Assembly (NCBI GenBank): GCA_963737905.1 | Contig: CAVTUQ010000009.1 | Coordinates: 160,001 to 224,000 of the forward strand | Direction of reading: 5' to 3' | Origin: an uncultured delta proteobacterium | Lineage (GTDB): Bacteria > Desulfobacterota > Binatia > UBA9968 | Length of the DNA stretch: 64,000 bases | Shown: positions 1 to 64,000 of the stretch, one piece after another | Numbering within the stretch: the first letter of the stretch is position 1 | Layout: each line of letters begins with the position of its first letter | The notes under the pieces: generated by a model | Databases searched by the model: none | What the model saw: the letters and a program-made list of their open reading frames with translations, nothing else | What the model was told of the DNA's origin: nothing | Position numbers and translations under genes: made by a program

Positions 1-103
1 CAACGACGCTCTTGATCTGCTTTCCTTGATAATAGTTGGTCTGGCCGAAAAGTGGATACTGTGACCCAAGAATTAAACAAAGGGTAAGGATCAGTCTTTT
101 CAT
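1..103 (-). CDS. tctC: 5' end of Bug/TctC-family tripartite tricarboxylate transporter substrate-binding protein (runs off window)
   Basis: Reverse strand reads MKRLILTLCLILGSQYPLFGQTNYYQGKQIKSVV: signal peptide plus YxGK motif shared with the TctC-like ORFs at 15077 and 40561; AGGAG RBS upstream; follows tctB. Confidence 0.7.
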   Translation of the reverse strand, partial: MKRLILTLCLILGSQYPLFGQTNYYQGKQIKSVV

Positions 104-180
104 AAACAACTCCTACTTGTAGCTCTTAGACGACAATAGGGAAGGTTCAATACAATAACCCTAAATCATAGCAGGCCTCG

Positions 181-318
181 TAAAGATGAGTCGGGGTTGG
201 CGGAGACGGTAAAGCGAGGCCGGTTTCAGAAGATGGAAGAAGAGGAGGGCCGCACATTTGAAGGCGCGATACCGCTGGTGGTATCGCGCCACCTCTGAAC
301 CCTTGACTCATCTTTTTA
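181..318. repeat. ~135 bp MITE-like/structured intergenic element with terminal inverted repeats and internal hairpin
   Basis: AAAGATGAGTCGGGGTT (182-198) pairs imperfectly with AACCCTTGACTCATCTTT (298-315); perfect 11-bp stem GGCGCGATACC/GGTATCGCGCC at 263-290. Confidence 0.55.
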
Positions 319-342
319 TGGAGCGTCGTTGGGTGACTCGCT

Positions 343-828
343 TTAATATCCCAACCAAGTGAAAATGAGTCCATCAGGGAATGGCAAAGTTAAAAGCTTA
401 ACAAACAGGAAATAGAAAAATACCCACGCTAGTCAAGTCAAAATAATGGAAATCATCCACTTCTCGTTTGACTGAATCTTAAGATAAGAAAAAACCATTA
501 ACGGGATCGTGATGGAGAAGCCGATCAGCCAGATACTGAAGAAGAAGCCGAAGAGCCAGCAGAACATGGTAATCGCTCGGCGTTTGGCTATCTTAGGGTC
601 AACCGTCTGGCTGAACTGATAGTCCATAACCGGGGCTTCGTCCTTTTGTTTTCTTTCCACCCCCTTCAAGTCGAGGATCACCTGGATGAGGGCCAAGATG
701 ATCATGGGGATGCCGATGGCCCACGGGTAAAGCCGGGCCTGGAGTCGCCAATCTTGGGCTTGATAAACGAAGACGATAAAAAAGATAAGAAAAACAAAGC
801 TAAAAATAGCTTGAGGTTTGACCTTCAA
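343..828 (-). CDS. tctB: TctB-family tripartite tricarboxylate transporter small membrane subunit (in-frame TGA at 433-435)
   Basis: Hydrophobic helices, ARLYP motif; the same frame continues past TGA as LAWVFFYFLFVKLLTLPFPDGL, a typical TctB C-terminus; TTG start after AAGGAGG. Confidence 0.7.
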
Positions 829-842
829 GAGGAGATCCCTCC

Positions 843-1868
843 TTAGTTTGCCCAACCGTAGAGCCTGACGGCGTTAGCGCGCATGATCTTATCCTTTTGT
901 TTGTCGCTGATATCTTTCCGCTCCTTCACCGTTGACGTCATGTAAGGGAAGCTGCCATCCCAGTGAGGGTAGTCCGACGCGAATAAAATCGTATCTTCGC
1001 CGATCCGTTCCATCACGTAGGGCAAGGTGCTTTCTTCCGGTTCGGTGGCGTAGAACCAATTGCCGCTGGTCATATATTCGCTCGGTTTCTTTTTAAGCAG
1101 CGGCGCTTCCGACTGCCGTTTCTCCCATTCTTCGTCCAAACGGTCCATCCAGTAGGGGACCCAACCACAACCGCATTCCAGAAAAGCTATGCGCAACCGG
1201 GGAAACTTCTCGGGCACACCCCCATACATCAGGGCAGCGCAATCTAGCAGAGTTTCGAATGGACGTCCAATGGTATGACGGAAAAGGAAAGTGTCAAAGC
1301 GGATCTCGCCGGCCGGTCCCTGGCGCGAATTGTGGATTAACAAGGGCGCGTTGAGTTTTTGGAGTTCTTCGTAGATGGGCCAATAGGTAGGCTGTCCCAC
1401 ATGTTCTTTCATGCCAAACGTGCCCACCGTGATGCCGACGAGGCCCAACTTGGTAATCGCCCGATTGACCTCTTTGACCGCAGCATCGACATCCTGAAAC
1501 GGCACAAGTCCCACGGCCTTGAGACGCGGGCTTTCAGCGCAGAGGCTTGCGACCCAATCATTGTACCCGCGACAAAAGGCGGCCGCGTAATCTTTCTCCG
1601 GCAGTTGGGTTACTCCGAACCCCCCGGTGGGGAAAAGAACCGAGATGTCAATTTTTTCAGTGTCCATGTCCTTCAGGCGGGTGGGCACATCGGTAATATT
1701 CAAGCCGAGTGTGCCGTACATGCTGGAGTCCCAGACATCATTCGGCAGCAGTGACCCCTGGCGTCGGCTGTAAGGCTCTGCCATGAATTTTCGAATGTCC
1801 GCGTCGCGATCTCTCACATGACCATCGGCATCGATAATCTTTACATTGGCCAGATTGGGGCTTTCCAT
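843..1868 (-). CDS. Amidohydrolase family 2 protein
   Basis: IIDADGH metal motif, LECGCGW, FASDYPHWD. Confidence 0.9.
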   Translation of the reverse strand: MESPNLANVKIIDADGHVRDRDADIRKFMAEPYSRRQGSLLPNDVWDSSMYGTLGLNITDVPTRLKDMDTEKIDISVLFPTGGFGVTQLPEKDYAAAFCRGYNDWVASLCAESPRLKAVGLVPFQDVDAAVKEVNRAITKLGLVGITVGTFGMKEHVGQPTYWPIYEELQKLNAPLLIHNSRQGPAGEIRFDTFLFRHTIGRPFETLLDCAALMYGGVPEKFPRLRIAFLECGCGWVPYWMDRLDEEWEKRQSEAPLLKKKPSEYMTSGNWFYATEPEESTLPYVMERIGEDTILFASDYPHWDGSFPYMTSTVKERKDISDKQKDKIMRANAVRLYGWAN

Positions 1869-1909
1869 AAAAAATTCCTCCTCAAATAAAAATCAACAAT
1901 TAGAAATAC

Positions 1910-2003
1910 GGAGTGCTGGGGTACTGGAGCATTGGAGTATTGGGTCGTTGCGCGATACGCATTACTCCATCACTCCCATTCTCTTTTCCTTCATCACTCC
2001 AGT
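1910..2003. repeat. 8-mer periodic inverted repeat (GGAGTATT / AATACTCC family)
   Basis: ggagtgct-ggggtact-ggagcatt-ggagtatt followed by attactcc-atcactcc...atcactcc. Confidence 0.7.
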
Positions 2004-2004
2004 C

Positions 2005-3054
2005 TTATGCTGCGAACCGCACTTGCGCCGGATTGAGGGCGCCGAACTTTGCTTTGTTTGCTGTAATCTCCAACGACTCCGCGACTTTTTCAATGCCTTC
2101 GAGTTTATGAGTGATCATCGGATCGATGTTGATTCTTTTCTGCGCGATCAAACGCGCGGCGAGAACCATTTGCTTCGGTGTCGCCAGCTCCGGCGGGAAC
2201 ATGTACGTGACCCTTTTGGCCCTTAAATAATTGAAGTCGAGTGTCACCGGCTCATGAAAATGCGGAATACTCATCACCTTTCCGCCGGCAGCTACACACG
2301 CAACTGCATCCGTAACCGTCGAACCGCCCGAAAGTCCCATCTTCGGGCTGCCGCTGGCAGCTTCAATCACAAACGGTACGCCTTTACCTTCGGTGAGCTC
2401 CATCACTCGCTCAACGACATTTTCCTTCGCCGCATTGATGGTGATATCGGCTCCAAGTGTGTGGGCCATTTGTAGAATATCGTCGCGACGATCCACGCCA
2501 ATAACCGTGTCGGCGCCCGCCGCCTTCGCGACTTGGGTGCAGTTAAGGCCCATGACGCCCTGGCCAAAGACCAAGACCGTGTCGCCCAACGTGACGCCGA
2601 GGGCGGTTACGTCGAAGATGCAGCTGGTCAGGGGTTGTATCGCGGCCACTTCCCAATCTGTAACGCCGTCAGGCATCTTGGCCAGCGCATCGAGGGGTAT
2701 AGCGGCATATTCCGAGAAACAGCCAGGGAAATCACGCCCAATGGTGCCAATGTGCGTGTGGGTAGCGCCGACGCGGTCGCCCGAGTGCAAGCCATATTGG
2801 TTCTTTTCATCAACGTCGACAATTTCGGCGCAAAACTCGTGACCAAACAGCTGTTGCGGGCCCTTGGCGAGTGCCTTTTTGACTTTATCGTAACTGTTGG
2901 AGCGCTCTCCATAGAAGAGCTGAACTTCCGTGACCGAGGGCTGAACCACTTTGGTTTTGACGATGGCCCAACCGGGCTTGATTACCGGGTAGGGCACTTC
3001 TTCAAGTCGTATTTCATTGAAGGCGTGGGTCAACCAGCCCCTGACGGTCTTCAT
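2005..3054 (-). CDS. Medium-chain (zinc-binding-type) dehydrogenase/reductase
   Basis: GHE motif, GQGVMG Rossmann motif, MDR C-terminus (ITHKL); lacks the catalytic and structural Zn cysteines. Confidence 0.85.
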   Translation of the reverse strand: MKTVRGWLTHAFNEIRLEEVPYPVIKPGWAIVKTKVVQPSVTEVQLFYGERSNSYDKVKKALAKGPQQLFGHEFCAEIVDVDEKNQYGLHSGDRVGATHTHIGTIGRDFPGCFSEYAAIPLDALAKMPDGVTDWEVAAIQPLTSCIFDVTALGVTLGDTVLVFGQGVMGLNCTQVAKAAGADTVIGVDRRDDILQMAHTLGADITINAAKENVVERVMELTEGKGVPFVIEAASGSPKMGLSGGSTVTDAVACVAAGGKVMSIPHFHEPVTLDFNYLRAKRVTYMFPPELATPKQMVLAARLIAQKRINIDPMITHKLEGIEKVAESLEITANKAKFGALNPAQVRFAA

Positions 3055-3177
3055 AACTCGATCTCCTTTTTCCGCAGAAGCGATACCACAGGCGCGAATG
3101 AGAGGTCAATGGTTATGCAAGTCTTTTTTTGTCGGATCGAGGTGTGATAAGGGGGAGCCAAAGCCGAGTGGTACATT

Positions 3178-4374
3178 ATGGACTTTCGTCTTTCGAGCGC
3201 CGAAGAGGGCCTGCGCAAAAAGGTCGAGGAATTCGTTCGCGATGAACTGATCCCTCGTGAGCCGGAATTTGCGCAGGCGCCGGATATTTTTGAAGGCAGC
3301 CGGTGGAAAAGCCGCGCGAGGTTGAGCCGTGATCCGGAAATTCGTCGTTACATCGAAATCATGGAAGGCTTGGAGAAGAGGGCGGAAGCCGCCGGTCTAT
3401 GGTATCTCGACGTTCCCCAGGAATATGGCGGACTCGATGTCAGCAATGTCGCCATGATCGCCGTAACCGAGGAGCTTGAGAAAACGTCGATCCCGTTCGA
3501 GCTCGGCAACCATGTTTCGAATATACTTTACAGTTGTCGCGGCGATCAGATCGACCGCTTCCTGCTGCCGTGCATTCGTGGGGAAAAGACTTCGGCATTC
3601 GGCTTGAGTGAACCGGCATCCGGCGCCGACCCTTCCATGCTCCTAACGACCGCGACGCCTGACGGCGAGGACTTCGTTATCAATGGGACGAAGATGTTTC
3701 CAACCTTTGCTGACGTTGCGGACTTTGTCCAGCTTTTCGCGCGTCTGCCGGGCACAAAAGGTCGCGAGGGAGTGACTTGCTTTTTGATCGATACGGGAAC
3801 GCCGGGATATCGCGTCGCGCGCAGTATTGCGACGATCGCCGGCACCGAACCGTGCGAGCTCATTTTCGAGGACTGCCGCGTTTCAAAGACGCAAGTGTTA
3901 GGCGAAGTGGGCAACGGTTGGGAACTCAACCAGGCCTGGTTAGGCGCTAGACGATTTCAGGTCGGCATTCGCTCTCACGGTATGTCGCAGCGGGTCTTAC
4001 GGTATGTGGCGGATCTGTTGCGCCATGACTCCCAGGAAGCCGAAAAGTTCGCGGGAACGCTCGGCCATTTCTTGGCGGAACTGGCCGCGCTACGAACTTT
4101 GACCTATTGCGGTGCCTGGAAGGCCGATCAAAAAATGGATGTCCGTTCCGAGGCCGCCAACGTAAAGCTGTTTGGCACCGAGCTGGTCCACAAGATCATT
4201 GATTTTGCCTTCGAGGTTGCGGGCCCTTCTGTGCTGCGTAAAGAGCATGCCGTCGCCAGAGCTTTCCGCCACGCGCGTTCTCGACGGATTGTCGAAGGAC
4301 CGTCGGAAATCCAACGTCATATTATCCAGCGGGCTCTGTTTCGCGAAGGCGTGGAGTCTTTGGAGTTGATCTAG
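3178..4374 (+). CDS. Acyl-CoA dehydrogenase (putative catalytic subunit of heteromer)
   Basis: MDFRLS, FGLSEPASGAD, INGTKMF, IVEGPSEIQR. Confidence 0.9.
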   Translation: MDFRLSSAEEGLRKKVEEFVRDELIPREPEFAQAPDIFEGSRWKSRARLSRDPEIRRYIEIMEGLEKRAEAAGLWYLDVPQEYGGLDVSNVAMIAVTEELEKTSIPFELGNHVSNILYSCRGDQIDRFLLPCIRGEKTSAFGLSEPASGADPSMLLTTATPDGEDFVINGTKMFPTFADVADFVQLFARLPGTKGREGVTCFLIDTGTPGYRVARSIATIAGTEPCELIFEDCRVSKTQVLGEVGNGWELNQAWLGARRFQVGIRSHGMSQRVLRYVADLLRHDSQEAEKFAGTLGHFLAELAALRTLTYCGAWKADQKMDVRSEAANVKLFGTELVHKIIDFAFEVAGPSVLRKEHAVARAFRHARSRRIVEGPSEIQRHIIQRALFREGVESLELI

Positions 4375-4395
4375 AGGCTGGGAGGGAAAGAAATT

Positions 4396-4480
4396 AACCG
4401 CAAAGGCTGCAAAGAACACAAATGGTAGGGACGGGTTCAACCCCACTCCTACTTTGCGGTCTATGCGTTCTTTTGCGGTT
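4396..4480. repeat. 9-mer periodic hairpin (AACCGCAAAG.../...CTTTGCGGTT) with nested GTAG-type REP-like palindrome (4425-4452)
   Basis: aaccgcaaaggctgcaaagaacacaaa ... gtagggacgggttcaaccccactcctac ... tttgcggtctatgcgttcttttgcggtt; a second copy without the insert lies at 9529-9593. Confidence 0.7.
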
Positions 4481-4494
4481 TCTCTGTTTGTTTT

Positions 4495-5628
4495 ATGGAT
4501 TTTAAGCTAACCGAAGAGCAAGAGCTTATCAGAAACACTGCGGCGCAGTTTGTGCGGCGAGAGTTACTGCCGCTGGAAGGCGCCTATCTGAAGCAGGAAG
4601 AGTTGTTTCTGCCTCCCGGAGATCCGCCGCGACGCGAGCTTGATCCTGATATCCGCGAAGCTCTGATGCGTCGCGCTAAGCAAGTCGGGCTCTGGGCGCT
4701 GGAGCTGCCGGAATCGGCGGGTGGATCAGCGATGACCGCAATGGCGCGGGTTCTTATACATCGCGAGTTTGGTCGAACGATTTTGCCCTTTGAACCGCTT
4801 TGTATTCCCGCATTGATGGCGGAGAACAATCATGTGAACGAGATCGTTGACGGCAAACTCGCCCTCGGGTTTGCTTTCGATGAGGTTCACAAAACCGGAA
4901 CTTTCCAGAGCATTCGAACGCGCTACCGGGAGATCTCCGGTGGTTATTTGCTCAGCAATGCCAGTATCGACATAATCAAACCTGGCTCTGATCTCCACCT
5001 TTTCCCGGCGAAGGAGGAGGGAACGGAGCGCCTTGGCTTGTTCTTGCTTGACAGGAATACGCCTGGGGTTTCCATCGGAGACGAAGTTGACCTGACCACG
5101 GATGCAAGCGTGGGAAGGATGACCTTGCGCGATTGTAAGCTTCGGAGCGAACAGTTGGTGGGATACGAGTACGAGGTCGCAGCGATCATCGCGTCAGAGC
5201 AGTTGCGCATTGCAGCGCGTTCTCTGGGAATCGGCATGCGCTGCCTCGCCAACTCCATTGATCACGCCCGGAACCGGATCACCTTCGGGAGACCGCTGGC
5301 TCAACGCCAGGCGATTCAATGGATGCTGGCGGACCTGTCCATCGATTTGCGCACTTGCACGTGGCTCACTTTGGAGGCCGCCTGGCGGGCAGATCAGGAA
5401 TTGCCTTATTTTCAAGCGGCCGCTCTGGCCAAGAAGCGGGCTGCAAAGATGGCCTTCGAAGCCGCCGACACTGCGATCCAGATTCATGGCGGCTACGGAG
5501 TCTGCAAGGAATTCCCGTTTGAAGGATTCTATCGCGAGGCGCGGCTGATGCGGTTGCTCTACGGGCGTGAGGGCGAAATCGATCGGACGATCGGCGAGCG
5601 ATTCCTGAGAGAAGGCGATAGGCACTAG
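4495..5628 (+). CDS. Acyl-CoA dehydrogenase (degenerate partner subunit)
   Basis: MDFKLTEEQ, RITFGRPLAQRQAIQ, IQIHGGYG; lacks SEP and the catalytic-Glu motif. Confidence 0.85.
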   Translation: MDFKLTEEQELIRNTAAQFVRRELLPLEGAYLKQEELFLPPGDPPRRELDPDIREALMRRAKQVGLWALELPESAGGSAMTAMARVLIHREFGRTILPFEPLCIPALMAENNHVNEIVDGKLALGFAFDEVHKTGTFQSIRTRYREISGGYLLSNASIDIIKPGSDLHLFPAKEEGTERLGLFLLDRNTPGVSIGDEVDLTTDASVGRMTLRDCKLRSEQLVGYEYEVAAIIASEQLRIAARSLGIGMRCLANSIDHARNRITFGRPLAQRQAIQWMLADLSIDLRTCTWLTLEAAWRADQELPYFQAAALAKKRAAKMAFEAADTAIQIHGGYGVCKEFPFEGFYREARLMRLLYGREGEIDRTIGERFLREGDRH

Positions 5629-5629
5629 G

Positions 5630-5722
5630 CAACGGTTTGAACTGCTTGAACGTATTGAACGTTTTGAACGAAACCACGTATTTTGGTTCAAGTGTTCAAA
5701 TCGTCCAAAAAGTTCAAGTCGT
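5630..5722. repeat. 9-mer periodic inverted repeat (TTGAAC / GTTCAA family)
   Basis: ttgaactgc-ttgaacgta-ttgaacgtt-ttgaac then gttcaagt-gttcaaat-cgtccaa-gttcaa; related copies at 18198-18320 and 28114-28210. Confidence 0.7.
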
Positions 5723-5753
5723 GTTTCTGGGTTAGCTGATAAGGGAGGGAAGA

Positions 5754-6905
5754 ATGCGACGTAAGAAAGTTTGTTTCGTTGGTTACGGATCGACGGAGTA
5801 TTCGCGAAAATCCGAGGCGCCGGTCTTGTGGTATTACGCCGAGGCTATCCGCAATGCTCTGAAGCAAACAGGACTTCACAAGAAGGAGATCCAGGGGCTT
5901 TCGATCACGACTCAAGTGAGTCCCGACTACTCGCCTCATGTGGCGGAGCAGCTTGGGTTGGAAGTGGATTGGGTGTTAAACGGCGATTACGGCGGTGCCG
6001 GCGGCGTGATGAGTGTGCGCCGGGCGGCGGACGCCATCGAAGCGGGTCACGTCGATCTTATTGTCCTGGTGGGCGGCAACTCCTTCGACAGAAGTACTCC
6101 ACAGCAACGTCTGCTTGAGTATCAGCGCGCGAATTATGTCGATGTCTACGGTTACGGCGGACCGAACACGCTCATGGCGCTGATCCAACGGCTGCACATG
6201 GCGCAGTACGGCACGACACTCGAGCAGATCGGCAAGATCGCTATGGCGCAGCGGGAGAACGCGCTCAATAATTCACAGGCGTTGTTTCGCGAGCCCATGA
6301 GTTTTCAGGATTATCTCAATTCGCGGATGATTTCAGATCCCATCCGTCTCTTCGATTGCGTGATGCCTTGTTCCGGCGCCGAGTGTGTGATCTTGGCTTC
6401 GGAGGAGAAAGCCAAAAAGATCACCGACAAACTTGTTTATCTTGTCACGGACGCGGAGAGATCTCATTTTCAGGTTGCCAATATGCTCCCGGACAAGACG
6501 ACTTTCGGAATGAAAATCGTTGGCGAGCGCATCTTCAGCGAAGTCAAGCGCGAGGATATCGACCTTTTTGAAATCTACGACGACTATCCCATCGCCGTCA
6601 TGATTCAGATTGAAGACTTTGGCTATTGCAAGAAAGGCGAGGGCGGTAAATTCGTCGAGGTTCACGATTTGACTTATAAGGGAGATTTTCCCGTCAATAC
6701 CGGTGGCGGCGAGCTCTCCGTCGGGCAAGCGGGACTGGCCGGCGGTTTTCTGCACATCGTTGAGGCATTGCGACAGCTCCGAGGCGAGGCCGAGGGACAT
6801 CAAGTAAAAAAGGCCGAGCGTGCCCTGGTGACCGGAATCGGGTGGTTGAACTACGGCCGCAATCTCGGCACCACGGCGGCCCTGGTCTTGGAAAGGAGAA
6901 AGTGA
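5754..6905 (+). CDS. Thiolase-family (SCP2/Ltp2-like, non-canonical) protein
   Basis: SRMISDPIRLFDC, EIYDDY, VNTGGGELS; Gly-rich GGAGG where the thiolase nucleophilic Cys would be; adjacent to DUF35. Confidence 0.85.
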   Translation: MRRKKVCFVGYGSTEYSRKSEAPVLWYYAEAIRNALKQTGLHKKEIQGLSITTQVSPDYSPHVAEQLGLEVDWVLNGDYGGAGGVMSVRRAADAIEAGHVDLIVLVGGNSFDRSTPQQRLLEYQRANYVDVYGYGGPNTLMALIQRLHMAQYGTTLEQIGKIAMAQRENALNNSQALFREPMSFQDYLNSRMISDPIRLFDCVMPCSGAECVILASEEKAKKITDKLVYLVTDAERSHFQVANMLPDKTTFGMKIVGERIFSEVKREDIDLFEIYDDYPIAVMIQIEDFGYCKKGEGGKFVEVHDLTYKGDFPVNTGGGELSVGQAGLAGGFLHIVEALRQLRGEAEGHQVKKAERALVTGIGWLNYGRNLGTTAALVLERRK

Positions 6906-7327
6906 TGGCGGAAGCGAGCTTACCTAAAAAGAGCCTACCTAAGATCAATAAAGTTGACGAGCCTTACTGGAAAGGCGCCGCTGCCGGCAAACTCCTGCTG
7001 CAAAAGTGCAAAGCCTGCGGCAAGCTCCAGTTCTTTCCGCGCGTGGTTTGTGTCGATTGCTTCAGCGGCGATATCGATTGGATTGAAGCCAAAGGGACCG
7101 GCAAAGTGCATACCTTCTCTTGGGTGCGCGTGCCGCGCAATCCCGCCTTCAAAGAAGACGTCCCCATCTGCTACATCAATGTGATTTTAGACGAAGGTGT
7201 GATCATGGAAAGCCGTCTGGTGGGAAAGGGAATCGACAACGTTAAGCTCGGCGACAGAGTCAAAGTGTCGTTTCAAGAAACGCACGACCCGGCGATCAAG
7301 CTACCTGTGTTTGAGTTGACCGGCTAG
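6905..7327 (+). CDS. Zn-ribbon/OB-fold (DUF35, ChsH2-like) protein
   Basis: CKAC...FFPRVVCVDC Zn ribbon, G.G.VHTFS; TGATG overlap with the thiolase gene. Confidence 0.9.
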   Translation: MAEASLPKKSLPKINKVDEPYWKGAAAGKLLLQKCKACGKLQFFPRVVCVDCFSGDIDWIEAKGTGKVHTFSWVRVPRNPAFKEDVPICYINVILDEGVIMESRLVGKGIDNVKLGDRVKVSFQETHDPAIKLPVFELTG

Positions 7328-7332
7328 CAATT

Positions 7333-7365
7333 TTTGATTTTCGATTACCGATTTTAGATTGCGGT
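7333..7365. repeat. 7-mer tandem repeat (GATTTTC/GATTTTA) after stop codon; second copy at 8410-8445
   Basis: gattttc-gattacc-gatttta-gattgcg. Confidence 0.6.
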
Positions 7366-7433
7366 TAGACAGATAGTGAAACACAACTCAGAAATAGAAA
7401 TAACAATGATGAAGTAATCGATAGGGAGGAACC

Positions 7434-8411
7434 ATGAAAGCGAAAGACGTCCGCTGGTGGTTTGCAACTTTCCTGATTACGGCATTTTTTCTGACCGTTG
7501 ACGCACACGCTGGGCAGAAGGATTTACAAAAACTCACGGTGGGCTACACCCCCATTTCGGGCGCCGCAATTCCGTTCTTTATCGCGGTAGAAGAAAAAAT
7601 CTTTCAAAAATACGGCTTCGAGGTCGCTCCGGTGTTTATGGGTGGGTCGCCGCTCATTAATTCGGCGATTCTTGCCGGAGAATTTCCCATTGGCTACACG
7701 GGAGGAGGCGCGATCATATCGAGCCGTCTCAGCGGTAGCGATCTCATCGCCATCGCGGAGCCATTGCCAGTTCTGACCATCGATGGTTGGGCAAAGCCCG
7801 AGATCAAGTCTGTTACGGATCTCAGGGGGAAGAGAGTCGGCGTGACGCGCTTCGGGGCATCGAGTTATTTCGCAGGGCTCTCGATGCTGGAGTCGGCTGG
7901 GATCAAGCCCAACGAGGTAACTTTTATCCAAAACGGCGGTGTCGGAGAGTCTTACGCTGCCCTTGTGGGCGGTCGAGTAGACGTTTGCATGATCGGCTAC
8001 CCGTTCGGGTTGAGGGCGAAGAAAGAAGGTTTCCATCTCCTTTTCCGCCCTTCGGACACCGAATATGGCCTGTTCCCCACGGCTGTCATCGGAGCTCGAG
8101 AATCCTGGCTGAAGGATGGCAAGAACCGCAAGTTTGCAATGGACTTTTTACGCGCGCTCAATGAAGGGCAACGGCTCGCTAGAGAAAATGCCGAAGTAAC
8201 CAAAAAAGCTCTGGGAAGATTTACCCGAACCAAGAACGATGCGGAATTGCAAGGTAGCTTTGATTTCTACAAAGACGCTTTTTCCAGCACCCTCCGGGTG
8301 GTAGAGAAGTCCATGGCGAATGCGCTCAAATTTGTCGAGCATCCCAAGGCCAAAGGGGCCGATGTCAAGCAGTTTTATGACAACAGTTTGGTCGACGAAG
8401 CCATAAAATGA
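7434..8411 (+). CDS. NMT1/SsuA-like ABC substrate-binding protein
   Basis: Signal peptide, IAVEEKIFQKYG, DLRGKRVGVTRFG, GRVD. Confidence 0.85.
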   Translation: MKAKDVRWWFATFLITAFFLTVDAHAGQKDLQKLTVGYTPISGAAIPFFIAVEEKIFQKYGFEVAPVFMGGSPLINSAILAGEFPIGYTGGGAIISSRLSGSDLIAIAEPLPVLTIDGWAKPEIKSVTDLRGKRVGVTRFGASSYFAGLSMLESAGIKPNEVTFIQNGGVGESYAALVGGRVDVCMIGYPFGLRAKKEGFHLLFRPSDTEYGLFPTAVIGARESWLKDGKNRKFAMDFLRALNEGQRLARENAEVTKKALGRFTRTKNDAELQGSFDFYKDAFSSTLRVVEKSMANALKFVEHPKAKGADVKQFYDNSLVDEAIK

Positions 8412-8526
8412 TTTTGGATTGCCGATTTTCGATTTTAGATTCCGCGATTCTCAACCATGCCCTCTCCCTAAGAAGGGCGAGGGTCAACAAAAATCGTCTT
8501 AGGCTCAAACTAAGGAAGAAGCGACT

Positions 8527-9507
8527 ATGAAAAAAATCTTTTCAATTTGTTGTTATTCTCTGCTCCTGTTTCCGGCTCTTCTCTATGCGCAAACCAAAAT
8601 GCGAGAAATAAAAGTCGGCTACCCATTGGGCGGTTCGTCCAGTTATTTCTGGGTTGCGTACCGCTCGGGTTCGTTCGAAAACCACGGCCTAAAGCTTGAA
8701 CCGATCTACATCCGTGGCGGGCTGATGGGGATCCAGGCGGCTCTTTCCGGTGACCTGCCTTTACAGCTCCAAGGGGCTTCTACAGTCGTGGCGGCGTGGG
8801 CGCAGGGCGCCAAGGAGTTTCAATTCATCGGCGCCGTCGGCAACCGTCTGGATTACATTTTGGCGGCACATCCTTCGATCAAGCGCCCGGAAGATCTCAA
8901 GGGGAAGAGAATCGGGGTTAGCCAACTCGGATCGAGCACGGATTTCATCGCGCGGGTGGCCATTCGACGGCTTGGGCTCAATCCTGAGAAGGACGTGCAG
9001 ATCGTTGGCATCGGTGGCCAGGGAGACCGTTGGACCGCGCTCACCGCTGGACAGGTTCAAGCCAGCGTCTTTCAATCTCCGTTTACGCTGAAGGCGCGCA
9101 AAGCGGGTTACCCCACGTTTATCGATTTTTCCAAGGAGGATTTCGAATACACCGTTGCTGGACCGGTGACCATGCGATCGTTCATCAAGTCCGACCGCGA
9201 AACCGTGATGAACTTCATGCGCGGGCTGGCGGACGGTATGGATTTTTATCGCGACGAGAAAAACAAAGACCGGGTTATCAAATTTCTCGGCGAATATTAC
9301 CGATCCAACAATGTCGAGGAATTGGAAGAGACGCGCAGGGTCTATAGCCAGGTGACGCCGGGCCTACCCATTGTCACGGCTAAAGCGATGGAGAATGTGA
9401 TTGCCAACGACAAAAACCTCTCCGCGATGAAATTGAACGTGAGTGAGCTGTTGGATTTGTCTTTTCTTGAGCAGTTGGCGCAGGAGAGGAAGACAAAGGC
9501 GCGTTAG
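8527..9507 (+). CDS. NMT1/SsuA-like ABC substrate-binding protein
   Basis: Signal peptide, DLKGKRIGVSQLGSSTD, GLNPEKDV. Confidence 0.85.
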   Translation: MKKIFSICCYSLLLFPALLYAQTKMREIKVGYPLGGSSSYFWVAYRSGSFENHGLKLEPIYIRGGLMGIQAALSGDLPLQLQGASTVVAAWAQGAKEFQFIGAVGNRLDYILAAHPSIKRPEDLKGKRIGVSQLGSSTDFIARVAIRRLGLNPEKDVQIVGIGGQGDRWTALTAGQVQASVFQSPFTLKARKAGYPTFIDFSKEDFEYTVAGPVTMRSFIKSDRETVMNFMRGLADGMDFYRDEKNKDRVIKFLGEYYRSNNVEELEETRRVYSQVTPGLPIVTAKAMENVIANDKNLSAMKLNVSELLDLSFLEQLAQERKTKAR

Positions 9508-9528
9508 CGGGGCACGTCCCCGGAAGTC

Positions 9529-9593
9529 TAACCACAAAGAACGCATAGAACACAAAAAAATTTCTTTGCGAACTTTGCGTTCTCTGCGGTTAA
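9529..9593. repeat. 9-mer periodic hairpin (AACCACAAAG / CTTTGCG..GCGGTT)
   Basis: aaccacaaagaacgcatagaacacaaa...tttgcgaactttgcgttctctgcggtt. Confidence 0.7.
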
Positions 9594-9612
9594 AAATAGA
9601 AAGGTTGGGGAA

Positions 9613-10728
9613 ATGGAATATCAGACCATCATTTATGAAGTAAAGAATCAGATCGCTTTTGTGACGTTCAACCGGCCGGAGTCAATGAATGCCGTGAACC
9701 GGCAGATGGCCCGCGAGTTGGTCGAGGCTTGCCGACAGATCGAAGATGATGCCGGAATTCGCATCGCTATTTTCACCGGAGCGGGCGACAAGGCATTTTC
9801 CGCTGGCATGGATTTGAAAGAACGCTCCGAGAGCGGGTCTTCCCCCATCGAGCGGCGCCAGCAGAAGCTTTCGGCAACGATTCACACCCAGAGTCGCGCG
9901 GTGGCGGCGATCACCAAACCGACGATCGCGGGGCGATAGGTCGGTACGGGTACTGGGTGGGTGTCGGGGCTGAGTGAATTTGCGCCTGCTTGTGACATGC
10001 GCGTTGCCGCCGAAGATGCCAAGCTGGCGGACTGGCGGAGGTGAAACGCGGCCTGATCCCGGGTGCCGGCGGCACGCAAAGATTGGCGCGGTGTGACCTT
10101 ATTACAGTCGCTCTAAGAGGAAGCTGGAAATAGGTATGAACATTGAGGTTCCTAAAGAAGGAATTGCTGAGTTCTGCCAGAAATGGAAGATCGTAGAGCT
10201 TTCTTTCTTCGGCTCGGTGTTGCGAGACGACTTCCGGCCGAGACAGCGACGTGGACGTACTTGTGACTTTTGCGCCTGATGGACGTTACAGCCTATTCGG
10301 ATCTGGTTCATATAGAAGAGGAACGAGAGAAAATGCTCGGACGGAAAGTAGAACCGTTGTAGAGCGTGGCGCGATTGAGCAAAGTGAAAATTACAACAGC
10401 GGTGGGTGTCGCGAAGGCGTTGGAGATATGTCTCACCGGCGACAACGTCACGGGCAGCGAAGCACAGCGTTTGGGTCTGGTCAATATCGCCGTGCCTGCG
10501 AGCGATGTCATGAAAGCCGCGGAGGATTTGGCGGCGAGAATTCTCAAAGGCGCACCGATGTCCGTGTTGTTCATCAAAGAGGCAATTAAAAAAGGCGTTG
10601 AGTTGTCACTTGACGAAGGTTTTCGCCTTGAGTCCGATCTCTCGGCGTTGGTCGGCACGACGGAAGACAGCAAAGAAGGCCCCCGCGCTTTCGCTGAAAA
10701 ACGCGCGCCGGTATGGAAAGGGAAGTAA
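9613..10728 (+). pseudogene. Enoyl-CoA hydratase/crotonase, frameshifted and interrupted by ~307 bp insertion (10092-10398)
   Basis: N-part FNRPESMNA, AFSAGMDL; noisy 9930-10040; GLIPGAGGTQRLAR ends at 10091 and resumes at 10399 as AVGVAKALE...AFAEKRAPVWKGK. Confidence 0.8.
10136..10398 (+). pseudogene. Minimal nucleotidyltransferase (MNT, HEPN-MNT antitoxin type) fragment
   Basis: Across small indels reads [47 protein letters not shown]...DLVHIEEE..KMLGRKV..VERGAIEQSENY: GS-x-R-DF-x-PDSDVD Pol-beta motif. Confidence 0.8.
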
Positions 10729-10913
10729 CGTTACGGGTCCGGGTCTCGGGTTTCGAGTTGAATTCGAAATCAAAGAAGCTTGTCGATGTTCGCTTTCGAA
10801 TCGAGCGGCTTTTTTCCCTCGCCCTTTGGGAAAGGGTGAGACTGCCAATTGACTAACTTCAAGTGAGACGAGGAGCGAGTGACGGGTGTCGAGTGGAAAG
10901 AGCAGAGAAAAAC

Positions 10914-11735
10914 ATGAAGAGAAAACTCACTGTCATTACTCTTTGCGCCATGCTCTTTGCGCTTAGCTTTTCCGCCGAGGCGCAGCAGCCGAAGAAAGTC
11001 CCCCGGATAGGTTATTTGTCGGGGACGTTCCTCTCGTACTCCGTTCGCTTGGAATGCAATCAGTCCAACAGGAGCTCGCCGAGCTCGGAATTTTGAAGCC
11101 AAGAACATCCTTTCGAATATCGCTACGCAGAGGACAAACCTGAGCGGTCCCCTGCTCTGCCGCCGAACCGGTCCGTCTCAAAATTACGCCATCGTTGCGG
11201 GAGGAGGCGGCGATACCCAAGCCGCCAAGAACTCCACCAAGACGATCCCTATCGCTTTTTTGGACGTCAGTGGCTGATCCCGTTGAGCAAGGGTTTGTTG
11301 GTAACTTGGCGCACCCTGGTGGGAACATCACGGGGTTTACTACTATTGCGACAGATAGGCAGGTAAACGGCTGGAGCAACTCAAGGAAGCAATTCCCAAA
11401 ATTTCCCGCGTTGCTGTGTTGTGGAATCCACGGGCTACTGACAACCCGCTGCAATGGATAGAAAGCCAAAAGGTAGCACGAGAACTTGGGTTGCAGCTTC
11501 ACTCTATGGCCGGTGAGCAGCCCCGAGGAGTTTGAGAATGCATTCAAAGAGGCAACCAAGGCGCGGAGCGGCGCTCTCGCTGTGACGCGGTACCGGTTAT
11601 CTAACGTATACCAGAAGCGGATCATTGCACTGGCCGGCAAAAAACCGCTTGCCGGCGATTTACTCAGGGAAGACTTTGCGGAGAACGGAGGCTTGATGTC
11701 CGACGGAGCCGACGAGATTGCTCCTCACGTCCACA
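10914..11735 (+). pseudogene. ABC substrate-binding protein (ABC_sub_bind/PF04392-like), multiply frameshifted and 3'-truncated
   Basis: MKRKLTVITLCAMLFALSFSAEAQQPKKVPRIGYLS, DPVEQGFV..LAHPGGNITG, GGLMS; the rest of the domain is absent. Confidence 0.7.
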
Positions 11736-12366
11736 TTTGTGCTGGTCGCTGCGTGCGCTGAGCTCCCCGTCTCGTACCCAGAATTCAGTGTCGACGTCTA
11801 AGACCACGTCTAGGTTCGAATGCCATGTCCGGCTGAAAGTGCAGATCCAAGCCCATTTCTATTATTCCAGAAACTGGGCTCGGCTTACGATCCTGCAATG
11901 CCCGAAATTTGTTCCTGAGCAGAATCGCTTTGCAAGCACGCAAGGCCAAAAGAGGAGACTGCAAGCTGGATTAAGGTTACCGAATTTTTTGAGCTCATGC
12001 CGGCTGCCCATCGGTCTACACAAAGACCTGCTTCTGACCCGCGATCGCTGGTTTGCCAGTCAATCGACGCAAGATCTTCTCCTTTTGACGCCAGATGAGT
12101 TGATCAGCCAATATCCGGTGCGTACTGCCTGGTAGACGCTGGCTTGTTGTGAGTGCCTGCAGAAGTTCGATTAATATCGGCTCCATTTTACCGTCATGCC
12201 CGCGGGTCATCAGGCGGTGCCGAGAGAATGAGGCAAATTGTGGATTCCCGCTAAAAGCATGCGGGAAATGACGGAATGGGCAGGAAGTCGATGTCGACAA
12301 GTTTAAAATTTCCGGAGTCGTGTTCCCATAATCCTAGAATTCGAAATCAATAATGAAAGGGTGAAG

Positions 12367-13186
12367 ATGGCAGACGAAAAGGTTCTCTACGAAGTCAAAG
12401 ACAAGATCGCGTGGATCACGTTGAACCGGCCCGGAGTCGTTGAACGCGGTCAACCGGGACATGGTGAAGTCGATCGTGAGCTATTGCCGGGAGGCGGAGG
12501 AAGATCCAAACGTTCAGGTGGTCATATTTAAGGCGAACGGAGAGCGGGCATTCTCGGTGGGCGGCGATATCAAAGATCGCGCGCGACTGAATGCCGCGTC
12601 GGCGGCTGAACCGGCGGAGTCACCGTTGGTGTTGCGTCAAGCGAAGCACACAGGGATTCCTGGAACTCCCGCTCCGGCTATCGCGGCGATCAATAAAATA
12701 ACCATGGCGCTGCTTCACGGTTATGTTGTCGGTACGGGACTGTTGATGAGTCTCGCCTGCGACATCCGCATCGCGGCCGAAGGCGCGCGTCTTGGCCTTA
12801 GCGAAATTCGGCTCGGCTTCATGGCTGGTTCGGGCGGCACACAACGCATGGCGCGGCTGGTGGGAATTCCGAAAGCTTTGGAGATCTGTTTGTCCGGCGA
12901 ACTATACGACGCCCAGGAGTGCTACCGGATCGGCCTCGTGAACCAGCTCGTTCCCTACGATCAATTGATTCCGGCGGGAGAGAAAATGGCGGCGTCGTTC
13001 TTGAAAGGCGCGCCGCTGGCATTGCGCTATATTAAAGAAGCGATTTATAAGGGCAGCGAGATGACCTTGGAGCAGGGGTTGCGATTTGAATCCGATCTCC
13101 AGAGCATGGTCATGCAGACCGAAGACGCCAAGGAAGGGCCGCGGGCTTTCGTCGAAAAGCGCCCGCCGGTATGGAAAGGACGATAG
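12367..13186 (+). CDS. Enoyl-CoA hydratase/crotonase (one frameshift near 12433)
   Basis: MADEKVLYEVKDKIAWITLNRP then AFSVGGDI, LGLSEIRLG..GSGGTQRMARLVG, AFVEKRPPVWKGR. Confidence 0.85.
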
Positions 13187-13189
13187 GAA

Positions 13190-13315
13190 TCGGTTTCGGG
13201 TCTCGGGTTTGCGGTCTCGAGTTTAGTTCGGAACGGAACGATTGTATAGAGTTTTGGAATTATTGTAACCTTGAGTACTCAACCCTGAGACACGAAACGC
13301 GAGACTCGAAACTCT
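13190..13315. repeat. 7-mer periodic inverted repeat (CGGGTTT/CGAGTTT ... AAACTCG/AGACTCG); half copy at 10734-10760
   Basis: cgggtct-cgggttt-gcggtct-cgagttt ... gagacac-gaaacgc-gagactc-gaaactc. Confidence 0.65.
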
Positions 13316-13335
13316 TATGCATAGCTCAATTGTTG

Positions 13336-14844
13336 ATGGGCGACGGCTTGCGCCGCAACGCCTACAAGCTGCCGGTCAAGATCGCTGCGCGCGATTGCTT
13401 TCGGCAAATTACCTACAGCGAGCTAAATTCTCGCGTGAACCAGCTCGCCCATGGTTTGCTTTCCATGGGGCTGCGCAAAGGCGACTCCGTCGCTATCATG
13501 GTTGGCAATCGCGTGGAGCATCTGGAAATTCTCTTCGCCACCGCGAAGATCGGCGCCCTGGCGATTCCCCTCGATATTAAATGGAAAGCGCTGGAGCTTG
13601 GCTCGGTCGTATCCTTTTTCAAACCGTCTGTGCTCATTCTTCAGCAGGAATGTGTTGAAGAGTTCGAAGAGGCAAAGGCGAACCGTGATTTGAGCTTTGT
13701 CCAGCCGGTTGTCATTTCCGACCTGAGCTATGGCGGCCTTCTGAATGATCAGAGTGCGGCTGAGCCTTCGACGCAGGTCAGTGAAGATGATCCCTTCGCC
13801 GTTATGCTCACCTCCGGTACGACCGGGTTTCCCAAGGGATGTCTTGTGACCCATCGGACTTTTGTCTTTCACTGCATCAATAACGCCATTGAGAAAGGAC
13901 TCGGAGTTCACGACCGGGCGCTCCTGGCGTCGCCGCTCTATTTTAACGCCGGGCGGTCGTTTACCCTGGGGATCATCTATTATGGCGGCACGATGTTTCT
14001 CCACGAGCGATTCGATGCCGAGGAGGTTCTCAAAACCATCGAGCGGGAGAAAATTACCTACATGGGCGCGGTGCCGACCATGTGCGAGCGGATGCTGCAA
14101 GTCCCTGGGGTTGGGAACTACGATACGAGCTCGCTTCGCTGTCTCGCCATCACCGGTGGCAAAGTTCACGAACCGGTGTTGCAATCTCTTAGGAAGCAGA
14201 TAACACCTAATATTTACCGGACGTATGCCTCCACGGATTCCGGTCAAATGGCGATCTCCAAACCGGCAGATATGGATTCGAAACCACTGGCGGCGGGAAT
14301 GCCGGTCTGGTGTGTGGATCTCCGCATCGTGGATGACGAGAGCAATCCCGTTGCAGTGAACCAGATCGGTGAGATCGTCTGCCAGAGCCCGCTGGCGACA
14401 CTAGGATATTACATGAATCCTGAGGCGACCAACGCCTCTTTTCGTGACGGCTGGTTTTACACCGGCGATCTGGGTTATTTCGACGAAGAAGGCTACCTAT
14501 TCGTGGTCGGCCGCAAAAAGGACATGGTGAAAAGCGGTGGGATCAGCGTCTACCCATTGGAGATTGAAGGCGTGCTGTACAAACATCCGGACGTTGTCGA
14601 GGCCGCCGTGATAGGAGTGCCCGACCCGCAGTGGGGTGAAGCGGTGAAGGCGGTCGTGGTTCTAAAGGAGAGATCCACAGCCCACGGTGAAGAGTTAATG
14701 TGGTTTTGCAAAGAGCAGCTCGCTTCGTACAAAGTTCCCAAGTCGGTGGACATCGTGTCCTCGTTGCCGCATACGGAGGTGGGGAAGGTCAACAAAGTCA
14801 AATTGAAGGAAATGATTCTATCCGGTGCCGCTCCGTTTGCGTAA
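13336..14844 (+). CDS. Acyl-CoA synthetase (AMP-binding; long-chain fatty acid/aromatic acid-CoA ligase)
   Basis: LTSGTTGFPKG, WFYTGDLG, GRKKDMVKSGG, LASYKVPK; start uncertain (13317-13336). Confidence 0.9.
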   Translation: MGDGLRRNAYKLPVKIAARDCFRQITYSELNSRVNQLAHGLLSMGLRKGDSVAIMVGNRVEHLEILFATAKIGALAIPLDIKWKALELGSVVSFFKPSVLILQQECVEEFEEAKANRDLSFVQPVVISDLSYGGLLNDQSAAEPSTQVSEDDPFAVMLTSGTTGFPKGCLVTHRTFVFHCINNAIEKGLGVHDRALLASPLYFNAGRSFTLGIIYYGGTMFLHERFDAEEVLKTIEREKITYMGAVPTMCERMLQVPGVGNYDTSSLRCLAITGGKVHEPVLQSLRKQITPNIYRTYASTDSGQMAISKPADMDSKPLAAGMPVWCVDLRIVDDESNPVAVNQIGEIVCQSPLATLGYYMNPEATNASFRDGWFYTGDLGYFDEEGYLFVVGRKKDMVKSGGISVYPLEIEGVLYKHPDVVEAAVIGVPDPQWGEAVKAVVVLKERSTAHGEELMWFCKEQLASYKVPKSVDIVSSLPHTEVGKVNKVKLKEMILSGAAPFA

Positions 14845-15076
14845 AACAATGAATCCTCTGTATATAGGTGAGGTGTTACTGTATGGAAAACTATATAGCC
14901 TCACCGTTAGCTTTCCTGCCGCGGAGTTTCTCTCGAAGAAATCAAAACCGCTTTCCCATTCATCGCGGACTGCGGCCGATTAAGATCACAGTTACGTGCA
15001 TGAGGCGGCGAAGGAATTGGGGACGCGGTAACCGGAGGGTTTCATCTAATCCGAGCGATTCAATGGGAATGGAGGT

Positions 15077-16162
15077 TTGATCATGAACTTTGGCTTGCGC
15101 GGGGCACTAGCTTTCTGCAGTTTGGTCTTTTTTGCGAGCCCGTCGTTTTCGGCAGAAAGGCCTTTTTATCAGGGGAAAAATGTCAATTTCATCATCAATT
15201 TCGCCGCCGGCGGACCCACAGACATCGAAGGTAGAATTGTTGCGCGGCATCTCGCCAAGCATATAGCGGGAAATCCCACGCTTGTTGTGCAAAACATGCC
15301 GGGTGCGGGCGGCGTGACGGGAATTAATTTTTTGGGTGAGGTGGCGAAACCGGATGGCCAAACCATGGGATATTTTACCGGTCCCTACAACCACCAGATG
15401 ATGAGGACTCCGTCATTGAGAGTCGATCTTAACAAGGTTCCATTCATCGCTTCTGTCCAGGGGGTCACGGTTTGTTACATCCGTTCCGACGTTCCGCCGG
15501 GGATAAAAAAACCGGCGGACATTGTCAAGGCCGAGCGATTCAGGGCAGGTGGGCTGAGCTTCGATAGTAACAAGGATCTGCGTTTCCGTCTTGCTTTCGA
15601 CGTTCTGGGAGTGAAGTACGATTACGTCACGGGCTACAACAGCAGTAGTGATGCAAGGCTCGCGGTGCAGCGCAATGAGATCCAATACCACGATGAAAAT
15701 ATTCCCGGATACCGCGGGGTTGTGGAGCCGCAACTGGTGAAGACCGGCATCGTGACACCGCTGTACTATCACGATCTTATTAGCCCCGATGGCGCGATGA
15801 GGAAGAGCCCGGATTATCCCGAGCTAAGTTCGTTTACCGAGGTTTATATCCAAATCTTCGGCAAGCCACCCTCTGGGATCAAGTACGAAACGCTCAAAGC
15901 GGCGAATCTCGCAAGCCAGAACATGAACCGGGTGGCTCTTGTGCCTCCGGCCACGCCTCCAGCCGCCGTGGACGCTCTGAGGCAAGCCTTCGCCTCTCTT
16001 TCGAAGGACGAGGAATTTCTTGTCGAGGCACAGAAGGTTATGAAATTTCATCCGCGCTTCGAAACGGGCGCCGACGGGGAAAGGCTTCGCCAAAAAGTAA
16101 CGCAGGTCTCCAATGAGATCGTGGACTTCGTTCGGCAGTACGTCGAGCAAGCCAGGAAATAA
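15077..16162 (+). CDS. Bug/TctC-like substrate-binding protein
   Basis: FYQGKNVNFIINFAAGGPTD, QNMPGAGG, KPDG. Confidence 0.85.
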   Translation: MIMNFGLRGALAFCSLVFFASPSFSAERPFYQGKNVNFIINFAAGGPTDIEGRIVARHLAKHIAGNPTLVVQNMPGAGGVTGINFLGEVAKPDGQTMGYFTGPYNHQMMRTPSLRVDLNKVPFIASVQGVTVCYIRSDVPPGIKKPADIVKAERFRAGGLSFDSNKDLRFRLAFDVLGVKYDYVTGYNSSSDARLAVQRNEIQYHDENIPGYRGVVEPQLVKTGIVTPLYYHDLISPDGAMRKSPDYPELSSFTEVYIQIFGKPPSGIKYETLKAANLASQNMNRVALVPPATPPAAVDALRQAFASLSKDEEFLVEAQKVMKFHPRFETGADGERLRQKVTQVSNEIVDFVRQYVEQARK

Positions 16163-16225
16163 TGTAACCTAAAGTGTGGCGTCATCAGACAGGTGGAGAA
16201 AAATGAGCGCCGCACTAACTAGGAG

Positions 16226-17224
16226 GTGTGCATGTCGATAAACGGCACGGTTATTAAGGGGATGCTACTTTGCTGGGTTTTGTTGGTCTCTTCGAGCTCT
16301 ATGGCGCAGGAGAAATTCAAATTTCCCGTCAGCGCGTCATCGAAAACGCTCGGCTACAGCCCGCTTTGGGTAGCGAGCAATTTAGGTTTTTTTGACCGCG
16401 AAGGGTTAGACGTTCAAGTGGTTTTAGTCTCGGGCGCCGATAAGTCGACGATGGCTCTGCTCGGCGGTTCCGTCTATATTTCCAGCGGCGGCACTGACAC
16501 GGTTGTTTCCGCCGTCGAACAAGGGGCGGATCTAGCGTCGATCGGCGGCATTATCAACGGGCTGACGCACTACATCATGGGCGGAAAAAAATTTAGAACC
16601 TTCGAAGATCTGCGCGGCGCGAATGTCGGTTCATCGGGATTGACGTCGGGCACAGCGTTTGTTCTACGGCGCGTGCTCCGAGCTAAAGGATTGGAATATC
16701 CGCGCGACTACAACCTCATTAATGTCGGCGGATCGGCGCAGGCTTTCATATCGCTGACTGCAGGTAGGATTGACGCGGCGATTATCGCCGTGCCGCTGAA
16801 TTACGAGGCGGCGCAGATGGGTCATCCGGTCATCGCAAAGGTCGTTGACTTCATTCCGAACTATCAGTTGACCGAAGTGACGGTGAAGCGCTCCTGGGCG
16901 GAAAAGAACCGGCTGCTGGTGGTTCACTTCATGAAGGGGTTAGTGCTGGCCATGCGCTGGATGTACGACAACAAAGAGCCAGCCATTGATTTTCTATCCA
17001 AAGAGATGAAGTTGAAACCGGAACAGGCGCGTCGCGGATGGGAATATTACACCGAGAATAAAATCTGGAGCCCTAATGCTGAAACCAATGTCGAGGGCGT
17101 GCGGACGGTGATTCAAATCTCGGCAGAGCGGGGCGTTTTCAAAGGCGGCGCGCTGCCCCCGCCGGCGAAATATCTGGATCATAGCTATGTCGAAGAGGCG
17201 CTGAAGGAGTTGGGGAGACGGTAG
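16226..17224 (+). CDS. NMT1/SsuA-like ABC substrate-binding protein
   Basis: PLWVASNLGFFDREGLDV, DLRGANVG, GRIDAA. Confidence 0.85.
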   Translation: MCMSINGTVIKGMLLCWVLLVSSSSMAQEKFKFPVSASSKTLGYSPLWVASNLGFFDREGLDVQVVLVSGADKSTMALLGGSVYISSGGTDTVVSAVEQGADLASIGGIINGLTHYIMGGKKFRTFEDLRGANVGSSGLTSGTAFVLRRVLRAKGLEYPRDYNLINVGGSAQAFISLTAGRIDAAIIAVPLNYEAAQMGHPVIAKVVDFIPNYQLTEVTVKRSWAEKNRLLVVHFMKGLVLAMRWMYDNKEPAIDFLSKEMKLKPEQARRGWEYYTENKIWSPNAETNVEGVRTVIQISAERGVFKGGALPPPAKYLDHSYVEEALKELGRR

Positions 17225-18199
17225 ATGAAAAGAGCGGGCAAAAAGCGCAAACCTAAAACCCGGAGAGCAAAGCCTGGAGTATCTCGTGCGAGACACGGTC
17301 GTAAACCCGTCAAAGAGCGCAAGAGTTCGGAGCCGAGACGTCGTTACTTTATCCACGATGGTTTGCGGCTGCACTATTGGGAATGGGGCGATCCGAAGGA
17401 AGAAACTTACATATTCGTTCACGGCGTGCGGGACCAAGGGCGTAGCTGGGATCATTTCATTGAGGCAATGATTGCACGCGGGCTGTCTATCAAACATGCA
17501 GTAGCACTCGATTTGCGCGGTCATGGAGATAGCGAATGGCCGACCACGGGGCGGGGCTATCAACATGAGGATTTTCTCACCGATCTCGCAGGTCTCCTGA
17601 AACATCTGGAGAAGGAACCTCTGACGATCATCGGTCATTCGCTGGGCGGCAGTATGTGCCTGCTCTATGCCGCTGCGTTTCCGGAAAAAGTTAAACGCTT
17701 GGTCCTTCTTGAATCCCTCGGTCCCTTCGCGCGCAAAGACGACGAAGTGCCGGACATTGTCGCCGAGCGATTGAGGGGAAAAGATTACGTTGAGATCCCT
17801 TTTCCCCATGAATCATTGGAAGCGGCCGCCAAGGCGCTCCAGAAAACTTTTCCTCTTATCCCCGACCATGCGGCTCTTCACATGGCGCGTTACGGGACAA
17901 GCTACAAAGGTGGGAGATACCGTTGGAAACATGATCCGATTCTTCGCTACCGCACCACGACCGCGATGTCGGAGGGGCAGATCGAGGCTTTTATTCGGCG
18001 CCTGAAATGTCCGATTCTGTTTGTTTACGGGACGGAAAGCGATTTCATGAAGTCGGTGCGCGGGTCGCGGGTGAAGCTTTTTCCCAACGCGCAGATCATA
18101 CCTGTGCAAGGCGCTGGCCATCACATCCCGCATGAAAAGCCGTCAGAATTGGCGGAGATTGTCGTGCCGTTCTTGATGAAGGGGAGCGATAACGACTAG
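17225..18199 (+). CDS. Alpha/beta-fold hydrolase with basic N-terminal extension
   Basis: FVHG, DLRGHGDS, GHSLGG nucleophile elbow, GAGHH. Confidence 0.9.
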   Translation: MKRAGKKRKPKTRRAKPGVSRARHGRKPVKERKSSEPRRRYFIHDGLRLHYWEWGDPKEETYIFVHGVRDQGRSWDHFIEAMIARGLSIKHAVALDLRGHGDSEWPTTGRGYQHEDFLTDLAGLLKHLEKEPLTIIGHSLGGSMCLLYAAAFPEKVKRLVLLESLGPFARKDDEVPDIVAERLRGKDYVEIPFPHESLEAAAKALQKTFPLIPDHAALHMARYGTSYKGGRYRWKHDPILRYRTTTAMSEGQIEAFIRRLKCPILFVYGTESDFMKSVRGSRVKLFPNAQIIPVQGAGHHIPHEKPSELAEIVVPFLMKGSDND

Positions 18200-18320
18200 T
18201 TCAAGACGTTCAAATCGTTCAAGCCGTTCAACCCCCTCCTTCATCCTCCCGCGACGCGGGCGAGGAAAGAGGTGAGGGCTTGAGCGGAGCGTAGCGGTTG
18301 GACGGCTGGAACGTTTGGAA
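18198..18320. repeat. GTTCAA/TTGAAC 9-mer hairpin enclosing CCCCTCC...GGTGAGGG REP-like palindrome
   Basis: gttcaagac-gttcaaatc-gttcaagcc-gttcaa + cccctccttcatcctcccgcgacgcgggcgaggaaagaggtgaggg + ttggacggctggaacgtttggaac. Confidence 0.65.
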
Positions 18321-18343
18321 CCAAACTCCAAAGGAGTGCAGCC

Positions 18344-18797
18344 ATGTATCTATCTGCTGAAAAAATCGCCGCGCTAGAAGGCGTCCGACGAGTCCACAAT
18401 CTCAACCCGGCGGCGATTCGAATTGACAAATCGCTTGGCGATGAGGTTGGCCTCAAGAACATCGGAATTCATTTGGTCTCGATTGCGCCGGGCGACAAGT
18501 CCACGGAGTTCCACACGCATCGATACGAAGAAGAGGCCATCTACGTTTTGTCGGGGCGAGGGACGGAAGTCATCGGAGATCAAGACGCAAAAAATCGGCG
18601 CCGGAGACTTCATCGGTTTTACTGGCGCCGGCGCCGCCCACGAGACGATTAATGACGGTACCGAACCGTTGGTGTGTCTGGTCATCGGCCAAAGACTTGC
18701 GCAGGATGTCGTCGATTATCCGCGCAAGGGCAAGCGTCTCTTTCGCAACAGCGGCGAGCGGAATCTCGTGGACCATTCCCATATCGAGAAACGTTAG
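18344..18797 (+). CDS. Cupin domain protein (frameshift near 18585)
   Basis: LGDEVGLKNIGIHL, STEFHTHRYEEEAIYVLSG, then GDFIGF..AHETIN..DVVDYP. Confidence 0.8.
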
Positions 18798-18867
18798 ATC
18801 GGTCCAGCCTGGACGGAGACCGCAACAGCACCGGATCCCACCCGGTCGCCTACCGGAGAATAAAAGC

Positions 18868-19833
18868 GTGCTCATCAACTGTGTCGCTTATCAGAATGGT
18901 CGTAAACTTGCCGATATCCCGGTTCACCAGATTCATCTCTTTGTCAACGAGACCGACTGCTTTGTTTGGGTTGCTCTGAAAGATCCGGAGCCAGCGGAGC
19001 TCGAAGCCATGCAGAAAGAGTTCGGGCTGCATGAACTGGCCGTCGAAGATGCACAACATGGGCATCAGCGCCCCAAGATCGAAGAATACGGGCAATCGCT
19101 GTTCGTAGTCCTGCAGATGATTGAACCTTCCGACGGTGAGCTTAACATAGGCGAGGTGGCGATTTTCGCAGGAAAAAACTATGTCCTGTCCGTGCGCAGC
19201 GGAGCGGAGCGCGGATTTACGGACGTGCGTGACCGATGTGAAAGGGAACCGGAGCTACTGCAGCATGGGTCCGGATACGTGCTGTATGCGCTCATGGATG
19301 CAGTGGTGGATCGCTATTTTCCAATTCTTGATGCTCTGGAAACGCAGCTGGAGAGTATCGAGGACAGGATCTTTGCGAATCAGACGACGCGGTTAACTGT
19401 CGAGGACCTGTATGAGCAGAAAAGAAAGCTCATGATTCTCAAACACGCCACCGAGCCGTTGCTCGACGCGACGGGCAGGCTTTTCGGTGGTCGTGTGCCC
19501 CAGCTCTGCGCAGGTCTCCATGAGTATTTTCGCGATGTCTACGATCACCTATTACGACTCAATCAGTCCATCGACAGCCAGCGTGATATGGTCACCACGG
19601 CCATCTCCGTCAATCTGTCTCTAATCACCTTGCAGGAGAGCGAGGTCACCAAACGCCTCGCTGCCTATGCCGCCCTTGTAGCGGTGCCGACAATGATCGT
19701 GGGTGTCTACGGCATGAACTTTGATTACATGCCGGAATTGCGCTCGCCCTACGGCTATCCTCTAACCCTTGGTGTCATGGCCGCCCTCGACGCCTATCTA
19801 TTCTATCGTTTTCGTCAAGCCAAATGGCTCTAG
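18868..19833 (+). CDS. corA: Magnesium/cobalt transporter CorA
   Basis: LHELAVED..HQRPKIE, GVYGMNF signature, MPEL, two C-terminal TM helices. Confidence 0.95.
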   Translation: MLINCVAYQNGRKLADIPVHQIHLFVNETDCFVWVALKDPEPAELEAMQKEFGLHELAVEDAQHGHQRPKIEEYGQSLFVVLQMIEPSDGELNIGEVAIFAGKNYVLSVRSGAERGFTDVRDRCEREPELLQHGSGYVLYALMDAVVDRYFPILDALETQLESIEDRIFANQTTRLTVEDLYEQKRKLMILKHATEPLLDATGRLFGGRVPQLCAGLHEYFRDVYDHLLRLNQSIDSQRDMVTTAISVNLSLITLQESEVTKRLAAYAALVAVPTMIVGVYGMNFDYMPELRSPYGYPLTLGVMAALDAYLFYRFRQAKWL

Positions 19834-19884
19834 GGGGGATTATGCGCTAATGATTCAGCTGCAAGCGCTCCGGAGCGAGGTTTC

Positions 19885-19953
19885 GGCTCAAGGTTCAAAG
19901 TTCAATGTTCAAGGTCAGGCACGGGTTGAAACGTTGAACCTGGAACCTTGAAC
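19885..19953. repeat. 7-mer periodic inverted repeat (GTTCAAG / CTTGAAC)
   Basis: gctcaag-gttcaaa-gttcaat-gttcaag ... ttgaaac-gttgaac-ctggaac-cttgaac. Confidence 0.65.
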
Positions 19954-20060
19954 ATCCGCTTGTGTGCTCGTTCCTACCGGCTTGTCCCTGTATCAGTTGC
20001 TCTTTCTCACAGTCCTTTGATAGTCATGGAGCAGGTGTATCTGTGTACAGGAGGTGAAAC

Positions 20061-20879
20061 GTGGTCGAAATGAAAACCGTAATTCCCAAGCTCGATGAAG
20101 AAACCGGCGTCGCGTGGCTGACGTTGAATCGACCGGAAAAGAAGAACGCGATGAGCCGGGGTCTGATGTCGGAGCTGATCGCGCTTCTCAAGGAGCTTCG
20201 AGACAACGACAAGATTCGCTGTATTGTGACCACCGGTGCGGGCAATTCCTATTCTTCAGGGCTCGACCTTTATGATTTGCGGGAGAGTTGGAAACGCAAG
20301 CGAAGGTGGGACGAAGGCGGATCAACGTATGAGATCGTCAAGCTCCTGCGCAGCGCGCCGCAAGTGACCGTTGCCGCGATCAACGGCTGGTGTCTCGGTG
20401 GCGGTCTAGCTCTCCTGAACGGTCATGATCTTGCGGTATCGTGTGAGTCGGCAATGTTCGGCATGCCGGAGGTCATCCGGGGCAGTTATGGCGCCGTCGC
20501 GACTTCGACCTTGTTCCACAGTGGCATTCCGGTCAAGAAAGCATTTTATGTCCAGCTCACCGGCCGCAATTTAACTGCGGCAGAAGCGGAGCGGGTCGGC
20601 CTGGTTTCTCAGGTCGTGCCGGACAACCAGCTGATCCCCTACGTCGAACAGCTTGCGAAAGAAATTGGTTCTCGCAACGGAGCGACTCTGGAAAGCGCTA
20701 AGATCGCCGCCTATATGGAAAAGGATTTGGACTTCGATACGGCACTCAGAGCCGACGATTTGGTGTCCCATCGAATGAGATACTACACCAATCCATTGAA
20801 TGACGTGGAAGGCTATCTGCACTCCCAAAAGGGAGGCGGCACGACCGGTTATGTCAAGCCGGAGGATAGGAAGAAGTAG
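20061..20879 (+). CDS. Crotonase, p-hydroxycinnamoyl-CoA hydratase/lyase-like
   Basis: LNRPEKKNAMS, TGAGNSYSSGLDL, INGWCLGGG, FGMPE. Confidence 0.75.
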   Translation: MVEMKTVIPKLDEETGVAWLTLNRPEKKNAMSRGLMSELIALLKELRDNDKIRCIVTTGAGNSYSSGLDLYDLRESWKRKRRWDEGGSTYEIVKLLRSAPQVTVAAINGWCLGGGLALLNGHDLAVSCESAMFGMPEVIRGSYGAVATSTLFHSGIPVKKAFYVQLTGRNLTAAEAERVGLVSQVVPDNQLIPYVEQLAKEIGSRNGATLESAKIAAYMEKDLDFDTALRADDLVSHRMRYYTNPLNDVEGYLHSQKGGGTTGYVKPEDRKK

Positions 20880-20998
20880 ATTGAGTGTTGAGTCTTGAGT
20901 GTTGAGAAAGAAACTCGGAAGAAGGAGAAGCAGCAACACCGGGCGAAACTCGTCATTCAGGTTTCGTCAATCAGCAGTGTTTGTGTGGAGGAACTAAA

Positions 20999-22127
20999 AT
21001 GTTACGTACTCCGTTGTGTGATCTATTAGGTATCGACGTTCCCATCATTCAAGCCGGCATGGGCTGGGACAAGGAAGGAATGACAACACCGCCTGCGTTG
21101 GTGGCCGCGGTTTCGAATGCCGGAGGTCTGGGTTGTATCGGCGGCAGCTCCATACGGCCGGAAGTAATTCGCGAAAGAATACGGGCGGTGCGAAAGCTTA
21201 CGGATCGGCCGTTCGGTGTCGATATCACTTTGCCCAAGATGGAAGACGTCAAGATTCCCGACCCGGATGAAGTTCGCAAAGAAATCGAAGAAAAATATCC
21301 CAAGCATGCGAAATTTACCGACGAGCTGATACCCAAGCTGGGCTTGACGCCGCAGCCGCCGGATCGAAAGAGCTGGGTCAAAACGCCGGCGGCGACTCGC
21401 GAGCAGTTGAAAGTCATTCTGGAGGAGAAGGTGCCGATTCTCATCATCGGCCTCGGCGATACGGCGGAGGTCGTGCCGCTCGCCCACGATAGAGACATCA
21501 AGGTCATGGCGCTGGCGGGAGCGGTAAAGCATGCTTTAAGCCACGCGCGCAAAGGCTCCGACGTGATCATCGCCCAAGGTTACGAAGCGGGCGGGCACAC
21601 GGGAACGATCGGTAACTTTCCTTTGATCCCGCAGATCGTCGATGCGGTGAAACCCACTGCCCGTAGTCGCTGCCGGCGGTATCTGCGACGGCCGCGGGGT
21701 GGCCGCGGCGCTGGCTTTGGGCGCGGTTGGCGTGTGGTGCGGCACGGCATTCTTGGTGAGCCAGGAGTGCGGAATCAACCCGGTCTACAAAAAACAAATT
21801 TTGAACGGCAGCTCGGAGGACTTCGTCCGCACAGCCTATACGAGCGGTCATTACGCGCGACACTATCGAAGCCCGGTCATCAAGGCGTGGTTGGATTCTG
21901 GACTCGACGCGATGCCGACGCCATATCAGGGAAACGCCATGGACGAAATCCGCCGCGCCGCTGAAGCGGCCGACCGAGTGGATGTTTTGCACGTTCCCGG
22001 CGGCCAGGTCGCCGGTATGTTGAACGAGGAGAAAAGCGCCAAGCCCGCCAAGGAAATCGTCGAACGGATGGTTGAAGAGGCGGCGCGGATCTTAAATAAC
22101 ATTCGCAGTCAATACGTAGGAGCATGA
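20999..22127 (+). CDS. Nitronate monooxygenase / FabK-like flavoprotein (frameshift near 21655)
   Basis: LGIDVPIIQAGMG, AAVSNAGGLG, AQGYEAGGHTG, then PVVAAGGI.DGRG.AAALALGA, GQVAG. Confidence 0.85.
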
Positions 22128-22137
22128 GAAGACAAAA

Positions 22138-22281
22138 ACCGAAAATTCGAATATCGAAATCCGAAACAAATCTGAAAACTCAAATCCCAATAACGAAATC
22201 CAAAACGGACTTGTTTGGAGCTTTCAGAATTTCGATCATTTGAATTTGTTTCGAATTTCGGATTTCGTGCTTCGGATTTTG
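22138..22281. repeat. 7-mer periodic inverted repeat (CGAAATC / GATTTCG)
   Basis: cgaaaattcgaatatcgaaatccgaaacaaatc ... tttcgaatttcggatttcgtgcttcggattt. Confidence 0.7.
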
Positions 22282-22329
22282 ATACAGCACAGTTCTTAAG
22301 ATTAGGAAAAGGGGATTTAAGGCAGGACT

Positions 22330-24727
22330 ATGAGCGTAGCATTTCTCGAAGGCTATCGGGCGCTGGACTTGACGACACTAAGCGGACAATTGTGCGGCCG
22401 CGTGCTTACGGATCTGGGCATGGAAGTGATCAAGATCGAACCGCCCGGCGGCGACCCGGTGCGCTGTGTGCCCCCGTTCGCAAAATCGGTTGATGGCAAA
22501 CAGCTCAGCACAACTTTTGCGCACCTCAACGCGGGCAAAGCGAGCAAGGTGCTCGACCTCGATCGTGAGGCGGACCGCGCCGAGCTCCAACGGATGGTTG
22601 AAACTGCCGACGTGGTGCTAGAGAGTTTTCAGCCGGGAGAGCTGGAGGCCAAGGGCCTCGGTTACAAAGCGTTGGCGGCAATCAATCCCGGCATCGTCAT
22701 GGCTTCGATCACCGGCTTCGGCCAGACGGGACCAAAGAAAAATCTTCAGTGCAACGATCTCGTCGCGCTAGCCGAGAGCGGGTTTTTGTATATCTCCGGC
22801 GATCCCTCGTTGCCGCCTTGCCGGCCGCCGGAGACGCAAGCGTATTATTTCGCGAGTTTGTTTGCCGCCGCCGGCGTACTGGCGGCTCTCTACCGGCGCG
22901 AGCGAACCGGGCAAGGAGATCACGTCGATTCGTCGATGCAAGAAACCTTGGCCACGCAAGAGCATATCATTCGGCTCTGGGCGAACGAGAACCAGATTTC
23001 CCAGCGCGCGGGGAGCCAGCACGGCTCCGTGGCGCCGGCGAAGATTTTTTCCTCCAAGGACGGCTTCGTCTATCTCTACGTGACCCGGCAGCATTGGAAG
23101 CTGTTCCTGACAATCTGGAAAGATCATGCCCCGGTGTTCGACGCGCCGGAGTGGCTCAATAACCTCTATCGCCGCGCCCATGCGGATGAGCTCAATCAGG
23201 CTGTCCAGGCCTTCGTCGGCAAATTTACCATGGCTGAGGTCACGGAGCTGCTGCAAGCGAAGGGCATTCCTTGCGTTCCGGTCAATACGCCGTTGGGGTT
23301 TGCCAATGACGAGCATGTGCGGGGCCGGGGCTTCATGGCGCCCGTGGAGCACGTTGGTTTCGGCAGCGCCGAGCAGCCGGCGATGCCGTTCGTCATCGAC
23401 GGCGCCCGGCCAACGGTTGGTAGCGTACCGGTTCTGGATAGCTGGCGAAACAACAAACACCCCACTTCTAAAGACCTGGTTCCCTCGCCCGCCTCGGGAG
23501 AGGGAAAGGGTGAGGGCAGCGCAAGCGGCAACGGTCCTTTGGACGGCATGCGCATCGTCAGTTTTGATCACGTGCTCGCCGCGCCTTATGGCACAACGAT
23601 CCTGGCGGAGCTGGGTGCGGACGTTATCAAAGTCGAATCGAGTAAAGGTGGCATGGACCCGTTTCGTTTCTTCGGCACGGGAGAAGATCCCAATGTTTCG
23701 CCGCGCTTTCTAGAATTCAACCGCAACAAAAGATCCTTCACGGTGAATCTCAAGCATCCGAAGGGGCCAAGAGTGCTACACGATCTGGTCGCGAAGGCCG
23801 ACGCCGTGCTCGATAATTACAGCGTTGACGTGGTCGAGCGGATCGGATTGGGTTATGAGGATCTCCGCAAAGTCAAGCCGGATATTATCAATCTGCGGAT
23901 GCCCGGTCTGGGTACCACGGGGCCAAAGCGCCATTTCTCGACCGTGGGTGTGAACATCACGGCATTCACCGGACTCACATATTTGTGGAATCATCCGGGC
24001 GTCACCGATCCGCCCGTTGGTTCGCAGACGGTGTTCCCAGATTACGTGTCGGGAGTGTTATGCGCGATCATCATCATATCCGGGGTGCTTTATCGCGATC
24101 GCCAAAAGAGGGGCGCGTTCATCGACCTGGCCCAATCTGAAGCGACGGCATTCATGATCGGCGCGAATCTCATGGAAGCGGCGGCGAGCGGCAAGGGTCC
24201 GCAGCCGATCGGCAATGCGTCATTTTCCATAGCACCGCACGATTGCTACCCGTGCAAGGGTGAGGATCGCTGGTGCGTCATTGCCACGGAAACCGACCAG
24301 CAGTGGGCGGCCTTAGCGCGCATCCTAGGCGTCGAAGCAGGACCAGCGTTTTAAGACCAACGCCGACAGGCTGAAAAACCGTGATGCGTTGAACGCACTG
24401 ATAACGCAATGGACGAAGGATCAAGAGGCTTTTGCGATCCGCGATCTACTGCAAAAGGCCCGTGTCCCTGCCGGAGTCGTGCAAACCGGCGAGGATCTGA
24501 CTAATGATCCGCACCTTAAGGAGCGGGGCTTCATTGTTGCGGTGGAAAATCCACGACTCGGCCGTGTGGTGCTGCCCAATTTTCCTTTGCAATTCGCCAA
24601 CGCAAAGCTGACGCGCCGTTGGGAGTTTCCCGTCCTGGGACGCGACACGGAGGCGGTGCTGCGTGATGTGGTCGGTTACAGCGAGGAAACGGTCAAACAG
24701 CTTGGGAGTGAGGGAGTGTTGGAGTAG
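22330..24727 (+). CDS. Family III CoA-transferase (CaiB/BaiF), two fused domains (frameshift near 24340)
   Basis: Domain 1: LGMEVIKIEPPGGDP, NAGK. Domain 2: GPLDGMRIVSFDHVLAAP, LGADVIKVES, NRNKRS, PDY. C-terminus PVLGRDT. Confidence 0.85.
23480..23516. repeat. REP-like CCCTCGCCC...GGGAGAGGG..GGGTGAGGG element in-frame within CDS linker
   Basis: tccctcgcccgcctcgggagagggaaagggtgaggg; intergenic relatives at 8460-8483 and 10815-10840. Confidence 0.6.
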
Positions 24728-24749
24728 AGGGAGTTGGAGTATTGGAGTG

Positions 24750-25794
24750 ATGTTTCCAATGAGCCTAGTTCTATTGAGTCTGATTTGTTTGTTTGGCATG
24801 ACTTCGTCGCTTGCGGCGCAAACGAAATCGGTAGCGGATCTCGCCAACTATCGCGGTGTGGACCGCGAGGAAATGCTCAAGGCCGGCGCCAGGAACGAAG
24901 GAAAGTTGGTCTGGTATACAAGCCTCACCGCGCACCGTGACATCGCCAATGTGTTTGAGAGCAAAATATCCCGGCATCAAAGTGGAGACCTATCGCGCCG
25001 GTCCCACGGATCTCTCAAGAAGACTTTTGACTGAGGCCGAGGCACGACGAAGTATCGCAGATCTGATCGAGACGACTCCTGCGACACTGATGCTGATGCG
25101 CGACAACAAACTTCTCATGCCGTATTTTTCGCCGCACCTAGCCGCTTTTCCGGATGAATCGAAAGAGACGGCCGACAAGTCCAAGGTGTATTGGACCACC
25201 GATCGCGAGTCGATGGTGAGCCTTGGATACAACACCAATATGATCCGGCCAGCCGCGGTTCCCAAGAGCTTTGCCGAGCTGGTGAAGCCCGAAAACAGAG
25301 GCAAAATAGCCGTCAGCGGGGACACCACCGGAGTCCGCATGATCGGCGCGATGATCTACGCCAAAGGGGGAGAGTACGTCAAGCAGCTCAAGACCCTGGA
25401 CGTCAAAATGCACATGATTTCCGGCGGGGCGATGCACGAACTGTTGGCGGCCGGCGAGATGCCCATGTCTATATCGATCTTTCGCAATCATGTACTCGCC
25501 GCGCATCCGAAAGGCGCTCCGACGCAGTGGGTTCCGCTGGACTTGGTTCCCACTAACGCCGGAGGCGTTGCTCTACCGGCGGCGACCAACCATCCATACG
25601 CCGCGATATTGTTCGCAGATTTCCTGATCAGTCCCGAAGGGCAGAAGATTTTTGAAGAGAAGTTTCGCTTCGCGGTTCCCACCAAAAACTACGGCTTCAA
25701 ACGCTGGTATCCGGAGAAAGGTCTCACGACAGAGCAGTATGAGAAGGCCGAGGATCGCTGGAAGAAGCTGTTGATGGATATAGTGCGAAGATAA
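24750..25794 (+). CDS. Extracellular solute-binding protein (Fe(III)/AfuA-like, SBP_bac_6) (frameshift near 24962)
   Basis: Signal peptide, EGKLVWYTS, KYPGIKVE, LGYNT, HPYAAILFADFLISPEGQ. Confidence 0.8.
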
Positions 25795-25866
25795 GCCACT
25801 GGGTTTTCCTGCATGATTGGATAGGCCCAGCTCCGTCGTCGCGGTGGGATCACAAATCGCGAAAAT

Positions 25867-25898
25867 GTCATTCCGAGCGCGGAGCGAGGAATATCTCT
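25867..25898. repeat. GTCATTCCGAGC...GAGGAA(T)CT REP-like palindrome
   Basis: gtcattccgagcgcggagcgaggaatatctc resembles a widespread interspersed palindromic repeat. Confidence 0.45.
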
Positions 25899-26024
25899 TG
25901 ATGTACAGGCGAGCCGCTATGTAATTTGACAGTCTTCGGGTGCGGGAGTAGGGATAGGGTTGCGCGATTCCACTCGCGCGAATCCAACAAACGAACGTTT
26001 ATAAATCAGAAGGAGGAAAGGACC

Positions 26025-26846
26025 ATGGCAGACTATCAAACTCTTTTAGTTGACAACAAGGACGGGGTGACGACGATTACATTGAATCGTCCAGAGAAGC
26101 GCAATGCGATGAGCCCGCAGCTTCACCGCGAGATGTATGATTGTTTAACCGATCTCCGCTACGACAAGGATACTCGCGTGATCATTATTACTGGAGCCGG
26201 CGAGAGTTTCTGCGCGGGGCAGGATTTGAAGCAATATTTTATCGAGATGGATTCTCAGCCGGAGCGCGTGCGGGACGAGGTGCGGGAAAAATCGCGCCAG
26301 TGGCGGAATGAGATCCTGCGCAAAATGCCGCAGCCGGTGATTGCTCGTATCAATGGCTGGGTCTTCGGTGGTGGATTCACCGTTGTCACAGGGTGTGACA
26401 TCGCGATCGCGGCCGACGACGTACAGTTCGGACTGTCGGAAGTCAATTTTGGACATTTTCCAGGCGGCGAAGTGACGATTGTCTTGACCGAGCATCTTCA
26501 GCCGAAGCACGGGCTCTACTACGCGCTCACGGGGAAAACCATGAACGCCAAAGAAGCAGAACGCATCGGCTTGATTACCAAGGCGGTGCCGCGGGCCGAT
26601 CTAGACAAAGAAGTGATGGAGATTGCGAACAACCTGAAAGAAAAAGCGCCGTCGGCGCTGAACGCGGTCAAGGAAGCGTGGTACTACACGTTCTATTCCA
26701 ATCCGGAAGTCGCCTATGAAATCTCCGGGTTGATTTCCGATAAAGCCAAACTTGCGATCGGCGGGCGCCCGGGGTTGCAGCAGTTCGCGCGTAAAGAATA
26801 CCGGCCAGGACTCGGTTCGTACAAGTTTGAAGAGAAGAAAGAGTAG
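26025..26846 (+). CDS. p-hydroxycinnamoyl-CoA (feruloyl-CoA) hydratase/lyase-like crotonase
   Basis: LNRPEKRNAMSP, AGQDLKQYF, NGWVFGGG, FGLSEVNFG..PGG, C-terminal YRPGLGSY resembling the HCHL KPGL..Y tail; AGGAGG RBS. Confidence 0.8.
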   Translation: MADYQTLLVDNKDGVTTITLNRPEKRNAMSPQLHREMYDCLTDLRYDKDTRVIIITGAGESFCAGQDLKQYFIEMDSQPERVRDEVREKSRQWRNEILRKMPQPVIARINGWVFGGGFTVVTGCDIAIAADDVQFGLSEVNFGHFPGGEVTIVLTEHLQPKHGLYYALTGKTMNAKEAERIGLITKAVPRADLDKEVMEIANNLKEKAPSALNAVKEAWYYTFYSNPEVAYEISGLISDKAKLAIGGRPGLQQFARKEYRPGLGSYKFEEKKE

Positions 26847-26943
26847 AGCCAGACGTCAGATGTCAGAAGTCGGAGGTCAGACTCGAAACTCGGAAATTCT
26901 TTGTCTGATTTCTGACCTCTGATCTTCGACTTCCGATCTCTGG
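26847..26943. repeat. 7-mer periodic inverted repeat (TCAGAxG / CxTCTGA)
   Basis: ccagacg-tcagatg-tcagaag-tcggagg-tcaga ... tctgatt-tctgacc-tctgatc-ttcgact-tccgatc-tctg. Confidence 0.75.
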
Positions 26944-26953
26944 GAGAACCATC

Positions 26954-28108
26954 ATGGATTTCAATTTGCCTGAAGAATTGCAGATGCTCAAAGACACGCT
27001 GCGGAAGTTCGTCGACAAAGAGCTGATTCCCATCGAGATGCATACGCTTGAGAACATGGAGCTGAAGACGGACATCCGCGAGCGCCTCGAGAAGAAAACC
27101 AAAGAGATGGGGCTGTGGATGTTTGACGTGCCCGAAGAGTATGGAGGCGGCGGACTGGGTAGTCTCGCGCAGGTCTTGGTGTGGGAAGAACTCGCCCGTA
27201 CCGTCGCGTTGCCGTCACGCGGCCAGGGGATCTTCGGGCCGGATATCCGGCCGATCTTGTATGCATTGAATGACGACCAGAAGAAACGTTTTATGGATCC
27301 CATTTTGCGCGGCGAGAAAAAGCTCTGCTTCATGCAGACCGAACCGGATGCGGGTTCTGATCCGGCTTCGATGAAGACACGCGCCGTGCGTCAGGGAGAT
27401 TATTACATCATCAACGGTACCAAGCGCTTTATCACTGGGGCAGGGGACGCCGACTTCGGCCAGTTGATGGCCGTTACCGATCCCGCGAAGGCGGCTCACG
27501 GCGGCATCTCCTGTTTCATGATCGATATGAAATCGCCCGGACTCACGCTGGTCACGAAGTTCAAAACCATCATGGGCGAGGAACCCTGGCAGATCGCCTT
27601 CGACGACATGAAAGTCCCGGTGGAAAATCTCGTCGGCAAAGAAGGCGAAGGATTCAAACTAGCGCAGAAATGGTTAGGCATCGGCCGGCTGAAACATGGG
27701 GCGCGCGCCTTGGGTGTCGCCGAGCGCTGCATCGAAATGGGCGCCCGCTATTCTAAACAACGGGTGACCTTCGGCAAGCCGTTATCGGAACGCCAGGGCA
27801 TTACTTTCAAACTGGCGGACTCTTACGTCGAGCTTCACGCCGCTCGCCTGATGGTCTATCAAGCCGCTTGGAAAAACGATCAGAAGCAAGATATCCGCAA
27901 CGAGGCCTACATGGCGAAGCTTTTCGCCGACGAGATGTCATTCCGCGTCGTTGACCGCGTGTTGCAGATCCACGGCGGCATCGGCCTCACGTTGGATCTT
28001 CCCTTGGCGAAATGGTTTGTCGATCAGCGCAGCCGCATGATCACCGAAGGCGCCTCAGAGGTCATGCGCATGGTCATCGCCCGGGAAGTGCTAAAGAGGT
28101 ACAACTAA
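26954..28108 (+). CDS. Acyl-CoA dehydrogenase
   Basis: QTEPDAGSD, INGTKRFIT, RVTFGKPL, QIHGG, ITEGASE. Confidence 0.93.
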   Translation: MDFNLPEELQMLKDTLRKFVDKELIPIEMHTLENMELKTDIRERLEKKTKEMGLWMFDVPEEYGGGGLGSLAQVLVWEELARTVALPSRGQGIFGPDIRPILYALNDDQKKRFMDPILRGEKKLCFMQTEPDAGSDPASMKTRAVRQGDYYIINGTKRFITGAGDADFGQLMAVTDPAKAAHGGISCFMIDMKSPGLTLVTKFKTIMGEEPWQIAFDDMKVPVENLVGKEGEGFKLAQKWLGIGRLKHGARALGVAERCIEMGARYSKQRVTFGKPLSERQGITFKLADSYVELHAARLMVYQAAWKNDQKQDIRNEAYMAKLFADEMSFRVVDRVLQIHGGIGLTLDLPLAKWFVDQRSRMITEGASEVMRMVIAREVLKRYN

Positions 28109-28113
28109 GGAAA

Positions 28114-28210
28114 AGTTCAAAACGTTCAAGTCGTTCAAGAAGTTCAAGCCGTTTGGGACTCAGCTGTGGAATTTAATCACGCTTTGAACGGCTTGCGTGG
28201 ATTGAACAGT
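28114..28210. repeat. GTTCAA/TTGAAC 9-mer inverted repeat
   Basis: gttcaaaac-gttcaagtc-gttcaagaa-gttcaagcc ... ttgaacggc...ttgaacag. Confidence 0.65.
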
Positions 28211-28215
28211 TAGCC

Positions 28216-28536
28216 TCACCACTTCGGCGCGGCGCGCCAGAGGACAAGGGCGGCAAGAAAACCAGCACCAACCAACGCTGCTACGGCAAAGGGTAAAAGA
28301 ACATAACCCTCGGCAAAGCCCGTGAGCACCACCGTAAACCAGAGCACCGCGAACCTTAACCAGATGTGAAGTGAGAACACTTTCTGATTTCGCTTGCGAA
28401 TCAGAAAAAGCCAGTCACGATCGGTAAAAGCGCGTCGCCCTCGGATCCGCCGTATCAATATCACCCATGCAATCACCGCGGGAATTAACAATAGGCCGTT
28501 GGTTGCCTGCCAAATTAGGATGTCGGCGATTGTCAT
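28216..28536 (-). CDS. Hypothetical small membrane protein
   Basis: 106-aa ORF with about 3 hydrophobic segments; no family recognised. Confidence 0.5.
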   Translation of the reverse strand: MTIADILIWQATNGLLLIPAVIAWVILIRRIRGRRAFTDRDWLFLIRKRNQKVFSLHIWLRFAVLWFTVVLTGFAEGYVLLPFAVAALVGAGFLAALVLWRAAPKW

Positions 28537-28787
28537 TGCAGCTTGGAATCAAGAAATTTCTGAGGGTTACCTGTGGCTGCAGAAGGCTTTTGCATGAGTT
28601 TTTTGCGGCTAGGATCGTCTCAGCTGGCAACTTCGCCAAAGCATCAGGAGCATTCGCGCTTCGACCACTGTTTTTACCGAATTTGCCAATTCGTAATAGT
28701 AGCCCCCCTCACTGAGGTCGCCGGCAACCCATATCAGTTAACCCAACGGGAATCTACTCCTGTTCGCGAGCTTTTTGTTATTGACGA

Positions 28788-29000
28788 GTGATGCTCCTTT
28801 ATGCCAAAATTCCGCCAGAAATTTATGGAGCATATATGTCGGGAACTGTCGTTGTGGGCTGGGGCGACTCTCGAGTTTTTCCTGTCCATTTTACCATCGG
28901 TTTTGTCTTTTCGAATCGCGCGGGCGAAACCGACGGTGCGGTCGAAGTTACTATCCGTGTTCTAGTTCTAGGATGGGTTAAAGTTAAAGCTAAGTTCTAA
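28788..29000 (+). CDS. Hypothetical protein
   Basis: 70-aa beta-rich ORF; no family recognised. Confidence 0.3.
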   Translation: MMLLYAKIPPEIYGAYMSGTVVVGWGDSRVFPVHFTIGFVFSNRAGETDGAVEVTIRVLVLGWVKVKAKF

Positions 29001-29005
29001 CTCGG

Positions 29006-29248
29006 TTAGGTAGCTGGCGACGGATACTGAATCGCTAATGTGATCAGCTTTGCGATTCGGTGATATCGTTGAAACCACTCGTATGGAATTACGAGCTCGG
29101 CTCTCTTTTTTTCAGCAAAGTTAATGAGAATGCATCTGGGATTAGGACTATCAGGATTCTGGGTGTCTGGCTGGGCGATATACCAGTCAAAATACCCGTG
29201 TTTCTCTAATATCTGCTGAATCATTGCTCGTTTATTTGGATAGTTCAC
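29006..29248 (-). CDS. Hypothetical protein
   Basis: 80-aa ORF, GTG start preceded by GGGGGA RBS. Confidence 0.45.
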   Translation of the reverse strand: MNYPNKRAMIQQILEKHGYFDWYIAQPDTQNPDSPNPRCILINFAEKKRAELVIPYEWFQRYHRIAKLITLAIQYPSPAT

Positions 29249-29641
29249 GTCGTATCCCCCTTAGCCTAGCAATCGAGCAGTGTTCCGACGACAAGCAAAG
29301 AACAAGCTGAAGCACACGGCTAGGCATCTGCAGAAGAATTGCTAAAAAAAGCGGCTGGAGTTAGTAGCGGGTGGTGAGCAACTTACATTTCGAATTTCCC
29401 GCGTGCTTCAGTTGTTCGTCCTGTGTCGTTCATAGAGCAAACAATATGCCCGCTATTGAAAGGATTGTTGTTTTTGAATTGCCCACAGGCTGGCTGTCAA
29501 GAAAACCCTACACTCAGTAAGCAAATTGTCAGGATTTTGAAAACACCTTGTGGAAAGGGGAGGGGGGGCTGCTCGCTGTGCAACTCGTTACGACCGGTTG
29601 ACAGCAGCCGCGGATACTTCACCAACTCGATCCTGGGTGAA

Positions 29642-30715
29642 TCATACGATCGATGCGAGTTTTTCAACGGGTGGGAGTTGCAGATTGACTCCTTTTTTTT
29701 CGAGCTCCTTTTCGAACAACATTCGAATCTCTAGATCCTCGTTCTCGTACCGGATGAGATCCATTTTATCGCCCAAGACGTGGCGTTGCTCACCGTAACG
29801 CCACTTGGGACCATGCCCTCTCATGGCGACTTGCTTCAGTGGAATTTTCCCCGCATTGAAGTGTTGATGATACATCCGCCCGAAGGGCGAGAAGATACTT
29901 CCGGGCTTGAAATCATATTTCTGTCTCTTTTCACCCTCGAACCACGCTAGATCGTATCCTTCTCCGTCGATGATAAGCACCATCGCACCCGGATAGTGTC
30001 GGTGCGCTTGGTCATATGTGCCCACGGGGATTTCATGAATATGGCAGCCCAACACACCCTCACCTAAGCTGAACCTCATGTGCGAAATCCCGTAGCCCTT
30101 CGCATTCCACACATCCAGCTTGAATGTGCGCACGTCCGCGACGAAATTGGTCTCCCAGTTGTGCGATCCTCTCTGCTCACCCACTTGTTGAAAATAGTCG
30201 CCTTCGCCGTTGAATCGGTCCAGAAAGGAATAGGGATTATTGAAGATAAAGTTTTCTGAATGGTAGTAGTTGAGCGAATAGATCAAGTTTGTATAGGCGA
30301 GAAAACGAACGGGCTCTGCCGAAGAGCCGTTAAAATGTTGGTGCCAGGCATTGAGCGGAATCGCAAAAAGACTTCCCGCTTGCCATTCGAAGGTCTGTTT
30401 GGCTTGGCCGGTTTGCCATATCGAAGTCGCTCCTTTGCCACTGAGAACATAAATGATCTCTTCGAATAGATGATGTTCGACGTTGAGTGCCTCTCTGGGC
30501 GGAATTTCAGCGATGTAGCCGTCGCTCTCTTCTCCTCCGCCTAAGTTGAGATAGGCGCCTTTCCCTCCCAAACGCCGCCAATCTTCCAGCGGCAGCGTCA
30601 TCGTATCTTCGACGAAGCATCCTGTGTAGACCGGAATCGCTTCCTTTTCCTGCCATTTTTTGTATGGGCTTTTTTCCGACCATCCGTCACGATCGCCAAA
30701 TGCTCCAACATCCAT
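29642..30715 (-). CDS. Bicupin protein (gentisate 1,2-dioxygenase-like)
   Basis: Two cupin motifs: EHHLFEEIIYVLSG...PLNAWHQHFN and AHRHYPG...MYHQHFN; AAGGAG RBS before ATG 30715. Confidence 0.8.
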   Translation of the reverse strand: MDVGAFGDRDGWSEKSPYKKWQEKEAIPVYTGCFVEDTMTLPLEDWRRLGGKGAYLNLGGGEESDGYIAEIPPREALNVEHHLFEEIIYVLSGKGATSIWQTGQAKQTFEWQAGSLFAIPLNAWHQHFNGSSAEPVRFLAYTNLIYSLNYYHSENFIFNNPYSFLDRFNGEGDYFQQVGEQRGSHNWETNFVADVRTFKLDVWNAKGYGISHMRFSLGEGVLGCHIHEIPVGTYDQAHRHYPGAMVLIIDGEGYDLAWFEGEKRQKYDFKPGSIFSPFGRMYHQHFNAGKIPLKQVAMRGHGPKWRYGEQRHVLGDKMDLIRYENEDLEIRMLFEKELEKKGVNLQLPPVEKLASIV

Positions 30716-30807
30716 CGGTATCTCCTTGTAGGTTACTTCAACGCGCTGCAGGTCACTTAAAGTCGGTAACCTCGCGGCCACTACGGCATAGCGATTTATT
30801 TCACCTA

Positions 30808-31878
30808 TCATTTCAGACCAAAGAGGTCCCGGTACAGTTTCGCGTAACGATCGAAGTTAGCGCCCAAAAGTTCCGGGCTCATCGGGACGGTCTTGGGGTC
30901 CCCGAGTTTTGGATACCTTTGTTGTTGACCTCTCCGCGCGGGGCTTCGCCCGATTATCATGCCGACAAAATGCTGTGCTTCACTTGAAAGCGCCCAATCG
31001 ATGAACAGGGCAGCCGCGTACGGATGCTGAGCACGCTTGGCCAACATGAACATCTTCGGAACCGAGACGACTGGATCAAGAAAAAGCAGCCCAACCGGTG
31101 CGCCGTTTTCCATCAGCATCATGAGTCGATGAGAATAGAGCCATGGCGCCGCGGCAATCTCTCCTGCTGCCAAGAGTTGTGCCTGAAGCGTATGACCGCT
31201 GCGGAATTCGATTTGTTGATTGGCAAGCCTTTTGAAATATTGCAGCGCGCGCTCTTCGCCCCAGGCGTCGAAAAACACCCGAAAAATGTCGCCGTCGTCT
31301 TTATCCAGAGAGAGTCTGCCCTTCCAGGTTGGCAGCAATAGGTCGTCGTAGTTCTTGGGCAATTCGGATTCCTTGACGTAGCGTTTGTTGTAACCCAACG
31401 CCACCGGCAAGTAGGAGTATCCGTGCTACAATCGTTTCGGATCGACGAACTCCGCGCGAATCGCCGCGCTTTCCGGCGAATTGTACGGGTCAATCAGGCC
31501 GCGATCGATTAAGTTAGCGGCGGTAAGCGATGCTGACTCGATGACGTCTGCCGAATGCTTGCCGGCGCTCGCTTCGATGGCGACCTTGTTGTAAATCCCA
31601 CCTTCATTAGAGCGATAGTGGTCAATAGAAATGTACGGATGCGATTTACGAAACAACTCGAGGAAGGGCCGAGAGGCATCGACTCCGAGTGTTCCATAGA
31701 AAACCAATTTGCCTTCCTTCTTGGCACCCTCCGCAAGTTTGGACCTGTGCTCGGGGTTCTTAAAGTCCAGCGCCTTCAAAGCTTCAGCCGAAGGCTGGGC
31801 GGACGCCAAATCGAAACGAACCGCGACGATCAGAACAATCGCTGCCAGGACAGCGGTTTGTCGCTTGAGTGCAGCCAT
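30808..31878 (-). CDS. Extracellular solute-binding protein (Fe(III)-type) (frameshift near 31420)
   Basis: Signal peptide, GAKKEGKLVFYG, LGYN, HPYAAALFIDWALS. Confidence 0.8.
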
Positions 31879-31957
31879 GCTTTTCCTCCTGAGTCAAAAA
31901 CCAAGCGCTCTTCCGAGTCGTAGTTTCCGGGTAGGGCAGCAAGAGTTCTTTTCAATT

Positions 31958-33046
31958 CTACGAAACAGTGTTACGCGAGCAGAACGGGTGCACCGCGCTC
32001 ATTTCGCAAGTGGCGCCCGCACGAGCCAGAGCGAGTTCAAAATCGGCATGAATGTCTAGGTTTTCGTCCTCGTATTCGATCTGGTCGCCGCCTTGTTTCG
32101 TGCTCTCGTCGACACCGTAAAATTTCCTCATGCCGAGAAATTTCTTGCTCCCGGCCCAGCGCAGGGCAAGGTACCGAGCGGGTTGGGGCCCGCTGTTAAA
32201 ATGCTGGTGAAACCAGTTTTCCGGGGGCACGATAATCGTCCCCTCCTGCCAATCGAATTTTCGCGGCGGTTCGCCTGCTTGCCACATGAGCGAGTAGCCG
32301 GTGCCGTCTAAAATAATTACGTGATTGCCAGGCCCGTGACGGTGAGCTTTTTTATAGGTTCCAACGGGAAACTCCGATACCAGCGCGGCAAGAATATTTT
32401 CGCAAAGGTCGATCAAAACCGTTCTCCGCCCGCTCCGCGCTCTTTCCACTCGTAAGCGCGATGGAACTGACATCTTCGACAAAATTGGTATCCCAAATGC
32501 GTCCCCGATAAGCCTGCCCCTTGCCGGAAAAATAATCGTCGGCCTCCGTATAGCGGTCGCGGAACTCGAATGGGTTTTTGAAGATGAAGTTGAGGTTATG
32601 AAACAAGTTCATAACGATGGGCGCCGTGGTGACGGCCAGGAATCTGGCGGGCTCCGTACCACTACCGTTGAAATGTTGACGCCAGGTATTCAGCGGCGGC
32701 GAAAACAAGCTGCCGGCTTGCCATTCAAAGGTTTGCTTTTTGCCGTCGGCCCAGCCAATGGATGTCGCACCACGGCCGCCTAAGACGTAAATCAACTCTT
32801 CAAAGAATGTCGTTCAGGCACCAAGGCTTTGCCCGGCGGAATCTCGCAGATATAAGCGTCATTTACTTCGCCCGTGCCGATCAAATTCAAATAGACTCCG
32901 CGTCCGCCTTTTCGCTCCCAGGGATACAGGGTAACCTCGCGGATATCCGGAATATAAAAATCGCGAAGCACGGGCAGGCCTTCGCTTTCGAGCCATTTCT
33001 GGTATGTCGTTCTTCCACGAATCTCAGCGTTTTGGTTTGGGATCAT
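31958..33046 (-). CDS. Bicupin protein, paralog of 29642 (frameshifts near 32795, 32450, 32410)
   Basis: EIPPG...IYVLGGRGATS...FEWQAGSLFSPPLNTWRQHFN; GTYKKAHRHGPG...WFHQHFN. Confidence 0.8.
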
Positions 33047-33148
33047 GAGGTTTCCTGGCTAAAGCTCCGGGTCCAAGTCGAATCAAACAACGTGGTTGGT
33101 CGCGACTAGTCTTCTCCTTGTCAATTGAGGAAACGATTGATTTAAGTC

Positions 33149-34120
33149 CTACGACCATGCCGCAAAGCCCATACCGACTCCCGTACCCGCGGCCGATCGA
33201 TAGCAGGGCGCGTAGTCGATGAGCTTCATTTCGAGATGCTCTGTGGCGCCAGCAGTAACAATCCAGTTGCGGATTTCGGAAGTTCCAGACATCAGCCTCT
33301 CGTTTGGTATCGATGTCAGCAGTTTTTCATCCTTGTTATTCATTGCCGAAATAATCGTCTTATCGAACTCTTCGTCCAGTACGAAGTGACTCAAGCCGCC
33401 GGAAGCAATGATGGCGACGCGGGTATCGCTATTCCAAGCTTCCACCGCTTGTCGTAAAGCCTTACCAAGCTCGTAGCAACGCTCCGCCGAGGGCTGATTG
33501 GGCGGATAGTAAGTGTTCAGCATAATCGGCACCGTCGGAACGGGTCGGTTATTCAGAATGCGCCGGTAGACGAAGCTGAACGCATGACCCATGCCTTGGC
33601 CCTGTCTAATAAATTGGGACTGCGCCACGTCGAACCGACGATCCATGAGCAACTCAATCAGGTGCCTGCCCAAGTCCGATGCGACGGGATAATCCTTTTC
33701 TTCCTCGCCATAAGCCCAACGGGCCGAATGCAGGGCTGGAATGAGACTCTCTGGTATGTGTGGGATGGTTCTGCCCCAGTAGATTAGCATCGCTGGGACG
33801 TTGTCGTCTCTAATGACTTCTTGCTGGTCATCTCCGACCATGATGAGCACGTCAGGCATGACGCTCTCGACGATTTCCGCCTCTTTAGCGATCGCGCGCT
33901 GGCAAGCCTCATAGCGGGCTCGCCACTTTTCTGGAGTAAGCTCCGCTTGAATCGAGGGCGGCGCGGTCTTTAAAAGCTGGTTGTAAGTCAAAGGAGTGCC
34001 GTCGTTGGCGAAGAGGTCATCGCCGCGCTTGTCCCGCTCAGCGTGCACGGGCCAAACTTCAGGCGGGGTACTCAATTGCGGACTGTGAGAAGTGCCTAAG
34101 CCGAGCACGATTCTTGCCAT
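33149..34120 (-). CDS. desZ: LigB-superfamily extradiol dioxygenase, DesZ (3-O-methylgallate 3,4-dioxygenase)-like
   Basis: GTSHSP, HAFSFVYRRI, NTYYPPNQP, ASGGLSHFVLDEE, GTSEIRNW, DYAPCYRSAAGTG match recalled DesZ motifs; substrate unproven. Confidence 0.8.
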   Translation of the reverse strand: MARIVLGLGTSHSPQLSTPPEVWPVHAERDKRGDDLFANDGTPLTYNQLLKTAPPSIQAELTPEKWRARYEACQRAIAKEAEIVESVMPDVLIMVGDDQQEVIRDDNVPAMLIYWGRTIPHIPESLIPALHSARWAYGEEEKDYPVASDLGRHLIELLMDRRFDVAQSQFIRQGQGMGHAFSFVYRRILNNRPVPTVPIMLNTYYPPNQPSAERCYELGKALRQAVEAWNSDTRVAIIASGGLSHFVLDEEFDKTIISAMNNKDEKLLTSIPNERLMSGTSEIRNWIVTAGATEHLEMKLIDYAPCYRSAAGTGVGMGFAAWS

Positions 34121-34132
34121 TTTGCAGCTCCT

Positions 34133-35144
34133 CTAGCGCGAATCGGTGATATGGCTTTCTCTGGCTGGTTGTGAAACACCCGTGTTAGGCAATCTGGAGA
34201 CGGTTTCTGCCATGGGGAATAAGTTATTGAGACTCGGACGCGATGAGATATATCCCTGCTGCTCGGCATACTCGACGAATTTCTCAAGCACGTTCGCATT
34301 AGGGCTCAAGCCGTGGTTCCACGGGTTCTCGCCGAATCTTCTCTCCTGTTCTTCGCGCAAAAGCACCGCCGTAGGAAATGAAAATCGTTTCGGGTACTGA
34401 TATCGCTCCATGCATAACCTGTCAGCTTCATCGAACGCGGCGAGAAGCCGTCCGGCGAGCCACGGATGTTTATTCAAAAGCGATTCTTTTAAAACCAGGG
34501 TGTGCGTAATCGGAAAAATCTGCGTTCTATCGAAGTAGCGTTGTACCGAAGTTGGGCAATCCTGGAACAGTCTCCGTATCCGAGGATCGCCGGCCCGGTA
34601 TGCACGCGGCACATTTGCCGCAATCACCGCATCCAGCTCCCCGTCGAGAAGCAGTTGTTCCACATCTTTCTCTTGAACAGTTTTCTTTACGTTCTGAGGC
34701 GCCGCGTATCCGGCACCTTTCGGTCGATGAGGTAACCCAATGAACGTCGGAGGGAGAAACGCCGTGATGTTCTTGGAGGATTCCCCGCGCCCACAAGCCG
34801 ACGGTAAACCGGTATTGCTCCATCCCCACCTTTTTGCCTTTCAAGTCTTGAGGCGCGTCGATTCCGGAATTTGGCGAGCAGAAGATATACGGCTGTATGA
34901 ACATGCGGAGCGGAAAAACCGGTAGGGCCACCAAGGGTTCGCCGCGGCAGCGCGCCATGACATACCAAGACAAGGACATTTCTACGACGTCGAACATTTC
35001 ATACACGGGCCTATAGCACGCTGCTCCCTGGGTTGGCGGAGGAAATACTTTTAGGGAAACGCCGTCAACGCGCGCCTCGCCCGTGGCCAGCGCGTTGGTT
35101 CTGTCATAATCCGCAACCATCAAACTGAGCTCAAGATCACCCAT
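34133..35144 (-). CDS. 4,5-dihydroxyphthalate decarboxylase-like protein (frameshift near 34700)
   Basis: DYDRT.AL, FDVVEMSLS.Y, ALPVFPLRMF, DLKGKKVG..Y, GELDAVI, IFPITHTLV. Confidence 0.8.
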
Positions 35145-35205
35145 GTTGGACCCCTTTCACGTAAGCCTGTCTAACCGTCGATCCAATCTATAGACTGCGC
35201 TCTCG

Positions 35206-36198
35206 CTACCTCTTGAGTTGGTCGCCGGCCAACTTATTGACGAAATCTTCGCGGAAAAACTTATCCATATTTCCGTCTATCTTGAGATTTGCTGCGCGCG
35301 CCAAGGCCTCAATATTTCCTTTGTTCATGGATACTGAGAAGCCGTCAATAACGTAATTCAGCGACTTCTCCAAGGTCTCTGTATTGGCACTCAGGTCTAC
35401 TTTGCTCAGAAACAGGATTGTCTTCCGCGTTTCACTGCGGATAAAGGTTATCGAGTTCCGAATGGCTTTTAAAAAGGCAAAGATTTCCGCTGGCTGGGAT
35501 TTTGCCTTTAGATTTGTCGTAACAATGACAACAAAAGGCAGCTCAGGGATCGCCTTGCCGATTTCAAAAAGCGTCGGGAAACCCTTTGCCTCTAACAAAC
35601 CTCTTTCAGTTGCAGAAAACGGAGCAGCTTGAATTATTCCGTTCTCCAAAGCGTTTACCCGCATAGGGCTATTGCTCGTGAACATCACTCGGTAGTCTCT
35701 ATCACGAACCAAACCCTTCCTTCTCAAGGCTTCGACGGTGGCGAACTCAGTCACCCCTCCGGATCCAGTTACACCGATTACCTTTCCTTTGAGATCGCTG
35801 ACCGTTGATATCCCTTTCGCCGCAATGAGGGCTTGATCCAAATGGGCGGTATGTCCGCCTACAATGACAACATCCGCGCCTCTGTTGATGCTGGTGATTG
35901 CTGTAATTCCCCCCATAATCGCAAAGTCGGCTTCGCCACTCAGCAAGGCGGCTATGATAATAGGTCCTCCCCTTACATAAGTAGGCCGTACGTCAAGCCC
36001 TTCAGCAGTGAACATTCCGAACTGTCGCCCTATGCTTACAGGCAAAGATGAGTTCCACGCGGGTGAAGGATATACGACGGTCAGCGTTTTCGCATGAACA
36101 TAGCCGGGGGTGAGCAAGGGCTGGCAAAGGAAAGCCACCACAACCCCTAAAAAAAGGAATTGTTGCAACGTGCTTAGTGAGATTTGAGACCGAGCCAT
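35206..36198 (-). CDS. NMT1/SsuA-like ABC substrate-binding protein
   Basis: FTAEGLDV, ALLSGEADF, DLKGKVIGV. Confidence 0.85.
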   Translation of the reverse strand: MARSQISLSTLQQFLFLGVVVAFLCQPLLTPGYVHAKTLTVVYPSPAWNSSLPVSIGRQFGMFTAEGLDVRPTYVRGGPIIIAALLSGEADFAIMGGITAITSINRGADVVIVGGHTAHLDQALIAAKGISTVSDLKGKVIGVTGSGGVTEFATVEALRRKGLVRDRDYRVMFTSNSPMRVNALENGIIQAAPFSATERGLLEAKGFPTLFEIGKAIPELPFVVIVTTNLKAKSQPAEIFAFLKAIRNSITFIRSETRKTILFLSKVDLSANTETLEKSLNYVIDGFSVSMNKGNIEALARAANLKIDGNMDKFFREDFVNKLAGDQLKR

Positions 36199-37306
36199 TT
36201 AGTTGTTAGCCGTCGTATGCATGGCGGCCAGGCGCTCTGAACGCTGCCATCGCTTGAGCGGCTTTCCCTCCGCGAGAGCTTGCAGCTCTCGTTCCCAGAT
36301 TTTTCGAATAAGGATTAACGCTCGATCCGACCGGCCCAAGATTTCTTGCTTCCGAAGATCTACCGGTCCCTGGCCAACCTGAGTCGCATAGTCCTGAATC
36401 CAAATGATGTTCGCTCGCTCATCCCCTTCGATGTCTTGTATCCGAACCTCGCCCCGGAGAATAGCCTCTCCCAATCGGCCGCCGGGTGGCCAAGTTGCCG
36501 GTCCGCGCCTTGTGGCGATTCTTATAAGCCTCCCCTTCGGCACCGTTGAGAATGTGGGTGACGTCCAGTTGAAAACTCGCATGTCGCTCATCGTCAATTG
36601 GCACTCGCCACGCGAGATGATCTCGGTCGCGCTCCCGAAAACAGAGAATGTTCGGCAAGCCATGGTGAGTGATGTAAAGCTTTCCGCTCGGGAAGCGCGA
36701 CTGCAGCAGCACACCCCACTCGCTCTCCTCGACCGCGATTTCTGGAATCTCGACGGCTCGACTCATGTACAACTCAGACTCACGGTGAGTAAACGGGATA
36801 TGAATCGGATCATTCTCCAGGTTATTGACGAAATTGCACGGTCGCACGTAAGTCTCGACCCAGAGTCCTGCCTTTTCAAAATCAGGATAGCGAGGCAGCG
36901 GCGGCGGTTCTCCTTCGCCGAAATAGACAAAGATCAATCCCAAATATTCTTTGGCAGGACAACTCCGAATGCGAATCTTTTCCGCGAACGATTCCCTTTC
37001 CGCCGGCTGCTCCACGCACTGCCCCGATCCATCGAACTTCCAACCGTGAAATCGACAGCGAATCGAGTCGTTCTCAATCCAGCCAACCGACAGTTGGGTC
37101 AAACGATGCGGACAGCGAAATGCCACCACATGAGGCTTCCCGCTTTGGCCTCGATAGAGAGTAAAGTCTTCGCCCATGACTCGGATCGGCTTTGCCCAGC
37201 CCGGTTTCAAGTCTTCCGCCCGGAACACCGGATGCCAGAATTTCCTCATATATCGGCCGGCCAGGGTCTCGGGTTCGGTGTAATAATAATCCATGAAATT
37301 GGTCAT
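36199..37306 (-). CDS. Rieske non-heme iron oxygenase (phthalate 4,5-dioxygenase/VanA-LigX family) (frameshift near 36480)
   Basis: AGRYMRKFWHP, CPH...CRFHGW Rieske ligands, DPIH..FTH and QD mononuclear Fe ligands, LGRSD. Confidence 0.85.
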
Positions 37307-37358
37307 AGTTTACCTGTGCTGCTGTTACCCGCTATTGCTTTGCTGCCGTATAAAACTT

Positions 37359-38320
37359 CTATTTAAGTCCCAGCTCTCTCATTGCTTCCCGCACGGGACT
37401 CAGCTCGGCCACCGTAGTCGAGGAAACTTCGCCGGTTATTTTAAGATCATTTTTTGCTTGATCGATGACCACCCGAAGGCCATCCTCGGGGATAAAGCCA
37501 TTGGGGCTGAAGCCCTTCCACGTCGAATCAAAAGAGGCAGTGGCACTTGATCGATCGGTTTTGGCCCAGGCCGCTAAAATTTGAATGGCATCATCGCGAT
37601 GTTTGATCATGAATTGATTAGCCCTGATCAACGTCTTGATGACCTTCTTAACCTCCTCGGGTTTTTCCGCCAGTTTTTTTGTGTTAGTTCCCAATCCCAT
37701 GTATGGAAATCGCACAATCTCATTGGCTTTCGTCAGCACGGTGAAACCCATTTTTTTTCCTTCGGAATCGCTTGGCGGAGCAACCACCGCGCCGTCCACG
37801 ACACCCTGACTCATCGCAGCCAAACGTGCACCATCTGAGCCCAAGGCGATAAGTTTGATGTCCTGCTTTGGATCGAGGCCGAAGTGTTTGCTGATCAGCT
37901 GCGCGACGACGTCGGCGGAGCTGCCGAAGGAGCCGAATGCGATGGATCTCCCTTAAATTCCTTGAATGATTGAATACCCGGTCGCGCCAGAATCACATAA
38001 GTCGGGCTGTCGATGAATGTCGCCACGACTTTTACCGGCAACCCTCGCATTGCCGCTCTCACGACCGCACTAAAAACCATCGTGTAGTCGATGGAGCCGC
38101 TCGCCAGCGCCGAAATCGACACGCTTGCCGTAGTTTGAATGATTTCCGGGTCTAGGCCTTCGTCCCTGAAATATCCCTTTTTTGTTGCGACCCCGGCGCT
38201 CAGATAGGTTATGTTGTAGTTTGTTACGGCAATCCTAATTTTGTCGGCGGCTTCGACCGAGCTACCGCAAACGCAAACAAGCAAAAAAGCCGCCGATATT
38301 CTGTTGATGTGATTTCTCAT
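37359..38320 (-). CDS. NMT1/SsuA-like ABC substrate-binding protein (frameshift near 37945)
   Basis: KGYFRDEGLD, ALASGSIDY, GLDP..I, ARLAAMSQG.VDG. Confidence 0.8.
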
Positions 38321-38463
38321 GGGTAAATCCGTCCGGGTAAGCGAATTTTGACAGTGTCACGTAACTACGGCATATCCTTGTCGAGACACGATCACACCGT
38401 CCGCTTGACGAAAACTCTCAAAACCGCCGAGGGTTGTCAAGATTAAATCTTTCGACTATTAGA

Positions 38464-38478
38464 TTAAGCAGGGCTTAA
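38464..38478. promoter_or_regulatory. Palindromic LysR-type T-N11-A operator
   Basis: TTAAG-CAGGG-CTTAA just upstream of the LysR start, in the divergent intergenic region. Confidence 0.55.
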
Positions 38479-38485
38479 CCAGGCG

Positions 38486-39448
38486 ATGGGGATGGATCCG
38501 AGAAAGCTACGCGCTTTTTACTATGTGGGTAAGTACGGGAGTCTGCTCACAGCAGCGAACTATCTCAAAGTGAGCCCTCCCGCGATTTCCGTTCAGCTCA
38601 AAGCATTTGAAAAAGAATTACAGGTCAAGCTGTTTCATCGGTACCCGAATAAATTGATTCTCACAGAGCACGGACGGCTCCTGCTCAATAAAGCTAACCG
38701 TGTCTTTGAAGCGATGACGCAACTCGAGGAAGCCGCCTCGCAAACGCCCCAAACGGATTTGGAATTATTAACGATCGCTTTGGGAAGCGATCTGCCGAAA
38801 TTCCTCGCCCCACAAATTGCCGCTTTTAGTCGGAGTCATCCGCGCCTGAGGGTGACCATTATATCTCGACCCTCTGAAACATTATCGTTGCTCCTGGAAG
38901 GTACGGTGGACGTAGCCATTGGGTGGTTTACAAAAGTACCTCGCGCTCTTCAAAAGCGGACCTTATTCGATAGCAAATTGTACCTGGTCTTCCCTCACAA
39001 CCATCCTCTTTCGCGAAAACAAAACGTATCTCTTGCTGACATTGCCAGCTTCAGGCTGATCCTGCACGCTCGCAGTGCGGCAGCCAGGCGGATTGTTGAT
39101 TCCCGTTTCCATGACAATGGAATTGAAATTGACAATATTCTAGAAGTCGGAACATGCGACGCTATCGCAGAATTTGTGCGGTTAGGCCTTGGGATCGGCT
39201 TTATCCATGACATTTGTTTGCCGAAGGGACGAGACAAGAATATTGAATCGTTGGATATGAGCCCTAAGACTCGGGACTCTAGAGGTATCCTTGGTCTACA
39301 AAAAATCAACTGCCTCGAGCTCGTCCTACAAAGCTCTGATTCAAAGCCTCGCTCCCTCTTGCGAGCCGATTTCCAAATAGGGCACGTCATTTTGAGGAGC
39401 GCCCACGCCATGGCTTGGGAACGGCGCGACTGCAGGTTTTTCACTTGA
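38486..39448 (+). CDS. LysR-family transcriptional regulator (probable 3' frameshift near 39270)
   Basis: LRAFYYV..GS...AA..L..SPPAIS.QLK..E..L..KLF HTH; VRLGLGIGF. Confidence 0.9.
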   Translation: MGMDPRKLRAFYYVGKYGSLLTAANYLKVSPPAISVQLKAFEKELQVKLFHRYPNKLILTEHGRLLLNKANRVFEAMTQLEEAASQTPQTDLELLTIALGSDLPKFLAPQIAAFSRSHPRLRVTIISRPSETLSLLLEGTVDVAIGWFTKVPRALQKRTLFDSKLYLVFPHNHPLSRKQNVSLADIASFRLILHARSAAARRIVDSRFHDNGIEIDNILEVGTCDAIAEFVRLGLGIGFIHDICLPKGRDKNIESLDMSPKTRDSRGILGLQKINCLELVLQSSDSKPRSLLRADFQIGHVILRSAHAMAWERRDCRFFT

Positions 39449-39497
39449 TGTCTTTCGCTCGCCTGCCCTATCTTACGTTTGCCGGGTCGCGCACATA

Positions 39498-40094
39498 ATG
39501 AAACGTCAAATTACTTTAGTCAGATTTGCTTTGACAGTCTTGTTTTCCGTTGTCCCGGTTTTAGACGCAGGCGCCAAGGATATCAATCTGGGTTGGTCCG
39601 GCCAGGGTAGTTGGTCCACTTTACCTTACATCGTCGCGGGTGAAAGAGGGTTCTTCGAGAGAGAAGGACTAAAGGTCCGGCTCATTACTTTTCGCGGTAC
39701 GAACCTCATGCTAACCGCGCTTCTCGCTGGAGAGCTGGATTACGCGACGATCCTGCCATTTCTCACCGGAGCGTCGGCGCGGGGATTGCCTGTGAAAATC
39801 CTCGGAGCGGTAACCAAGAGCAGCTCTTACGTTATCATCTCGCGGCCGGAGATCGAAAACATCAAAGGTCTGAGAGGCAAAAAAGTCGGTATCAATTCAT
39901 TCGGAAGCTCGGTGGACTATACGGCGTACACGGCTTTGAGTAGAAGCGGGTTGGATCCCAACAACGATGTTACGATTCTCATGTCGGGCGGCGGCAATGT
40001 CGACCGCATCGCTGCGGTCATGAGTGGATCCATCGATGCCACCGTTAAAACTAAGAATCTACGTCAAGATAGGGATCTGTCTCCGCCGGCTTAG
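39498..40094 (+). pseudogene. NMT1/SsuA-like substrate-binding protein, 3'-truncated (~60% length)
   Basis: GFFEREGL, LRGKKVGI, GLDPNNDV, SGSIDAT, then an abrupt unrelated tail. Confidence 0.7.
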
Positions 40095-40107
40095 CACCGC
40101 CGGCGAA
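40083..40107. terminator. Short GC hairpin between convergent genes
   Basis: CGCCGGC-ttagcacc-GCCGGCG; no clear poly-U tract. Confidence 0.35.
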
Positions 40108-40497
40108 TCACTGCGTAAACGATAACTCCCAACGGTTGCCATCGGGGTCGAAAACATTGATGGAATAATTCGGACTGTCCCTATGCGGCCGGATTTTTTC
40201 GATGTTGGCGCCGATGTCTTTTAACGCCTTCAAAGCTTTCTCTTGCTCTTGCCAGGGAATAGTCAACGTGTGATGAGGGTCAACCTCTCGCGGCTTTATC
40301 GACGCGTCAAACAGATGAACTTCGAAATTGCCCAGCCGAACATCGACCTCTTTGACCTGGCCGGCTTTTAGCTGTTCTTCAGTCGGCTCCACCCGTCGGG
40401 TGATCTGTCCACCGAGCACATGGGTATAGAACTCCACCGCTTTGTTTAGATCCTTGGCGCTCATGGCAAATGTTCTAAGTCCTTTGATATCAAACAT
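40108..40497 (-). CDS. VOC/glyoxalase-family protein
   Basis: DL.KAVEFY..VLG, FDPDGNRWEL. Confidence 0.85.
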   Translation of the reverse strand: MFDIKGLRTFAMSAKDLNKAVEFYTHVLGGQITRRVEPTEEQLKAGQVKEVDVRLGNFEVHLFDASIKPREVDPHHTLTIPWQEQEKALKALKDIGANIEKIRPHRDSPNYSINVFDPDGNRWELSFTQ

Positions 40498-40560
40498 GGG
40501 ATCCTCCCTTGATTAAGACTGATTCTCTTGCCGTCAATGGTTTTACGCTGGTTACACTTT

Positions 40561-41586
40561 TCACTGGCTCATGATTATCTTCACCCGTTCGACGACTTCG
40601 GGGGATTGCGTCATGACCTGCTTCGCTAGTGCTTCGAGCTCCTCGCCGGTGCTGGGTGTGATATCGTAATTCTTCTTGTTCGCCTCCGCCAGAAGTTCGG
40701 GGTCGTTCATGGCTTTCATGAACGCCTCGCGGAAAACCTTGGTTTTGTCTGGCGGGAAACCCGGGGGCGCTACGATCGGGCGGCCGAAATCGGTGGCTGC
40801 CATAACCAAGGGCAGCAAGCGCCGCTCCGCTTCGGGGGTCTTGTGCTCGTTCATAAGCTCGTAGATCGTAGGAACGTCAGCTAGTCGCGGATCCCGCGTT
40901 TTGCCGGTCTGCATGAGAATGCGCGCGAAACCGTTTTTACGCCAGGTATGGTAGGGCTCGCGCGAATGATAGGCCTGAATCGTGAGCGCGCGGCACTGCA
41001 GTTCTCCCCGTTCCACTGCCAGGTCGATCTCTCCGCCACCCTGATAGCCGGCAACGACGGTGAATTTTGCGGCGAGAGTTTCTTCCAGCAGCTTGGGCAT
41101 GTAACTGCCTGAGGTGCCGGCTCCGGTAGAGCCGCATTTCGGCGGCTCTTTGGCTCGGCGCACATCCGCCAGGCTCTTGTAAGGTGAATCCGCGCGCATA
41201 TAAAGCAGGTAATCCGACTTATCGGTGCTGCCGATCCAGGTAAATTTCCCCCAATCGTATTTTACCTCCGCCTGTTTTAGGATCTGGTTGAAATAGATCG
41301 ATGGCTGGACCGCCCCGATTGTCAGTCCATCGGGTTTGACGACGTTATAGATATAATTGGCTCCGATGATGGATCCCGCACCAGGCATGTTCTGAACGAT
41401 GAAGCTAGGGTTTCCTGGAATGTGTTTGCCCATGAATTGTGCCGCGAGCCGCGCGTACAAGTCGTAGAGACTTCCGGCACTAGCGGCCGCGACGACTGTA
41501 ACCGTCTTTCCCTGATAAAACGGACCCTGCGCCCGGAGGTCTGAGGTCCAGATCACAAATACCAGGAGCCAGAGTGTTTTCTTCAT
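40561..41586 (-). CDS. Bug/TctC-like substrate-binding protein
   Basis: FYQGKTVTVV, QNMPGAGS, KPDGLT, GYQGG.EI.LA.ERGE, PPG.P. Confidence 0.88.
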   Translation of the reverse strand: MKKTLWLLVFVIWTSDLRAQGPFYQGKTVTVVAAASAGSLYDLYARLAAQFMGKHIPGNPSFIVQNMPGAGSIIGANYIYNVVKPDGLTIGAVQPSIYFNQILKQAEVKYDWGKFTWIGSTDKSDYLLYMRADSPYKSLADVRRAKEPPKCGSTGAGTSGSYMPKLLEETLAAKFTVVAGYQGGGEIDLAVERGELQCRALTIQAYHSREPYHTWRKNGFARILMQTGKTRDPRLADVPTIYELMNEHKTPEAERRLLPLVMAATDFGRPIVAPPGFPPDKTKVFREAFMKAMNDPELLAEANKKNYDITPSTGEELEALAKQVMTQSPEVVERVKIIMSQ

Positions 41587-41701
41587 AGGAATTGGCTTAA
41601 CATTGCTGTCTTTCCTATGTCAATGCCGTATCCGAATGGAGCACATCAGCGCTTGCAAGAAGTCGCGCAGCACTAGTAGATGGATAGTGAAGGAGAAAAA
41701 C

Positions 41702-42727
41702 ATGGCAGCAGGGCCTGAGACACAGTCAAGAGCGGCGACCGAGATTCCGCTGGATCCCGATTTGTCTATTTGTGATCCGCACCACCACTTGAGAGAGCGC
41801 CCGAACGACCGCTATTTCCTCGAAGAATTTATTCGGGATACCGCCACCGGGCACAATATCGTGGCCACCGTTTGTGTGGAAAATCGAGCTATGTACCGCA
41901 AGGATGGTCCTGAGACGATGAAGCCCGTAGGCGAGACCGAGTTCTTCGATAGTGTTGCTGCTCAATCGGCTGCGGATCCAAGTAACTCAACCGATGTCGC
42001 GGCAGCCATAGTCGGACACGCGAATCTCGGCCTGGGAGAGGCGGTGGCGCAGGTACTGGAGCTGCATCTCCTGGCGAGTCCCAGTCGGTTTCGCGGTATT
42101 CGCCACTCGACCACGTGGGATCAAAGTGAAGCGATCAGAAGCGACGCCCGGCCAGGATTATTGGCGGATAACACTTTTCGCCGGGGGTTTGCCTGCCTGC
42201 ATCGTTACGGTCTGAGTTTCGACGCATGGCTTTACCATCCGCAGCTTTTAGAGCTCGTGGAGCTTGCGCGCGCCTTTCCAGACGTGACGATTGTTCTCGA
42301 TCACATCGGCGGGCCGCTGGGCGTCGGGCCCTACAAGGGAAAAAGAGACGAGGTCTTTCAAGCATGGCGGGAGGGAATCGCGGACTTATCTACTTGTCCG
42401 AACGTGATGTTGAAACTTGGCGGGTTTGGATCGACTCGTTCCGGCTATGACTGGCACGAGCGCGCCGTGCAACCAGCGTCTGTTGAGCTAGCCAACACGA
42501 TGGCGCCTTATTTCGATTTTTGTATCGAAAAATTCGGCGTCCGCCGCTGCATGTTCGAAAGTAACTTCCCCGTCGACAAAGCGTCTTATTCCTATGTCGC
42601 GATCTGGAACGCCTTCAAACGCATCAGTCAAAACTACTCCGCTTCCGAACGCCAGGCCTTGTTTCATGACACCGCGGTGCGCGTCTATAGAATCGCGATT
42701 ACAAGAGAACACAAACAGGCCGGCTGA
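41702..42727 (+). CDS. Amidohydrolase family protein (lactonase-like)
   Basis: ICDPHHHL, FRGIRH, LSFDAW, VLDHIG, MFESNFPVD. Confidence 0.9.
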   Translation: MAAGPETQSRAATEIPLDPDLSICDPHHHLRERPNDRYFLEEFIRDTATGHNIVATVCVENRAMYRKDGPETMKPVGETEFFDSVAAQSAADPSNSTDVAAAIVGHANLGLGEAVAQVLELHLLASPSRFRGIRHSTTWDQSEAIRSDARPGLLADNTFRRGFACLHRYGLSFDAWLYHPQLLELVELARAFPDVTIVLDHIGGPLGVGPYKGKRDEVFQAWREGIADLSTCPNVMLKLGGFGSTRSGYDWHERAVQPASVELANTMAPYFDFCIEKFGVRRCMFESNFPVDKASYSYVAIWNAFKRISQNYSASERQALFHDTAVRVYRIAITREHKQAG

Positions 42728-42999
42728 TTTAATCGGCCGTAAACCTCACGCCAACCTCACAGCAGTGCGACCGAGCAGCGAGCCTCTCCGGTCGCGGGCA
42801 ATGGGCCTGTGCCTTGAGGAGATCCGCAAACTTGAGTTGTGAAGCGTACAGCGAGGAAGAACCGCAAACTCATAGCCAAAACCTCTATGAGTCATTGCAG
42901 CTATACGCTTCTGTGCCCGCTCGCTACGAAGCTCTCTGTTCGGTCTACCGTGTGTCGTGCCTTTTCCTCGATCACAAGTAGTCCGGACTCGGGACGCCG

Positions 43000-43863
43000 C
43001 TACGCCGCCAGACGCCGTGCGCCAAGCTGGCGCGAGATAAAGGCCTTGATTCTTTCGTAAGCGCGGTCAGTTTGTGGGCCCGGGTTAGCGACCCAGCGGT
43101 GCTCGCAATCCTTGAAGATCTCCAATTCGCATTCTCCGCCGCTGGTCCGATAAGTGGCCGCAAATTTCTCCTGCACAGCCGGCAGGACGTTGTCGTCCAA
43201 CTCGCCCTGCAAAATATAAAGCGGTGGCAACGTCACCGGCTCGCGGCGCTCGAGGATGAGCTGCGGATTCCCTTCGTAGATGGTTTCCCAGGGATTAAAA
43301 TAAGTTTTGCTGTTCTGGATCATTTCCGCCCACTGCCTTCGCTCCGCCTGCTGGTAACGAGCGAACGGATCGCTCACCGGCGACCGCGCTACGACGTAAG
43401 GCAAAGTAGCGTCAAGGTTGGAGGCCTCGGGCAAAGGATGGGCGTTATAGCGCGGATCATTCGGGCGCATGGCACAGAGTTCGATTTCGTGACCGCCGCT
43501 GGAACTTCCCAGCGCTCCAACGGTGGCGGGATCACCGTTCCATTCTCGCGCCTTCGCTTTGAGCCAGCGCACACCGTAGTTCGCATCCTGCACCGAGGCA
43601 GGGTAGGGCGCCTCTGGCGCGCGGCGCAGGTCGATGGCTACGACTAGGAGGCCGCTCGCGGCCAGGCTTTCGTCCATCGGCGCATTAGCGGTGCGGTCTT
43701 GGTTGTTCCACGCGCCCCCGTGAAGATCCAGCAGCGCCGGAAAGGGCCCGCTGCCTTGAGGCTGATAAATGCGCGCCATCAAAGTGCGCACGGGATCGCG
43801 GCGAAACTCGACGTCCCAGACTTTGATCTCATAGTGCTTCGAAGGATCGTATAGAGTTGCCAT
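43000..43863 (-). CDS. Alpha/beta hydrolase (HSL-like esterase)
   Basis: LHGGAW, GSSSGG nucleophile, QGELDD, H near C-terminus. Confidence 0.88.
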   Translation of the reverse strand: MATLYDPSKHYEIKVWDVEFRRDPVRTLMARIYQPQGSGPFPALLDLHGGAWNNQDRTANAPMDESLAASGLLVVAIDLRRAPEAPYPASVQDANYGVRWLKAKAREWNGDPATVGALGSSSGGHEIELCAMRPNDPRYNAHPLPEASNLDATLPYVVARSPVSDPFARYQQAERRQWAEMIQNSKTYFNPWETIYEGNPQLILERREPVTLPPLYILQGELDDNVLPAVQEKFAATYRTSGGECELEIFKDCEHRWVANPGPQTDRAYERIKAFISRQLGARRLAA

Positions 43864-44176
43864 GGGTGAGTCCTCCTTACGGATTACGTGCAAGCGTTTT
43901 CAACGGGTCCAAGCCTTTGCGTTGTAGGAATCACTACTCCGTATCCTCTCATATCGAAAAACGTTCCTCTTTGTCAAAACAAAAGCTTGAATCAATCGCG
44001 CAAAAAACATAGACGCGGCAATGGCCGCCGGCTTAGTGGACGCCGCACCATCATGCGTGTTATAGGCGAGTATAACCTCACTCCTCGGCCTAAGGACATA
44101 CACATGAATCATTCCTTTTCGCCGGCTGTGGAGACTTGCTCTGCGTTCACCGTCAATTCATAAAGAAGAGCCTCAA

Positions 44177-45463
44177 GTGCCAACGAGCGAGGCTGCTTTA
44201 CCGGAGGCTTCGCAGCCGTTTCGGGGTCCCCTCGGCATATTGCTCCGGTTCAGGGCCTTTGAGGCATTGCGCCATCGCGAATACCGTTTGATCTGGTACG
44301 GGCAAATCTTCGCGTCCATGGGAACCTGGATGGACCAGGTCACCCGGGGTTGGCTTATCTATGAGCTGACGGACTCCGCGCTCCAGCTCGGCTTGGTGCG
44401 GGGAGTTCAAGCCATACCTTTTCTCTTGTTATCTCCGGTGGCGGGCAGCGTCGCCGACCGCTATTCGCGCAAGATGCAGGTGGTGCTTACGCAGATCGCC
44501 AACGGGTTATTGTTTGGAGCGACGGCGTTGCTGATTCTTACCGGCCAGATCCGGCCGTGGCATGTCTATGTCACCGCGGTCTTAATGGCGATCGTTCAGG
44601 TCTTTCTGCAGCCGGCACGGGCGGCCCTGATTTCCGACGCCGTACCGGCCAACAACCTGACCAACGCCATCGGTCTCAACGCCGTTATTTTTAACGCCGC
44701 GCGCAGTACCGGCCCCGCCCTCGCAGGCGTGCTCATCGCCAAGTTCGGAACCGGCGAGGCATATTCCGTCCAGGCGATTTTTTTCTTTCTCGCAACGATC
44801 TGGACCACCCAGCTTCGTTCCGCAGAGCGTTCCGGCAGCGGCTCCCGCGGTGCCCACGGCGAGTCGTTCGGCCAAAGCATTATCGAAGGATGGAAATTCA
44901 GCTGGAGGAACGAAGTCGTTCGCACCGCTCTTCTCATCGTGATGTTCGTTTCGTTGCTGATTGTGCCGTTTACCACTCTCCTGCCGGTATTTGCGCGCGA
45001 CATTCTGCAAGTCGGCGCCACGGGGCAGGGGCTGCTGCTCATGGCTATGGGCGTGGGCGCGTTGTGCAGCGCCGTTCTCATCGCTTCCGTCGGCGATCGC
45101 TTGCCCCGGGGTATGCTTATGCTGGGCAGCGTGACGCTTTACGGATTTATTATCGTGATGTTTGCAGCATCACATTGGTTTTGGCTTTCAATGATATTGA
45201 TGGTCATCGTGGGCCTGTGCCACGTGCACTCGCACGCTCTTGTTCAAACCATCATTCAATCCTATTCTCCTTCCGAATTCCGCGGGCGGACCATGGCTAT
45301 CTTCCACATGAGCCAGGTGGTGATGACAGCCGGAGCCATGCTCTTCGGTGCGCTGTCATCGATTCTTGGGGCAGAGTGGGCGGTCGCATCGATGGGGGTC
45401 TTTGGCGCGCTGATCATGATCGGGATCTCCCTGGCCCTGCCGGCCGCCCGGTTTATCCGATAG
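44177..45463 (+). CDS. MFS transporter (MFS_3/DHA3-like)
   Basis: About 12 TM helices, GSVADRYSRK motif A, GPALAG, EFRGR. Confidence 0.9.
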   Translation: MPTSEAALPEASQPFRGPLGILLRFRAFEALRHREYRLIWYGQIFASMGTWMDQVTRGWLIYELTDSALQLGLVRGVQAIPFLLLSPVAGSVADRYSRKMQVVLTQIANGLLFGATALLILTGQIRPWHVYVTAVLMAIVQVFLQPARAALISDAVPANNLTNAIGLNAVIFNAARSTGPALAGVLIAKFGTGEAYSVQAIFFFLATIWTTQLRSAERSGSGSRGAHGESFGQSIIEGWKFSWRNEVVRTALLIVMFVSLLIVPFTTLLPVFARDILQVGATGQGLLLMAMGVGALCSAVLIASVGDRLPRGMLMLGSVTLYGFIIVMFAASHWFWLSMILMVIVGLCHVHSHALVQTIIQSYSPSEFRGRTMAIFHMSQVVMTAGAMLFGALSSILGAEWAVASMGVFGALIMIGISLALPAARFIR

Positions 45464-45466
45464 CCA

Positions 45467-46984
45467 TCATGCGGAGAGGGAGCCGCCGTGGATTTCCCGG
45501 TTTCGCATCCGAGCCAACACGCTGTGATATCTGCCGTAACCGAAATAAATGACAATGCCGACCAGCAACCACCCAATCAACCGAAACCAGTTTTCCGCCG
45601 GAAGAGAAAACATCAATAGCAGGCAGAAAGCTATGCCGAGAAGAGGCACGAGGGGCACCCATGGGCAGCGGAAAGGTCGCTTAATCTCCGGATGACGATA
45701 ACGCATGATGAGCACGGCGGTGCAGACGATGATGAATGCTAACAGGGTGCCGATATTCACCAGCTCTGCGAGCATTCTAAGCGGCAAGAGTGCCCCCATA
45801 AGCCCAACCGCTATTCCCGTCGAGATGGTGGATTTCCAGGGGGTGCGGAAGCGCGGGTGAACCGAACCAAAGAACCCGGGCGGCAGTAACCCGTCGCGTG
45901 CCATGGCCAGCATGATGCGCGGTTGGCTGAGCATGAGCACCATCAACACCGACGTAATCCCGGTCAGCGCGCCCAGCGAAATGACAAAATGCGCCCAAGG
46001 AAGCCCGACCCGACTAAACGCCTGAGAAAGGGGCGCATCGATTTCAATCTTATCGTAAGGAACCATGCCGGTCAGGACCGCCGCGACCGCGATGTACAAA
46101 ACCGTGCAGAGTGTGAGTGAGGCGATGATCCCGATGGGCACGTCACGACTCGGGTTGCGCGCCTCCTCGGCGTGGGTCGAGACCGAGTCGAAGCCGATGT
46201 AAGCGTAAAAGACGATTGCCGCTCCCGCTATGACACCGAGAGGCTCACCGCCCGGCCCATGTTGCCCCGCGATCGTATGGCCGAAGAAACTGATCCCGGA
46301 ATAACCATAGGGCGCAAAGGGCTGCCAGTTTTGCGGATCGATGTAGAAGACGCCCACCGCAACGATCAAAGCGATGACCGCTAGTTTGACCGCGACCATG
46401 ATCGTGTTGAAGCTCACGCTCTCACGAATCCCGATGATCAGGACGCCGGTAAGGAAGGCCGAGATCAGCAACGCCGGAAGATCGATAATCGCTCCGGTGG
46501 AAACAAATTTTCCGCTGGCGGGATTGAAGTCGAAGGGTGCATCCGTATAGGCGCGGGGCAGATGGATGTTTATGATAGCGAGGAAGTCCGAAAAGTAGTG
46601 AGACCAGCCGTGGGCCACGCTGGCTGCCCCGACACCATATTCGAGGAGCAAATCCCAGCCGATGATCCAGGCAAAGAGCTCGCCGAGAGTCGCATAGGCG
46701 TAAGTGTAAGCGGAACCGGCTACCGGCACCATGGAGGCGAATTCGGCGTAGCAGAGCGCGGCAAAGGTGCAAGCGAAGCCGGCGAGCACAAACGACAGCA
46801 TGGTCGCTGCCCCGGCTTTATCTTTGGCTACCAAACCGAGGATGATGAAAATACCGGCGCCGATAATCGCGCCGACGCCGAGACTGGTAAGCTGAAGGGG
46901 GCCGAGGACGGGCCGCAAACGGGTCTCGCCCATTTCCTTCAACAACAAGTGAGTCGGTTTTCTCGCGAAGATTGAGCCCGACAT
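45467..46984 (-). CDS. APC-family amino acid permease
   Basis: LGVGAIIGAGIF, CYAEFAS..PVAGSAY.YAY, YIGFD, RPFRCP. Confidence 0.93.
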   Translation of the reverse strand: MSGSIFARKPTHLLLKEMGETRLRPVLGPLQLTSLGVGAIIGAGIFIILGLVAKDKAGAATMLSFVLAGFACTFAALCYAEFASMVPVAGSAYTYAYATLGELFAWIIGWDLLLEYGVGAASVAHGWSHYFSDFLAIINIHLPRAYTDAPFDFNPASGKFVSTGAIIDLPALLISAFLTGVLIIGIRESVSFNTIMVAVKLAVIALIVAVGVFYIDPQNWQPFAPYGYSGISFFGHTIAGQHGPGGEPLGVIAGAAIVFYAYIGFDSVSTHAEEARNPSRDVPIGIIASLTLCTVLYIAVAAVLTGMVPYDKIEIDAPLSQAFSRVGLPWAHFVISLGALTGITSVLMVLMLSQPRIMLAMARDGLLPPGFFGSVHPRFRTPWKSTISTGIAVGLMGALLPLRMLAELVNIGTLLAFIIVCTAVLIMRYRHPEIKRPFRCPWVPLVPLLGIAFCLLLMFSLPAENWFRLIGWLLVGIVIYFGYGRYHSVLARMRNREIHGGSLSA

Positions 46985-47035
46985 ACAATCTTACGATTGG
47001 AAGATCACCCGCAGGCGCACTTTACATGCGCAACC

Positions 47036-48169
47036 CTAGAAGCCGATGATTCTTAATTGGAGCAAGCCGGAGAGATCGTTGTGGGAGTTGCCGGATGAAA
47101 TGAAATCGGGTTGTTGGTTGTAATTAACATTGAAAGATAGTGTATCGTCTTTTCCCAGAAAGTTCCCGATTTTCCAGTCCAGGGCTGTGGTGGTCCCAAA
47201 CGTCCTCACAATATTCAATCCGTCACCGCCATAGCTTCGGGCGAATGACGTCGTGCCGGTGAGCTTCAACACATCGCGGAAGGGAGTGTAGGCAAAGATG
47301 AGCTCCGTCCTCGGAGTTTCGATTCTAGCTCCAGTATTTGCATTCCGCTCTTCTCTGATGCTGAGATTAGGGTTCACAGAAAGGAAATCGAATGGGCGAT
47401 AAGAACCTGTGAGAGTATTCGTAAAAGCCGTCGTTGCTTGGTTTAGCGCTGCCCCTGCATCTATCCATTCGTAACTCGACGCAAACTTTGCTCCCCATTG
47501 TGACCGATTGATGTTGAGCGACGCAGTGGCGTTCTTGGTCACGCGCAGGCTGTTTACATCCAGGAGTTTCTCCCAGGACTCGCCGATGGATCCACGAAGA
47601 CTGAAGGGGCCTAGATTGTGCTCTCCCCAAAGTTGGCCTTCATCGCGGGTTTGGTCGGTTGCAGCCCCTGCGATGGAGACAAAGCCACGATCTGTGGATT
47701 TGTAGTCGGCGCCGTAGCCTAAACTTCCCCAACGGCTCTTAAGTCCAAGCCGGAGCATTTTTGGCCAATCCTGACAAGCACACTGGCCCGCCAAAGAATT
47801 GAGGGAGCTGTAGGACAGCTCGCCTTCGCCAGTTAAGCCGCTGCCGGCAAAGGAAGAGGTCGCCAGTAGATTTAAGTATTTCCGGGAATTGCCATCCTGC
47901 AAACCGCCGTTCGGCTCGCTGGGCGCATCGCGCTTTTCGAGGTACGAAGCCTTCAGTTCCAGGAGTTTTGGGCCGAAGCTTAGGACAAGCGTTTTTCCGG
48001 CAGGAACAGCGGGTCTGGGCATCCCGTCAATCTGAGAGAAAGCTGTCGGATCAGGTGCCAAGATAGGAGATGACGCCGGCTCAGGGAAAATCTGAGAAAG
48101 CTCAGGCTTTGCAGTGGTGCAAGCAGAAGAAAGGAAAATTAAGGCGGCTAGAAGATAAAATTTGCGCAC
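47036..48169 (-). CDS. Hypothetical outer-membrane beta-barrel-like lipoprotein
   Basis: Lipobox-like LSSAC, Pro-rich linker, alternating amphipathic strands, terminal LQLRIIGF beta-signal-like end. Confidence 0.6.
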   Translation of the reverse strand: MRKFYLLAALIFLSSACTTAKPELSQIFPEPASSPILAPDPTAFSQIDGMPRPAVPAGKTLVLSFGPKLLELKASYLEKRDAPSEPNGGLQDGNSRKYLNLLATSSFAGSGLTGEGELSYSSLNSLAGQCACQDWPKMLRLGLKSRWGSLGYGADYKSTDRGFVSIAGAATDQTRDEGQLWGEHNLGPFSLRGSIGESWEKLLDVNSLRVTKNATASLNINRSQWGAKFASSYEWIDAGAALNQATTAFTNTLTGSYRPFDFLSVNPNLSIREERNANTGARIETPRTELIFAYTPFRDVLKLTGTTSFARSYGGDGLNIVRTFGTTTALDWKIGNFLGKDDTLSFNVNYNQQPDFISSGNSHNDLSGLLQLRIIGF

Positions 48170-48250
48170 GGTAAAAACCTGTAAGATGATATTTTAGTCC
48201 ATCTTCGATTTTTACTAAAGAGGAGCCAAGCGGGGCGGCCGCAAGTCCGT

Positions 48251-49282
48251 CTAGAGGGAAAGCCTCTCCCAATCCGCGTTGGATGCATCGCGTGCAATCG
48301 AAAGCCCCCCATCGGACCCGGCAAAAATGGGATCCTTGACGACGGTCACTCGACCCCCTCCCAGGTCCGAGCAGGCTTTTTCGAGAGCAGTCGGGAGACC
48401 GGAAATGAGCGAGCTTCCGCCCGCTACAATAATATTGTTGCGCACCTGCTCCTGGTACTCGGGCTCCACCCTGGAGAGAAGATCGATCATGGTCTCCGAG
48501 ATGGGGGCCAGAATAGATTCACAGGCGGCGCGCATTTCATCTGTGATATCGAATTCTGTCGCCTTTCCCTTGGCTGGCACCGTGACCGTCACTCGACCCT
48601 TCGGATCACCGACGAAACTCCATTTTTCTTTCCAGTCACGGATCATATGAACCGAAACCTGGGCCTCAGGATGGTGCTCCTGCATCAGTTTTAAGAGGCG
48701 TTCGTCAATGGAATCACCGGCGTTTGGCAGCGTGCGCTGATCTTCCTCGGTAGGATAGCGGCCTTGCATGACACAAAAATCCGCCGTCCCGGCGCCAATA
48801 TCGATGATCATCGCGTGGAGCAATGCTTCCAAGCCGTAGGCCACCGCGAAAGGTTCAGACACCAACATCACGCTATCGGCAATGCCGTCCATGGCGCTCC
48901 GGAGTCTTTGTCTGCTGACTCGAAACGCCTCGGCCGGAACGCCGACAACCGCGCGTACCTTGCCTCGGTTCTTGCTTTTTTGCTTGAGGCCTATCAAGGA
49001 AATCAAATGGCGCAGTAATTCCTGGACCGCCTCCTCGTCCTTCGCCGATCCTTCTTTGATGACTCCGCGTTCGAGCGGCCGGCGGAGATCCAGCATCGAA
49101 CGATTGTCTAGGGCTTCGCGACCGACGAGGACGGTTTTCTTCACTAGTTTGCGGGCTACCATATCCAGGGGCCAGCCCACATAGCTGTCAACCACGTGAC
49201 GTTCGCCATTTGAAGCGGAGATGGAGCTTCGAGAGGTACCCAGATCTATTCCGATGCAGAGAGTTTCGTTGGTTTCTTCCAT
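48251..49282 (-). CDS. mamK: MamK-like bacterial actin (MreB/MamK family ATPase)
   Basis: GIDLGTS, VGWPLD, AVVGVPA, SEPFAVAYGL, DIGAGT..C...G..P..EDQ.TL..AG..IDE, KE.WSFVG, PEYQ..V.NNI..AGG, VKDP.FAG match recalled MamK-specific motifs rather than MreB. Confidence 0.85.
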   Translation of the reverse strand: MEETNETLCIGIDLGTSRSSISASNGERHVVDSYVGWPLDMVARKLVKKTVLVGREALDNRSMLDLRRPLERGVIKEGSAKDEEAVQELLRHLISLIGLKQKSKNRGKVRAVVGVPAEAFRVSRQRLRSAMDGIADSVMLVSEPFAVAYGLEALLHAMIIDIGAGTADFCVMQGRYPTEEDQRTLPNAGDSIDERLLKLMQEHHPEAQVSVHMIRDWKEKWSFVGDPKGRVTVTVPAKGKATEFDITDEMRAACESILAPISETMIDLLSRVEPEYQEQVRNNIIVAGGSSLISGLPTALEKACSDLGGGRVTVVKDPIFAGSDGGLSIARDASNADWERLSL

Positions 49283-50284
49283 AAATCAGCTACCTTTTTT
49301 TCCGAACCATTGAGGTTCTTCGCATAAGAAACAATGCCTCTCAGCAGCGCCTGCGCGATCTTTTCCCGATAATCGGCGTTTGTCAACAATTTAACGTCAT
49401 CTTCGTTCGACAGACAGGAAACCTCGGCCAAGACGGCGGGCATCTGAGTGCCGACGAGGACCGCGAAGGGGGCCATCTTCACGCCGCGATTTTCCAGTTC
49501 GGGGTTGATTTGGCTGAGTGACTGATAGAGTTCGGTGTTGATGGTCTTGGCAAGCGTATAGGATTCATCGCGCCGGGTGTCGAGGTAGATCTTTTCCAGC
49601 AGCCGCCGATAGTCAGCCAAAGAGTAACCGGAATCCCGGTTTTCAATGCCGGCGAGCTTGATCACGGCCGGATCGTTAGAGGCTCCGACATAGTACGTTT
49701 CCAGTGGCCGGATTTCACGGGGTTCCATCCAGTTTACATGGATCGAAACAAAAAGATCGGCGTTGTTGGCGTTGGCGAAAGCCACTCTTTTTTCCAGCGG
49801 TAAGGTTTCATCGGTGTGTCGCGTCATCAGCACTTCGAAAGGGACATCTTCCATGAGTCCGCGCAATCGGAGTGCGATGTCCAACGTGATGTCCTTCTCC
49901 GACACTCCTGATTCCGAGATAGCGCCATGTTGTTTACCGCCATGTCCCGGGTCGATTACGATTCTCTTGACCGAGAGAGGAAGGACCGACCGGTTTATTC
50001 GGGAAGGGGCCGGAAGAGGCGTCGCCGCTTTGAGCAGATGGCTCCCGGCCGCTATGTCCGTGGCGGCCGGGTTGGATGACGAATTCTTTGCCCCTCGAAA
50101 CCACCAGCGCCGGTACCGCCAGATAAACGATACTTGCGATCAGCAAAAACCCCCACAGCCAGACAGGAAATATGGCTTTGGGCTGCTCCTGGGGTTTGGT
50201 TGCGCTAACAACCCGCGTCCCTCCAACATTGCTCTGGATTGCCTCACGAAGGATGCGAAGTTTAGTCTGTTCTACGCTTTCCAT
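49246..50284 (-). CDS. Membrane-anchored N-acetylmuramoyl-L-alanine amidase (Amidase_3) (frameshift near 50095)
   Basis: N-terminal helix + TM (WLWGFLLIASIVYLAV) + Pro/Ser linker, then IVIDPGHGG, SEK, SIHVN, AEVSCLSN Zn/catalytic motifs. Confidence 0.85.
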
Positions 50285-51099
50285 TAGTATTGCCTTATCT
50301 CTTAGTTCGGCAAGATACCGCACGATCAAAAGAGCCAACTGGTTGCTATGTCTATCTTGCCGTAGGGCACGGAATACTCCGGATTTGTGAGACTCTTATG
50401 AGCAAAGGCAGGCGGCCGCTACGATTATCGAAGTTCCTATCTCTCGCAATTCTCTTTGTACCCTGACAACTAGGGCGGTTGTACGGCTGTTAGTTACCAG
50501 TGGATTGGGGCCGACGAACGGGTTGTAATAAATCGATGTTTGAGTCGGCACATACGGGCCTCCTCTACTCAAAATTGATCTGTAAGTCTAATCGAAAGTG
50601 GCGATTTACGCAATGAAAACTACCGATGGAACTGATGGAGCAGGCTCGATCTCTCGGTCTGATCACAGGAAAATCGTGTATAATAAAGACCCTCGTTTTG
50701 GTGTTAGATATACAGAGTTGTCTTTCTCTTCTCATCGTAGGAATCATCTACTGGCATTTGAGGCAACAAATTTCAGTTGCTCCGAGGGCGGCACTCCTCG
50801 CGGTCGTTTTTCCTTGAGCTTGATTCCTTATCTCGCGATTGTTCGTCAGCAAGGGATTCCCAATTTTCAATCTAATGGAGCTCAAGCCTGAGTGGACACG
50901 AGTTTATGAGGATCCTATGAGGAGCTCTTTGTTCGACGAGGTTCGCCGTTGGAAGAGGAGATCCGGCTTACAAAGCACCGGAGGTGTCGTACATGGGTGC
51001 AGGGTCATGCTTTCCGTGACCTGTCGGCGGGTCTCTTGGCCAGGTCCTTCCTTCCGTTCCAAATTTCGCCTATAAGTTGGGTTGAGAAAGGAGATTTCT

Positions 51100-51918
51100 A
51101 TGGCTACACAGCGCATCAGTTACGTTGACCCGGCGACGATTACCGATCCGGCAATGCTCGAAGAGCTCGATCGATGTCGCCGCGAGGGGACACCGCGCCC
51201 GGAAAGTTCCGCAATCCGTGCCCACGTGCCCGCTTGTTTTTGGTCGTTCGCGAATTCTTGGCGTGATATTTTCAAGAACGGCATTTGCGATCATAGCATC
51301 AAAGAACTCTGCCGCGTTTATGTTTCAAGATCGATCAACTGCGAGTACTGCGGCAACCAACGTTCGCTCAAAGCGGCCAAGGCGGGCCTCGAAGAGGCGC
51401 AGTACGACGACCTGTTGAACTTTGAGCAATCGAAGCGCTTTGACGAACGGCAAAAAGCCGCGCTGGCATACGCCGAAGCCATTACCTGGCATCTGGATAC
51501 CGATGACGCGTTCTGGCAGCGACTATATCAACATTTTTCCGAGCCGGAGCTGGTTGAGATCGGCTGTTTTGTCGCATTGACCATGGGCCAGCAGAGCTGG
51601 CTGCGCCTGCTAAACATCGAGCACCATCAAGTGCTGGCAGGGACCTCGGGAGGAATGGCGCCGGGATTCGAAACTTTCGAGGCTCTGGACAAATCGAAGG
51701 CATCCGCCGATTACTGGGCGAAAAAGGCATCCCTCGTTAACTGCGAAGAGTTAGAACGCCGAATTAAACGCATGGATATATCTCTCGTTGAGGTCTTTCA
51801 GAACCAAGAGTTGACCTCAGTATGCTCTTACACTAAAGTAAAGTCCGGCCTTTTTCTCCGTCCATGTCGATCCACGTCGCGCTGCACCACGTCACCCAAT
51901 ACTATTACGATCGCCTGA
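51100..51918 (+). CDS. Carboxymuconolactone decarboxylase/AhpD-like protein (real stop probably near 51740)
   Basis: KELCRVYVS..INCEYC, ERQKAALAYAE, HFSEPELVEI; AAGGAG RBS. Confidence 0.8.
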   Translation: MATQRISYVDPATITDPAMLEELDRCRREGTPRPESSAIRAHVPACFWSFANSWRDIFKNGICDHSIKELCRVYVSRSINCEYCGNQRSLKAAKAGLEEAQYDDLLNFEQSKRFDERQKAALAYAEAITWHLDTDDAFWQRLYQHFSEPELVEIGCFVALTMGQQSWLRLLNIEHHQVLAGTSGGMAPGFETFEALDKSKASADYWAKKASLVNCEELERRIKRMDISLVEVFQNQELTSVCSYTKVKSGLFLRPCRSTSRCTTSPNTITIA

Positions 51919-54900
51919 TTAACCTCGGCCCCCAGGTGGTCCGTCTGCGACCCGCGCCGCATTGTCGCACGCGGATTTTGAGCTATTCACTGCGGGTTGA
52001 GCCGGCCAAACACTTTATCAACTGGCAACAAGATCCCCAGGCGAATTATCTCGCTCGCCTGGTATTTCCCGAATCCACCCGCAAATTTCACGTCGAAGTC
52101 GATCTCGTCGCCGAGATGGCGGTCATCAACCCGTTCGATTTTTTCTTGGAACCCCACGCCGAGTATTATCCCTTCGAGTACGAGCCTTGGCAGCGGGTGG
52201 AGCTCGCGCCGTACTTCAGGCAGGAGCCGTTGACGCCGCTCTTCGATTGTTACTTGGCCGCGGTTTCGCGTGAGAAGATGCGCAGCGTCCCGTTTCTAGT
52301 CGAGCTCAACCGCCAGCTCGCCGGCGACATCGAATACCTGATCCGCATGGAGCCCGGCGTGCAGACGCCGGAAGAGACACTCACCAAACGGTCGGGCTCT
52401 TGCCGCGACTCGGGCTGGCTGCTCGTCCAACTGCTGCGCCGTCTTGGGCTCGCTGCGCGATTTGTCTCAGGCTATCTGATCCAACTCACCGCTGACGTCA
52501 AATCCCTTGACGGCCCGTCGGGGCCGGAAAAGGATTTCACTGATTTGCACGCCTGGGCCGAGGTGTATCTGCCGGGAGCCGGCTGGATCGGTCTTGACCC
52601 GACCTCCGGGTTATTCGCGGGCGAAGGTCATCTCCCGCTCTCCTGCACGCCTGAGCCGGCATCCGCCGCTCCGGTGACCGGCGCCATCGACGAGTGCGAG
52701 GTGGAGTTCTCTCACGAAATGACGGTCACGCGCATCTGGGAAGCGCCGCGGGTCACCAAGCCCTACACCGAAGAAGAGTGGCGGGCCATTGAGGAGCTGG
52801 GTCACGATGTCGATGCCGACCTTGCGGCTCGCGACGTGCGCCTGACCATGGGCGGGGAGCCGACGTTTGTTTCCATCGACGACCCCGACGGCGAAGAATG
52901 GAACACCGCGGCGCTGGGAACTGGCAAGCGCAGACTCGGTGCTGATCTCTATCAGCGTTTGCGCAAGCGCTACGGTGCGCAGGGCCTCGTCCATTTTGGC
53001 CAAGGCAAGTGGTATCCGGGCGAGCAACTGCCACGCTGGTCGCTCAACTGCTTTTGGCGTGCCGATGGCGAACCCATCTGGCGCGCCGAATCGCTGATCG
53101 CGGACGAGTCCCGGCCGGGCGACGCGACGGAAGCTACTGCGGCGGAGTTTCTGCGCGGCGTCGCCGAAAGGTTGGGACTCGACGCGCAGCACATATTCCC
53201 GGCCTATGAGGATGCTTATTATTTTCTATGGCGCGAGCGGCGATTGCCGGCCAACGTCGATCCTTTCGATTCCCGGCTCGACGATCCACTCGAACGCGAG
53301 CGCTTGGTGCGCGTATTCTCTCAAGGTCTCAAGCAGGTCGTCGGCTATGCCCTCCCGGTAACGCGGGACCCGGCGAGCGGACGCTGGCGCAGCGGATCTT
53401 GGTTTCTACGTAGCGAGCACTGTTATTTGGTCCCCGGCGACTCGCCTATGGGTTATCGTTTGCCGCTCGACTCTCTGCCGTGGGCTAAAGCCAGCGACTA
53501 TCCATACGTCTACCCGCCGGACCCCACGGTGCCGCTTCCGCCCCTTGTGAGCCATGCCGAATTCCGATTTCAGGTCGCCGCAAGGCGGTCCGCCGATCAG
53601 GCAACTTCAAGCGAGAGCCGTGCCGAGAGCGCCGGCTCGAAGCGGGACGGCTCCTTCGACCTGGCGCCGAGCCTCTTCGAGAGCGCGTCGTGGATCAACC
53701 GTTCGGCCATATGCGCGGAGCCAAGAAACGGAATTCTCTATGTTTTTATGCCGCCGATGGAATCGCTGGAGGATTACCTGGGACTCGTCGCCGCGATGGA
53801 AGCCACGGCGGAGGAGATGCGCCAACCCATTCTCTTTGAAGGCTACGAACCGCCGCGCGACCCGCGGCTAATTAATTTCCGGATCACTCCGGACCCCGGC
53901 GTGATCGAAGTGAACATTCATCCGTCGCGGCGCTGGGACGAGTTGGTGGAGCATACGACTTTCCTGTACGAGGCCGCGCGGGAGTCGCGGTTGGCAACCG
54001 AGAAATTTATGATCGACGGCCGCCACACCGGCACCGGTGGCGGCAATCACTTTGCGCTCGGCGGCGCGACGCCCAACGACTCGCCCTGGCTGCGCCGTCC
54101 GGATCTCTTGCGGAGCCTGGTGAGCTACTGGCACAACCACCCTTCGCTCTCGTATATGTTTTCCGGGCTATTCATCGGCCCCACTTCGCAAGCCCCGCGT
54201 ATCGACGAGGCACGCAACGACTCGGTGAACGAAATCGAAGTCGCGTTCCGCGAGATGAAGCGCCAGACGCAGTCGGACACTGACCCCTGTCCACCTTGGC
54301 TCCTCGATCGACTGATGCGCCATCTGCTTATCGACGTCACCGGTAATACGCACCGTTCCGAGTTTTGCGTCGATAAGCTTTATTCGCCGGACAGTGCCAC
54401 CGGCCGCCTCGGGCTCCTTGAAATGCGTGCTTTCGAGATGCCGCCCCACGCGCGCATGAGCCTGACCCAGCAACTGCTGCTGCGCACTCTCGTCGCGCGT
54501 TTCTGGCGAGCGCCTTATGCGCCGGCGCGGCTGGCGCGCTGGGGCACCGAACTGCACGATCGCTTCCTACTGCCGCACTTTGTCTGGCTTGACTTCAATG
54601 ACGTGATCACTGAATTGAACGAGGCCGGCTACCGGTTCGAGGCGCGGTGGTTTACGCCACACTTCGAGTTTCGTTTTCCGAAATACGGCGACCTCTCGAC
54701 TCGCGGCATCGATCTCGAGTTGCGCGGCGCCCTGGAGCCCTGGCACGTGCTGGGCGAGGAAGGCGCCGTCGGCGGCACGGCGCGTTATGTCGACTCGTCC
54801 CTCGAGCGGCTACAACTTAAGGTGACCGGGCTGCCGCCGGATCGCTACACGATCACTTGCAATAGGGTACCGCTACCCTTACAGACTACGGGAAGCGTGG

Positions 54901-55214
54901 GGGAGTTTGTGGCGGGAGTGCGCTACCGCGCGTGGCAGCCGTCATCCGCTCTTCACCCGACCATCGCTGTGCACGCGCCGCTCACGTTTGACATTGTGGA
55001 CCGTTGGATGCACCGGAGCCTCGGCGGCTGCCAGTATCACGTTATGCACCCCGGTGGGCGCAGCTATGCGACGTTTCCGGTGAACGCCTTCGAGGCCGAA
55101 AGCCGCCGCTTGGCGCGCTTCTTCCGCATCGGCCACACGCCGGGGCAGATGGAGGTCGGCGAGCCCCGCATCGATCCCGAGTTTCCGTTTACCCTCGATC
55201 TGCGCAAGATCTAG
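51864..55214 (+). CDS. Transglutaminase + DUF2126 (putative amidoligase) fusion
   Basis: Bact_transglu_N (LRPAPHCRT), GSCRDS / LHAWAEVY / GLDPT catalytic core, LTMGGEPTFVS, PDPGVIEVN, GTGGGNH, LLEMRAFEMPP. Confidence 0.92.
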   Translation: MSIHVALHHVTQYYYDRLINLGPQVVRLRPAPHCRTRILSYSLRVEPAKHFINWQQDPQANYLARLVFPESTRKFHVEVDLVAEMAVINPFDFFLEPHAEYYPFEYEPWQRVELAPYFRQEPLTPLFDCYLAAVSREKMRSVPFLVELNRQLAGDIEYLIRMEPGVQTPEETLTKRSGSCRDSGWLLVQLLRRLGLAARFVSGYLIQLTADVKSLDGPSGPEKDFTDLHAWAEVYLPGAGWIGLDPTSGLFAGEGHLPLSCTPEPASAAPVTGAIDECEVEFSHEMTVTRIWEAPRVTKPYTEEEWRAIEELGHDVDADLAARDVRLTMGGEPTFVSIDDPDGEEWNTAALGTGKRRLGADLYQRLRKRYGAQGLVHFGQGKWYPGEQLPRWSLNCFWRADGEPIWRAESLIADESRPGDATEATAAEFLRGVAERLGLDAQHIFPAYEDAYYFLWRERRLPANVDPFDSRLDDPLERERLVRVFSQGLKQVVGYALPVTRDPASGRWRSGSWFLRSEHCYLVPGDSPMGYRLPLDSLPWAKASDYPYVYPPDPTVPLPPLVSHAEFRFQVAARRSADQATSSESRAESAGSKRDGSFDLAPSLFESASWINRSAICAEPRNGILYVFMPPMESLEDYLGLVAAMEATAEEMRQPILFEGYEPPRDPRLINFRITPDPGVIEVNIHPSRRWDELVEHTTFLYEAARESRLATEKFMIDGRHTGTGGGNHFALGGATPNDSPWLRRPDLLRSLVSYWHNHPSLSYMFSGLFIGPTSQAPRIDEARNDSVNEIEVAFREMKRQTQSDTDPCPPWLLDRLMRHLLIDVTGNTHRSEFCVDKLYSPDSATGRLGLLEMRAFEMPPHARMSLTQQLLLRTLVARFWRAPYAPARLARWGTELHDRFLLPHFVWLDFNDVITELNEAGYRFEARWFTPHFEFRFPKYGDLSTRGIDLELRGALEPWHVLGEEGAVGGTARYVDSSLERLQLKVTGLPPDRYTITCNRVPLPLQTTGSVGEFVAGVRYRAWQPSSALHPTIAVHAPLTFDIVDRWMHRSLGGCQYHVMHPGGRSYATFPVNAFEAESRRLARFFRIGHTPGQMEVGEPRIDPEFPFTLDLRKI

Positions 55215-55225
55215 GCGAAAGCACT

Positions 55226-55246
55226 ATGAGCCAGCAATCACAGTGA
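55226..55246 (+). other. Intergenic micro-ORF MSQQSQ
   Basis: ATG AGC CAG CAA TCA CAG TGA between operon genes; weak RBS; translation unproven. Confidence 0.2.
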
Positions 55247-55290
55247 ACCGAGGAGTTAGCGTCGTTGAACGTTGAATAACCTTGAATTTT

Positions 55291-57825
55291 ATGCCACTGT
55301 CATCCTTCGCGAGTTACCTACCCCAGCCGGAACGTTACGACGAAGTCTTCGGCATGGATGGTCGCCCGCGCCCTCACTGGAAGCGGCTCGCGGAGGCGGC
55401 GGCGCGGGCAAGCCGCGCCGAGTTATCGCGTCGGGCAGGGACCATCCGTCACGCTGTGGATCAGGATGGTGTAACGTACAACATCTATGCCGATCCGAAG
55501 GGGGCCGACCGGCCTTGGGAAGTCGATCTGCTGCCATTGATCATCAGCACCGAGGAGTGGCGCTTTTTGGCGAAGGCGGTACAGCAGCGCGCTCGCCTCC
55601 TGAACGCCGTCCTTGCCGATCTCTATGGAGCGGGCCGCTTGCTTGCCGAAGGTTTGCTTCCACCTGCCATCATCCAAGGTCACCACAATTATCTCTGGCC
55701 TTGCCGCGGGCTGGAGCCACCCGGCGGTACTTTTCTCAATCTTTACGGTTGCGATCTGGCCCGCTCTCCCGACGGCCGCTGGTGGGTCATCGCCGACCGC
55801 ACGCAGGGTCCCTCCGGCGCGGGATACGCGGTGCAAAACCGGCTCATCGTTACGCCTATGTATGGACGGCTGTTCCGATCGCTCGGCGTGCAGCGGCTCG
55901 CCGGTTTTTTCCGCACCTTGCAACAGCGGTTGGCGGCTCTCGCCCCCACCGACGGCGAGGCGCCGCTCATCGCGCTCCTGACACCCGGGCCGTACAACGA
56001 AACATACTTCGAGCAGGTCTTCCTTGCTCGCTATCTGGGCTTTGCCCTCGTGGAAGGGTCGGACCTCACCATACGTGATAATAGAGTCTATTTGAAAACC
56101 CTCGAAGGTCTAAAGCGGGTGCACGTTCTGCTCCGCCGTCTCGACGACGAATACTGCGATCCATTGGCTCTGCGTACCGACTCTGCGCTCGGGGTGCCAG
56201 GGTTGCTTGGTGCCGTGCGTGCCGGAAATGTGGCCATCGCCAATGCTCTTGGCTCGGGGGTGCTGGAGACGCCCGCCTTGCCGGGTTTTCTCCCGGCAAT
56301 TTGCCAAACGCTGCTCGGCGAGCCCCTTGAGCTACCTTCCATTGCGACCTGGTGGTGTGGGGAAGCGCCGGCGCTCGAGCATGCGATCAAGCATCTCCCC
56401 GAGCTGGTCATCAAGCCGGCCTTTCCCTCCATGAAGCTTGAACCGACTTTTGGACATGTACTCGACGGCGCTGGCCGGGAAGCGATGGTTGAGAGAATAC
56501 GCGCGACGCCGCACGCCTTTGTGGCCCAGGAGTGGGTGCGCCTTTCCCAGGCGCCTACTTGGTCCAGCGAGCGCGAGCGATTCGAGCCGCGGGTGGTCGG
56601 ATTGCGGCTCTACGCGGTAGCCACCGCCACCGGCTACGACGTCATGCCCGGTGGACTCGCACGGGTCTCGCCCGAGACCAGCACCGAGGTTATCAGTATG
56701 CAGCGTGGCGGATCGAGCAAAGACACTTGGGTGCTGGACGGTGCCGCGACGGTGTATCAATCGCTACTGCAGCCCCGTCTCACCGCCCGAGACATCGTAC
56801 ACAGCGGTTTTTACTCTCCTTCGCGCGCGGTGGAGAATCTTTTCTGGATGGGACGTTACGCCGAGCGCGTCGAATCGGTTGGCCGTCTGCTGCGCGCCAC
56901 GGCTCTGCGGCTGGTCGAAAGCGACCCGTCAAACTCGGCAGGTGTCGAGGTGCTGACCGCTTTGTGCGAAAGCGCGCGGCTTGGCGAAATGTCGCCCGCG
57001 GCCACGACGCCATCTTCGACGAGGAAAAAAGCAAAAAAAACAGTAAACGGCGGCGACGATTGGTTGCTGGCGGCCGTCGGGGATCCGCGAGTCGCAAACG
57101 GTGTTCCGGCTAACACGGCGCGCCTGCTCTACTGCGCGACCCAACTTCGGGATCGAATTTCGCTCGACAACTGGCATACCGTTCAACGTCTTGCTCATGC
57201 GCACGAGCCCGCGCCAAAGGATATCGAAGCCGCCTTGACGATTATCGATCAAGTATTGCCTGCCTGCACCGCCCTTGCGGGCTACGCATTCGATGATATG
57301 ACGCGAGACGATGCCTGGCGATTCCTGGCGACGGGACGCCGCTTGGAGCGTATGGCCTTCCTGGCATCGGTGGTCGCCCAGGTCTTGGCGCGGCCGGAGG
57401 AGGAACGCGAGGCGGCGCTCGGCGCGCTCCTCGAAATAGGTAACATCATCATCACCTATCGCGCGCGCTACCAGCGGCAGCCTGAACTCCTTCCGGTCGT
57501 CGATCTTCTGGTCAAAGACGAGTCGAATCCTCACGCGGTCTGCTTCCAGCTCGCGCTGCTCAGCCGGGAAGTTCACGAGTTCGAAGCTCGACTGGGTTTC
57601 CGCCCGATCAACAATCCACTTCCATTGCTCCACTCCCTTCGGCTGTTCGACTTGGCCGAGTTCGATAACCATCGTCTGTCCCATGGCGAGCCGGAGCGAT
57701 TCGGCGAGTCCCTCGCCACGATGCTCAGGGCGTGCGAGCGCCTTGCCCACGGGCTTTCCGACGAGTTGTCGCAGCGTTTCTTCGTGCACGCGGGAGAGCG
57801 ACCACAAGCGAGTGTGGCGGCATGA
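55291..57825 (+). CDS. Circularly permuted type 2 ATP-grasp + alpha-E domain protein
   Basis: YDE..G..RPHW, DRTQGPSGAGY, LLTPGPYNETYFE, RRLDD..CDPL, MPGGLARV, GG.SKDTWV, ENLFWMGRY.ER, GRRLER. Confidence 0.92.
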   Translation: MPLSSFASYLPQPERYDEVFGMDGRPRPHWKRLAEAAARASRAELSRRAGTIRHAVDQDGVTYNIYADPKGADRPWEVDLLPLIISTEEWRFLAKAVQQRARLLNAVLADLYGAGRLLAEGLLPPAIIQGHHNYLWPCRGLEPPGGTFLNLYGCDLARSPDGRWWVIADRTQGPSGAGYAVQNRLIVTPMYGRLFRSLGVQRLAGFFRTLQQRLAALAPTDGEAPLIALLTPGPYNETYFEQVFLARYLGFALVEGSDLTIRDNRVYLKTLEGLKRVHVLLRRLDDEYCDPLALRTDSALGVPGLLGAVRAGNVAIANALGSGVLETPALPGFLPAICQTLLGEPLELPSIATWWCGEAPALEHAIKHLPELVIKPAFPSMKLEPTFGHVLDGAGREAMVERIRATPHAFVAQEWVRLSQAPTWSSERERFEPRVVGLRLYAVATATGYDVMPGGLARVSPETSTEVISMQRGGSSKDTWVLDGAATVYQSLLQPRLTARDIVHSGFYSPSRAVENLFWMGRYAERVESVGRLLRATALRLVESDPSNSAGVEVLTALCESARLGEMSPAATTPSSTRKKAKKTVNGGDDWLLAAVGDPRVANGVPANTARLLYCATQLRDRISLDNWHTVQRLAHAHEPAPKDIEAALTIIDQVLPACTALAGYAFDDMTRDDAWRFLATGRRLERMAFLASVVAQVLARPEEEREAALGALLEIGNIIITYRARYQRQPELLPVVDLLVKDESNPHAVCFQLALLSREVHEFEARLGFRPINNPLPLLHSLRLFDLAEFDNHRLSHGEPERFGESLATMLRACERLAHGLSDELSQRFFVHAGERPQASVAA

Positions 57826-58728
57826 GCGCGAGCAGTGTGCGTTGTTACCGGGTCGATGCATCGGACCACCTATCGGTATTCAGAGCCGGTGACCCTTTCT
57901 CATCAGCAGCTCCACCTGACCCCGCGCCTGCTCGCTTACCAGCGCACCCGTGTGCACGAGGTGGCCATCACGCCGCCGCCGACCTATCGCCGGGAGCGCA
58001 CAGACGCTTTCGGCAATCCGGTGACCGACATGGCCATTGAGGCGCCCCATACCACGCTTGAGATTGTTGGCCGTTCGGTCATCGAAGTTGGCGGACGAGA
58101 ACCTCCCGAGGCCGATAAAACAGTGGCCTGGGAAACCGTCCGCGAAGCGCTTGCTTATCGCGCCGGCTGGCGCCCGGACCCTGAGGCGCTCGAAGCCACA
58201 CGGTTTCTCTTCGAATCGCCCCATGCGCGCGTAAAAAGGGACCTACGAGCCTACGCGAGCGATTGCTTCAGGCCTGGACGTTCGGTGCTGGAGGCGGCCC
58301 AGGGGCTCATGGACAAAATCCATGGTGAGTTCAAGTTTGATCCTGAGGCAACGACCACCACAACCCCGGTCATGACGTTCTTCGAGCAAAAGCGCGGCGT
58401 GTGTCAGGACTTCACCCACTTTATGATTTCTTGCTTGCGTTCCACCGGGCTCCCCGCTCGTTACCTGAGCGGCTATCTCGTGCCGCGATCAACGTCGGGT
58501 AAACAACGGCCGGTGGGGGCGGAGGCCTCCCATGCGTGGGTGGCCGTGTTCGTTCCCGGCAGCGGCTGGGTCGAGCTCGATCCGACCAATAACGTGCTGC
58601 CGTCCTTGGGGCATATTACGTTGGGATGGGGCCGCGATTTCTCCGATGTGACGCCGTTACGCGGTGTCATCAATGGCGGCGGAGAGCAGAGGCTTACGGT
58701 AAAAGTGACCATCGAGTTGGATGAGTAA
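57822..58728 (+). CDS. Transglutaminase-family protein (frameshift near 57855)
   Basis: ATGA overlap with the previous gene; H.T.Y.Y, DAFGN, GVCQDF, ARYLSGY, SHAWV, DPTN, GRDFSDV.P. Confidence 0.9.
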
Positions 58729-58759
58729 GGAACGGAGTAGCGGAGTACTGGATTATCAA

Positions 58760-59491
58760 TCACTCCTGTGTCAGCGCCATAATAATGTCGGCGTACCAGG
58801 CGCAGTTGAGGTTTAGCCGTTCGTCCTGCTCGATGTCGCGGTTGGTCACGTCCATCCGAGCCGCATGGACGCCCAAAAGCATCCATGGCAAGTCTCCACG
58901 ACCCGACCGTTCCCCGGTCTGACGCGTCACCACCGGCGCGCCGCTGGTGCCGCGGTGCATCCGCGCGTCGGTCAGGAAGTAGCCCTGACCTTGAAAGCGG
59001 AGGCCAAACGCCGAGGCGATGACCGCTTGTCTTACCACCGGCAGATGATGCAGCGTGTCATGAAAGCCCAGCGGGAAACCGACGATGAGCACCCGCGTGC
59101 CGACTTCGATCTCATCCAGCTCCTCTATCAGATGATTGGGCGTAAACGACTGAAGCAGGAGCTTGTCCGGTAGAGCGGTGCGCTCGAGCTCGAGAGCGAC
59201 GACGTCCACCGTGCCGGCTGGGTCGATACCCTCCCGCCACACCGGCTGGGTTCCTCGGTAAAGCGGGATGGCGAATCCGGTCGTTATCGCCACGTTTTCC
59301 GGATCGACATGCAGCTCAATTTCCAGCCGGTCGGGACGATGGTCGCTCGCCTCGTCCAGCACCACGTGTCGATTCGTTACGAGAAACAATCGACCCTCTC
59401 GCTCGAAGAAGAAGCCGGTGGCATTGGTCAGTTGTTGTTGTCCTAAAAAAGTAGAGACCCGGGTTACAGAAAGTAAGAGCGATTCAATCAC
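58760..59491 (-). CDS. Trypsin-like serine protease (no signal peptide)
   Basis: ATGFF, VTNRHVV (His), DVVAL (Asp), GFP, GTSGAPV (Ser). Confidence 0.88.
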   Translation of the reverse strand: MIESLLLSVTRVSTFLGQQQLTNATGFFFEREGRLFLVTNRHVVLDEASDHRPDRLEIELHVDPENVAITTGFAIPLYRGTQPVWREGIDPAGTVDVVALELERTALPDKLLLQSFTPNHLIEELDEIEVGTRVLIVGFPLGFHDTLHHLPVVRQAVIASAFGLRFQGQGYFLTDARMHRGTSGAPVVTRQTGERSGRGDLPWMLLGVHAARMDVTNRDIEQDERLNLNCAWYADIIMALTQE

Positions 59492-59709
59492 GATCGATGT
59501 CCTAACATTCCATCATTCCAGACTTCGCTTCTCTGTCAACACTCTGAGGGTTGCCCGCTGGCCCGGACTATTCATGGACCGAGGAGCGGGCGGCTGCGCA
59601 ACATTCTTAGTAATTTCGTCCACATCCCAGAGACTAGAGAATTTTAACGCCCTGGGGCAATGGCTGGTTCGCTCAACAGGGTAACCGAATTTTTCCTGAT
59701 ACTTGTTTT

Positions 59710-60774
59710 TCATTTTCCCTCCGGAACCTCTCCTTTCCAGAGCTCCTTGAGAAAGCCGCTTTTTTCGAGATTCTCGACAAACGTGTTGTCAAAGACTTCG
59801 GCCGGTTTTTTTCTGATGCTCGTGCCTTCCTCGCGCGCAGTCTCGATAGTTTCTGCAACCAACTTCGGCGGAACGATCATACGCCGATTGACGAGTCTCA
59901 CGGCATAGGCGTCATAGGCAGATTGAAGGACCGCCGGGTCCTTTATGCTCAAGGTCTTGCCCACAGCGGCCATCGCCTGCTGCGGGTTTTTCTCCACAAA
60001 GTAAACCGTTTCGGCGAGGCCGGCTACGAACCTTTGCACCAGCAGGGGTTTCTCCTTCAATGTTCTGGAATTTGTGAAAACGGAGCTATAGATGAAGGGA
60101 AACCCAAGGTCGTTGAGGTGGTAGATCACATTGAAGCCATCCTTTCTGCCTTGGACATCCAGAGGCGGTTGGATGAGCGTGGCTTGGACGATGTCCTGCA
60201 ACAGAGCGCTATAGCGCTCTGTTGGCGTACCTCCGAGGGGACGCAACGTTACTTCTGTCTCCGTCAGGTTAGACTTTTTAAGAAACGCCCGCGCGAGCCG
60301 GTGAGGCAGATCTCCCGGACGCGTGACCCCGATACTCTTGCCTTTGAGATCCGCAGGCTTTTTTATGTCCCCTCGAGCCAGAACCACATAAGGCAGACCC
60401 ACAAGAGGCGAAGCGACCAGTTTGCCGTCGGCGCCAGTGGCGATCCGTACGATATTGGTGTCAGCGTTGCAGTAAAGGAACTGGATTTCGTTCGACGTCA
60501 AGGCAGCCATGGCCACGACGCCGCCCCGGAGCACGACATGTTCGACGTTGATGCCGTATTTATCAAACATGCGGTTGTTGAGCGCAGCGTACAGATGGAT
60601 AAAACCACCCGTGACTGCGCAGGTTCCCACGCGCGCCTTCACCACCGGTTCGCCCGGCTTGGCAAGGTAAGGGTTGGCATGCGCAAACTCTCCTTGCGCG
60701 CAGATCAACACAGTGACAAAGGTGAGCGCGATGAAGACATCTTTAGCTGGCCAGATATTTGGTAGTCGTTTCAT
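59710..60774 (-). CDS. NMT1/SsuA-like ABC substrate-binding protein
   Basis: FDKYGINVE, DLKGKSIGVTRPG, ER..AL, VQRFV.G. Confidence 0.85.
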   Translation of the reverse strand: MKRLPNIWPAKDVFIALTFVTVLICAQGEFAHANPYLAKPGEPVVKARVGTCAVTGGFIHLYAALNNRMFDKYGINVEHVVLRGGVVAMAALTSNEIQFLYCNADTNIVRIATGADGKLVASPLVGLPYVVLARGDIKKPADLKGKSIGVTRPGDLPHRLARAFLKKSNLTETEVTLRPLGGTPTERYSALLQDIVQATLIQPPLDVQGRKDGFNVIYHLNDLGFPFIYSSVFTNSRTLKEKPLLVQRFVAGLAETVYFVEKNPQQAMAAVGKTLSIKDPAVLQSAYDAYAVRLVNRRMIVPPKLVAETIETAREEGTSIRKKPAEVFDNTFVENLEKSGFLKELWKGEVPEGK

Positions 60775-61111
60775 CTAAAGAGATTTCCTTCTCGGAAAGA
60801 ATCGTCCTAACGATGCAAGTCGTCAATCCACTAGCCAAAGTTAATTCGCGGTGAAACTCGCCACAGCTATTACCATGATCGACTTTATTGCGATCACTAT
60901 CGCTTAGCAACAAAGAACGGATGCTGAATAAATTACGAGCGCGGTGATTGCGAGACTTTGTTTTTCACCTTCTAAATCCAAAATTTAAGAGTATCGAGAA
61001 GGTAGGAAATTACATGCACTGAAGGTTATGACCTTCAGAATTCACAAAACTCTTATCCCAATTTTCGCCCAAAAATTCAGCTCTAACGTAGGAAATCTAA
61101 CATCCAGCTCT

Positions 61112-61128
61112 TAGGCACAAGCTTTGCT
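61112..61128 (+). promoter_or_regulatory. Sigma-54 (-24/-12) promoter
   Basis: taGGCACaagctTTGCt = GG-N10-GC consensus, ~235 bp upstream of the DHOR gene; repeated GTAGGAAAT motifs upstream. Confidence 0.6.
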
Positions 61129-61363
61129 GGTTGTGACGAAGAAATCTAAAAAATTACGAACCGGAGTTTTCTCCGGTCGAGAAATTCCTATTTACATCGC
61201 CGGTGCGGCGACACGGTAAACCTTTGTCCTGTGCCTCCACGGTACCGTAAGAGCACGAGGCGCAACGCCCACGATTGCCAGTTTCATGTTTAAGGAACGT
61301 CATCAAGAAATCTTCGATACCTCGAGCCCAAGTCGAGATTTTTTCTAGAAAGGAAACACCATT

Positions 61364-62703
61364 GTGAAAAAAAAATTATTTGTGTCTTTGTTTTCTATCT
61401 TGGCGCTAGCCGGGTTTCTAATTGCAACCGCGTCATCCCAGTCGCGCCGCCAAAGCCACCGAGATAGATTCCGTCATAACGGCGTGATTGAAGACGAAGA
61501 TCGTTCCGCCTTTGGCGGCCGGAGAAGCGACGCTACTGAAGCGCCCACCGGCTTTGACAATATGACCAACGGTTTCGATGAACAGGGGCCGGATTTCGAG
61601 AGCTTGAATGAGGACACCGTCGTAGCGCTGCGCTCATTTAACGATAACCGGTTTATCTTCGAGGAAGTTGAAAAGATTCAAGACGGGCTTGGGCCCACGT
61701 ATAACGGGCAGAGCTGCAGGGAGTGCCATCAGAACGTCGTCACAGGAGGCGCCAGCCAGGTAGCGGAGCTTCGATCAGGACGCACGGAAGACGGCCAGTT
61801 CTTTGAATCTCTGGGCGGCACCCTTATCCATTCGCGGGCGACCTATCCCGACATCGTGGAGCAGATCACCGACGAGGATAACACCAGAACTTTCCGCATA
61901 TCGACAAACACCCTCGGCAGCGGCTTTGTAGAGGCTATCGCCAACAGCACACTGCTTGCGATCCGTGCAAAACAGCCTCAGGCGATGCGCGGCACGGCCG
62001 TTATGGTTCCGGTACTCGAAGCCAATAGCAACGCGCGTATCGGCCGTTTCGGGTGGAAAAGTCAGCATGCGACCCTCGAATCATTTTCCACCGACGCTTA
62101 CCTCAACGAAATGGGCATCACCACTCCGCTGTTAGCCGAAGAAAACACTTCTAATGGAAAATATGTGGGTTACGGTTCCGGTTATGATCCGGTTCCCGAG
62201 CCGGAGGACGACGGTGAAGATGTTGTGGCCTTCGCGAACTTCATGCGCTCGACGAAAGCCCCGGCGCGCGGGACCGACAACCGACGACGTTTTGGCCGGC
62301 GAAGCGTTGTTTAACAAGGTTGGGTGCGATACTTGCCATACGCCATCGATCACCACGGCCCGCGCGGGAGCGAAGATCAATGGCGGTGTCTTTGTTGTTC
62401 CAGAAGCTCTGGGTAACAAGATTATCCATCCTTACAGCGACTTCTTGTTGCACGACATCGGGACGGGCGACGGCATACCCGTTCTGCCGTTGCCGGAATA
62501 TGCAGCAACAGCGAATCAGATGCGGACGGCTCCGTTGTGGGCGCTCAGAACACGAAACCGCCTGATGCACGATGGTCAGTCGATGACCAAACGGGATGCC
62601 ATCCAGCGTCATGCCGGGCAGGCGGCGAACGTGACGCAATACATTCAACGCGCTCTCCGACGCGGAGAAGAACCAATTGGTAGCGTTCCTGAATTCGCTG
62701 TAA
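61364..62703 (+). CDS. Di-heme oxidoreductase (DHOR family) c-type cytochrome (frameshifts near 62275 and 62642)
   Basis: Signal peptide, DGLGPTYN..SCRECH, GRFGWK, AYLNEMGIT, GCDTCH, YSDFLLHDIG, RTAPLW, LMHDG. Confidence 0.85.
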
Positions 62704-62786
62704 CGGAGAGTATCGAGAGCGTTTCCTTGACACAGAAAGAACCGTCCGATAATGGCTAGGAAGAAACAAATTTCAGGAGAAATGCC

Positions 62787-63935
62787 ATGCAAGTCATCGA
62801 TTCGGACGGGCATCTGCATGAGCCTTTCGATCTCTTCGAACGCCATATAGAGAAAGAATTCTATTCCATGCGTCCTCGCGTGGTGGAACTGCGCGACGAA
62901 CAAAGAGACGAAGGGCGTTGGTTGGTCGAGGGGCGGCTGGTTCCTCGTCTTCCTTTCACCAAGGGTGTTGGTGGTGGCGGCTTCCGATATCAAACGCCGC
63001 GCCACGCCCAGATGAAAGCCAAAGACAATTCACTGGACGACATCGAAGGCCGGCTCCAGGATCTGGACCACATGGCAATTGATTTTCAGGTGGTCTACCC
63101 GACGGCGCTTGTCTGGGTTTTCGACCTGGAAAACAAGGAATTGGCCGCCGCCGTCTGCCGCGCCTACAATAATTACATCGCCGAACAATGCGCGAACGCG
63201 CCCAAGAGATTAAGTGGTGTTGCTCTGCTGCCGATTCAAGATCCGCCGGCGGCTGTCGAAGAAGCGCGGCGCGCCATCCAAAAGCTCGGTTTGCTCGGCG
63301 TTGTCATTCCCGGGATAGTCGGGAAGAAGCCGCTTCACGCTAAAGAGTTCATTCCATTCTTCGAGACGATGAATGAACTGAACGCGCCCATAGGGTTCCA
63401 CGCCGTCACCGGTATGCACTACACGCCGTGGGCGGACTGCTTCACTGATTTTTTCTCCACCCACGTCACGGCGATGCCCTTCTCGATGATGGTGGCGATG
63501 ATGTCGATGGTTCGCTCAGGACTGTTGAAGACGCTGCCTCGTTTGCGCTGCGCGTTCCTGGAGATCGGCGCGAGCTGGTTCCCTTATTGGAATTGGTGGG
63601 TGGGAAAACATATTGAGCATGTCCTGGAGCCGCGCGCGGGCCGCAAAGAAAGCAGCTGGGGCAGAGAGCCTTACGAGTTGCCGTCCACGGTTCATGAGCC
63701 CATCGAAGATATCCTCGAAGGCAGAATCTTGAGCGGCTTTGAAGCGGATGAAAACCTGCGTTCGATTATCGATCAACTCGGCAGCAAGGGATTCATGTAC
63801 GCCAGCGATTATCCCCATAGCGATATGGAATGGGACCGCGTTCAGTCGATCAAACGATCCGAGGCTCTAACCGCCGCGGAGAAGGCTGACCTGTTGGGTG
63901 AAAATGCCCGGCGCTTCTACAATTTGGAGATTTGA
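62787..63935 (+). CDS. Amidohydrolase family 2 protein
   Basis: VIDSDGH, QVVYPT, YNN, FLEIG, YASDYPH. Confidence 0.9.
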   Translation: MQVIDSDGHLHEPFDLFERHIEKEFYSMRPRVVELRDEQRDEGRWLVEGRLVPRLPFTKGVGGGGFRYQTPRHAQMKAKDNSLDDIEGRLQDLDHMAIDFQVVYPTALVWVFDLENKELAAAVCRAYNNYIAEQCANAPKRLSGVALLPIQDPPAAVEEARRAIQKLGLLGVVIPGIVGKKPLHAKEFIPFFETMNELNAPIGFHAVTGMHYTPWADCFTDFFSTHVTAMPFSMMVAMMSMVRSGLLKTLPRLRCAFLEIGASWFPYWNWWVGKHIEHVLEPRAGRKESSWGREPYELPSTVHEPIEDILEGRILSGFEADENLRSIIDQLGSKGFMYASDYPHSDMEWDRVQSIKRSEALTAAEKADLLGENARRFYNLEI

Positions 63936-64000
63936 AATCTTTATAGGCTCCTTAAAGTAGCCCTCCCGCTGATCGAAGCACGGCTGCTCGAAAAAAAGCG

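What the first reader, a model, noticed from the sequence alone, without database searches (positions are those of the whole stretch)
47036..50284. Candidate new envelope/cytoskeleton module: peptidoglycan amidase + MamK-like actin + outer-membrane beta-barrel lipoprotein
Seen: three co-oriented minus-strand genes. The amidase 3' end overlaps or abuts the actin start, and the barrel gene follows after ~80 bp. Established: MamK forms the filament that aligns magnetosomes and is normally found with mamA/B/E/I/M/Q, whereas MreB operons carry mreC/mreD/pbp2/rodA. Neither context occurs here. Inference: a stand-alone actin filament positions an inner-membrane-anchored amidase that opens the cell wall locally beneath an OM channel. 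Possible roles include trans-envelope conduit or appendage assembly, localized remodelling, or an ancestral non-magnetosome MamK function. I know of no described system with this composition.
Basis: partly seen in the sequence, partly recalled or inferred. Interest (0 to 1): 0.88.

Follow-up and report, generated by a model that had tools for sequence, protein, structure and literature searches.

The report
Cell-wall amidase paired with MamK-like actin
A membrane-anchored cell-wall-cutting enzyme and a MamK-type bacterial actin form a tightly linked gene pair kept together in several bacterial phyla, which suggests a cytoskeleton that steers a wall hydrolase from inside the cell; the neighbouring outer-membrane barrel gene is not part of it.

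Summary
The three minus-strand genes exist as described. They are an Amidase_3 gene (50284-49246), a MamK-family actin (49282-48251) and a predicted outer-membrane beta-barrel (48169-47036). In this assembly the amidase frame is broken by one extra base near 50084. That base is missing from contigs of 4 of 4 soil-metagenome runs and from both same-genus relatives, so it is probably an assembly error or a private allele.

The amidase-actin pair is real and conserved. The amidase lies directly upstream of the actin in 49 of 53 loci from MAGs labelled Binatia/Deltaproteobacteria, Acidobacteriota, Methylomirabilota and Rhodothermales. Among 61 related genomes, the same 21 carry both genes. The amidase has no AMIN domain. 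Instead it has a conserved cytoplasmic N-terminal helix and one transmembrane helix. A complex prediction docks that helix onto the actin (ipSAE 0.75, best control 0.00).

The barrel is linked only within the genus. The genome shows no magnetosome genes.

Best reading: an undescribed two-gene module in which an actin filament positions or tethers an accessory peptidoglycan amidase. The three-part trans-envelope idea is not supported.

The parts
49246..50284 (-). Gene for a bitopic Amidase_3 peptidoglycan amidase. It is about 345 aa if read as in its relatives. In this assembly one extra base splits it into two frames.
   Evidence: ORFs and frames. Pfam Amidase_3 9.6e-50. Intact one-frame orthologues of 327-441 aa in 46 other loci. 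The same-genus orthologue is 345 aa.
50225..50275 (-). Codons 4-20 of the amidase: conserved cytoplasmic N-terminal helix motif (basic-x-basic-L/I-L/I-R-x-A-V/I-x-D/E-N-hydrophobic). Predicted actin-binding element.
   Evidence: Alignment A2: N19 invariant, K8 in at least 90% of 35 rows. A regular expression for the motif matched 44 of 46 amidases; the other 2 are near-matches by eye. The motif is also present in two more distant loci, L098 and L099. Predicted interface residues of the peptide are 4, 7-12, 14-16 and 18-20. The full-length AF2 model of the same-genus orthologue has a helix at 10-33.
50099..50176 (-). Codons about 37-62 of the amidase: a single hydrophobic transmembrane segment preceded by basic residues. 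N-terminus inferred to be in the cytoplasm.
   Evidence: Sequence. Aligned hydrophobic stretch after an Arg/Lys-rich stretch in the homologues. Helix 50-65 in the AF2 model of the orthologue. Topology is inferred from the positive-inside rule, not computed.
50084..50088 (-). Site of one extra base that shifts the amidase frame in this assembly.
   Evidence: DNA alignment with L043 and L044. 'Left out 1' at 50084 in every covering contig of runs X1, X2, X3 and X5.
49333..49962 (-). Amidase_3 catalytic domain of the AmiA/AmiB/AmiC type, with the roughly 40-residue insert.
   Evidence: Pfam match covers residues 25-234 of the 262-aa frame. Full-length alignment to solved AmiA 8c2o, AmiB 3ne8 and AmiC 4bin, including the insert. 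Foldseek top hit is AmiA, TM 0.81 on the target. The GHGG His, the Glu, the His and the second Glu columns are invariant in A4.
48251..49282 (-). MamK-family actin-like ATPase, 343 aa, of the amidase-linked clade.
   Evidence: NCBIfam MamK 373.8 bits (cut-off 400), BeeR 216.7, MreB 73.5. 250 bits to solved chains 5ljw/5jyg, 146 to 8r2n, about 53 to MreB chains. Clade of 40 rows with SH-aLRT 93.
47036..48169 (-). Neighbouring gene, not part of the conserved module: predicted outer-membrane beta-barrel with a lipoprotein-like signal (Cys17). Family of unknown function.
   Evidence: No Pfam or NCBIfam hit. 131 homologues, all named 'hypothetical' or unnamed. AF2 model with about 17 strands. Foldseek hits to porins, PgaA and maltoporin at TM 0.3-0.5. 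Linked to the actin only in the genus.

Best explanation
The finding is a conserved two-gene operon.

Gene 1 encodes a bitopic peptidoglycan amidase. It has a short cytoplasmic N-terminal helix, one transmembrane helix, a disordered periplasmic linker and an AmiA/B/C-type Amidase_3 domain.

Gene 2 is translationally coupled to gene 1 and encodes a MamK-family actin.

Proposed mechanism:
- The actin polymerises in the cytoplasm.
- The amidase's conserved N-terminal helix docks on the actin at a site built from residues 138-155, 174-176 and 329-341. I read this, from memory of actin-fold structures, as the hydrophobic cleft between subdomains IA and IIA.
- The filament thereby decides where in the membrane this accessory amidase sits, and so where stem peptides are cut from the wall.
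- Conversely, the amidase tethers the filament to the membrane.

Shown here: gene order, coupling, co-occurrence, domain make-up and motif conservation. Predicted here: the contact. Inferred: polymerisation, topology, enzyme activity and the cellular role.

The barrel gene downstream is a genus-specific neighbour. The frameshift in this window is most likely an assembly error.
For: - Adjacency: the amidase lies directly upstream on the same strand in 47 of 51 distinct loci, and in 2 of 2 further loci at 51-53% actin identity from other families of the phylum. The record labels span Binatia/Deltaproteobacteria/Thermodesulfobacteriota, Acidobacteriota, Methylomirabilota, Rokubacteria and Rhodothermales. 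Flanking genes differ between these groups.
- Coupling: the gap from amidase stop to actin start is -4 to +6 nt in 35 of 39 loci with an unextended actin ORF.
- Co-occurrence: in 61 related genomes, the 21 with the actin are exactly the 21 with an amidase match of 48% identity or more. The other 40 have only a 33-40% match (36 genomes) or none (4 genomes).
- Accessory status: the genome also has a canonical AMIN+Amidase_3 amidase on another contig. The actin-linked enzyme lacks AMIN.
- Motif: the conserved N-terminal motif is the only conserved part of the cytoplasmic tail, and it holds even at 23-28% overall identity.
- Complex prediction: ipSAE 0.75, 0.75 and 0.76, best of 3 controls 0.00. 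That mark was reached by 58 of 80 solved complexes and 2 of 110 mismatched pairs. The runs agree in at least 76% of contacts and the partner pLDDT is at least 60. My own alignments were used, so these counts hold only roughly. The interface on the peptide is the conserved motif.
- Clade-specific interface residues: several actin interface positions carry residues typical of the amidase-linked clade, namely L155, R175, Y176, A333 and D337.
- Phylogeny: amidase-linked actins form one clade (SH-aLRT 93). More distant MamK-like loci at 34-43% identity have no amidase within the flanks fetched: 0 of 5, and L083.
- Frameshift: 4 of 4 runs lack the extra base.
Against: - There is no experiment. The contact is a model's prediction, and a helix in an actin cleft resembles solved actin-peptide complexes, so part of the score could be memory.
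- If the site is the inter-protomer cleft, binding might compete with polymerisation and so act on monomers or filament ends rather than filament sides.
- One paralogous actin (L039, a second copy in G004) has no amidase next to it.
- In two MAGs the actin is truncated or frameshifted (L038, L078).
- If the extra base at 50084 is real in this strain, the module is broken here.
- Related genomes are not independent, so the perfect co-occurrence overstates the support.
- The cellular role (division, shape, local remodelling) is not constrained by any result here.
Confidence: 0.65

Rival explanations
1. One reading: a three-component trans-envelope module in which the actin positions the amidase to open the wall beneath the outer-membrane barrel.
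For: The three genes are co-oriented. The barrel starts 81 nt after the actin in the window and in both same-genus loci. The barrel is a predicted outer-membrane protein.
Against: - The barrel is adjacent in only 3 of 53 loci, all of one genus.
- In 10 related genomes with both genes, the barrel lies on a different contig.
- 5 genomes have the barrel without the actin, and in 8 with the actin no barrel was found.
- Downstream genes elsewhere are unrelated: an SH3_3 protein, a small TM/coiled-coil protein, an unnamed 396-aa ORF (cluster c21/c30) and others.
Confidence: 0.04
2. The two genes are co-transcribed but functionally independent. For example, the actin serves another cargo (DNA, an organelle, cell shape) and the amidase is only an operon passenger. 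The predicted contact would then be a false positive.
For: - MamK-like actins outside magnetotactic bacteria have other neighbours. A flotillin-like gene is reported in Thiomargarita (preprint 10.1101/2022.04.11.487978, passage read).
- L039 sits upstream of a 1374-aa repeat-rich protein.
- Complex predictors do give false passes: 2 of 110 mismatched pairs in the tool's calibration.
Against: - The pair moves as a unit between unrelated neighbourhoods in several phyla.
- Presence and absence match in 61 of 61 genomes.
- The cytoplasmic tail of a periplasmic enzyme carries a conserved helix that has no other evident reason to be conserved.
- The interface falls on that helix.
Confidence: 0.15
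3. The locus is a remnant or satellite of a magnetosome gene cluster, meaning a true MamK that has lost its context.
For: MamK is the best-scoring family. Some clade members exceed the NCBIfam cut-off: L080 at 420.4 and P0125 at 425.2.
Against: - In the genome (87.5% complete), no MamI was found (the model rang in no control genome either).
- MamP matches cover only the PDZ part.
- MamQ gives only an 80-bit LemA-like match against a cut-off of 250.
- The clade is separate from the clade holding P0147, which scores 508 bits for MamK and 463 bits to the solved chains.
- The partner gene is conserved in phyla whose loci show no mam genes.
Confidence: 0.03
4. In this particular organism the amidase is a true pseudogene, and the module is decaying here.
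For: The window as assembled has the frameshift. Two other MAGs show a broken actin (L038, L078).
Against: Near-identical contigs from 4 of 4 runs of 2 studies lack the extra base; one covering 155-nt piece has 2 other letters and 1 gap. Both same-genus genomes are in frame. No other damage is seen, and the catalytic columns are intact.
Confidence: 0.15

Closest known systems
MamK (magnetosome actin; NCBIfam NF040964; solved chains 5ljw/5ljv/5jyg, which I recall to be Magnetospirillum MamK)
   Same: It is the best-scoring family (373.8 bits) and the best solved relative (250 bits over residues 6-341). The protein has the same length and the same actin-fold motifs.
   Different: The score is below the curated cut-off of 400. 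The protein falls in a separate clade from the P0147 group. The genome shows no magnetosome genes. The conserved partner is an amidase, not MamJ/MamY-type proteins (the latter recalled).
AmiA/AmiB/AmiC cell-separation amidases
   Same: Amidase_3 domain with the extra insert. It aligns over its full length to solved AmiA, AmiB and AmiC. The top fold match is AmiA. The catalytic columns are conserved.
   Different: NCBIfam scores are far below the cut-offs: AmiA 114.7 against 400 and AmiC 104.8 against 700. There is no AMIN domain and no cleavable signal; instead there is a cytoplasmic helix plus a TM anchor. The genome keeps a separate AMIN-type amidase.
FtsA-FtsN and MreB-RodZ (actin-fold proteins binding the cytoplasmic part of bitopic envelope proteins; recalled)
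   Same: The logic is the same: a cytoplasmic actin homologue holds a single-pass protein whose periplasmic part deals with peptidoglycan.
   Different: The actin family differs, the predicted site differs, and here the partner is itself the hydrolase. None of this was tested here beyond.
MreBH-LytE of Bacillus subtilis (actin homologue governing a wall hydrolase; recalled)
   Same: An actin homologue directs where a peptidoglycan hydrolase acts.
   Different: LytE is secreted, is an endopeptidase and is not encoded with mreBH. Here there is a dedicated operon and a direct membrane-spanning link.
ParM-ParR (recalled) and BeeR (preprint 10.1101/2023.11.07.565980, passages read)
   Same: ParR uses a short helix that docks in the ParM cleft (recalled). 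BeeR is another MamK relative in non-magnetotactic bacteria.
   Different: ParMRC moves DNA. BeeR scores only 216.7 against a cut-off of 530 here, and BeeR-like rows (P0237, BeeR 506.5 bits against that cut-off) form a different clade. The preprint text does not contain the word amidase.

Membership tests
MamK family (NCBIfam NF040964) | Whole-protein score at or above the curated cut-off (400 bits) | tested here: not met
   373.8 bits. Clade mates straddle the cut-off: L074 376.5, P0121 392.7, L080 420.4, P0125 425.2.
MamK family (NCBIfam NF040964) | MamK is the best-scoring actin-like family and the closest solved structure | tested here: met
   MamK 373.8, BeeR 216.7, MreB 73.5 bits. Solved chains: 250, 146 and about 53 bits.
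MamK (magnetosome function) | Encoded with magnetosome genes (mamI, mamP, mamQ and others) | tested here: not met
   MamI none (the model rang in no control genome). MamP only PDZ-region matches of 35 bits or less. MamQ 80.3 bits against a cut-off of 250, on another contig. The genome is 87.5% complete. Window neighbours are transporters, hydrolases and a DUF2126 protein.
MamK / bacterial actins | ATP-dependent filament formation | not testable with these tools
   Only conservation of the phosphate-binding and SEPxA motifs was seen.
MreB | Score above the NCBIfam cut-off and mreC/mreD context | tested here: not met
   73.5 bits against 293 and 62.2 against 365.75. A separate MreB-like gene lies on contig C37. 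No mreC/mreD-like domains among the 10 neighbours scanned.
BeeR | Score above the cut-off (530 bits) | tested here: not met
   216.7 bits. It is in a different clade from P0237, the closest BeeR-like representative (506.5 bits, itself below the cut-off of 530).
Amidase_3 (PF01520) | Domain score above the gathering threshold and conserved metal-binding/catalytic columns | tested here: met
   169.5 bits against 27. The H127, E142, H195 and E300 columns are invariant in A4. That these are the zinc ligands and the catalytic Glu is recalled.
AmiA/AmiB/AmiC type | Regulatory insert in the catalytic domain | tested here: inconclusive
   The insert is present and aligns with AmiA, AmiB and AmiC, and the model has helices at 218-228 and 235-242. 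Whether it occludes the active site was not examined.
AmiA/AmiB/AmiC type | AMIN targeting domain or equivalog-level score | tested here: not met
   No AMIN domain. AmiA 114.7 against 400, AmiC 104.8 against 700, AmiB 81.6 against 532.
Outer-membrane beta-barrel (generic) | Closed antiparallel barrel, C-terminal aromatic residue, signal peptide | tested here: met
   About 17 strands. 34 Foldseek matches at E of 0.001 or lower, the listed ones mainly outer-membrane barrels. The protein ends in Gly-Phe, which is invariant, and Cys17 is in at least 90% of rows. Lipidation is inferred only.
   Linked in 3 of 53 loci, all in one genus. Unlinked or not found elsewhere.

The most novel reading that the evidence does not exclude
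A clade of MamK-family actins has nothing to do with magnetosomes. It forms, with its operon partner, an inside-out targeting system. A cytoplasmic filament grips the N-terminal tail of a single-pass peptidoglycan amidase and so dictates from the cytoplasm where the wall is cut. This would be the first bacterial actin whose dedicated, co-encoded cargo is a cell-wall hydrolase. It is present in abundant, mostly uncultured soil lineages (Binatia-labelled MAGs, Thermoanaerobaculia, Rhodothermales).
Probability: 0.45. Interest if true: 0.8.

Novelty: new variant of a known kind. Interest (0 to 1): 0.7.

Why it matters
Outside magnetotactic bacteria, the function of MamK-like actins is open. The papers I could search note such proteins in Saltatorellota, Beggiatoaceae/Thiomargarita and Verrucomicrobiota (BeeR) without a partner or a role.

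This locus offers a concrete, testable partner: a short conserved peptide on a wall amidase. It also offers a simple hypothesis for how a hydrolase can be placed from the cytoplasmic side, as an alternative to periplasmic AMIN targeting.

The pair is small (about 2.1 kb), so it can be expressed in E. coli for binding, filament and localisation tests. It may also explain aspects of cell shape or division in abundant uncultured soil lineages.

Tried and rejected
- **Three-part module:** rejected on distribution.
- **Magnetosome context:** searched with the NCBIfam MamI, MamP and MamQ models in the own genome. Nothing convincing was found. The MamI model rang in no control genome, so its silence is weak. 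NF040962 turned out to be an unrelated family.
- **Terminator and promoter scan** of 45300-51200: promoter-like sites were at chance level (3 against 3.0 expected). One weak terminator-like stem (48240-48224) lies between the actin and the barrel. This is not enough to decide whether they are co-transcribed.
- **Rfam and tRNA scans** of the window: nothing found.
- **Literature:** searches found no paper that links a MamK-like actin with an amidase. 'amidase' occurs 0 times in the three preprints read by passages. PMC7203096 was read for one passage only and is not relevant. Only the held library was searched and supplements were not seen, so an earlier description cannot be excluded.
- **RNA evidence:** one metatranscriptome run held a small share of the words (0.08).
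I labelled clades by NCBIfam scores and PDB similarity instead.
- **Tree limits:** the tree is a quick IQ-TREE search (LG+G4, SH-aLRT only) rooted on a long MreB branch. Deep order among MamK-like clades is not resolved.


Full report
**What is in the window.**
On the minus strand lie three ORFs. A 377-aa ORF is at 47036-48169, a 343-aa ORF at 48251-49282, and an amidase gene runs from the ATG at 50284 to the stop at 49246. The amidase is not one frame here. The first roughly 67 codons are in one frame, in an ORF that runs on to 49934. The Amidase_3 domain is in another frame. Pfam gives Amidase_3 at 9.6e-50 for the catalytic frame and MreB_Mbl at 4.6e-24 for the middle ORF. It gives nothing for the 377-aa ORF or for the amidase N-terminal piece. 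The neighbours are ordinary: an amino-acid permease, an MFS transporter, an esterase, an amidohydrolase and a transglutaminase/DUF2126 protein. The amidase overlaps the actin start by 37 nt. The third gene starts 81 nt after the actin stop.

**The frameshift.**
An alignment of the window with the two same-genus loci shows one extra base in the window near 50085-50088, just after the transmembrane segment. All 46 other amidase genes examined are single frames of 327-441 aa. I laid Logan contigs of four soil-metagenome runs (two studies) on 49200-50400. Every contig covering the place lacks one letter at 50084: one contig each in X1, X2, X3 and X5, at depths 2.8, 3.1, 10.4 and 8.34. The other indels seen lie upstream of the start codon. 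The extra base is therefore private to this assembly. It is most likely an assembly or sequencing error, and less likely a strain-specific lesion. Contigs cannot exclude a rare allele. Read as in its relatives, the protein would be about 345 aa, like the same-genus orthologue.

**The actin.**
NCBIfam ranks MamK first at 373.8 bits (cut-off 400), then BeeR at 216.7 (cut-off 530) and MreB at 73.5 (cut-off 293). Among solved structures the best matches are chains 5ljw, 5jyg and 5ljv (250 bits), then 8r2n (146 bits), then MreB chains (about 53 bits). I recall the first group as Magnetospirillum MamK and 8r2n as BeeR. The own genome is 6.7 Mb in 46 contigs, 87.5% complete and 6.7% contaminated. It has this one MamK-like gene and a separate MreB-like gene on another contig. 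No MamI was found (a weak test because the model rang in no control genome). MamP matches cover only the PDZ part. MamQ gives only an 80-bit LemA-like match. The gene is therefore MamK-like, not an MreB, and it is not in a magnetosome setting.

**Conservation of the neighbourhood.**
In 61 related genomes the actin is present in 21. Excluding the window's own genome, that is 20 of 36 genomes of the same family and 0 of 24 of two sister families. A scan of one genome per species found 41 loci. Their records are labelled Binatia, Deltaproteobacteria, Thermodesulfobacteriota, Methylomirabilota, Rokubacteria, Acidobacteriota/Thermoanaerobaculia, Rhodothermales and one Rhodopirellula.

After removing 9 duplicates I had 51 distinct loci including the window. 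In 47 of them the amidase lies directly upstream on the same strand. The four exceptions are:
- L049, where the amidase runs off the contig end.
- L079, where the actin starts at the contig end.
- L039, a second actin copy in a genome (G004) that also has the linked pair.
- L083, the Rhodopirellula homologue at 38% identity.

Two further homologues at 51-53% identity from other families of the phylum also have the amidase upstream. Five loci at 34-43% identity do not. The stop-to-start distance is -4 to +6 nt in 35 of 39 loci. Outside the pair, the flanking genes are unrelated between phyla.

The 21 genomes with the actin are exactly the 21 with an amidase match of 48% identity or more. The remaining 40 have only the 33-40% match of the canonical amidase (36 genomes) or none (4 genomes). 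Related genomes are not independent, but presence is patchy even within genera (g9, g19, g20). The two genes are therefore gained and lost together.

**The barrel.**
The 377-aa protein belongs to a small family: 131 homologues, all unnamed or 'hypothetical', with no Pfam domain. The AF2 model (mean pLDDT 70.8) is an all-beta protein of about 17 strands behind a signal-like helix. Foldseek finds outer-membrane barrels such as PgaA, maltoporin and porins at TM 0.3-0.5, a generic likeness. Cys17 and the terminal Gly-Phe are conserved.

It is next to the actin only in the window and the two same-genus genomes. Among the 61 relatives:
- 10 have both genes on different contigs.
- 5 have the barrel without the actin.
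- In 8 with the actin no barrel was found.

Elsewhere the gene after the actin is an SH3_3 protein (5 loci), a small TM/coiled-coil protein (6 loci) or something unrelated. The barrel is a neighbour, not a component.

**The amidase.**
The catalytic domain aligns over its whole length, including a roughly 40-residue insert, with solved AmiA, AmiB and AmiC. Amidases without the insert align only over the first half. The model of the same-genus orthologue (mean pLDDT 81.1) has these parts:
- an N-terminal helix at 10-33,
- a hydrophobic helix at 50-65,
- a disordered linker,
- a confident catalytic domain.

The best fold match of that domain is E. coli AmiA, with TM 0.81 on the target. The His/Glu/His/Glu columns are invariant. 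There is no AMIN domain. The genome's second Amidase_3 gene, on contig C7, is a canonical AMIN+Amidase_3 protein. The actin-linked enzyme is thus an extra amidase whose periplasmic targeting domain is replaced by a cytoplasmic tail and a membrane anchor.

**The tail and the predicted contact.**
The only conserved part of the cytoplasmic tail is a helix motif: basic-x-basic-L/I-L/I-R-x-A-V/I-x-D/E-N-hydrophobic. N19 is invariant and K8 is nearly so, across rows that share as little as 22-28% overall identity. A pattern for it matched 44 of 46 amidases, and the other two are near-matches.

I submitted the actin (alignment of 35 rows) with amidase residues 1-40 (alignment of 35 rows) to the complex predictor. 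The results were as follows:
- ipSAE was 0.75, 0.75 and 0.76, and the best of three controls was 0.00.
- The mark was reached by 58 of 80 solved complexes and 2 of 110 mismatched pairs.
- The runs agree in at least 76% of contacts, and the partner pLDDT is at least 60.
- The counts hold only roughly, because my own alignments were used.
- The peptide residues in contact are 4, 7-12, 14-16 and 18-20, which is the motif.
- The actin residues in contact are 138-141, 145, 149, 152, 154-155, 174-176, 329, 332-333, 337 and 340-341.

From memory of actin-fold structures, this is the hydrophobic cleft between subdomains IA and IIA, where ParR and many eukaryotic actin binders sit. That likeness means part of the score could be memory. 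Several of these actin positions carry residues typical of the amidase-linked clade and different in other MamK-like clades: L155, R175, Y176, A333 and D337. This supports binding but does not show it.

**Phylogeny.**
The tree had 107 rows:
- the window and 34 linked loci,
- 3 unlinked loci,
- 68 of the 150 listed representatives of the 50%-identity library (82 fragments were left out),
- the own MreB as outgroup.

Twelve linked loci were left out of the alignment. Two came from unpublished genomes, two had a broken actin, and eight were omitted for brevity. In the tree all linked actins fall in one clade of 40 rows (SH-aLRT 93). P0147, which scores 508 bits for MamK and 463 bits to the solved chains, lies in another clade. 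BeeR-like P0237 (506.5 bits for BeeR, against a cut-off of 530) lies in a third. Members of the linked clade straddle the NCBIfam cut-off at 374-425 bits. The tree is a quick search and the deep order is unresolved.

**What I conclude.**
The conserved unit is amidase plus actin. The most likely working is that the filament holds the tail of the bitopic amidase and so positions it, or is itself tethered to the envelope by it. This adds cytoskeleton-directed wall cleavage to the AMIN-targeted septal amidase the cell already has. Polymerisation, topology, activity and the cellular process served are inferred, not shown.

**Prior literature.**
I found no description of such a pair in the library searched.

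Noticed in passing
L039 (G004:C807), actin at 2343-3374, long ORF at 3869-7993: A second, amidase-less copy of the actin (77% identical) lies 494 nt upstream of a 1374-aa highly repetitive, Glu/Leu/Lys-rich protein that looks like a coiled coil. Its only Pfam hit is a weak Bacillus_HBL match. An MFS gene lies upstream. This may be a different cargo or adaptor for a paralogue.
   Followed up: partly
Proteins P0137, P0139, P0141, P0144, P0148, P0150, P0151, P0155, P0158, P0159, P0162, P0163, P0167, P0138: A well-supported clade (SH-aLRT 99) of 14 representatives, 523-1232 aa long, carries a MamK-like domain at the C-terminus. The long N-terminal regions have no Pfam domain in the four I scanned. 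Source and context are unknown.
   Followed up: partly
Protein P0199 (768 aa): A fusion of an FtsZ-type tubulin domain (Tubulin + FtsZ_C) with a C-terminal MamK-like actin domain. It falls in the clade of the bona fide MamK-like P0147.
   Followed up: no
Loci L026, L027, L028, L031, L034 (downstream of the actin): In five genera a secreted protein of about 220-260 aa with a bacterial SH3_3 domain follows the actin. In six others a small TM plus coiled-coil protein with no Pfam hit follows. These may be lineage-specific accessories of the module.
   Followed up: partly
L038 (G031:C4) and L078: The actin is truncated (169-aa ORF) in L038 and split between two frames in L078, while the amidase upstream is intact. 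This is either decay or assembly error.
   Followed up: no
window 51864-58728 (+): A transglutaminase-N/DUF2126 protein (1116 aa) is followed by an 847-aa ORF and a 297-aa paralogous piece. The same set occurs next to the pair in the same-genus locus L033. GC content rises to 0.62 across 52-58 kb, against about 0.54 elsewhere.
   Followed up: no
L102 (G338:C1) and L103 (G280:C12): Two genomes of the same phylum carry two adjacent MamK-like genes (34-41% identical to the window's actin) with no amidase. They may be true magnetosome-type clusters.
   Followed up: no
G014:C867:3-773: A second, partial copy of the actin-linked amidase (61% identity) sits on a very short contig of one MAG. This is probably strain heterogeneity or contamination.
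   Followed up: no

What the first reader, a model, noticed from the sequence alone, without database searches (positions are those of the whole stretch)
48251..49282. MamK-type actin with no magnetosome genes in 64 kb
Residue-level matches to MamK (recalled from Magnetospirillum and deltaproteobacterial sequences): GIDLGTSRS, YVG(W/Y)P.D, SEPF.V.YGL, G..P..EDQ.TL..AG, KE..SFVG, PEYQ..V..NI and a terminal W. No mam, mms, mad or feo gene lies nearby. This suggests either an orphan MamK-like clade or a cryptic magnetotactic lineage.
Basis: partly seen in the sequence, partly recalled or inferred. Interest (0 to 1): 0.72.

Follow-up and report, generated by a model that had tools for sequence, protein, structure and literature searches.

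The report
MamK-like actin paired with membrane amidase
This soil bacterium's MamK-like actin gene is not part of a magnetosome system but belongs to a widespread two-gene module with a membrane-anchored cell-wall amidase whose conserved cytoplasmic tail is predicted to dock onto the actin.

Summary
The ORF is real (48251-49282, minus strand, 343 aa) and MamK-like: full-length 250-bit match to solved MamK, versus BeeR 146 and MreB about 53. NCBIfam MamK scores 373.8, under its 400 cutoff.

Cryptic magnetotaxis is not supported. Six curated Mam models plus CDF_MamB, and proteins from a verified magnetosome cluster (L050), find only generic hits in the 87%-complete genome.

Context explains the gene better. 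An Amidase_3 gene lies directly upstream in 38 of 41 related genome loci across several phyla, in 9 of 80 metagenome loci, and in 14 of 14 family genomes carrying the actin gene. The amidases share a conserved N-terminal peptide, one TM helix and invariant catalytic residues. The peptide is predicted to dock in the actin groove: 0.73 versus best control 0.02.

Amidase-linked and magnetosome-linked proteins form separate clades (SH-aLRT 99 and 98), but nesting is not rejected (AU p = 0.25).

Best reading: a cytoplasmic filament that positions or controls a periplasmic cell-wall amidase. Searches found no published description.

The parts
48251..49282 (-). MamK-like actin-family ATPase, 343 aa
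   Evidence: ORF. Pfam MreB_Mbl 85 bits. NCBIfam MamK 373.8 bits vs cutoff 400. 250 bits, full length, to solved MamK. The nucleotide-binding motifs (D13-G15-T16, E143-P144, D161-G163-G165-T166, G288-G289) are invariant in 30 of 30 orthologues.
49246..49970 (-). Catalytic Amidase_3 domain of the partner N-acetylmuramoyl-L-alanine amidase. Its 3' end overlaps the actin gene start by 37 nt.
   Evidence: Pfam Amidase_3 135 bits. H64, E79, H132 and E237 (numbering of the window's extended frame) are invariant in 46 of 46 partner amidases. No AMIN or LysM domain, and below the AmiA/B/C/CwlD cutoffs, in intact orthologues.
50084..50084 (-). One extra base that splits the amidase gene into two frames in this assembly
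   Evidence: One extra base relative to the intact orthologues L004 and L003. Contigs of all 3 DNA runs covering the site lack it (X1 2.8/2.8, X2 10.4/10.4, X5 8.51/8.51 depth). Most likely a MAG consensus error or a rare variant.
50102..50176 (-). Single transmembrane helix of the amidase (about residues 37-61 from the ATG at 50284)
   Evidence: Hydrophobic stretch IFPVWLWGFLLIASIVYLAVPALVV in the translation. Orthologues have a Kyte-Doolittle maximum of 1.2-2.6, mostly at residues 38-60 of the listed ORFs and further in where the ORF call extends upstream.
50225..50266 (-). Conserved cytoplasmic tail motif of the amidase (TKLRILREAIQSNV, residues 7-20)
   Evidence: The motif is found in 37 of 38 partner amidases (the exception is a truncated fragment) and by regex in 7 of 9 divergent metagenome partners. 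N19 is invariant, and K8 and R13 are at least 90% conserved. These residues form the predicted interface. It is the only hit in the genome to a tail HMM (E 8e-11, next best 1.9).
50171..50284 (-). Cytoplasmic N-terminal tail of the amidase (residues 1-38). The likely true start codon is the ATG at 50284.
   Evidence: Orthologue starts align at this Met. Sequence read.
47036..48169 (-). Downstream 377-aa protein with a lipoprotein-like N-terminus. Probably co-transcribed, but not part of the conserved module.
   Evidence: No Pfam, NCBIfam, PHROG or PADLOC family. Homologues follow the actin gene only in the two closest loci, L003 and L004. Downstream genes vary elsewhere.

Best explanation
The gene encodes a polymerising, ATP-hydrolysing actin-family protein of the MamK-like superfamily that has nothing to do with magnetosomes in this organism. 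It is the second gene of a conserved two-gene module. The first gene encodes a bitopic inner-membrane N-acetylmuramoyl-L-alanine amidase: a short cytoplasmic N-terminal tail with a conserved amphipathic motif, one TM helix, a Pro/Ala/Ser-rich linker and a periplasmic Amidase_3 domain with intact catalytic residues. The tail motif docks as a helix into the hydrophobic groove between subdomains IA and IIA of the actin-like protein. This is the same 'hot spot' that ParR uses on ParM and arcadin-2 uses on crenactin. The cytoplasmic filament is thereby coupled across the membrane to a peptidoglycan-cleaving enzyme. The filament decides where, or whether, this extra amidase acts on the wall. Shown here: homology, gene linkage, co-occurrence, motif and catalytic-residue conservation, and absence of detectable mam genes. 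Predicted only: the tail-groove contact. Inferred: filament formation, topology, and spatial control of wall cleavage.
For: Homology to MamK is full length (250 bits) and the nucleotide-binding residues are invariant in 30 of 30 orthologues. The amidase lies directly upstream on the same strand in 38 of 41 genome loci spanning MAGs labelled Binatia, Deltaproteobacteria, Methylomirabilota, Acidobacteriota and Rhodothermales. It is also there in 9 of 80 metagenome loci, which are among the loci closest to the window protein (46-55% identity). In the host's GTDB family, 14 of 24 other genomes have the actin gene, and the same 14 have a strong amidase orthologue (48-100% identity) 5-32 nt away on the same contig and strand. 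The other 10, and 16 sister-family genomes, show at most a generic amidase at 33-39% identity. The tail motif is in 37 of 38 partners and in 7 of 9 divergent partners by regex, with one variant and one truncated. Catalytic H/E/H/E are invariant in 46 of 46. The partner has no AMIN or LysM targeting domain. Complex prediction: score 0.73 (0.74/0.72/0.73) vs best of 3 controls 0.02. That mark was reached by 58 of 80 solved complexes and 2 of 110 mismatched pairs. Runs agree in at least 75% of contacts and partner pLDDT is at least 64. The interface is tail residues 4, 7-16, 18-20 against actin residues 138-155, 174-176 and 329-341. The genome has its own canonical MreB-MreC (543.5 bits vs cutoff 365.75) and a second, generic amidase (C7:246496-247179), so the module is an addition rather than the housekeeping machinery. 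Precedents for groove-binding partner helices were read as passages in PMC5173319 and PMC3794156.
Against: There is no experiment. The complex score is a model's confidence, obtained with my own alignments, so the calibration holds only roughly. Helix-in-groove complexes are solved (ParM:ParR 4A62, crenactin:arcadin-2 5LY3), so the pose may partly come from memory. The groove is also the longitudinal polymer contact (PMC5173319), so binding could cap, anchor or even depolymerise filaments rather than decorate them. The direction of control is therefore open. The module is dispensable: it was not found in 10 of 24 family-mates, five of them 97-100% complete, nor in 0 of 16 sister-family genomes. 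One clade member (L025, evidently the second copy in G154 at C807) has no amidase upstream. In this assembly the amidase is frameshifted, although 3 of 3 DNA runs show the intact form. Assigning residues 138-155/174-176/329-341 to the IA/IIA groove rests on my recalled mapping to actin residues, not on a computed superposition. The counts include two unpublished genomes (G162, G156).
Confidence: 0.6

Rival explanations
1. The tail is a regulator of the filament rather than its cargo. By occupying the IA/IIA groove it sequesters monomers or caps ends, as arcadin-2 does for crenactin. The membrane amidase, or the state of the wall it senses, would then control polymerisation of a filament whose real job lies elsewhere.
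For: The predicted site is the groove that the next subunit's D-loop fills in actin-like filaments. Arcadin-2's C-terminal helix binds there and depolymerises crenactin (PMC5173319 passages). The interface residues are listed.
Against: No other conserved gene that could be the filament's 'real' client is found next to the pair. The tail HMM finds no other carrier in the genome. The catalytic residues of the amidase are invariant in 46 of 46, so the enzyme activity itself is under selection.
Confidence: 0.15
2. The two genes are co-transcribed and work in the same process (for example envelope remodelling) but do not touch. The conserved tail binds something else, such as a divisome or elongasome protein or membrane lipids.
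For: Gene adjacency alone does not show binding. The complex tool's own description says 7 of 44 blindly picked neighbours passed its test, and its answer says the model supports binding but does not show it. Partner pLDDT is only 64-65.
Against: Score 0.73 vs best control 0.02, with the interface falling exactly on the conserved motif residues. Presence and absence of the two genes match perfectly across 40 relatives. The tail and the actin stay paired down to 46-55% actin identity.
Confidence: 0.15
3. Cryptic magnetotactic lineage, or a dispersed mamK: the gene is a true magnetosome MamK whose cluster lies elsewhere or in the unassembled 13% of the genome.
For: 41% identity to a magnetosome-cluster MamK (L050). 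The MamK model score is only 26 bits below cutoff. The AU test does not reject nesting within magnetosome MamKs (p 0.25). The genome is 87% complete.
Against: No Mam model is over cutoff. Best scores vs cutoffs: MamP 35/300, MamQ 80/250, MamO 84.5/800, MamE 174/800, MamA 92/200, CDF_MamB 55.5/350, MamI none. The same models score 94.7-693 on the real cluster L050. MamP could not be controlled this way because L050 has no MamP gene. L050's MamI, MamM, MamB and Mms6-like proteins give 0 tblastn hits. None of the 38 amidase-linked genome loci showed a conserved mam-type neighbour. Five other genomes of the phylum with 39-52% hits have no MamP (0 of 5).
Confidence: 0.03
4. A phage lysis or defence cassette: the amidase is an endolysin with a signal-anchor, and the actin-like protein is a phage partition or cytoskeletal protein.
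For: The amidase hits endolysin PHROGs through its catalytic domain (up to 110 bits), and the actin-like protein weakly hits a phage partition family (33 bits). The distribution is patchy and the clade mixes phyla.
Against: Flanking genes are metabolic and differ between loci, and no phage gene was seen among conserved neighbours. The only PADLOC hit is 19.6 bits. Any Amidase_3 domain would be expected to hit endolysin families. The 75-93% identity across genera of one family suggests long vertical retention.
Confidence: 0.03

Closest known systems
MamK, the magnetosome actin of Magnetospirillum (PDB 5LJV, 5LJW, 5JYG)
   Same: Same length and fold family. Full-length alignment at 250 bits. 41% identity to a magnetosome-cluster MamK. 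The catalytic E143 and the phosphate and adenosine motifs are at the same positions.
   Different: No magnetosome genes in the window or the genome. Below NCBI's MamK cutoff. Separate clade in the ML tree. The partner is an amidase rather than magnetosome proteins.
MamK-like protein of the Paramagnetospirillum magneticum AMB-1 islet (UniProt P0DSO6; representative P0209)
   Same: A second-copy MamK homologue outside the main mamAB operon, named 'MamK-like'.
   Different: P0209 falls inside the magnetosome MamK clade next to the Magnetospirillum anchor and scores 472 bits on the MamK model. The window protein does neither.
BeeR, the three-stranded tubular actin of Verrucomicrobiota (PDB 8R2N; PMC11929497)
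   Same: A MamK-related actin family in non-magnetotactic bacteria, presumed to have another function (passages).
   Different: BeeR is 25-30% identical to MamK and has a disordered N-terminal extension of 30-50 aa. The window protein is much closer to MamK (250 vs 146 bits), has no such extension (profile position 1 aligns to residue 8), scores 216.7 vs cutoff 530 on the BeeR model, and BeeR-like representatives group apart from it in both trees. The terms 'operon', 'amidase' and 'neighbo' occur 0 times in that paper's main text. Its SI PDF was not seen.
ParM-ParR (type II plasmid segregation)
   Same: A short terminal helix of the partner binds between subdomains IA and IIA of a bacterial actin (PDB 4A62; PMC3794156 and PMC5173319 passages). 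The same site and mode are predicted here. The actin gene and its adaptor sit in one operon.
   Different: The adaptor here is the N-terminal tail of a membrane enzyme, not the C-terminus of a DNA-binding protein. The presumed cargo is a cell-wall hydrolase, not a plasmid. The actin belongs to the MamK-like group, not the ParM group.
Crenactin-arcadin-2 (PDB 5LY3; PMC5173319)
   Same: [quoted passage not shown]
   Different: Arcadin-2 is a soluble archaeal depolymeriser. Here the helix belongs to a membrane-anchored bacterial amidase, and its effect on polymerisation is unknown.
MreBH-LytE and the Mbl/CwlO pathway in Bacillus subtilis
   Same: Works like: an actin homologue governs where a cell-wall hydrolase acts. 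The original MreBH-LytE report (Carballido-Lopez et al. 2006) is recalled and was not seen. For PMC3817527 I saw only the search listing and the start of its abstract.
   Different: LytE is a secreted endopeptidase with LysM domains, and the coupling is indirect. Here a single bitopic amidase would carry its own cytoplasmic actin-binding peptide. The actin is MamK-like, not MreB-like.
Cell-division amidases AmiA/AmiB/AmiC and sporulation amidase CwlD
   Same: The same Amidase_3 catalytic domain with conserved H/E/H/E.
   Different: Scores are far below every curated cutoff (CwlD 124.5/221.55, AmiA 109/400, AmiC 102/700, AmiB 93/532). There is no AMIN domain. Instead there is a cytoplasmic tail plus TM anchor. 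The genome has a separate generic amidase.

Membership tests
MamK (magnetosome actin) | Score at or above the curated cutoff of NCBIfam NF040964 (400 bits) | tested here: not met
   373.8 bits (374.1). The cutoff is not a clean divider, though. Scores of 66 full-length representatives run continuously from 212 to 508, and P0125, a close relative of the amidase-linked L126, scores 425.
MamK (magnetosome actin) | Encoded in, or together with, a magnetosome gene cluster (mamA/B/E/I/M/O/P/Q) | tested here: not met
   No Mam model is over cutoff in the 6.7 Mb, 87%-complete genome. Probes from the verified cluster L050 find only generic genes. The window annotation shows none.
MamK (magnetosome actin) | Phylogenetic placement inside the clade spanned by magnetosome-linked MamKs | tested here: inconclusive
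   The ML tree places it in a separate 30-row clade (SH-aLRT 99) versus the 16-row MamK clade (SH-aLRT 98). An AU test does not reject uniting it with the 13-row MamK subclade (delta lnL 15, p 0.246). Only the quick search was run, with no bootstrap.
MamK (magnetosome actin) | Actin-fold ATPase with conserved phosphate-1, phosphate-2, connect-1 (Glu143) and adenosine motifs, and full-length similarity to solved MamK | tested here: met
   Alignment to 5LJW. Invariant D13/G15/T16, E143/P144, D161/G163/G165/T166 and G288/G289 in 30 orthologues. The motif names are taken from PMC10653835 passages.
MamK (magnetosome actin) | ATP-dependent polymerisation into filaments that align magnetosomes | not testable with these tools
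   Needs protein biochemistry and imaging.
BeeR | NCBIfam NF053558 score of at least 530 bits, and a disordered N-terminal extension of 30-50 aa | tested here: not met
   216.7 bits. Profile position 1 aligns to residue 8, so there is no extension. The extension is described in PMC11929497.
MreB | Score over the TIGR00904 / NF010539 cutoffs, and linkage to mreC | tested here: not met
   62 and 73.5 bits vs cutoffs 365.75 and 293. The genome's real MreB (543.5 bits) sits next to MreC on contig C37. Public sources nevertheless label this clade 'rod shape-determining protein MreB'.
Actin plus groove-binding adaptor systems (ParMR-like; works-like, not membership) | A short terminal helix of the operon partner docks between subdomains IA and IIA | tested here: met
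   Prediction only: score 0.73 vs best control 0.02, with the interface on the conserved motif. Assigning the contact residues to the IA/IIA groove is my inference from recalled actin numbering.
AmiA/B/C-type division amidases (for the partner gene) | Amidase_3 domain with catalytic H/E/H/E | tested here: met
   Pfam 135-171 bits. Invariant in 46 of 46. Identifying these residues as zinc ligands and catalytic Glu is recalled from Amidase_3 literature.
AmiA/B/C-type division amidases (for the partner gene) | Periplasmic targeting domain (AMIN) and a score over the family cutoffs | tested here: not met
   Only Amidase_3 is found in 4 of 4 intact orthologues scanned. All curated amidase families are below cutoff.

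The most novel reading that the evidence does not exclude
This is a ParMRC-like cytomotive machine that handles a cell-wall hydrolase instead of DNA. Filament ends are captured through the IA/IIA groove by the cytoplasmic tails of membrane amidases, so polymerisation positions, clusters or moves the peptidoglycan-cleaving enzyme along the envelope. This would be a direct, one-protein transmembrane link from a cytoskeletal filament to wall hydrolysis. The module is spread by transfer among soil phyla (labelled Binatia, Acidobacteriota, Methylomirabilota, Rhodothermales). Since nesting among magnetosome MamKs is not rejected, it may also bear on what MamK did before or after magnetosomes.
Probability: 0.3. 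Interest if true: 0.8.

Novelty: new variant of a known kind. Interest (0 to 1): 0.68.

Why it matters
Bacterial actins are known to organise wall synthesis (MreB), division (FtsA), plasmids (ParM) and magnetosomes (MamK). How wall hydrolases are kept in the right place is much less clear. A compact two-gene module would be a simple, testable model for cytoskeletal control of wall cleavage, because the hydrolase itself carries a conserved actin-docking peptide on the other side of the membrane. It would also give a function to a large clade that public annotation currently calls either 'MreB' or, for some members, 'MamK family' (P0125 passes NCBI's cutoff). There is a practical point too. A MamK-like hit, even above cutoff, should not be read as evidence of magnetotaxis in MAG surveys unless mam neighbours are present.

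Tried and rejected

2. I guessed neighbours of the MamK accession to find Mam models. NF040962 turned out to be 'near_HgcAB' and NF040967 'cytc_ExtN', both irrelevant.

3. The MamI model rang in no control genome. It became meaningful only after L050's MamI scored 94.7 vs cutoff 80.

4. I tried genomes of the host's phylum with 39-52% hits as positive controls for magnetosome genes. 0 of 5 had MamP, so they were unusable as controls and are probably further non-magnetosome MamK-like carriers.

5. I looked for a third conserved gene. None is general. A small TM plus coiled-coil ORF follows the actin gene in 11 loci only, and the 377-aa lipoprotein-like gene only in L003 and L004.

6. I looked for other carriers of the tail motif in the genome and found none.

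7. Long fusion proteins with a C-terminal MamK-like domain have no Pfam domain in their N-terminal parts. This gives no extra support for a wall link.

8. Phage and defence libraries gave only generic or weak hits.

9. RNA evidence: one metatranscriptome run holds a 98%-alike contig over 48718-49279. The tool warns that this does not show transcription, so I do not count it.

10. Literature searches: 'MamK' + 'N-acetylmuramoyl-L-alanine amidase' returned 0 papers. 'actin-like' + 'amidase' + 'gene neighborhood' + 'cytoskeleton' returned 0. 'MamK-like' + 'non-magnetotactic' returned 2, neither on this clade by title or abstract. In the MamK/Binatota/Binatia/Acidobacteriota/Methylomirabilota search, none of the 12 listed papers contains 'MamK'. 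Subscription journals are not covered.

11. A second AU test (clade plus the L112 group) and a 'careful' bootstrap tree were not run, for lack of time.

12. I did not fold the protein or run fold searches, because the sequence match to solved MamK made them unnecessary.
Full report
OBSERVATION. These are GIDLGTSRS 11-19, YVGWPLD 34-40, SEPFAVAYGL 142-151, GRYPTEEDQRTLPNAG 174-189, KEKWSFVG 218-225, PEYQEQVRNNI 274-284 and W338. All of them align with solved Magnetospirillum MamK over the whole length (query 6-341 vs chain 10-341, 250 bits, E 2e-73). In the same search BeeR (8R2N) scores 146 bits and MreB about 53. Pfam sees only the generic MreB_Mbl family (85 bits). NCBIfam ranks MamK first at 373.8 bits, under its 400-bit cutoff, followed by BeeR at 216.7 (cutoff 530) and MreB at 73.5 or less.

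THE HOST AND ITS GENOME. The window is contig C9:160001-224000 of a 6.7 Mb, 46-contig assembly that is 87.5% complete with 6.7% contamination. The nearest public relatives of the gene are soil MAGs labelled Candidatus Binatia, Deltaproteobacteria or Thermodesulfobacteriota. Runs that hold the stretch are recorded as soil and freshwater metagenomes. Public sources call proteins of this clade 'rod shape-determining protein MreB'. That label is wrong, because the genome has a canonical MreB (543.5 bits vs cutoff 365.75) next to MreC on contig C37.

NO MAGNETOSOME SYSTEM. Pfam annotation of 53 ORFs across the window shows beta-oxidation-type enzymes, NMT1/TctC/SBP solute-binding proteins, aromatic ring-cleavage enzymes, transporters and an ATP-grasp/transglutaminase cluster. 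I searched the whole genome with curated Mam models. The best scores against their cutoffs were:
- MamP: 35 vs 300
- MamI: no hit
- MamQ: 80 vs 250
- MamO: 84.5 vs 800
- MamE: 174 vs 800
- MamA: 92 vs 200
- CDF_MamB: 55.5 vs 350

For every model that gave hits, many of the non-magnetotactic control genomes rang below cutoff as well.

To control the models, I fetched loci with an alignment of bona fide MamKs. L050 proved to be a real magnetosome cluster: MamH 664, MamI 94.7, MamE 475, MamK 518, MamM 418, MamO 693, MamA 224.5, MamQ 233 and MamB 441 bits, plus FeoB and an Mms6/MamD-like gene. L050 has no MamP gene, so the MamP model has no positive control. I used L050's 15 proteins as tblastn probes against the genome. 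MamI, MamM, MamB and the Mms6-like protein gave 0 hits. MamK hit only the window gene (41% identity). MamE, MamO, MamA, MamQ and the ParA-like protein hit scattered generic genes, and the only neighbouring hits were MamE and MamO landing on the same HtrA-type genes. Three caveats remain: the genome is 13% incomplete, 'mad' genes were not probed, and the models may favour proteobacterial sequences (that last point is recalled, not tested).

WHAT THE CONTEXT SHOWS. In 38 of 41 related loci from named genomes, an Amidase_3 gene lies directly upstream on the same strand, typically 0-7 nt away or overlapping. The three exceptions are as follows:
- L039 starts at the contig edge, so no upstream DNA is available.
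- L043 is a 38%-identical Planctomycete gene outside the clade.
- L025 has another ORF upstream. Its contig number and coordinates match the second copy in genome G154, which also has a canonical pair.

All-against-all clustering of neighbours found no other widely shared gene apart from antisense shadow ORFs. The next most frequent clusters are lineage-specific, and downstream genes vary.

Among 80 metagenome loci retrieved with true MamKs, 9 have the amidase ending at the actin start. These are among the loci most similar to the window protein (46-55% identity). Two loci (L050, L112) carry several Mam genes, and L053 carries a MamE-like gene. The rest have neither context, including a large group at 33-38% identity.

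In the host's own GTDB family, 14 of 24 other genomes carry the actin gene at 75-93% identity. Ten do not, five of them 97-100% complete, and none of 16 genomes in the two sister families does. The same 14 genomes carry a strong amidase orthologue 5-32 nt away on the same contig and strand. All the others have at most a generic amidase at 33-39% identity, and the host has one of those too. These counts include two unpublished genomes, G162 and G156. In a sample of the wider phylum, 9 of 151 genomes (the host included) hit at E <= 1e-60, the other 8 at only 39-52% identity. The module is therefore accessory, patchy and phylum-crossing, yet strongly conserved where it is present.

THE PARTNER. 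Intact orthologues are about 330-390 aa. Each has an N-terminal peptide of about 20 residues with the consensus TK(L/A)R(L/I)LR.AVQ.N(V/I), then a basic stretch, one TM helix, a Pro/Ala/Ser-rich linker and the Amidase_3 domain. The motif is in 37 of 38 partners, and the exception is a 64-aa fragment at a locus edge. In the divergent subclade the motif reads R..IL(R/K)GVYE(E/D)NL. There the regex matches 7 of 9, with one close variant and one truncated. Asn19 is invariant, and Lys8 and Arg13 are at least 90% conserved.

The four positions I take, from recalled Amidase_3 literature, to be the zinc ligands and catalytic Glu are invariant in 46 of 46. No AMIN, LysM or other targeting domain is present, and the protein is below the cutoffs of AmiA, AmiB, AmiC and CwlD. 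By inference, the topology puts the motif in the cytoplasm with the actin-like protein and the enzyme in the periplasm.

In this window the gene is split by one extra base at 50084, relative to the intact orthologues L004 and L003. Contigs from 3 of 3 DNA runs covering the site lack that base. Several other genes in the window also look split. I therefore read the frameshift as an assembly error or a rare variant.

PREDICTED CONTACT. I folded the actin-like protein (alignment of 30 rows) with tail residues 1-36 (alignment of 32 rows). The result was 0.73 (runs 0.74, 0.72, 0.73) against a best control of 0.02. That mark was reached by 58 of 80 solved complexes and 2 of 110 mismatched pairs. The runs agree in at least 75% of contacts, and partner pLDDT is at least 64. 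The calibration holds only roughly because I supplied my own alignments. The model supports binding but does not show it.

The peptide residues in contact (4, 7-16, 18-20) are the conserved motif. The actin residues in contact are 138-141, 145, 149, 152, 154-155, 174-176, 329, 332-333, 337 and 340-341. By my recalled mapping to actin, these line the hydrophobic groove between subdomains IA and IIA. That groove is a documented 'hot spot'. ParR's C-terminal 17 residues bind ParM there (4A62), and arcadin-2's C-terminal helix binds crenactin there and depolymerises it. In filaments the groove holds the next subunit's D-loop (passages of PMC5173319 and PMC3794156). Because such complexes are solved, part of the score may be memory of the binding mode. 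A profile of the tail finds no other carrier in the genome (E 8e-11 for the amidase, next best 1.9).

PHYLOGENY. The deep search found 1136 representatives at E <= 0.001 and 184 at E <= 1e-30. MamK-model scores of 66 full-length representatives run without a gap from 212 to 508 bits. P0125, which sits in the amidase-linked clade next to L126, scores 425, so the cutoff does not separate functions. Three anchors mark the magnetosome clade:
- P0147 matches solved MamK at 463 bits.
- P0209 is the AMB-1 'MamK-like protein' P0DSO6.
- P0199 is 'Magnetosome protein MamK [uncultured bacterium]'.

A first tree (87 rows) and a second tree with context-verified rows (75 rows) were built with quick IQ-TREE under LG+C20 PMSF, with SH-aLRT support only. 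In the second tree, all 26 amidase-linked rows fall in one 30-row clade (support 99). The other four rows in that clade are L025, L039, P0121 and P0125. All 3 magnetosome-cluster rows and the 3 named proteins fall in a 16-row clade (support 98). BeeR-like proteins, a clade of long fusions, a Planctomycete group and the 33-38% group lie elsewhere, and the backbone is unresolved.

An AU test does not reject joining the amidase-linked clade with the 13-row MamK subclade to the exclusion of the L112 group (delta lnL 15, p 0.246). The clade is therefore distinct, but whether it is sister to or nested among magnetosome MamKs is open.

MECHANISM AND RIVALS. My best reading, at about 0.6, is a filament-forming MamK-like ATPase coupled through the membrane to an extra peptidoglycan amidase by the amidase's own cytoplasmic peptide, so that the filament controls where or whether the wall is cut.
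- Shown: homology, linkage, co-occurrence, and conservation of the motif and catalytic residues.
- Predicted: the contact.
- Inferred: polymerisation, topology and the spatial role.

Because the site is the polymer contact, the tail may bind filament ends or monomers. A ParMRC-like end-capture and an arcadin-like regulatory role are both possible. The rivals are the tail acting as regulator of a filament with another job (0.15), co-regulation without contact (0.15), cryptic magnetotaxis (0.03), and a phage or defence cassette (0.03).

NOVELTY. The literature searches listed under Tried and rejected found no description of a MamK-like actin paired with an amidase. The BeeR paper shows that MamK-related families exist in non-magnetotactic bacteria, but its main text does not contain the terms 'operon', 'amidase' or 'neighbo'. 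Its SI PDF, and the supplements of PMC10653835, were not seen and could bear on this. I rate the finding a new variant of a known kind: the bacterial actin and the groove-binding adaptor are both known, and what is new is the combination with a bitopic cell-wall amidase in a distinct MamK-like clade.

Noticed in passing
Representatives P0137-P0167 (e.g. P0139 1232 aa, P0141 1208 aa, P0167 1194 aa): A well-supported clade (SH-aLRT 99) of long proteins, 523-1232 aa, carries a MamK-like domain at the C-terminus. No Pfam domain is detectable in the N-terminal 190-900 residues. Their MamK-model scores (374-421 bits) straddle the cutoff.
   Followed up: partly
Representative P0199 (768 aa): An FtsZ-MamK fusion. 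TIGR00065 FtsZ scores 351.5 bits on residues 4-315 and MamK scores 446 bits on residues 434-765. The source names it 'Magnetosome protein MamK [uncultured bacterium]' (CAX83788).
   Followed up: no
Metagenome loci L063-L127 (e.g. L070, L073, L079, L086, L107): A large, tight group of MamK-like genes at 33-38% identity to the window protein has neither mam genes nor an amidase nearby. Some records carry marine-metagenome titles. Its function is unknown.
   Followed up: partly
window 30808-31878, 34133-35144, 37359-38320: Several solute-binding-protein genes (SBP, NMT1) appear split into adjacent ORFs that cover complementary parts of their Pfam profiles. This suggests indel errors in the assembly, like the one in the amidase gene.
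   Followed up: partly
window 51864-58728: A four-gene cluster: DUF2126 amidoligase with transglutaminase domains (1116 aa), a circularly permuted ATP-grasp plus Alpha-E protein (847 aa), and a transglutaminase-like protein (297 aa). It lies in a stretch of 62% G+C, against about 54% elsewhere in the window.
   Followed up: no
window 47036-48169 (-): A 377-aa protein with a lipoprotein-like N-terminus and no family in Pfam, NCBIfam, PHROGs or PADLOC. It follows the actin gene only here and in the two closest relatives (L003, L004).
   Followed up: partly
L029-L032 and others, about 60-100 nt downstream of the actin gene: A small ORF (about 100-120 aa) with one TM helix and a coiled-coil-like region follows the pair in 11 loci, but not in the window. 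It could be a lineage-specific third component.
   Followed up: partly
Representative P0125; the search for homologous proteins list: Annotation hazard. P0125 sits in the amidase-linked clade and passes NCBI's MamK cutoff (425 bits), so it would be named 'MamK family'. Most other members are named 'rod shape-determining protein MreB'. Neither name fits the gene context.
   Followed up: yes
L050:4562-6984: In the verified magnetosome cluster, a ParA/MinD-like ATPase (254 aa) and a 554-aa protein with no NCBIfam family at E <= 1e-10 lie between mamE and mamK.
   Followed up: no
window 1-28108: A long run of beta-oxidation-type and steroid-side-chain-type genes: acyl-CoA dehydrogenases, ChsH2-like OB/zinc-ribbon protein, thiolase-like protein, enoyl-CoA hydratases, family III CoA-transferase and an AMP-ligase. 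NMT1-type binding proteins and a CorA are interspersed.
   Followed up: no
G154 (C23:5862-6890 and C807:2343-3368): One family-mate genome has two copies of the actin-like gene, one with the amidase and one without (the latter is L025). This is either a paralogue or bin contamination (5%).
   Followed up: partly
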